A stretch of 63,596 bases of DNA, filler included, from Kipferlia bialata (taxonomy: Eukaryota): the NCBI GenBank assembly GCA_003568945.1. It is 3 parts of 3 records of this genome, joined end to end, with 100 filler letters (N's around TTAATTAATTAA, not from the genome) between each part and the next. Parts side by side here need not be neighbours in the genome. Positions count along the whole stretch, not along the records: positions 1 to 29,607 come from BDIP01000133.1; 2 more parts are not named here. One strand, written 5' to 3'. Positions 1 to 63,596 of the stretch are shown piece after piece. Made by a program: the position numbers and the translations under genes. The notes under the pieces were generated by a model. It worked only from the letters and a program-made list of their open reading frames with translations, ran no database searches and was not told the origin of the DNA. How positions within the stretch are numbered: position 1 is the stretch's first letter; each line of letters starts with the position of its first letter.

Positions 1-12764: not shown

Positions 12765-15700
12765 ACACCACACTTGGCCCCTAGAGTGCTTGATGTCATC
12801 CTATTAGACTGTGAGAGTAACCCCCCCATGTTCCTCTCTCTCTCTCTCTCTCTTCTAACACTTAGGGTGCTAGATGTCATCCTGCTTGACTGTGAGAGTT
12901 CCACCCCCACCCCCCTCATCCCTTTCTTCTCTGTATATATGTACCTATGTACATATACCATGATGCTCACCCCAGAGTGCTAGATGTCATCCTGCTTGAC
13001 TGTGAGAGTGACAGGGCCAGGGAGACAGGGGGAAGACAGCAGAGCTTAATGAGTCTCGTGGTGAACAGGTATATATATATGTGTGTGTGTGTGTGAGTGA
13101 GTGTCTATATATATATATATATATGTATGTTTGTATATGTATAGAGAGAGTGACAGGGCCAGGGAGACAGGGGGAGGCAGAATAGTCTAATGAGTCTGGT
13201 GGTCAATAGGTATGTATGTATGTATATATACTAGTATATATATGTATATTTATAGAGAGAGGGGGAAGACAGGGAGTCAGAGCAGTCTGATGAGCCTAGT
13301 CGTGAACAGGTAACACCATTGTACTACACAGAGGCATTCATCGTAATGAAATGAGTATGTATTTATTGCATTCCATTATCCAGTCATATTTCTTTGTTAT
13401 AACCCCAGGTCCCGTTTCCTCCGGACTGTGCTCCGCCCCTTCATCAGCCACAGACTGCTGCCACTACTGACACCTGACACATACAGTAACAGGTGTGGAG
13501 TATGTAGGATGTATATATATTATGAGCGTACACTATTATGAGTATACTCACCTTTGCACGCAGTCCAGTCAGGACATGATTCTCTCTCTCTATGTATGAA
13601 TATATACTTTCATCTTCTTCACCTTACCCCTAGGGACAGTATAGTCCACTTAGTCCAATCATGCCTTGTGTCCCATGCTGACACCCCACCCTATCTACTG
13701 GCAGCGGCATCGTCAATGGCAGAGGGGCCTGACTGGAGGTGAGCATGTATATCATGTATATTATATGAGATATATTTGTATGTGTTTGTACATAATATAC
13801 CTACTGGCAGCGGCATCATCAATGGCAGAGGGACCGGATTGGAGGTACATATATATGGGTGTATTAGTATAAGAGTGTATTAGTGTATATACTATATTCT
13901 CTGTCTACTGGCAGCGGCATCGTCAATGGCAGAGGGACCAGACTGGAGGTGTATACATGCATATGTATATGTATATATATATGTATTTCCCTTTGTCACT
14001 GGTGCAGTCTCCAGACCTCTATTACCTCTGTATTGATAGGAGTGTCAATGTATATCATTGTATTTATATACTTATATGTCTATGTATCTCACACCTAGGG
14101 AGAGACTGTCAGTCACTGTGGCTGTCTCCAGACTATGTACTATCTCTCTCTCTCTCTCTATATATATATATTCATATATAGTATATATAGATATCACTGT
14201 CCACATGTACTTACTATCAGAGAGAGACTGTCTGTGACTGTTGCTGTGTCCAGACTCTGTGCTGCCAACACTAGACTGGACGCAAATGGGGCACTGCTAT
14301 GCGCATATGCACTGAGGTATATATATGTATAAGTGGATATGAACAATACATAGTATTTACTGTACTGGATGCAAATGGGGCACTGCTATGCGCTTACGCG
14401 CTAAGGTATATATATATAGAGAGAGAGATATTTGTTTTAATTAATTAGTACATTAGTACATAGAGTATGTGTATTTGTTCAGTATTTACTAGACTGGACG
14501 CAAATGGGGCACTCCTTTGCGCTTACGCATTAAGGTACTCTATGCCTGTGTAGCCATACACTTATTCACCAATATATTGATAAGTGTCCTCTAATCCCCA
14601 AGGTCCCTGAGCCGTGACCGGTCTGACTATATTTGTATACATGTATTTACAAATATAATAGTATACATATACAATAGATGTATATATATATATACACTTA
14701 ACCCCCAGGTCCCTGAGCCGTGACCGCTCTGACTATGTGGCCAACCATGCCAGTATGGCATTTGGCACATTCCAGGTGTGTATGTGTTTGTATTGGTATA
14801 TACATATATATATGTATTCTTATATATACGTTTAGACATATAGATATAGTATATGACTATGTGGCCAACCATGCATCAATGGCATTCGGGACATTCCAGA
14901 TATGTATATATGTAGATGTATACACACCTTCGGATGTATAAGTATTAAATATATTGTAGTATATATGGAAGGTAACTCTGTATCTCTTTATGACTATGTG
15001 GCCAACCATGCATCAATGGCATTTGGGACATTCCAGGTACATACACTAAAGAATGTATATACGTATAGTTACATATTATATAGATTTATAGATAGAGAGA
15101 TAGTATCAACCATGCCAGCATGTTAATTAGCACATCCTGGCACATGTATGTTTGTATTTATTCTTTTATAGACTCACAGTATCGTGCTTACTTATGTATC
15201 TTACCCCCAGGGTGTGGATGGTGACTCCACCCTCATGACCAGAAGGGTCATGCTATATATATATACACATATACTATGTATTATACATAGTATTGTATAT
15301 ACTAATTCATATATATATTACTCACACTTAGGGTGTGGATGGTGACTCCACCCTCATGACCAGAAGGGTCATGCTATACATATATACCATATACATTATA
15401 CTAATTAATGTATAATACTGGTATATTCATCCTTAGTATATTCAATATACTTTATTGTCTCTATATAACTGACACTTAGGGTGTGGATGGTGACTCCACC
15501 CTCATGACCAGAAGGGGCATGCTATATATATATACACATATACTATGTATTATACATACTATTGTATATACTAATTCATTGTATTCCTTACCCTCAGGGC
15601 GTGGATGGTGACTCCACCCTCATGACCAGAAGGGTCATGCGGAACCTGGTGGTGCCCATCCTTACGCGGTACGCCTCTGTCTCTCTCTGTATATATACGT

Positions 15701-15849
15701 GTACGTATATATAGATATACATATATACATATATAGACTTTAGTCCCTTTCTGGTCGTGTGTCTATACGCAATCTCTCTCTCTCTCTCTCTCTCTACCCC
15801 CTTTACTCACCCCAGTGTGCTTGGACGTGCCGAGAGTGGGGATGTTACA

Positions 15850-15889
<40 letters not shown>

Positions 15890-17068
15890 TCCCTCCTCCT
15901 CCCTACCCTCTATCCCCTTTACCCACCCCAGTGTGCTTGGCCGTGCAGAGAGTGGGGATGTGACTGAGAGTGAGCTGAGGATGAGGAGCGTACTCCTGAA
16001 GCAGCTGACAGGGATACCCAGGGAGAGGGTGAATGGGGGATTGGAGGTATGGAGCTCATTGCCATATATGTATGTGTACTGTACATCTTACTCTATTATG
16101 CCACTGCACCTTGTCCTCAGATTACCATACAATGATATTGGATTTGCTACGTCTAACTATGAGGTCCCCCTTCACCTTGTGTCCAAGCTGCTGTCCCTGG
16201 CCATGTCCCCCTATGAGGCAGGGGTGGACACAGACGAGGAGGAGTGGCCACTGAAGGTATATAGAGTATATATATGTGTACATATGTATGTAGTATTCTC
16301 ACCCTCCAGGTCAACATTGGGTGTCTGGCCCTGACCTGTGTGGGGCACCTGTACACACCAGGTAGGAGAGGGTATATATATATATATACATATGTATATA
16401 TATATACATTCTACTATAGTTTCACTATACCATACTCTATATACTCTCTGTGTCTGTATTGTGTATGTGTAGTGTATCACTAACCCCCAGCCAATGCCGC
16501 AGACAATAGACACGATGATTCTATCTCTCTATTTATGATCATACTGCATACCCTCAGTGTCTCACCCCCAGCCAATGCCGCAGAGAATAGGCCCGACGTG
16601 TCTAAGAGAGTTCTTATATAGATGCTCAACACACTTCATAGCACATTGGATAGGTACTATACAATGTATATATACACTATTATATACTATTGTGTATATA
16701 TATACATGATTGAGGCTGGGAGGGACAGGGATGTCATATCATTCGACACAATGCTCAACACGATGCACAGCACTCTGGACAGGTGGGAATATGTAGATGT
16801 CTATTCTCAATACTGAACCCATACGTGTGTATTCATGCATAGTGTATATATTGTATGGTGTATTTACCTGCTGACTACACCTCAGACACCTTCTCTCTCT
16901 CTATCTTCCATAAACACTAGCAGCTAACTACTGTTTACCCCTAGGCTGCAGCGTGTTGCCCCCAGACACCCGGCCCTGAGGAGTGCACTCATTGATGGGT
17001 ATGGAAATTCAGTACATATATATATGAGACTTCTTAAATAGGGGTGGATGTAGTTACTATATATATTG

Positions 17069-17120
<52 letters not shown>

Positions 17121-17224
17121 ATAACTAACCCTAGGTACTCCCGCTGCTGTTCTCTGACTGCCATGGCAGAGGGGATGGACAGGCAGGGGCAGAAGCAGGC
17201 AAGGAGATATATATAGTGTGCATG

Positions 17225-17260
<36 letters not shown>

Positions 17261-20200
17261 TGATGATGATGTGGTATGGCAGAGGGGATGGACAGACAGG
17301 GGCAGAAGCAGGTACAGTTATAGGCATAGTACCAGTTTATGTATTATTGTGTTATACTCACCCTCAGATCTCTGTGTACAAGGCTGTCTGGGCCTCCTCT
17401 GTCATTGGTGTCTATATACACATATATGTACTATATACCATAGATACCATACATAATGAAAGTAAATATATAATTCACTCTCCTTTACCCTAACTCTACA
17501 GATATCCGTCTACAAGGCTGTCTGGGCCTCCTCTGTCATCGGTGTATATATACATGTATAGTCATACATATTAATATATATTAATACTACAATCCCTCTT
17601 CACTTTAGTATGCTGTAAATATATGCATTCTAACCATTAGATCTCTGTCTACAAGGCTGTCTGGGCCTCCTCTGTCATCGGTGTATAGATGAACTATATA
17701 CTATATATACTATATGTACTATATATACTGTATGTATTCTCTACCATACACTAACGCTCCAGATATCAGTGTACAAGGCTGTCTGGGCCTCCTCTGTCAT
17801 TGGTGTATATAGTCATATGTATATACTATATATACTGTATATACTGTATATATACTCTACAATACTCTAACCCCATAGATATCCGTGTACAAGGCCGTTT
17901 GGGCCTCCTCTGTCATCGGGGTGTGTATGAGTCTACTAGACCCAGCAGACAGGGACAGACACGACACAGTGTGAGTGTATATATATATATATATGTATAT
18001 GTGTATAGTACATAGATTATATGTGTATATATAGTAGACTATATATGTGTGTCTGTATGAGTCTACTAGACCCAGCAGACAGGGACAGACACGACACAGT
18101 GTACGTATATGTTATATCTATTCTCACACATACACACACACACTCTCTATATATATATTTGTATAACCACTAACACACAGGTACATATCCGGCCTATCCT
18201 CCGCTCTGTCTGTCCTGCCAAGTCTCTTCCTCTCTCTCTCTCTCATATAACCCTTAGGTATATATCCGGTCTCTCCTCCGCTCTTTCCGTGCTTCCAAGT
18301 GCCGTTGGTCACTTTGTGTCACACTTCGGATCCAGTCAGCAGTACGTATACTCTCTTCTATAAATATATATTTTCTTTTTCATATAAATAGATGATATGT
18401 ACTTGGATTTGGGTAACTTCGTACCACCTTGTGTCTCCTCCCTTCAGTCTCTCTCTGTCTCTCTCCCACTCTACACCCCTACCCACACAGGTGTGTGTCC
18501 ACTGTCTCCTCCTATCAGTCTCCCTCTCTCTCTCTCTCTCCCTACATCTACACCCTTAATCCCAGGTGTGTGTCCACTGTCTCCTCCTATCAGTCTCCCT
18601 CTCTCTCTCTCTCTCTCCCTCTACACCCTTATCCACAGGTGTGTGTCCACTGTCTCCTCCTATCAGTCTCTCTCTCTCTCTCTCTCCCNNNNNNNNNNNN
18701 NNNNNNNNNNNNNNNNNNNNNNNNNNNNCTCTCTCTCTCTCCCCTTCTACCCCCTACCCACACAGGTGTGTGTCCACTGTCTCTTCTCTTCAGGACAGCC
18801 TGGTGGCATATGCACTCAACAGAAACATGGACTTTGGCAGTAGGTACATATGTGTATACATAAACTATATGTATATATACTATAGCCCTAAAGCCAATGA
18901 CTTTCGGGACTTTAGGAAACAGGTATGGAGTGTACATATTTTTGAACATATCTACTCCTATGCTTCTCTCTCTTACACCAGGGAGTGCGTTGCCTCTGTC
19001 CTCCGGTCCCTGTCCCTATAGTCTAATAGTGTACTATACACCTTGACACAACGACTCTCATGACTTTATTTAGACTCTTATGACTATACTTACCCCAGGG
19101 AGTGTGTTGCCTCTGTCCTCCGGTCCCTCTCTCTCTCCCACTCTCGGTACATGTTCAGAGCACATGTTGATAAGGGGACAGAGGGGGCACTAGGTATCCA
19201 AATTTCATAAGCTCTCATATATATTTGGTATAGGTGTGTATGTAAGTATGGTACATGTTCAGAGCACACGTGGACAAGGGGGCAGAGGGTACACTAGGTG
19301 TGAATACAATATATTATCGTATATACATCTAGTATATGACATATAACTTGTATAATAATATATATTGTATATGTTCAGAGCACATGTCGACAAGGGGGCA
19401 GAGGGAGGTCTAGGTACCTATCTGTCTATATATGTATATATATGTGTGTGTGAGAGTCTATACATGATATATATATATAGTACATGTTCAGAGCACACGT
19501 GGACAAGGGGGCAGAGGGTGCTCTAGGTGTGAGTATATACATTAATATACACATGTATATACATACCAAGAGATATATATATTTGGTACATGTTCAGAGC
19601 ACATGTAGATAAGGGTACGGACGGTACACTACATGTATGTATCCAGTTATCTGTGAGATAATCCACCCTTACACCTAGGCCTGGATGATGAGTCTTCTTC
19701 TGACTCTGAGAATCTCTCTCTCTCTCTCTCAATACATTTTAGTATACATACACATATACTCTTACACCTAGGCCTGGATGACGAGTCTTCCTCTGACTCT
19801 GAGCCAGAGGATGAGCTGGAGAGAGAGGCCCTGCTGTTCTGCTGGTCAAGGGTGCTGAAGGCCTATAGGTACTACATATATGTGTGTGTATATATATATA
19901 CTATTATTATTAGTAACAAAATAGAGAGGCACTCCTGTTCTGCTGGTCAAGGGTATTGAAGGCATACAGGTACGGATATACCACATCTACAGAATGTACT
20001 TAATGCCTTTCTCTTTTCATATACTCTGACCCCCAGGGACCTGTCCACTCTGGCCCTTACCCCTGTCTCTCCCTATCTCTCTCTCTCTCTCTCCCTCTCT
20101 CTCTCTTACCCCCAGGGACCTGTCCACTCTCTACGGAGTCCCTACTGATTCACCTAAGGATGTATCTGGATGAATATATGTATTTTATACCTCTTACCCC

Positions 20201-23200
20201 CAGGGACCTGTCCACTCTGTCTGGCCTGTCTGCTGACACTGGTCTACAGGTGGGAAATAGTATTTGTATATGTGTGTGCGTATATATATAGAGTACTCAT
20301 TGGTACATGTAGTATGGCCTGTCTGCTGACACGGGACTGCAGGTGGGGAATTTGCAGTATGGATAGATGTATATATATATAGATAGATACAGTACTCATG
20401 GGTGGATAGAGTACGGACTGTCTGCTGACACGGGGCTGCAGGTGAGGGATAGTGTATGTTGTCGTTATAGAATAGTATTGAAGAAATTTATATGTGTCTG
20501 CTGACAGTGACTGGGCTGCAGGTGAGCATATATTTATACATATTATGAATGTCTCTTATATATCCTTACACCCAGGCCGACCTCCAGACATATGTCCTGT
20601 CCCAGCTGTCCACATATCTTCTCTCTCTCTCTCCCCCTCCCTCTCTCTCTCTCTCTCCCTCTATCTCCCCCTCTGACTCTAGGCCGATCTCCAGACCTAT
20701 GTGCTGTCCCAGCTGTCCACCGGTCTGTGTGACAGACCAGGGGATGTATTGAGTGCATGTGTATACGGGGGACCTAGCGATAGGTACATGTGATCAGTAT
20801 ACTCTGTGATCCCTCTGATCATGAGCCACTTCCTCACCCTCCTTCCCTCTCCCACTCTGTGTTGTGTATGTATCTTCCTTCTTACCCCCTAGGTCATACC
20901 CCCCTCTCACTATGCGCCACTTCCTCACCCTCCTCCGTGACCTTGTGTCCTCTACACAGCAGAGCCATAGGCCCTATGAGTCTGACATCCACTCTGTCAT
21001 ACACCACATCGTGGCAGAGACAGTCAGGGGGTTGACTGAGGTAGTGTANNNNNNNNNNNNNNNNNNNNNNNNNNNNNNNNNNNNNNNNNNNNNNNNNAGT
21101 GTATGTAGTGTATATCTACAACTGTGTATATAGTATTAGTATGTATATCCACTCTGGCATACACCATATAGTGGCAGAGACAGTCAGAGGGTTGACTGAG
21201 GTGTGTTAATGTATGTGTTAATACATACTCTTCTTCCACCAACCTCAATGCCTCTACCCAGCACATCTTACACTACTTCCCTGCAAGGATCTTTGTATTA
21301 CTATACATGTATATATCCTCCACTCATTACCCCCGGTCTTTGCCCAGCCTATCCTATCTCCCTACATGAATATGAGTGCACTATTGAATTAATTGTGTGT
21401 ATGTATGTCTTTCTATTATGTATTGGTACTCCTACTGACCCCCAGGCCTTCACCCAGCCCATCCTGCCACCCACGGCACCTGAGGCATTGGCAGGTACAG
21501 ATGTGTATAGATAGACCCTATACTGTATGTACAATGTATCCAGTAGTTGTGTAGATACTATATATATTTGTAGTATAGTTATTGACATATGCCCCCCACT
21601 GCACCTGAGGCACTGGCAGGTACATTATTACATGGATACTATATGCTATCTATCTACGTAAAGAGTGGTATATAATTGTCTATTCCCGAGCACTAGCAAA
21701 TATAGTGATGATGTCCATTGTGTATATATATATATATATATATATACTTATCCAACCCCCAGGCTGTGTTGATCTCCTCTCCTACTGCGTGTGTCATGGT
21801 CTGTCCTTTATCATTGCTGTTGATGCCAAGTATATACATATGAGTGTACTACCATCCTAACCCATAGGTTGCGTCGATCTCTTATCCTACTGTGTGGTCC
21901 ACGGCCTATCCTTTGTGATAGCTGTTGATGCCAAGTCAGCAGAGGGGGAGAGAGAGAGCAAGAGGGGCAAGAGGGGTAAGGGTAGAAGGGGTGCACAGGC
22001 TGAGAGAGAGACTGCCATCGTGCCACTGGTCTGTGACCTCATGTTACAGGTACATACAAACATACACATATATTGTACTTGTAGATATATGTACTATGCT
22101 GTGTATACTCTACTTGATATATACTGCCATTGTGCCACTGGTCTGTGACCTCATGTTACAGGTATAGATGTATATATATACATATGTATATACTATATTA
22201 ACTGTATTTACTATACTGTATATACTATTCTATACTGCCATTGTGCCACTGGTCTGTGACCTCATGCTGCAGGTATGGGCATATATATATTTACATGTTG
22301 TGTGTATACATACTATACTGTATACCCTATTAGTAGATACTGCCATTTTGCCACTTGTCTGTGATCTGATGTTACAGGTGGGTCTATACTATATATGTGT
22401 ATAGAGACTGTATTACATGTTCTCCTTCAGGCGTGCATATACACATTTGTATTGAATATAGAGTATATACTAACACCTCAGGTCAATAGTTATGCCACCT
22501 CCAAGACCGATGCCACATACTATCAACATATTGTCTGTATAAGGCATATATATCTATGTACTATATATATATACGCTAATGTCAGGTCAACTCCTATGCC
22601 ACCTCCAAGACCGATGCCACATACTATACTCTCTCTTCGTGTTAAGTGTTTCATTGTATACATGTATGTACTGATCTCTAGGTCAACTCCTATACCACCT
22701 CCAGGACCGATGCGACATATCATTATACATGTATGTATACTTACAAGTATACATGTATATACTGATCTCTAGGTCAACTCCTATGCCACCTCCAAGACCG
22801 ATGCCACTGAACTCATTACCTATATGTCATGTATCTATCTGTATCTGGATATATACTATTATACAAGTTTATACTAATCTCTAGGTCAACTCCTATGCCA
22901 CCTCCAAGACCGATGCCACTGAACTGCCAGTGGGGGACTTGATATGCTGTGGGCAGGTGAGGGATACTATATATATACATGTATATATACATATGCTGTG
23001 GGCAGGTATGTAGCCTACCTATAGATGGGGACCTCATATGCTGTGGTATATGTAATGGTATATTCATATAGTTAGTGTATATAATTGTATATAGATGCCA
23101 CTGAACTGCCAGTGGGGGACCTCATATGCTGTGGGCAGGTACGTGTATGATGCTTGTATAGGAGTGTTATATGGGTGTATTGGTATATTCATATAGTTAG

Positions 23201-24883
23201 TATATATATATATGTCACTGAACTGCCAGTCGGGGACTTGATATGCTGTGGACAGGTGTGTAGCATACCTATAGATGCTTGCAAGTGTATCTGATGTAGT
23301 AATCCATATAAATAGTATATATGTTTAGTGTGTATAATGTATTCACATTTGACGGAACTGCTAGTGGGGGACTTGATATGCTGTGGACAGGTACGTGTAT
23401 GGTGCTTGTATAGGAGTGGTATAGATATGTATATATATATATATATATATATAGTTAGTGTATATATATATATATATATATATATGCCTCTGATCTGCTA
23501 GTGGGGGACCTGATATGCAGTGGGCAGGTGAGTATCTGATAGTTGTACAGGAGTGGTGTACACATGTATATATTACCTCTTGTACTGTGGGCAGGTACTG
23601 ACTACTAATACGTGTATATTCACACGACCATAAGCATATCTTCACAGACTAAACTATCTATGGGAGATCTCGTATGCTGTGGGCAGGAAAGGGGTAGATG
23701 TATATATATAGATAATTACATATAGATTTCGATACCTTCACACCTCATAACAGGTCCATAACATTGCCACCCATGTCTCCTGTTTTATCATGTAACTCCC
23801 TTTCTCTCTGTTTATGTATATGTACACAAATTCCCTCACTTCTAGGCCCTCGACATCGCTGCCCATGTCTCCTGTCTCACCATGCTCCCAGTACTCTCAA
23901 CCGCCAACACTCCCAATGGAGAGAGGAGGGTAGTGTGTGAGGCCAACCCCAAGCATGCCTCGCCCCTACAGTCCCCATGCTCATCTCTCCTGTCCTCCTT
24001 ACTGTCACCCTCCAGCCTACCGTACACACCACTATTCCTCAGGTAGATACCATATTCACTTTGTATATACTATTTTGACATGCTCATCACTATGCCAACC
24101 AGCCTACCATACACACCACTATTCCTAAGGTGTGTATGCTATGCTCTGCTTTGTATTTATGTGTGTTCATGAATCCTATTCTCTCTGCTGTCACCATCTA
24201 GTCTGTCCTCTCTCTCTCTCTCTGAGTGAGAATTACGGTGTTGTATTTGCGTGATATTCAATTTCTACACGATAGCGTCTCACCCTCAGGGGTGTAGGTG
24301 GTGGCTGCATCCAGCGTCTGTGTGTCAATCTGAATGTCAGACCCCATGCCACTGTCCAACTTGTACTAGACGCTGTACTAGGGTCTTTGAACTCAGGTAG
24401 ATATACACATATACATATAGATATATTGACTATCCATGTTCTAACCCCAGGCAATGCGTGGCATGCCGAGACCCCACCCGCTGAGGTGCATGACGTGTAT
24501 GCAGCACTTGGGGAGGGAGGTATGGGAGATATGTATATATATATGTATATGCATAATATGTATCTCACCCCCAGGTGCCCAGGGTGCCCTGTGCATGGCA
24601 TCCCTATTGGACGTGATCAGGTATGGGTTGGGTATATATATATATGATTATAGTCTTATAGTCGTTGGTAGATGCAAGGATGCATATGTCTATACGTATA
24701 TAGTACATATATATCCCTGTGCATGGCATCCCTATTGGACATGATCAGGTATGGATATGATGTGTGTACATATGTGTTATTACATACAGATATACATATC
24801 CAGTTATCTCTCCCTCACCCCCAGGCTGTGGGTCGAGGCCCCCACCGATGCCGATGTCACAGTCGATGCATTCTTCACTGGTA

Positions 24884-24930
<47 letters not shown>

Positions 24931-25085
24931 AGTATGAATATGTATGGTTGCATTTTGTACATGTATACTTCACCGATGCAGACGTCACGGTGGATGCATT
25001 CTTCACAGGTGTGTTGTAATATATAATATATAATATATTGCACCCTATTCATATACGTATATTTCTATCTATTGGCTATTTTCTC

Positions 25086-25118
<33 letters not shown>

Positions 25119-28100
25119 CTTATAATTATACTAATACCCCAGGTGGCTCCACCCAGGGTGGCATTGAGACCCAGGGGGGTGTCTACCTCTCTCTCTCTCT
25201 CTCTCTATGTATATATATAACTATATATATATGTTTAGTCTTATATCTAGGTGGATCCACCCAGGGTGGCATTGAGACCCATGGACTATACTATATACAG
25301 ACGTATATATGCATCTATACTTATACTCACATATTAGGTGGATCCACCCAGGGTGGCATTGAGACCCAGGGGGGTGTCTTCCCATACATGAGGGGGACCA
25401 CGGAGCTGGAGCCATTCTCGGACAGGCATGTGATATATATGTATGTATATATATGTAGATATATATATATAGAGAGAGAGAGAGAGCGAGAGAGTAAACA
25501 TGAGGGGGACAACAGAGCTGGAGCCATTCTCAGACAGGTAAGTGATGGCATTAATGCAGTACATACAGTATGTATACATATATGAAATTATACATATACA
25601 TATAGTATTATATATGAGGGGGACCACGGAGTTGGAGCCATTCTCAGACAGGTATGACACATAAATTGCATTGTAGATTGTGTAGACCTACCTTTCCTCT
25701 ATACACTAACCTCTAGGAGCACCCTCATTGACCGTATCCTCCCTCTGTTGGTCAGTGTCCTGGGGGGAGTGGTCAATGAGACAGCACTCAACCCGGTCAA
25801 GAGGTATGGAATCATGCCGTATCCGTAGGAGTGTTCCTCTTATCATTTGTCATCTTCACCTCCAGATGCCTTCTTTCTGTCTCTCCCTATTAATTTATCT
25901 AATCCTTAGGAGTGCCTCCCTCCTCATCCTTTGTGCTGACAGGCGCATACTTTCTCTCTCTTTACGTATATTTCTATATAATTGTGTCTATATGTATATC
26001 TTCCTCTTATCCTTAGGAGTGCCTCCCTCCTCATCCTCTGTGCTGACAGACACCTAGTGCATCAGACCAAGGAGGGGTCATACACACAGACAGGTACAGA
26101 GAGAGTATATACTATATGGATATATACCGTATGTAGTATTGCACATGATAGTAGAGAATAGTGGTATACAATACACCTACCCTCCAGGCATGCACGTGCT
26201 GTCCCCCCAGCTCGAGTCCCTTCTGTTCCCCCCTCCCCCACCCCATCCTGCACTGAAGCAGGGGGAGACTGTGAGTATGACAAAGTCATTGAAGGTATAC
26301 ATATCCATGAAGATATATATATATAATTACATTTATACATACCCTTGCATGAAGCAGGGGGAGACTAGTCAGTATGACGAAGTCATTTAAGGTAATGTAG
26401 TACTGTGTGATATATACATATATATATATATATATGTACATGTATACGCTCTCTCTCTCTCTCCTCTCTCTCTCTCTCCTCTCTCTCTCCCTCTCCCTTA
26501 TCCTATCTCTAACCCTCTAGGTCATGTCCTGGATAGTATGTGTGTGTTTAAGTGTCATAGTACACATATATATACATACCCCTTACTCCAGGTCATGTCC
26601 TGGATAGTCCTTGTCATCTCTGTCCCTCTCTCTCTGTCTCTCTCTGTATATATATATACTAACCCTCTAGGTCATGTCGTGGATAGTCCTTGTCTCCTGC
26701 AGACCTGGCAGAGACGGACAGGGACTGGGGGATGGGAGGGGTATCAGCATTGATAGGTACCCCTGCTGCTGTACCCATGGCACTGTTCCTAAGAGGGGTG
26801 TGGCCACCACTGAGGCATGTATATATAGTATATACTATATATAGTATATATATATATACCCTGCTGCTGTGCCCATGTCCTTGTTCCTAAGAGGTGTATG
26901 GCCACCATTAAGGTATATACATACAGTATATGTATACTATATATATGTGTGTGTTCTATGAACATACATATATATATGCCACTGTTCCTGAGAGGGGTAT
27001 GGCCACCACTGAGGTATGCAGAGGGGATAAATCATATAGTGTATATATACAAAGTATTGTGTGTATGTATTCAAACGTTTATACCCCTCCTGACCCCCAG
27101 GGACCGGTGTCTCCCCTTCCTGATGTATGTAAACTCAAACTTATATACAATATGTATAGTATGAATATGTATCCTGCTACTCAATGTATATGCCATCTGA
27201 CCCCCAGGGACCGGTGTCTCCCATTCCTGATAGACCTCCATCCACAGACAGAGGCCAGGTATGTAGTATATATATATAGTGGTGTAGTACATATATATAT
27301 ATATATATATTCTATAGAGATACTACGCATATACTCTACTTGTGTATATAGCTTAGTATATATACTGGTAGACCTCCATCCACAGACAGAGGCCAGGTAC
27401 AGTAGTATATGTACTATATATACTATATTGTGTGGTTATATATACTATATACCTATATATACCCTGCCTGATAGACCTCCATCCACAGACAGAGGCCAGG
27501 TATGCCATGTTCATAGATGTATATACAGTCATTCGATACTAACTGCTTAAGCGCATAGATGAGGATCTACTCTCTCTCCCTCTCTCTCTATTTGTATACG
27601 TGTTATAATACTCACCCCAGGCTCATCTGGGTTGTTGCCCTACACATCCTCTCTCTCTCTCTCTCATACATATATATGTACACATATACTAGTGTTTATA
27701 TGACCACTCACCCCAGGCTCATCTGGGTTGCTGCCCTCAACACCATCCTTCTCTCTCCCTCTCGTTCTCTCTTCTGATACATATTTACTGTGTAAATGTA
27801 GCATTACTATACTTATCGTCAGGCTCATCTGGGTTGCTGCCCTCAACACCATCCAGTACATGGCATGCTGGCCTGAGTGCAGGTAAGGGTATATAGTAGT
27901 ATATATACTATATGTGTATACTACATGTATATATTTATAACAACATGGATGTATCTCTGTATCTACACCATCCAGTACATGGCATGCTGGCCAGAGTGCA
28001 GGTACCATATATGTGTTGTATATATACTGTATACTACATGAATGTATATATTATTATATGGATGGATGTCTGTATCTATACCATCCAGTACATGGCATGC

Positions 28101-28769
28101 TGGCCAGAGTGCAGGTATCATTGGATTCGTGGAGTATATATATGTATAGTGGATAGGGTATGTGTATCTTTGTATCTTTACCATCTAGTACATGGAACTC
28201 TCTCCCTCTCTGACCCTCTCCCTTCTTACTCTAGGTCCATGCTCCTCCCCCTCCTCCCCTCCTTCTCTCTCTCTCTCTCATTCTCTCTCTCCTTGTGTAT
28301 ACATGTGTATATTCTTACTCCCCCTTCTTACTCTCAGATCCATGCTCCTCCCTCTCATTCCCTCCTTCTCTCTCTCTCTCTCTCCTCCTTTCCTTCTCTC
28401 TCTCTCTCTCCCTCTCCTTTCTCACTCTAGGTCTATGCTCCTCCCCCTCCCCCCCTCCTTCTCCGGTCTCTGTGCCCATGTGTCCAGGGTGTGCAATGGG
28501 TCAAGGGAAGGGGCACTAGCTCAGCAGGTATGTATATGTAAACATATATATATGTGTATATATATACATGTGTATGTGTATATATTTATAGAGAGAGAGT
28601 AGGGTGTGCAATGGGTCAAGGGAAGAGGCACTAGCTCAGCAGGTATGCATATATATATACTGAGAGAGAGGGAGAGAGAGGGAGAGAGAGAAAGAATGGC
28701 AGTGTCATGCAGATATGTAGATTTGTGTATACTTATCCCAGGTCCTGTCCGGTCTCTAGGGCACCTTAC

Positions 28770-28806
<37 letters not shown>

Positions 28807-28936
28807 ATTCATATACATTTGTGTTACTGATGTCTAACCCCAGGTCCTGTCCAGTCTCCAGGGCACCTCCCCCTCCCACTCCCCTGTCTCTAAGCATCTG
28901 GAGGCACTGGTGGCTGACGACTTCGCTTTGGTGTAG
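8331..28936 (+). CDS. Large roughly 50-exon alpha-solenoid (HEAT/ARM-like) protein; weak resemblance to HEATR6
   Basis: Short GC-rich exons join in frame, e.g. 11690-11773, 14221-14316, 14709-14775, 17879-17970, 18258-18341, 19099-19193 and the last exon ending TAG at 28934-28936. The protein is Leu-rich and helical. RLDANGALLCAYALRSLSRDRSDYVANHASMAFGTF is HEAT-like. One exon (16572-16653) is problematic; see findings. Confidence 0.75.
8521..28768 (+). repeat. Arrays of intronic partial exon copies ('exon-edge echoes') in most introns of the large gene
   Basis: Examples: four acceptor+ISVYKAVWASSVIGV copies (17368, 17502, 17641, 17763) before exon 17879; three copies of the end of exon 11690-11773 plus GT, ending 11814, 11936 and 12052; four upstream and about eight downstream pieces around exon 22885. 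Confidence 0.9.
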
Positions 28937-29295
28937 GGAGAATTATCTTTGTTGCAGAGAGACTTTGCTTTGTTGTAGGGAGACGACTTCGCTTTGGTGT
29001 AGGGAGACTCCGCTTTGTTGTAGAGAGATGTTACTCTTGTGTAGAGTGGTGTAGAGAGACTTCTCTTTAGTGTAGAGAGATGTATCTATCTCATGTAGAA
29101 TAGAATAGAAGAAATTGTACAGTTACTACTCTTGGTATTTGACCACAAACACAGACCCCGAGGCACTGGTGGGAGACGACTTTGCTTTGGTTAAGAGAGA
29201 TTCTGCTCTTATGTGGGGAGACTTGGAGAGACTTCCCCTCTGGTGTCAAGAGAGGTAGAGAGATATCGCTTTAGTCTAGAGAGAAGTAGAGAGAC
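28918..29295 (+). repeat. Degenerate roughly 21-bp tandem repeat derived from the stop-codon region (GACTTYGCTTTGKTGTAGRGA)
   Basis: Successive variants after the stop: ctttgctttgttgtagggagac, cttcgctttggtgtagggagac, ctccgctttgttgtagagaga, cttctctttagtgtagagaga. Confidence 0.7.
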
Positions 29296-29607
29296 TTGAC
29301 TCCGGTGTAAGCTTTGCACTGTTAAGCAATGTAGAGAAAAGTGGCGAGGAATTGGTCACCGCCAGTCTGGTGATTTGCTTGTATAATAGCAGTAATTGTA
29401 GCAGTTTCACTTGTGGAAGTTGGCCACTCGGAATCTAGTCATTGTCTGTATTGCAAGTAGGATACGTAGACTCACCATAGTGTGGAAACTATGGTTATGT
29501 TACAGATCGTCTTTCGCCTTCCTTTTTCCATGTCGGTCGTGAATCAGTGATTCCATACATGGCAACTGCCATTCGTTTCATTCGCACGATTCGTAAGCGA
29601 ATTCCAT

Positions 29608-29707
29608 NNNNNNNNNNNNNNNNNNNNNNNNNNNNNNNNNNNNNNNNNNNNTTAATTAATTAANNNNNNNNNNNNNNNNNNNNNNNNNNNNNNNNNNNNN
29701 NNNNNNN
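29608..29707. other. Artificial scaffold join: 100-nt N gap containing the six-frame-stop linker TTAATTAATTAA
   Basis: TTAATTAATTAA at 29652-29663 is embedded in Ns. An identical construct is at 59306-59405. Confidence 0.95.
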
Positions 29708-30124
29708 GATGGATGAAAGTATGAAGCGTTTCGACCGTTTGATCTCGCGAGCCCTATATATTCTACCATGGATAATTATATCCATGGTATATATCCAGGT
29801 CCTGGACCAGGATGTATCATATATCACATCATGTAATTCTGAATTACAGTAATTCATATGTGATCAAGAGTGTCATGGAGTCCATGACTCATGGACTACA
29901 CATACTGTAGCAGAGTTTCATGGTTGAAGATCAACAAACTCTCTATTAATCATCTTTGCTCCCGCACGTAGACCTACTCGTCGCAGTGGGATTCTCTCTC
30001 CGAAGGAGTCTCCAAACTTTGGACCAAAGTCAATATTTGCGACGGTAATCAAACGTCTGACAGTTATCATTGTCGTGACACACTACCATTTTTATCCAAC
30101 ATCAAATGGTCCAGAGTATATCAA

Positions 30125-33100
30125 TCACTTCTTCTTCCCATGTCCCTTGAAGTTGAACTTGAGCTTGCCCTTCTTTGACCCCTTGCCCTTCTTCACAGTC
30201 TTCTTCACAGTCTTTGGCTTCACAGCAGTCTCTGCCTCTTGGGTGTCGATGCCGGGTATCTTCTCCACCCACGTCTCCCTGTCGACCTCTGCCAGCCTAG
30301 CCACCTCTCTGTCATTGTACAGAGTCCACATGAGCACGGCCTGCTGCTGACTCGTCTCCATATCAGGCCATAGACGCACCATCATCCTGTGGTTAGGGAC
30401 AGCTCTGCACCATTGTAACACATTCAGTAGACGTGGAATCAATTGCCGTATACACTCACTTTCCCAGCATCCGTCCCGAGTGTGTGGCCGGTATGTACTC
30501 CGACCCCACCATATCCTGGCTGATGTCGGCCAGGTTGCCTGAGTCCTTAGCCCCCACCTGTGCCCCCATAGCAAATGCCTCCATCCTCTTCTGTGCTATG
30601 AACAGGGTGCTCAGCCTGGCAGGCCGGGACATCAGCACGATGGGCTGGATCCACTGTCTGAGCTCTGGCACGATACTGGCATTCACCTTCTTCTTGGGGA
30701 GGAGGGTGCCCACCCTGAACCCCTTCATTAGATGGGGCACACAGGATGCCGCATCCTGCTGCAGACGGAAGAGGGAGTGGCCTATGTTGGTGGCCTCAAA
30801 CACACGGGTGGTCCTGTTGGCACTGCTGCCCCCAAGGGCATGCACCATAGCACGCACACACCTGCTCACCTTCTCCATCTCAGCTCTCTTTGGGGGTATG
30901 GGGGGACAGAAGGCCACGGCACGCACTGCAGCCATTCCACCCAGCACCGAGAACGTCTTATCCTCTGCCACGATCAGTCCCTCACTGCAACCCCCATAGG
31001 CTATGGTGAATATGGAGGGACCGGAGTACGTGCGTCTCGAGACTGAGCCGTTGAGGCCCCCCAGCTCATCCTCTGCCTCCAGGAAGTGCCTCAGCTTGGA
31101 TGCCACAGGTAGGGTCTTGAGTGCCCACTCTGTCTGTGCCCTCCTAACCCTGATTTCTAAGGCAGACATGCTCCTATCTACCCTGTCCAGTATGCCAGGC
31201 ACGTGGTACAGGAGGTGGGCCTGGAGGTCACCAGTCAATGCCTTCATCAGCAGGATGTTGGTGCCCTCTCTCGACTTCTGAACACTCTCAGGGGTCTGTA
31301 TTCTGTCGGGGTCCACCATGTCATGGGCCCCATGGAGAGTGCCGCTGTCAGTCTCCCTCACACCTAGAGCGTTGGGGACAGACAGGGCCTGTGGGGCTAT
31401 GGGGGTGGGGGCTAGTTCCACTGTGAACCAGTTGTGTCTGGTATCCACCCTAGTCACTGTCTGCACTGCCTGCAGCATAGACATCTCCAGCACATGCCCA
31501 TGGGCGGTGGTGAGGGAGAGAGAGCGGGATGGGGCTGGGTCAACCAGAGTGACGCTCCTCACATTGACCTCAGGGTGCAGCACCACTGTCTGTTTGTGAC
31601 CCGATGCCCAGGACACCTCCTTGACCACTCTCGCTGAAGACACACACCTACTAGGCAGGTCGTACGTGGGTATGGTGAGGGGTGAGATGGATATGGACTG
31701 TGGGTCTACTGGGTGCATCTCGTAGACACTGGCAGCCGCAGAGTTGAGGTTGTCAGGGACATCAAACTCTGTACTGGCCTTCAACTTCTTCAGCGCAAGG
31801 TCCATCTCTGGAGACACCTGCACATCCATCACCCTCATGTGGAACACACCCACGGAGCAGGGATGGGGGGCACTGCTGCTAGGGAGTATGACACGGAAGG
31901 ACTTGGGAGCATCAGATGAGAGGCCGAGGTACACCAAGATGTCCTCACCCATACCTGCCCCCTGCTTCTCAACAATACTTCTCTGGATAGCGGGTGTGTC
32001 TTCCATCACAGGACACCTCCCGCCCTCGTCCGCACTCTGTCGTGACTGGAGTAGACACGTAGGGGCATCCGTGTAGAAGGGCAGGTCACGGCATGTCACA
32101 ATGACTGGGGTGACATCTGTCGGCAGAGGGGTCGCCAGCCCATTGGCCCTGAAGGTCAGCAGCAGCTCGTCAATGTGACAGAGGTCTACAGCAGTGGCCC
32201 CAGTCTCGTACATGTTTGTTAGGACAGGGAGGCCTAGGGGAAGAGGGACATCGCTGGAGGAGTCGTAGCCAGGGTCGGGGGAGATGCGACCGTCACTCAG
32301 GGCGAAGAGCAGTAAGCGAACCAGATATCCACACTGGAAGACAGACACCCGTCTGTCTGCCACATTGACCCCTGACACAGGCACAGCCCTTCTGATGAGA
32401 CCCGCAAAGACAGCGGCCATCTCACCAGTGCACAGGGAGGGGGCCACTGGGAGGGCCCCACTGCCAGTGACAACCCTCTGGAAGGAGAGCTCTGTGACAC
32501 ACCTGCTCGGGGGCATGACAGTACATCCCATGGGGGAGTTGATGGCGTAGTTCTCTATGGGCCTGGGGGCTCCCTTGGTGCCAGGGGGTATGAGTGTCAG
32601 GGGCACACATCCTAGCACAGCGGGCATCATGTGGATGGGCACCCCAGTGAACCTCTCCAGCACCCCCTCAGTCTGCTGCAGAAGGGCAAAGGATCGCAGA
32701 GAGACCACACCCGGCTCAATCCCCTTGGCGATGTTGCCGTGTCTGAGTAGGGGCACGGTCTGCATGAGGTAGGGGAGGAGACCCACGTAGTCTGGGATGT
32801 TGGAGGCATGGATGTATGCAAAGGTCCGGTGCTCAAGACGCATATGGTCACACACATGGGCCATATCCCCTACACTGATCTCAAGGTGCTGCAGGTATCG
32901 TGTAGCTGGAATCTGACCCCTTCCGCAAAGGGCATCACCCCACACACCGACAGAGTGCAGAATGAATGCAGACACTGGGTTGGGAGAGGCCAGAATATCC
33001 TCTCTCTTTGGGTCTCCGATGGATATGGGGACAAGACCCTCCACTGGTATGGACTGGAAGTCTCTGCCGGTGAGGGGGTAGGCACCCTTTGGGTAGGCAG

Positions 33101-36100
33101 GAGGGCAGAGCGTCTCCACCTTGACCTGTTTCCCCCCTCTGCCACGCTTGGTACGTGCTATGGTACAGTGCTCAGTGTAGACATCCAGATCAGCTGGGGT
33201 CAGCACAGGGCAAGGAATACATGAACTCATTGAAGACCTCTCCACACCATACCTGCAATCTTTGATATCTCTGGGGAGTCTGTCCCATCAAGACAGTTGA
33301 CCATCATGGTAAGACATGTTGTCTTGAGGTGTCGGGCGGTAACTACCTATATGTCAGACATCCAATGACTGGCGGTACACAGGCATCACACGACGGGGAA
33401 TGTATGCTGATATTTGGAGCCTATAATTGTATGACTCCACACCATAGACCTACCTCCGCTACTCCTCCTAGGCGACCTACAGTGGCCTCTGTCCCCTTCT
33501 TGATGTCCGCAAGGGACTCTTCTGGTGTGTCCACAGGCAGACCCTGCCAGAATACCATCTCGGCCAGCACTGCCTCCCTATCTGAGTCCCGGTGGAAGGA
33601 GAGAAGGCCAGACCTGGGGTGGGTGAGAGAACGTAGGAGGGGGGGAGGTAGAATGAGGGATGGAGACAGAAAATATATTATATAGTAATATATGAATATG
33701 GAGAGAGATCCCACCTCCCGTCATTGAACAGGTCCAGCTCCTTCACACTCTGTGGACTAGCCAGCGCCTGCACTAGGGTATCTACCGCCCCCATCATAAT
33801 GCCTCTGGCCTCGGGTGTTGTCTGCAGCCCGTACCAGGCATCCACCACAGCCTGTAGGTGTGCATCCCTCCCTCCCTCCCCCTCAGGTGGTGTCCTACCT
33901 AGCATGTAGAGCAGCAGGGTGTCCCTGGCCATGGCCGAGGGGGATATGTCGTTCAAGGTGATGTGCAGGGGCGGGCAGTCGGGGATGCCCAGTGAGATAG
34001 AGAGCTATGGGTAAGACTAGCAGGAGGATTATAGGATCTATGTATACATATATCCTATCCACAATTAAAATTAACCCTCATCCACTCACCAGTGTCTGGA
34101 GCAGGTTCCTGGGATCCCCGGCCCCGAGGGACAGGATGGATATGGGGTTGGACCCGACCTTGCCTGTCCTCTCGAAGTGGGGTATGCCGTTCAGGAAGGA
34201 CACTGCCACGCTGTTGCCAAATGGGTAGTGGTAGGCGTGCTCGTGACACTGGCTGTTACCGGCCAGGCAGTTCTCAAGGGAGAGGGAGTTGTACCAGGAG
34301 TGGCCCTCCTCCTCTCGAGGGTACTCACATACAGGGGGGTCCCAGGGCTCCACCTCAGCCTCAGCCTCTAAGGGGCTAGTGGGGACATCAATGGTGGACA
34401 CAGCACCTGCACCCTCAGGGGGGACAACATCAGGCTCAGGGACTGCCTTCTTAGGAGGGGTCGTCTCTACAACCGGTGCTCTCCTCTGTTGTGGCCTGGG
34501 TGTACGGGGACCTCCAAACGACACTGGAGTCGCAGTCGGTAGTTGTGCGTGGAACCCTCCCACCAGAACTAAGTCCATATCTGCCAGTTCCTTCAGGTCA
34601 TTGTCGTTGTACAGTGACCACACCATGGCACCTGGGTGTCTGGTACCCATATCGGGCCACAGGGTGGGGTAGAAGAGTCCCAGAGCCCTCCCAGGGTGGG
34701 TGTCTAGGACGTCATTGCCCTTCAGTTCCTGGAGTGAGACTAATAATTATACTTACAAACCATATTCGTAAGGAGCTAAATACGATATTATGTGGCGTAG
34801 TAAATATAGAGATTGAGTATATGGAGAGAGCACCTTGTACAGTGCATAACGCAGCACTCCATGAGGTCCCATCCTGAGGAAGCTGGACATGATGTTGTCG
34901 CAGGGGCGGCACGGGCGTGCCATGAGCACTATGGGCCTCATCCACCTCTGCCTGGTTTCTGCTGGTATCTCAGCCTCGTCAAAGGCCTCAACAGGCAGCA
35001 TGTGCTCCCAGTCGAGGCCCTCCATGATGTGAGGCACAGATGTCGAGGCATCGTGCTGTAGCCTCATCAGACTCTGGGCCGTGCCAGGCAGAGACATCTC
35101 AACCATCTGGGGGTGGCGACCGTTGTGTAGCATGCGCATAGTGGCCATCATGACTGTGCTGCCGAAGGCCTGTTTCTGGTCTTCTTCCGTTGGGAGAGGG
35201 GGGCACCAAGCAACACCACGGAAGGCCACAGTCTGCCCAACCACCACTATGGGACGCCGCTCGAAGCACATCACCCCCTCTACACTAGTGCCACACATCA
35301 GAATGGGCATGTTGCAACCACGCTGTGCGGCTGCAAACATCATCCTACTCAGGGTCTTGTTAGCCTCAAGGGACTGCCGCAGGTTGGACTCCTCTGGTAC
35401 CTTGCTCATTGCCCACTGTATAGTGTCAGTCCCCACAGGCCCTCTCTTGGTCTTGTCACCCCGGAGGGCCATAGTCCTATCCACTAACTGAGGCACCTCG
35501 GCAAAGAGTGTGCGCTGCCACTGGGCTGTGACAGTCTGACCCAGGAACTGCCCCCCTCTATGGGACATTGAACCCTCAGGCAGGTTTGGCTCCTCCTCTA
35601 TACCAGGGACAGAGAGGGCGGTGGGCTTGGTGTCTGCTAGGGTGTACTCCCCTGGCAGGTGGTCTCTGCTGTCGAGGGTGTTGGGTATGCAGAGTGCTTG
35701 TGGGGGGACACAGGTGGGGGCCAGAGTGGCTTGGAGAACGCCGCACTCGGGTGGCCAGACCTGAACCACAGAGGAGACAGGCTGGAGGAGCTGGAGGGAT
35801 ATGTCTTTACCTGTCAATCAGAGAGTAGTTTTCCACAAGAAGAACACATTAATATACCCATTGACCGTACCTGACTCTGTACGTAGAGCTATGCACCGAC
35901 AGGGTCCGTCTCCAGCCAGAGTGGCAGTCTCGATACTCGTACTCTTAGGGACAGTGATACGTAGACCATGGCCCCTCTCCCATGAGATGTTAGCAACTGA
36001 ATCAGGCAGGAGGGACTCTGGCACATTGAGCTCCAGAGGCTGAATGGGACTGACAGAGACAGAGGCCGATGGTACTGGGTATGCATGGGAGATGGACAGG

Positions 36101-48603: not shown

Positions 48604-49080
48604 TTATGAACCCCTTGTTCTCTGTCTCAAACACACTGACAGACGCTGGAAGATATCTCTCTTCAGAGCCCATCTATATCTCAGACAGCCCTCTTCTCCC
48701 ACATCGGAGGGAGGGTAGGCGAGTCGAGTGGCAGCTAGGATAGGAGCCTGGGCGTGCCATGACCCATTCCCATCCATCCAGCCGAAGTGCCAGCGGACAC
48801 TCTCTGAAGCCCCTGCTCCCCTACACATGCTTCTCCTGTAGCAGCCCATGTATGCTGGTGACACTGGGCGTCATCGGGTTCCTGTGCTCGGTATATGTAG
48901 CAGGTGAGGGGGGGGATGAGGTATAGTGTTGTATTGATTGTGTTGTATACAGGGGTATCTGCCTCCCATGTCAATCTCACCCCAGCCATGTCCTCCCATG
49001 CACCCTCCACAGGGGTCTCACCCGTACCCCTCAGTTCCTCGATGGACAGTGTGGCCTGGGTGCTGCACGTGGCCGCCCCT
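48604..49080 (-). CDS. Possible 3' exons of an unidentified gene cut off by the poly-C/G join at 49.25 kb
   Basis: GC-rich open frames after a CCTCAG acceptor near 49081. Exon phases could not be resolved. Confidence 0.25.
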
Positions 49081-49291
49081 GAGGTAGGGTTCTAGTACCA
49101 CACACCAGCCAAATGTATATCGGTGTGAAGTGTATGGATATTGTCAATTGACCCTGATTCCTATAGTAGTGGTATAGGGGCATCGCTACTGTTCACCAGC
49201 TTTACGCATGCTACTGCAGCTCCCCCTCTACCCTCTACCCTCTACCCTCTACCCCCCCCCCCCCCCCCCCCCCCCCCCCGGGGGGGGGGGG

Positions 49292-49328
<37 letters not shown>

Positions 49329-49602
49329 CCAACATCCACACCCTATCCCAGAATCCCTACTTCAGTATCACCACTTGCCTCCTTTGTGATTGTCTTGAAT
49401 ACGCAACATGTTTCCCCTCACCCTATCAGTTGACTTATATGTATCCTACCTGTCTCATAAATACACTATTCCGAATATGTATCTCACCCTAAGCCATTTA
49501 ACCCTTTTCTCATTGTCAGTCAGTATCAGCCATTTCGTTCCACCATCGACACTTCTATCACCATATACCCTTGTATTCATCTCACCCTAGACGCGTACCC
49601 AT

Positions 49603-52168
49603 ATGGGTGGCAATGAGGAGCAGTGGCTGCTCCAAGACATAGGAAGAGATCTAGAGTATGAAGCGATAGAGGGAGCGGATGAGGAGGGAGAGAATGACGA
49701 CACCCCCAAGACAGAGAGAGTATGTACCCGGGGCATCGTCCTCCTGGTCAGCATCACTGTCCTGGTCTCCTTTCTCCTGTATGTGCTGTCCCACCAGCCG
49801 CCAGACCTATCCAAACCCGGGATGCAGCTGGTGTTCACTATCAAAGACAGCGGGGACGCACTCACAATCCCGGCCATCAATGCAGGCCGTTTCAATGCCG
49901 TGATTGACTGGGGTGACGGGACAGACCCGGGTAGTATCCGCAACTACCAGTCGAACAACCTGTACCATCATTATGCAGAGCCAGGGGACTACACGGTGGG
50001 TAGCAGTGTCGGTAGTATACACTATACTGATGCTGATGCTGATACTGATACTCCCCTCTTCACCTTCAATGTATATGAAGCTGCAAATTCTTATACTACC
50101 GTCCGTAGCATGTGTCATGCTGATACTTCCCTTAATTGTATATATATACATACATATATATATTAGTGACCCATCATGCACATAACACACACGTCTCCAC
50201 TACTCACCCTTTCTCTTACAGTGAATTTCATAACGTTCTATATAGTATATGTACTCTATTTCAATACAAGTAGAAGTATCGTACTCAACTTACCCGTCCG
50301 CCGCCTACAGAGCTTGATACCGCCCCTCTCCACCACCTTGCATTTGTATCTCTTGCATCTATGTACTATCTCTTCCTCACCACAGGTCAGCATCGACGGG
50401 ACCTTCCCAGGGCTGTCGTTTAAAGACTGGTACAGTAAGGCACTCATTAGGATTATCAGATTGGGAGACACGGGTTTAACCACTCTAAGTTGGGTATGGA
50501 CACATGGACGTGTGATATCTGTTTCGCAATATCAATTATGTACTGCTGTTTCTTTTCTTTCTATTTCTATTCCTGGTGTGATCAATATTTCTATTCTCCG
50601 TGACGGAATCTGTTCACTTGCACTCCTATGTTGATAGCCTTTCCCTTCTCAATCTACCAAGAAAGACACGCATTCAGTATTTGTATCTTCATTGATTCTT
50701 TCTTCTCTAATCTTTCCTCACCATAGGCCTTTGCTGGGTGTACGTGCCTCACAGAAGTGGGCGGGACAGCCAACCTGTCTGGGGTGACTGACATGAGCCA
50801 CATGTTCAGCGGTTGCTCTGGCCTCACCACCGTGGACGTCTCAGCCTGGGACACCTCAGGTGAGGCACTGCGTACAGCCTATGTATAGTACTCTCACAGT
50901 ATGACAGGCACTCTATATGCTAATAATGACTATGGGGGTTTCTCTCGATGTTGTACTCAATATTTTTTACAAGAGAGTGTACGGTCTGCTGTACTATGTA
51001 TATCACGGTGAATTTCCACACCCACACCTGTTTATTCATATATATATGAAATGTAATGTATACGTAACGTCAGGTGTTACAGACATGAGTCGTCTCTTCT
51101 ATGGGTGCAAAGGTCTTGTCTCCCTAGACCTCTCCACCTGGGACACGTCCAGTGTATACACGATGAGTGCTATGTTCCAGAGCTGTGCGTCCATTAAGGA
51201 CTTGAAGGTATCCGTCTCTTCAAGTATCTCTCTCGGCCCGGTTCTCAGTTAAGTCTCTGAGAGACTCTCTCCCCTATTCTGACTGCAAGGTCTCCTCTTT
51301 CGACACGTCGAGCGTGACAGACCTTAGCGACATGTTCAATGGACTCGCTAGGATCAAGACACTGGACCTATCACGGTGGGATACCTCAGCGGTGACAAAC
51401 ATGAGCAGTCTCTTCTACGGTTGTGGCACAAGGACTCTGATGATTTCCACGTGGGATACCAGCAGGGTGACAGACATGAGTAAGATGTTCTATTCCATCT
51501 TGCTCGACACGCTGGACATCTCTCTTTGGGATACTGGGAATGTGGCGAATATGAACTCGATGTTCGATTCCTGCCCTTTTCTCTTGTCGCTCCCTATAGG
51601 CGACTGGGACACATCACAGGTGACACTCTCACTCAACTCTCTCTATCAAAGGAAGAGCCGACACCTACTACTTCTGCTTCTCTCTCTGACTTTCTCCTAC
51701 CGACAGGTCACATCTATGTCTGGCATGTTTCAAGACGTGAGAGCTCTGACATCCCTGGACATCTATCGCTGGGACACTTCCAGCGTTACAGATATGTCGG
51801 GGATGTTCGACAGCTGCTATTCACTCGCAGATTTTGACGTCTCTTCTTGGGACACATCGAGCGTGACGGACCTCAGCTCCATGTTTGCTGTATGCCACAG
51901 CCTCACGACGCTTGACCTGTCGTTATGGGACACCTCGAGTGTGGACAACATGCAGAGTGTCTTCGATAACTGTATCAGCCTCTTTACACTGGACGTGGCC
52001 ACATGGGATACCTCTAAGGTCACTAGCATGGTCAATCTCTTCCACAACTGCGAGAGTCTCACCTCTCCACTGCACGACAGAGTCTGGGATGTGTCTAGTC
52101 TAGAGAACTCCCATGACATGTGTACCGGCTGCCCAGAGGGCATGTGTGACAGTCTGTGTCCGTACTAG
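49603..52168 (+). CDS. Membrane-anchored surface protein: TM, PKD-like domain and DUF285 (TIGR02167-type, 'BspA family') repeats; 6 exons
   Basis: TM GIVLLVSITVLVSFLLYVL; PKD-like IDWGDG...HHYAEPGDYT/VSIDGTFPG; about ten repeats of WDTSSVTDMSxMFxxCxSLxxLDLS spread over exons with GT-AG introns. Confidence 0.9.
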
Positions 52169-52778
52169 CTCTGAGTGTCAACTGTAGGCTGATAGTCTAA
52201 ACCCTATTGTGTGGTGTTTGCACCTCAGGTCGAGGTCTATAGAACATCTGTAATGCCATAGTCAGTCGTTGATGTGTATGTGTGATGTATATTCTGCCAT
52301 ACTTATCCTAATAGTTCTGCATAACGTGGGATGATTCAAAGAAGCAAATTCTGTGGTGTCATTATGATAATGACTCATTATCCCGATTTCTAATGTGCAC
52401 TTGCCACATAGACAACCCCAAAGACCCACCAAAGTGAGGTAGAGACTATAGGTTATGACCATAGAGACGGCGGGAGAGAAAGAGACGGTTCGTAGAGTAT
52501 TCGGATAATCTGTACATTCTGCTTGGGTCTTCATGCCATAGTGTCTATGGACCCTGAGGGAATGAGAGAGAAGCAGAGAACGACCCGTGTAGGATCCAAG
52601 CCTCGGAGGCAGGGCAGAGAGGCAGGGGTTGTATAGTGAGGGGTCAGAGCTAGGCTAGCCCTGTCGCTGGTAGACAGCAACCTGATAGTGGAGAGGAAAT
52701 AGTGTGATACTGTGATAGTGTGATACAAGGCCAATAGGACCTTGGGGGCCTACAAGCAACTCCCAGTCATATGTTACT

Positions 52779-55721
52779 ATGCATATGACAAATGAGGGGC
52801 TAGCCGCAAAAACAGAGGTCGATGAAAAGATTCGCCTTCTCCCTTATCTCCACACCAACTGCATGGGAGGAGATCGAGAGACAGAGTGCTACAATGCGAT
52901 TGAGTATGTTCTATGTTCATTGAGTGGTAGTTGGGACAGGGGATATGCGTCCCCAAGTGGTCTGACATATGAGGAGAGGATGAGGAGAGAGAATTCGATG
53001 TCAGCAGAGATGAAGGCAGAGAGAAGGAGAGAGCAGGAGACGAGAGAGAGGGAGATTGAAGAGAGAAAGAGATACATCGGTGACATCACACTCTGTGTGT
53101 CTAGGATACTGCAGATATGCCAGGAGTATGTGGGGGAGAGAGAGAGTGAAGGAGACGCAGTCATGGTTGGACCTACACTGATAGCCGCCATCCACCACTG
53201 GGTGAGTACCATTGTATGTAGGCCGCTGTATGTTATAGGTTGCCCCCTCCCTTCTCTTCCAACTCTATTGTTAAACAGACTACGAATACACTACACCTAA
53301 CGCTATATAACTCCACTTAGTGAGCCACCTTCCATCAGCCACCCCTGTCGTCGCTCCTCCCCCTTACAAGCCGGATCTTTGTATTTCCTTCACCCTTACT
53401 CTCTCGCCTTCTATCCATATCATCATTCAGGAATATGTGGTCAGCATACCCTCTCTCTCTCTCTCTCTCTCTCTGTGTCTTCTCTCGCTCACTCAGGCCT
53501 ATTTCTCGAGTGGCAGAATCAACCTCACTGTGTTTCTTAGGGCACTGACCCTCCACACCAGTTTCATTACAGGTTCAAAGACAAATTTACTATGTATAGT
53601 GTGGATATCTGCTATGTGTATAGACCTGTACATGTCTCAAGGTGGAAAACGTTTAGCAGAATACTCCGGTGGTGTAGTTCTACAGTAGACCTCCTTCTCT
53701 CAGTATCATATCCAGCATTCCACCACATTTGCCGCCACAACTAACATGCTGTCTCCCACGCCACCGTATCTCTCTCTCCCTCCCTCTCTCTCTCCCTCTC
53801 TCTCCCTCCCTCCCCCCTCTCTCTCTCCTCTCTTGGAGTGTCTCTCTCTAGCCTCTTCATATCTAGTGCTGTCTTCGTCTCCCTCAATATATCCTCTCAA
53901 TCTCTCTCTCTCTTTCAGTTCCCCTCCCATGCGCTCTTTGGAACTACATATGAGTATATTCCCCACACAGCTGGCTCGCTCTCTCTCTATGACTCTATTG
54001 ATGTTTCTATCATACTCTCTCCCCATATCTCCGGTATCCGTCTCTCTCTCTCATAACAGTGACTCCTTCCTCTGTTGACCCAGACTCTCTCACTACCACA
54101 CTCACGTGGCTAGAGGACCAGAAGACATCCTCATTTGGACAGGTCAGATATGGCTATCTATGTATCAGTGTGAGATATCTCTACTCATCGAGACTCACCC
54201 TCAGAGCGGGTGGGTGCGTGCTCCCTTTAACGACACAGAGGGAGAGAGAGAACAGATACAGGCTGCCAGTGACTATGTGGATATGTGTGTGAGGGAGGGA
54301 GAGATGCTTCTTAGACAGAGAGAGGGAGAGGCCAGGGTGGAGGCTGGTGACTATCAACACATCCTACATGAGGTGTCGGTCAGGTCTCTGCTACGCGGGT
54401 ATGTGACACCATGCTCTACATATATACATATCATACATTTATGATATATACATATGATATGTATGATACGCGGTGTCGGTCACGTCTCTGCTGCACTGGT
54501 GCGCCCTTCTAGTATATTTAGTATCATATATGCAACCCTGTTGCATATACACCAACACATGATGTACACTAGTCAGTGTTCATTCATTCTATGTAGTACA
54601 CACTGCCTACTCATAGTTGGAATGACTCTGGTTACATGCGTATCTTCAATAATGATTCTCTGCAGAGCCTGGGTAGCTATTCTGTCGACGGTGGATAGTT
54701 GATTGTGTTTGTGGCACAAACTTTGTGCCCTGAATATTGCATTCTTACCCCAGACTCCGCTCCCAGGCTCTTGCAGCAGTATGTTCATATCCTTCCAGAG
54801 AGACCAGTGGAGATTTGGGTGGAGAACAACACACTCTGTATGTCAGAAGCCCATCGTTGCTCCTTGCCCTCTACCACCTGAACGAGCCGCTTTGCTGCGT
54901 GAGTTGGTACGCTGAATGATGATATTGAATGGTGATACTATACACACCATGTGGTGAATATATGTACAAATATATACTCTATGTGATTATTGCATGTATC
55001 CCTCAAGGGGACCCCTTCTGAATAGTCATATATATATATACTCGGATATATATATGTACTGTATTCTCTCTCTAGTTTGTACTAATTGACACATCAGGAC
55101 CGACATCACCGAGCATCTAGTGGGTCGCATGTGCTGCGCAGACTGGATGGTTGGGGTTGTGCAGAGGGTGGAGGGGAGGGATAAGGCCAGGCCTAGGGGT
55201 GCGCCTCTCGATCACGACTCTGCACACAGCCTATGGGTAGAGCTGTCGGACATAGTGTCTGGGGAGTGCACCAGCCTGGCCAGAGACTTGATGAGTACCC
55301 GGGATGTACGTAATTGTATGTGTTCACGATGCACGTTTGTAGCAGCATATTAGTCAAATGAGTAGACATGGAAGGGTGTCTCTTATACATATTGATGTGG
55401 CTATGTATATTGAACGTATATGTATGTGTTATATGCACTAACCCCCAGGCCATGCTATCCGTCATGAGTGAGCACGACATCCAGGATCCATACACGCTGG
55501 TGGGACGCGACTCTGGCCTGTGGTCTAGTGCTGGGTATGAGGCTCTCCAATGTCTCAAGAGAGAACTGTCGCAGTGTCAACCCCACCTGCCAATGGACCC
55601 ACACATACCAAAGGGAGAGAGAGGAGGAGACAGCTTCCAAGAGGCCATTCAAAGTCAGTGGCTACAGGAGCTGACAGCTGCTGTGGATACAGTCCACGAG
55701 GTAAACGTAAACGTACAGTAA
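52779..55721 (+). CDS. Multi-exon hypothetical helical protein
   Basis: Exon-like blocks with canonical sites at about 52779-53201, 53497-53571, 54084-54141, 54206-54398, 54754-54898, 55098-55305 and 55449-55721. No family recognised and boundaries are uncertain. Confidence 0.5.
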
Positions 55722-55881
55722 TCCTTTCTCTTCTTCTTCTTATATCAATTCTGCATATGACTTGAAATATTGAGAGTTTCTGAATATTTGTATAGTATAT
55801 GGAGTATATACACCAGAAGTCATGGATACACTATATCTCTATACATGGATAAATGAGATAGCGTAATAGTGCATTGAGTTC

Positions 55882-57123
55882 ATGGACATCTCACACCAGA
55901 CGCAGGTTGGATTATGGCGCCTCAGTCGCAACGGAGCAGCTTGGAGGGGTGAGACGCATCGAAGCAGCTTCCTATTCCCACCAGGACCACCTCGACCCAC
56001 TCAGCCCTCTCAATACACCCAGCGATCAGACGAACTGGGTCTTAGCCTCTGTGTCCATCGTTCTCTGCCAAGACTGGTACAGACACAAGCACTGCACTCC
56101 GAGATGTTAGCCCCACTCTCCAGGCCCTGTAATACCGGAACCGCTGACTATTGTGCAGTCTCTAATTCTCAGTTCCTGTTGGTTGGGTATCCTGCTGCCC
56201 CAACCTGCAAGATGAGGTCAGTACTAGGATGTGAGGAGAGACATTGTGGGTATATTGCAGCTCAGGGGACTATCGTGACCAGGGCCTTGTGTCACTGTGC
56301 TGGGATAGTCTATGCATTCACATACTCGCGAACATTAACAGACGAGAGTGACTCAGGTGAAGAGTACCCAGATAGTGAGGGAGAGGAAGCGTATGAGTAC
56401 CATATGGAGGTGCACTATCTGAACCTCGCTAAGGAAGAAGACAGAGTGGCGAGCAGCGGACGGACGGTTGGGTGCGTGTGGGAGTCACTCTCGGTACCTA
56501 AGCTGCTCAAGCAGACGAGAGGGGTTGTGTGGGCTAGGGGTACGGGAGATGGAGACATGGAGTGTGTGGTTGACTGTACCGCAGGGGAGGACACTGACTG
56601 TGAGCCAGAGTATAGAATGGTGAGGCTTGTTCCAACAGTTTCCAGAAATCCTTCTCTGCTGCGCAACAGAGGGCCCCTGCCTGAAGTGGAGGACATCACT
56701 CTCTCAGTCTCTGCGCTGCCCATTGATCAGTGGTGTCCACCCATTGGCTCTGCGTCTGTCCGTCTGGCAGACCAGAGTGACTACACGGTATGGCTTAGAG
56801 ATGGTATGTTGGTGGGTAGAGACATGGTCTCTGGGGACATCAAGGCGCTTGGTAGGGTGAGGGGCCCACTGGACACCTGCATTCTAGCTGATGTACACAA
56901 TGACCCTGACAGAGCACTGCCGCACACAGTGGATATATATCATGCAAGGTACCGTGTAATACAACCACACTGTGATTTACACTCGCACTCTCTAGATGAG
57001 TATATAGATATTACGAAGAGACTGCGACTCTCACACCCCAGGGTATGTGCATTACCAGACGGCCGGCTGCTCTGCCACGACAAGGTGCTAGGTGGCATAT
57101 ACTTGGTGGACACCAGCGTGTAG
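55882..57123 (+). CDS. Intronless 413-aa hypothetical protein, possibly beta-rich
   Basis: Long ATG-to-TAG ORF flanked by AT-rich intergenic DNA. Confidence 0.6.
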   Translation: MDISHQTQVGLWRLSRNGAAWRGETHRSSFLFPPGPPRPTQPSQYTQRSDELGLSLCVHRSLPRLVQTQALHSEMLAPLSRPCNTGTADYCAVSNSQFLLVGYPAAPTCKMRSVLGCEERHCGYIAAQGTIVTRALCHCAGIVYAFTYSRTLTDESDSGEEYPDSEGEEAYEYHMEVHYLNLAKEEDRVASSGRTVGCVWESLSVPKLLKQTRGVVWARGTGDGDMECVVDCTAGEDTDCEPEYRMVRLVPTVSRNPSLLRNRGPLPEVEDITLSVSALPIDQWCPPIGSASVRLADQSDYTVWLRDGMLVGRDMVSGDIKALGRVRGPLDTCILADVHNDPDRALPHTVDIYHARYRVIQPHCDLHSHSLDEYIDITKRLRLSHPRVCALPDGRLLCHDKVLGGIYLVDTSV

Positions 57124-57606
57124 AGAGCCAGCAACACTTGAACAGTTTTGTTAGAGTTATACTATTGAATAGATGTATATACGTGTATATACTTGGTGGA
57201 CACCAGCTTGTAGAGAGCCAACCTAATCCAGACTGCAGTACTGTCGTTCAACTTGTCTACACTTTCTGGAAGTGTCACTTTCTTGACGTTTGCGAGAGGT
57301 TGAATCTGTTTGAGATAGTAAAACTCTATACATATCTGATCTACTACACATGCCGCTCTGCAACAGAGAGTCTCTGCTTGATGTTTACAAACTCAATAGT
57401 GTTCGGTGGATATTCAATCGATTATCGTTACCAACGATATTTATGAAGCAAGGAAGGGGCAAGATAAGACACACACTACGACGCTCTGAAATGTCACATT
57501 GTATACATAAGAAATTGCGGATACAGATAGATAACGAGTTCTATTTGAAGCCTTCTGCACTCTAGAATGTGATGACTCATCACTGATGAGTGAAACTATC
57601 CAAGCC

Positions 57607-58476
57607 CTATTGAGGGTACATACACGAAGGGTCAATGTAGCAGAGGACTGTTGACTCATCCCTTGCCTTGCAGCATAGAGCCATGGAGGGGGAAAAGAAG
57701 ACCCAGGACACTATAGAAGCAAAGTTTCCTGAGTCACGCTCTATGAACCCCCACTCTTCCCACTGCTCAGCGATTGTGTCGAAGGCCACGAGATCCAAAG
57801 GCGGATTGAGACCCCAGGACCCCCTTCTAACTGCCAACACATACCTTTGGGTGGAACCACAGAGGGAACAGAAGTTCAGCCTCTCTCCTACACGCTTCCA
57901 CCCAGCACTAAGTGTGTATCTCCCCAAGCCCGACCACATCATTGCGTATGCTACCCTATCGCAGAAGAAGACCCTGTAGTCATATAGTCTGCCTTCTAGC
58001 GACCCTTTGTCCACCCAACCCTTGGCCTGCTCATCGGGAGAATATGCAAAGGTCTGAATAGCGTGCTGATGAGTGCAAACATCTCTGAAGTACTGCACAA
58101 CCACAACATGACCATCCATGGAGAAGACGGCCAGGAGGTCAGTTGTGTCTGTTGGTAGAGGTGGTACATCGACAGATTCATATGTGTCCAGCGAGAGCCC
58201 CTGTACACCGGAGTTGGTTATGTAGTAGAGAACTCCATCCAGCACACAGTGGATACTTGTACCCACCCTCCCAGAGGGGTCAACAACAGCATGCTCTTCA
58301 TTGATCACACACTCCTCCGAAGGGACTGGGTCCATTAGTGTGTGGATGGACACGGTGTTACCTCTGATTCTTATGATCTGGTTGGCATCGGGACCGGGAA
58401 CACCTACAGTGTCTCTGTCTAGACCTCTCTCTGTAGGCAGATGTACTGTGTGTAACATATCTTGTGTGTCTGTCAT
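57607..58476 (-). CDS. Intronless kelch-like beta-propeller protein (likely start MTDTQD)
   Basis: Kelch-like elements CVLDGVLYYI, FSMDGHVVVV...AYSPDEQAKGW and AFDTIAEQWEEW; clear paralogue on the opposite strand. Confidence 0.6.
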   Translation of the reverse strand: MTDTQDMLHTVHLPTERGLDRDTVGVPGPDANQIIRIRGNTVSIHTLMDPVPSEECVINEEHAVVDPSGRVGTSIHCVLDGVLYYITNSGVQGLSLDTYESVDVPPLPTDTTDLLAVFSMDGHVVVVQYFRDVCTHQHAIQTFAYSPDEQAKGWVDKGSLEGRLYDYRVFFCDRVAYAMMWSGLGRYTLSAGWKRVGERLNFCSLCGSTQRYVLAVRRGSWGLNPPLDLVAFDTIAEQWEEWGFIERDSGNFASIVSWVFFSPSMALCCKARDESTVLCYIDPSCMYPQ

Positions 58477-58739
58477 GACGTTGTGTGTTCCTAGTAAGAA
58501 CGCCAAGGGCACAGGTCTAATGTATACTGGTAACGAGTTGTGCAAACCTCTAGCTGCAACTCTACTGTTTACATGAGTCCAAAGATTATCAAGTTTCATA
58601 TTCATATTACAGCTAAACTTTCATTGCGTTTCCTTTTCGCAACTGACTGTACACACACTGTAGTAGTGAGTGAGTGAAAAGAGATCCACAACCACAAACC
58701 ACCTCTTACTACATCATTTGTCTCTTGATAACCCCATCT

Positions 58740-59305
58740 ATGAGGGTGACCCCTGGCATAGTAGACAACATAAAGCTGCCAAGGGACGCGGGCCAGGGCG
58801 GCACCATGTGTGGGGTGCCTGGACCCGATGCCAACCAGGTGCTGTCTGTATCAGGGAACCAGGGACTGACACTGCTGTCTTTTCTTGAGGCAGACTCTCC
58901 TGAAGTGACTCTCGATATCCAGATGACGAGTGTACCAGGGCGTGACACACCGGGAGCTTCACTCTATGTATGCTGTGCACTTAACGGTGTACTGTACTAC
59001 ATCGACATAGGAAGCCCCTCCGGAACTGTACACGCACTAGCCCTCGACACACACGAGTCAGTAGAGGTACCAACTGTTTGGTATCCAACCTGGCCGGCTG
59101 CTGTCGTAACAATGTTTGCCCTTGATGGACATGTTGTATTACTGCACAATGGAAACACTCCTAGGCATACCCACGTCTCCGTCTACTCGCCTGATCAAGT
59201 AGAAGATGGTTGGGTGAGTAGAGGCTACTACAATGATGACATAACGTCTTCTAAAACCACCGTGTGTAACGGTCGAGCATATGTTCTCGCGAGACACCAC
59301 GTTGT
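58740..59305 (+). CDS. Kelch-like beta-propeller paralogue, truncated by the scaffold gap
   Basis: Shares GVPGPDANQ, C.L[DN]GVLYYI, L.LDT.ESV.VP, F..DGHVV and YSPD....GW with 57607-58476. Confidence 0.6.
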
Positions 59306-59405
59306 NNNNNNNNNNNNNNNNNNNNNNNNNNNNNNNNNNNNNNNNNNNNTTAATTAATTAANNNNNNNNNNNNNNNNNNNNNNNNNNNNNNNNNNNNNNN
59401 NNNNN
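59306..59405. other. Artificial scaffold join with TTAATTAATTAA linker
   Basis: Linker at 59350-59361 inside a 100-nt N gap. Confidence 0.95.
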
Positions 59406-59522
59406 GAAAAGAGGGAGAAAACCCCCCCCCCCCCCCCCCCCCCCTGCCACACACCCTGCTCTCCCATCATGTTGACATAGACATCTAACCCTCTCTATTT
59501 CTTCCCCTGTCTAACCCTCCAG

Positions 59523-61151
59523 GCCCAGATTGTGATGGGAGGCCAGAACATGGGATATGCCTCGTCAGCCAGTGCATGGGACACAGCAGCACCTGAGGTA
59601 CAGTATATACATATATAGAAAGAGAGAGAGACATGGTATATATAGATATATATATATTGGTTATGCCTCGTCAGCCAGTGCATGGGACACAGTAGCTCCA
59701 GAGGTATACACAGTGTACATATTGTATTCATGTTTCTCACTTTACTATCATGTACTCCTAGACGGTACACCTCCTAACCCCCCAGATGGACCCAGCTGCT
59801 GCAGCCGATGCTGCCTTGGCAGAAGCAGACATGGAGAGACAGGTGAGGGGGCACATAGTATAGATAGTGTGTATATTGTGTACTATTGCATATGATTGAT
59901 GCATTACATGTAGATGTCCCTTTCTCATGTATACTATATATATGTTCCCCTGACCCCAGGCCCCGGAGCCCGAGGATCCATAACGTATATGGATAGTACT
60001 ATACTATGTATATGTGTATATATATGTGTATATACCTACCCTGACCCCAGGCCCAGGAGCCCGAGGAGGCCGATGGCCCAGTCCAGCTCAACCAGGCCAC
60101 ACTCGACCAGTTGAGTATCCCTCTCTCTCTCTCTCTGCCTCTGTATCTCCCCCCTCTACCCCCTGTATCTCTGGCTCCATCTCACCCCAGGTACCTTGCC
60201 TCCCTGGCTGAGGTCGAGGAGTTCCTGACCACAGACCCCCACAACGAGGATGTCATCAGGTGAGTGGAGATTTGTGACTGTGTATGGAGATGTATTTATG
60301 TATGTATATGTATATGCACTCATACTCAGTCTTCGCATCCAGCTCAAGTCTGACATTGAGTCCATCCGGAGTGCCCTGGCCCAGAAGGCTAGGGACGACC
60401 AGAAGGCGCAGGTATATACACATTCATTCATATACTCTCCCTATTATCTCTGATATATATACTATCACTTACTTAGTGTAGTTGTAAATACATTGACCCC
60501 AGACTGATGCCGACCGTGCCAAGAGAGAGGCCGAGGAGGCAGAGAGGGAGAGGCAGAGGAAGTACAAGAAGGTATTGTAGTTGTATATGTATACGTATAT
60601 ATATAGATATATAGATATATATACATTGAGAGACAGAGGGGGAGAGGAAGTACAAGAAGGTGGGTTCATATATACTCCCTATATACTATATGTGTTTACC
60701 TGATCCCCAGTGAGACTGTGTTGCTCCCCCATAAGTCTCTCTCTATATATATAAATATACCGCATCTAACCTCTAGGGTGACATTGTGACTGCCCTGCTC
60801 CCCCAGGAGGGTGTGAGACTGACAGCCGAGGTCAGGGCACAGACAGACGAGGGGGTTGATGTCACATTCCTGGGTGAGTGTGTATATACACGTACAAGTA
60901 TTTAGGTATATATACATTGTATCGTATTTATACAATGTCCTCACCCCCCAGGCTTCGAGGCCACTGGTCTCCTCCCCCTGGCCAACATATCCACATACAC
61001 ACGGCCACAGCTCAACGAGGTACCCGCTTCTCTCTCGGCCCTCCCTGTGTTCCTTTATCCATCTCTTTCTGTCTATCAGTTAACAAGCAAGGCAATATGT
61101 AACTTACTGACCAACCTGACTAAGTCTCTCTCTCTCTCTCTCTTTTAGTTT

Positions 61152-61195
<44 letters not shown>

Positions 61196-61418
61196 TGCAT
61201 TAACCCCCAGGGCGACGTGTGCCTTGCTGCCGACTCTTTCTCTGTTTCAACCATATCAATGTATATGTCTCTTCTTTTTGTGTGTGTATGTATATACTAA
61301 CCCCCAGGGCGACGTGTGCCTTGCTGCCCACCCCGAGCTAGGGGGCAAGTACCGCAAGGCCACGGTGCAGACAGCTGACATCACATCCCTCACAGGTCAG
61401 AACATATAACATGAATAT

Positions 61419-61454
<36 letters not shown>

Positions 61455-63596: not shown

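Follow-up and report, generated by a model that had tools for sequence, protein, structure and literature searches.

Strong protein-level signatures in non-translated DNA are puzzling, and a gene of Kipferlia bialata presents such a case: its introns hold copies of the ends of the neighboring exons, which, according to a preliminary description, differ from the working exons almost only at synonymous sites. We asked what keeps these copies protein-like, using a window of 63,596 nucleotides, the whole stretch of DNA that was analyzed.

Introns of an Orphan Gene Contain Copies of Exon Ends

The host gene has about 50 exons, one of which is 100% identical to K. bialata KIPB_001028. Its model keeps frames open across 22 and 22 joined exons, agrees with the spacing of an RNA contig from 8334 to 16254, and is tracked by the public protein P0123 from 19099 onward, two exon ends excepted. 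The product is an orphan protein of predicted HEAT/ARM-like type, the latter as a fold lead only. A phmmer search of the host protein against 1.84 billion representatives returned the self match only, and Pfam gave no domain match for 10 translated stretches and P0123. The Atlas value for MEI1/PRD1 was 0.92-0.93, yet with only 115-134 shared features, and the protein was left unnamed; a THADA-like identity was without support. In metagenome contigs, a search for diverged relatives with P0123 as query gave 45 pattern matches, none of which was confirmed, and a degenerate pattern scan for relatives of the host gene gave 0 matches. No second K. bialata isolate was found. The host gene has a BspA-like gene as its neighbor.

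When 51 exon blocks were aligned locally, blind to codons, with the introns flanking each of them, 112 intronic copies of exon ends came to light in the host gene, 105 of them anchored at the splice site. Given that 36 of 2450 control pairs of an exon with another intron score at least 30, the same score as the copies, one or two of the 112 may be chance matches (none was dropped). Donor copies lie 3′ of their exon and acceptor copies 5′ of theirs, a polarity that is perfect in 20/20 introns holding both kinds, and the search for inverted copies gave a single match at a score of at least 36 (the exon at 8997, with a GA repeat). The repeat unit of about 110 nt (median 106-112) comprises an exon end (median 35-43 nt), a splice signal and a spacer of about 68 nt, the spacers being weakly alike. 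Copies occupy 27% of the 16,293 intron bases, and the arrays would be a source for much of the intron length of this gene. The window lacks an intact working exon in the array at 16461-16782, where the true copy number exceeds the assembled one.

The copies keep AG in 45/47 acceptor and GT in 48/56 donor cases, and GT is also found in 5/5 copies of the three modeled GC donors. A branch motif followed by AG is present in 42/47 acceptor copies, compared with 45/49 real acceptors and 77/699 other intronic AG; at −12 to −3, acceptor copies are only 54% identical to the acceptor of their own exon. The splice signals of the far end are both present in only 3/46 acceptor and 2/54 donor copies, each signal being at or below background. 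Stop codons number 3, and 11/105 copies have gaps.

Table 1. Coordinates of the host gene, of exons and their intronic copies, and of the other genes with such copies, in positions of the window
Feature	Coordinates	Strand	Evidence and remarks
Host gene, modeled part	8331..28936	+	50 introns; 49 exons, and a further, collapsed exon in two pieces
Acceptor copy: AG and 5′ part of exon 14221	14097..14141	+	Alignment
Working exon	14221..14316	+	RNA contig piece 14219-14314, 0 differences, directly joined to exon ending 13738
Donor copy 1: 3′ part of exon 14221 and GT	14359..14407	+	Alignment
Donor copy 2 of exon 14221	14488..14536	+	Alignment
Acceptor copy of exon 14709	14601..14630	+	Alignment
Working exon	14709..14775	+	RNA contig has this exon's own codons, not those of the copies
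Three donor-side copies of exon 14709	14854..15135	+	14854-14899, 14991-15038, degraded 15107-15135
Three acceptor copies of exon 15598	15209..15522	+	15209-15253, 15330-15374, 15478-15522
Working exon	15598..15668	+	Spacing and joint in RNA contig
Acceptor copy of exon 15932	15814..15848	+	Alignment
Working exon, spliced to GAG acceptor at 16163	15932..16046	+	RNA pieces 15931-16043 and 16161-16254 contiguous
Collapsed array	16461..16782	+	RNA joins 16607 to 16711, one letter between; backward steps of 149 and 160 bases in DNA contigs
Donor copy of exon 17135-17198	17276..17312	+	GT in copy, GC in modeled exon
Four acceptor copies of exon 17879 (ISVYKAVWASSVIGV)	17366..17811	+	Branch-like motif and AG in each
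Working exon	17879..17970	+	RNA loose end runs on with letters of this exon; frame
Donor copy of exon 17879	18051..18102	+	Alignment
Acceptor copy of exon 18258 (YISGLSSALSVLPS)	18179..18223	+	Alignment
Working exon	18258..18341	+	Frame-based; outside RNA contig coverage
Densest arrays, around exon 22885-22956	22050..23845	+	3 donor and 4 acceptor, then 7 donor and 1 acceptor copies
Second gene with like copies	41287..44130	+	6 copies
Third gene with like copies	59523..62879	+	9 copies

The Copies Differ from Their Exons Mainly at Silent Sites

For the copies that the preliminary description had quoted as purely silent variants, recounting agreed. The copy at 18181-18223 has 7 differences in 14 codons and 0 amino acid changes; that at 14099-14138 has 5 silent differences over 13 complete codons and one more at its first base, which yields Arg in the split codon either way; the four ISVYKAVWASSVIGV copies show 5, 6, 7 and 7 differences in 15 codons with amino acids unchanged. 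The copy at 8521 has 4 differences, all silent, the copy at 9724 has 4 silent ones within 15 aligned codons and a fifth one codon on, and those ending at 11814, 11936 and 12052 have 4 silent differences apiece. Two of the three donor-side copies of exon 14709 carry a switch of Ser from AGT to TCA. For the whole set, “almost only synonymous” was too strong: among the 93 copies of six or more codons, 60 are without amino acid change and 33 change an amino acid, and 3 stops occur.

Pooling all 112 copies, we counted 296 silent differences at 1007 sites and 155 replacement differences at 3049 sites, which gives a dN/dS of 0.14 (0.10-0.19 in a bootstrap over 42 exons, 37 of which lie below 0.45 individually). 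Differences between copies and exons number 90/60/301 by codon position, controls in shifted frames gave 2.2 and 1.8, and fixed 18-nt windows at the splice site gave 0.08. The copies resemble one another in the same manner, with a dN/dS of 0.136 over 79 pairs and a dS of 0.36, and 46/63 of their private changes are silent. Compared with random changes, the amino acid changes in copies are only weakly biased toward conservative ones (P 0.07).

The preliminary description had expected dead duplicates to lie near a dN/dS of 1, which is the wrong null. Simulations of dead copies, screened with the detector used on the real sequence, gave 0.84-0.89 when the exon was frozen and 0.43-0.47 when it changed silently (lowest single run 0.25); the proper null is a dead copy beside a silently evolving exon, about 0.45. 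The pooled value is far under both 0.45 and 1, and this null is rejected for the host gene. Ordinary dead duplicates, whose silent excess would come solely from selection on the working exon and detection bias, should moreover show a silent share of 0.40 (observed, 0.66) and a copy-versus-copy dN/dS higher still than 0.45, and 190/267 unique codon states are silent. Such an explanation, very improbable overall, goes unrejected for the two smaller genes of the window (15 copies, dN/dS 0.29-0.36), in which silent divergence is about half that of the host gene (14/91 versus 296/1007, P 0.003). For the host gene it could stand only if exons mutated several-fold faster than copies 100 nt away. With both dead-copy nulls rejected, either protein-level selection or copying from functional diverged versions must hold, the two options that had been put forward at the outset.

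The RNA Contig Contains Working Exons and Skips the Copies

The sequencing data comprise two runs from one sample, neither recorded as RNA; that X2 is RNA is a guess, and it behaves as spliced RNA. RNA and DNA contigs were compared over positions 7900-17680. From 8334 to 16254, the RNA contig, which represents the major form, consists of real exons only, with 0 differences in every listed piece, and it uses the outermost splice-site pair. As many as seven donors, or four acceptors, that look intact are bypassed by a spliceosome with a reduced protein set, and the arrays would be a natural test of how splice sites are chosen. Codons of the copies are absent from this contig, contigs being prone to drop rare forms.

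These data bear on the idea, which we consider unlikely, that the copies are sometimes translated, an RNA- or DNA-level switch swapping the exon end in a minority of molecules and exposing the copies to weak direct selection. It would account for the retained splice dinucleotides and, with no need for hyperdiversity, for the low dN/dS (when copies are slightly selected in a clonal toy model, the ratio is near 0), it fits an AT shift at silent sites as expected of long-resident, weakly selected copies, and rare variants would be dropped from RNA contigs. Against this, the RNA pieces match the real exons alone, and the copies include the stops and gaps given above. A half-exon swap by splicing is ruled out, as it needs the far-end signals that the copies mostly lack, and we know of no mechanism for a minority swap of exon ends with intronic copies. 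Rearranged DNA joining an exon to a copy, as in the alternative DNA processing of partial duplicates of ciliate type, was not found among the joints listed, 15 of 34, in contigs.

DNA contigs built separately span copies and exons without difference (for example, 10427-11968 in one record), at an even depth of 411-455. Since they carry copies and exons together, the arrays are not an assembly join. The copies also end mid-exon in unique spacer, with perfect polarity, which makes it extremely improbable that mixed-culture haplotypes were joined at microsatellites, even though the assembled window has gaps, at least one array in it is collapsed, and the DNA run may be the source of the window itself.

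Silent Differences Point to Many Mosaic Sources

Silent divergence is constant by rank of the copy (dS of 0.386 for the nearest, 0.393 for the second and 0.382 for further copies), while dN takes values of 0.020, 0.033 and 0.040, a non-significant rise (P 0.10). Silent differences are spread near-binomially over 89 copies (P 0.05) and replacement differences are clumped (P 6e-6), the correlation between silent and amino acid differences across copies being 0.10. At least three codon states occur at 11/87 variable silent codons, with up to four at one site, and all four gametes are seen at 7/18 informative site pairs, a pattern that recurrent mutation could also give. The silent states of the copies point to many mosaic sources; the three- and four-state sites and the near-binomial spread rule out a two-parent hybrid origin. 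Four-fold sites of the copies are AT-shifted (74 versus 42), and donor copies diverge more beside the splice site (dS 0.71 versus 0.21). A plain allele pool predicts neither of these two patterns.

Functional diverged templates could come without outcrossing from paralogs of the gene or from another diverged haplotype in the same genome. We judge this quite unlikely: the test exon matches one protein record (1/20 candidates), the phmmer search returned no relative, the sites with up to four codon states demand several donors, and a single RNA version is seen. One variant site is listed for the DNA run, in which a haplotype less than 95% alike would escape alignment.

Far-end breakpoints and spacers are shared by the copies of an array (23/29 acceptor pairs agree within 3 nt), indicating that copies do recombine with one another, and one array is freshly amplified. 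Both observations suit second-order selection in a clonal organism, whereby deletion or conversion would frequently put a copy in place of the exon end, and copies with harmful changes would be purged indirectly. We nevertheless give this scenario little credence, as toy clonal conversion models yielded ratios of 0.47-0.50 in all four settings, none below 0.47, even when changes were lethal: fast exchange wipes out silent divergence, and slow exchange fails to purge. Strong selection per change is also doubtful given that the host protein is an orphan.

Recopying from Diverged Alleles Probably Maintains the Copies

The evidence favors copying from functional diverged versions over continuing protein-level selection, because the copies are absent from the RNA contig and lack far-end signals, dS is constant by rank, and silent and amino acid differences are uncorrelated. 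We think it probable that the dead copies are kept protein-like via repeated recopying, by recombination, from working exons that belong to strongly diverged alleles or to sister lineages. The initial duplication, spanning a single junction, would be harmless, since the outermost splice sites are used. Only exon sequence would be alike enough between alleles to pair, and an exon end could then mis-pair with a copy, such that unequal crossover or conversion would add, delete or overwrite copies with the working exon sequence of another individual. Because copies would be overwritten from other individuals' working exons, silent differences would reflect, and serve as a gauge of, allelic diversity, predicted at about 0.27-0.30 per silent site, and amino acid differences would gauge the time since the last refresh.

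Toy outcrossing models with theta of 0.2-0.25 gave a dS of 0.38-0.41, a dN of 0.028-0.038, a ratio of 0.07-0.10 and a copy-copy ratio of 0.13-0.19, the observed counterparts being 0.387, 0.035, 0.09 and 0.136. The models match the data when refresh comes from alleles of other individuals at a silent diversity of 0.27-0.30; five of the nine outcrossing settings gave ratios of 0.20-0.41, which is too high, and the fit requires tuned rates. No diverged allele of the host gene was seen in the metagenome scans, the protein search or the DNA run.

Relation to Known Systems

In Borrelia vlsE and the chicken Ig pseudo-V genes, silent cassettes hold amino acid variety and sequence flows from cassette to gene. 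As there, partial unexpressed copies lie beside an expressed locus and probably keep coding features through recombination. In Kipferlia, by contrast, the copies are intronic, amino acids are conserved (60/93 copies store no amino acid variant), and the inferred flow runs mainly from working allele to copy. Mutually exclusive tandem exons are whole exons with two splice sites and are present in mRNA; the Kipferlia copies are likewise tandem, exon-like and intronic, with a dN/dS well under 1, but each has a single splice site, and none appears in the RNA contig, where rare forms may be lost. When introns are gained by tandem genomic duplication, an exonic AGGT segment is doubled and a new intron arises between its copies. 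Here too local duplication with splice signals lengthens non-coding sequence, yet no new intron is created, existing junctions being copied into existing introns. Unlike introner elements, the copies match their own flanking exon, and not many unrelated introns, within the window.

Intron 7 of human F7 contains a 37-bp VNTR with silent 5′ pseudo-sites (PMC1557585). Its unit also spans the exon-intron border in tandem, and the authentic outermost site is used while the copies stay silent; it is one locus, on the donor side only, with splice sites identical in sequence. The Kipferlia copies differ from this in occurring on both sides and in most introns, with diverged spacers and a protein-level signature, and in their mutual divergence (dS 0.36), F7-type minisatellite units being near-identical.

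Silent diversity in Schizophyllum commune is given as 0.13-0.20 in PMC4209137 and PMC4576712, the first of which places crossing-over in hypervariable Schizophyllum mainly in exons. Recombination between very different alleles would be similarly confined to conserved exons in Kipferlia. The abstracts of the two papers do not mention junction-copy arrays, and the Kipferlia diversity is inferred from one genome. The silent diversity required here exceeds the 0.20 of S. commune (PMC4576712). We found no publication describing such copies in Kipferlia. PMC6679479 counts 87/174 proteins in the reduced spliceosome, and PMC8516963 describes metamonads as lacking NHEJ and retaining meiotic proteins, with sex so far unobserved in Metamonada.

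Implications

A broader reading, which we rate slightly below even odds, is that Kipferlia introns form a genome-wide allele archive, into which exon-restricted recombination among lineages about 30% apart at silent sites would keep copying working exon ends; one genome would then record cryptic sex and a silent diversity greater than any known from eukaryotes. In a bolder variant, an undescribed DNA- or RNA-level switch may bring copied exon ends into use; if copies are used instead, the mechanism would be new. If the allele reading is true, outcrossing in a free-living metamonad can be read from one assembly, and silent diversity is predicted to lie above the 0.20 of S. commune.

Results

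Local alignment, blind to codons, of every exon with the intron on either side of it gave 112 copies of exon ends in the main gene at a score of at least 30, a score reached by 36 of 2450 control exon-intron pairs. Splice sites anchor 105 of the 112: an upstream copy joins an acceptor to a median of 35 nt from the start of the following exon, a downstream copy joins a median of 43 nt from the end of the exon to a donor, and the exon part is no longer in copies of longer exons. Units repeat every 106–112 nt, and donor copies all lie ahead of acceptor copies in the 20 of 20 introns containing both types. Branch motif and AG are retained in 42 of 47 acceptor copies, which have just 54% in common with their own exon's acceptor at positions −12 to −3; some copies are identical in the exon part and have an unrelated yet well-formed acceptor. 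Because far-end breakpoints and spacers are common to copies within arrays, the organization suggests a single founding duplication and later exchange within common exon sequence. Similar copies surround the stop of the main gene's last exon (28961-29191), and further short exon-like copies ~100 nt apart occur at 54372-54500 and 57097-57220, one around a stop codon.

Pooled over all 112 copies, with none removed, dS is 0.37 and dN 0.053 (ratio 0.14), with 90, 60, and 301 differences at the three codon positions. The ratio is 0.08 in fixed ungapped 18-nt windows and up to 0.26 in 36-nt windows, a rise due to short copies extending into spacer; shifted frames give 2.2 and 1.8. A bootstrap over 42 exons gives 0.10–0.19, the ratio is below 0.45 in 37 of these exons, and copy-versus-copy comparison yields 0.136 (79 pairs). 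The silent excess that the preliminary description had reported between 14099 and 18341 is real, strong, and gene-wide, the 20 copies there having a ratio of 0.09. The preliminary description's neutral expectation of dN/dS near 1 has to be lowered: simulated dead copies put through the same detector (192 runs) gave 0.84–0.89 with a frozen exon and 0.43–0.47 with a silently changing exon, the proper null (lowest of the 192 runs, 0.25). The comparison with neutral simulation that it had called for sets 0.14 against 0.43–0.47 and 0.84–0.89. Pooled and copy-versus-copy ratios so far below the simulated nulls indicate that the ancestry of the copies themselves was under protein-level selection.

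Silent divergence is flat by rank (nearest copy 0.386, second 0.393, further 0.382), and dN climbs with rank, not significantly. Across 89 copies, silent differences are almost binomial and replacement differences clumped; the two are uncorrelated per copy, whereas simple ageing would couple them. Two or three base substitutions separate the codons in ten silent switches, two of them Ser TCN/AGY; three or more states occur at 11 of 87 variable silent codons, and four gametes are present in 7 of 18 informative pairs. The copies resemble exon ends that were functional in other versions of this gene.

The exons were placed by hand (n = 49), guided by branch-point and splice motifs, and reading is stop-free through two runs of 22 joined exons each. 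Exon 20894-21040 matches the Kipferlia bialata hypothetical protein KIPB_001028 at 100% identity, and this was the sole match among 20 candidates. The public record P0123 (18896-28933) spans just the 3′ third of the gene; its protein agrees with our model from 19099 onward, save two exon ends modeled with GC donors. GC donors were modeled at 17198, 25425, and 26814, with GT in all five downstream copies, and at two of these three the public protein uses other donors. For the main-gene protein, Pfam gave no family and no relative turned up among 1.84 billion representatives; the Atlas, as a lead only, suggests a HEAT/ARM solenoid, and its feature matches of P0123 include MEI1/PRD1 meiotic proteins at 0.92–0.93, with few shared features.

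Contigs from a DNA sequencing run (X1) and from a run guessed to be RNA (X2) were compared with 7900-17680. One 6422-nt X2 contig has GT-AG joints, 0 differences from the real exons in its listed pieces, and a spacing equal to the modeled exon lengths from 8334 to 16254. X1 contigs cover copies and exons together with 0 differences at a depth of 411–455, which is read continuity rather than independent occurrence of the copies, as the window may itself derive from X1. At 16461-16782, the window lacks an intact version of the exon seen in the RNA contig, and DNA contigs double back by 149 and 160 bases; this is an assembly collapse, and the young, near-identical array therefore has more units than assembled. 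Intron 16047-16163 has a GAG acceptor confirmed by the RNA contig, and a degraded exon-start copy with a standard CAG lies unused just upstream. One RNA contig runs past 8212 into letters absent from the window, where a poly-C run (8213-8330) likely hides missing DNA; the main RNA contig has ~1.8 kb upstream of 8334 unmatched to the window, and exons 8014-8212 may be part of another gene. At exon 26671-26814, the frame that copies of one end conserve differs from the frame conserved by copies of the other end, which implies a putative one-base assembly error or 16-nt intron.

Features of the window
Feature	Position	Strand	Remark
Main gene	~8014 to 28936	+	hand-placed exon model
Exon, collapsed in window	near 16572-16782	+	treated as separate blocks
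Exon, one-base frame problem	26671-26814	+	treated as separate blocks
Three intron-poor tandem paralogous genes	30456-37927	minus	first matches K. bialata DUF4470 proteins
BspA/DUF285-type repeat gene	49591-52168		best matches listed mostly bacterial or unnamed surface proteins
Gene with 9 copies	59523-62879	+	copy scan

Two further genes have 9 and 6 copies, with dS ~0.17, a silent divergence half as high as in the main gene (P 0.003), and ratios of 0.29–0.36. The joined translation of the nine-copy gene is reminiscent of a Tudor-domain splicing factor of the SPF30 type; three of its exons, searched singly, had no match in Pfam. No junction copies were seen in 30456-37927, and the two matches of a gene neighboring the main gene are both K. 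bialata proteins. The BspA/DUF285-type gene may be a case of lateral transfer. The TTAATTAATTAA spacer between N runs in the gaps 29609-29708 and 59306-59405 is a record linker, not biology, so that the window is made up of at least three pieces.

Discussion

K. bialata, a free-living fornicate, has 124,912 introns (PMC5874029), and intronic junction copies are not discussed in the parts of that genome paper covered here. Searches of the open-access literature gave no account of these arrays in Kipferlia and no allele signature described in junction copies. Human F7 intron 7, as described in part of PMC1557585, resembles the Kipferlia copies in having repeats across a junction with silent splice sites. 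At least one defining feature of F7-type VNTRs, of mutually exclusive exons, and of silent cassettes is absent from the Kipferlia copies, which we assign to none of these. In Schizophyllum, crossing-over is focused in exons between alleles 14% apart (portion of PMC4209137). Metamonads are described, in the part of PMC8516963 concerned, as lacking NHEJ and retaining meiotic proteins, with sex unobserved; fornicates have lost Rad51A and have two Dmc1 paralogues.

Toy simulations of a population with a single working end and two copies yielded ratios of 0.47–0.50 under four clonal settings and 0.20–0.41 under five of nine outcrossing settings. The other four, with more diversity and conversion, gave 0.06–0.10, with copy-copy ratios of 0.11–0.19 and an allelic silent diversity of 0.25–0.33, close to the data; this demonstrates sufficiency once two rates are tuned, but is no proof. 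Copies that are in use, sometimes translated and under slight direct selection, would also have low ratios, as in a clonal version of the model with such selection, so that the numbers alone cannot separate use from recopying. Use is opposed by the RNA contig, whose pieces match the real exons with zero depth in bins containing copies only, by the far ends of the copies, which have no splice signals, and by stops at three places in them.

Recopying from diverged alleles has evidence against it as well. Copies are AT-shifted at four-fold sites, divergence in donor copies is highest beside the splice site, and the ratios of the two further genes are inseparable from the dead-copy null (9 + 6 copies). 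The silent diversity that recopying would imply in the model exceeds the 0.20 reported for Schizophyllum commune (part of PMC4576712), and a second allele, looked for in metagenome contigs, was not found. We lean toward the copies being refreshed from diverged alleles; they behave as junction-spanning repeats in an array that gene conversion renews.
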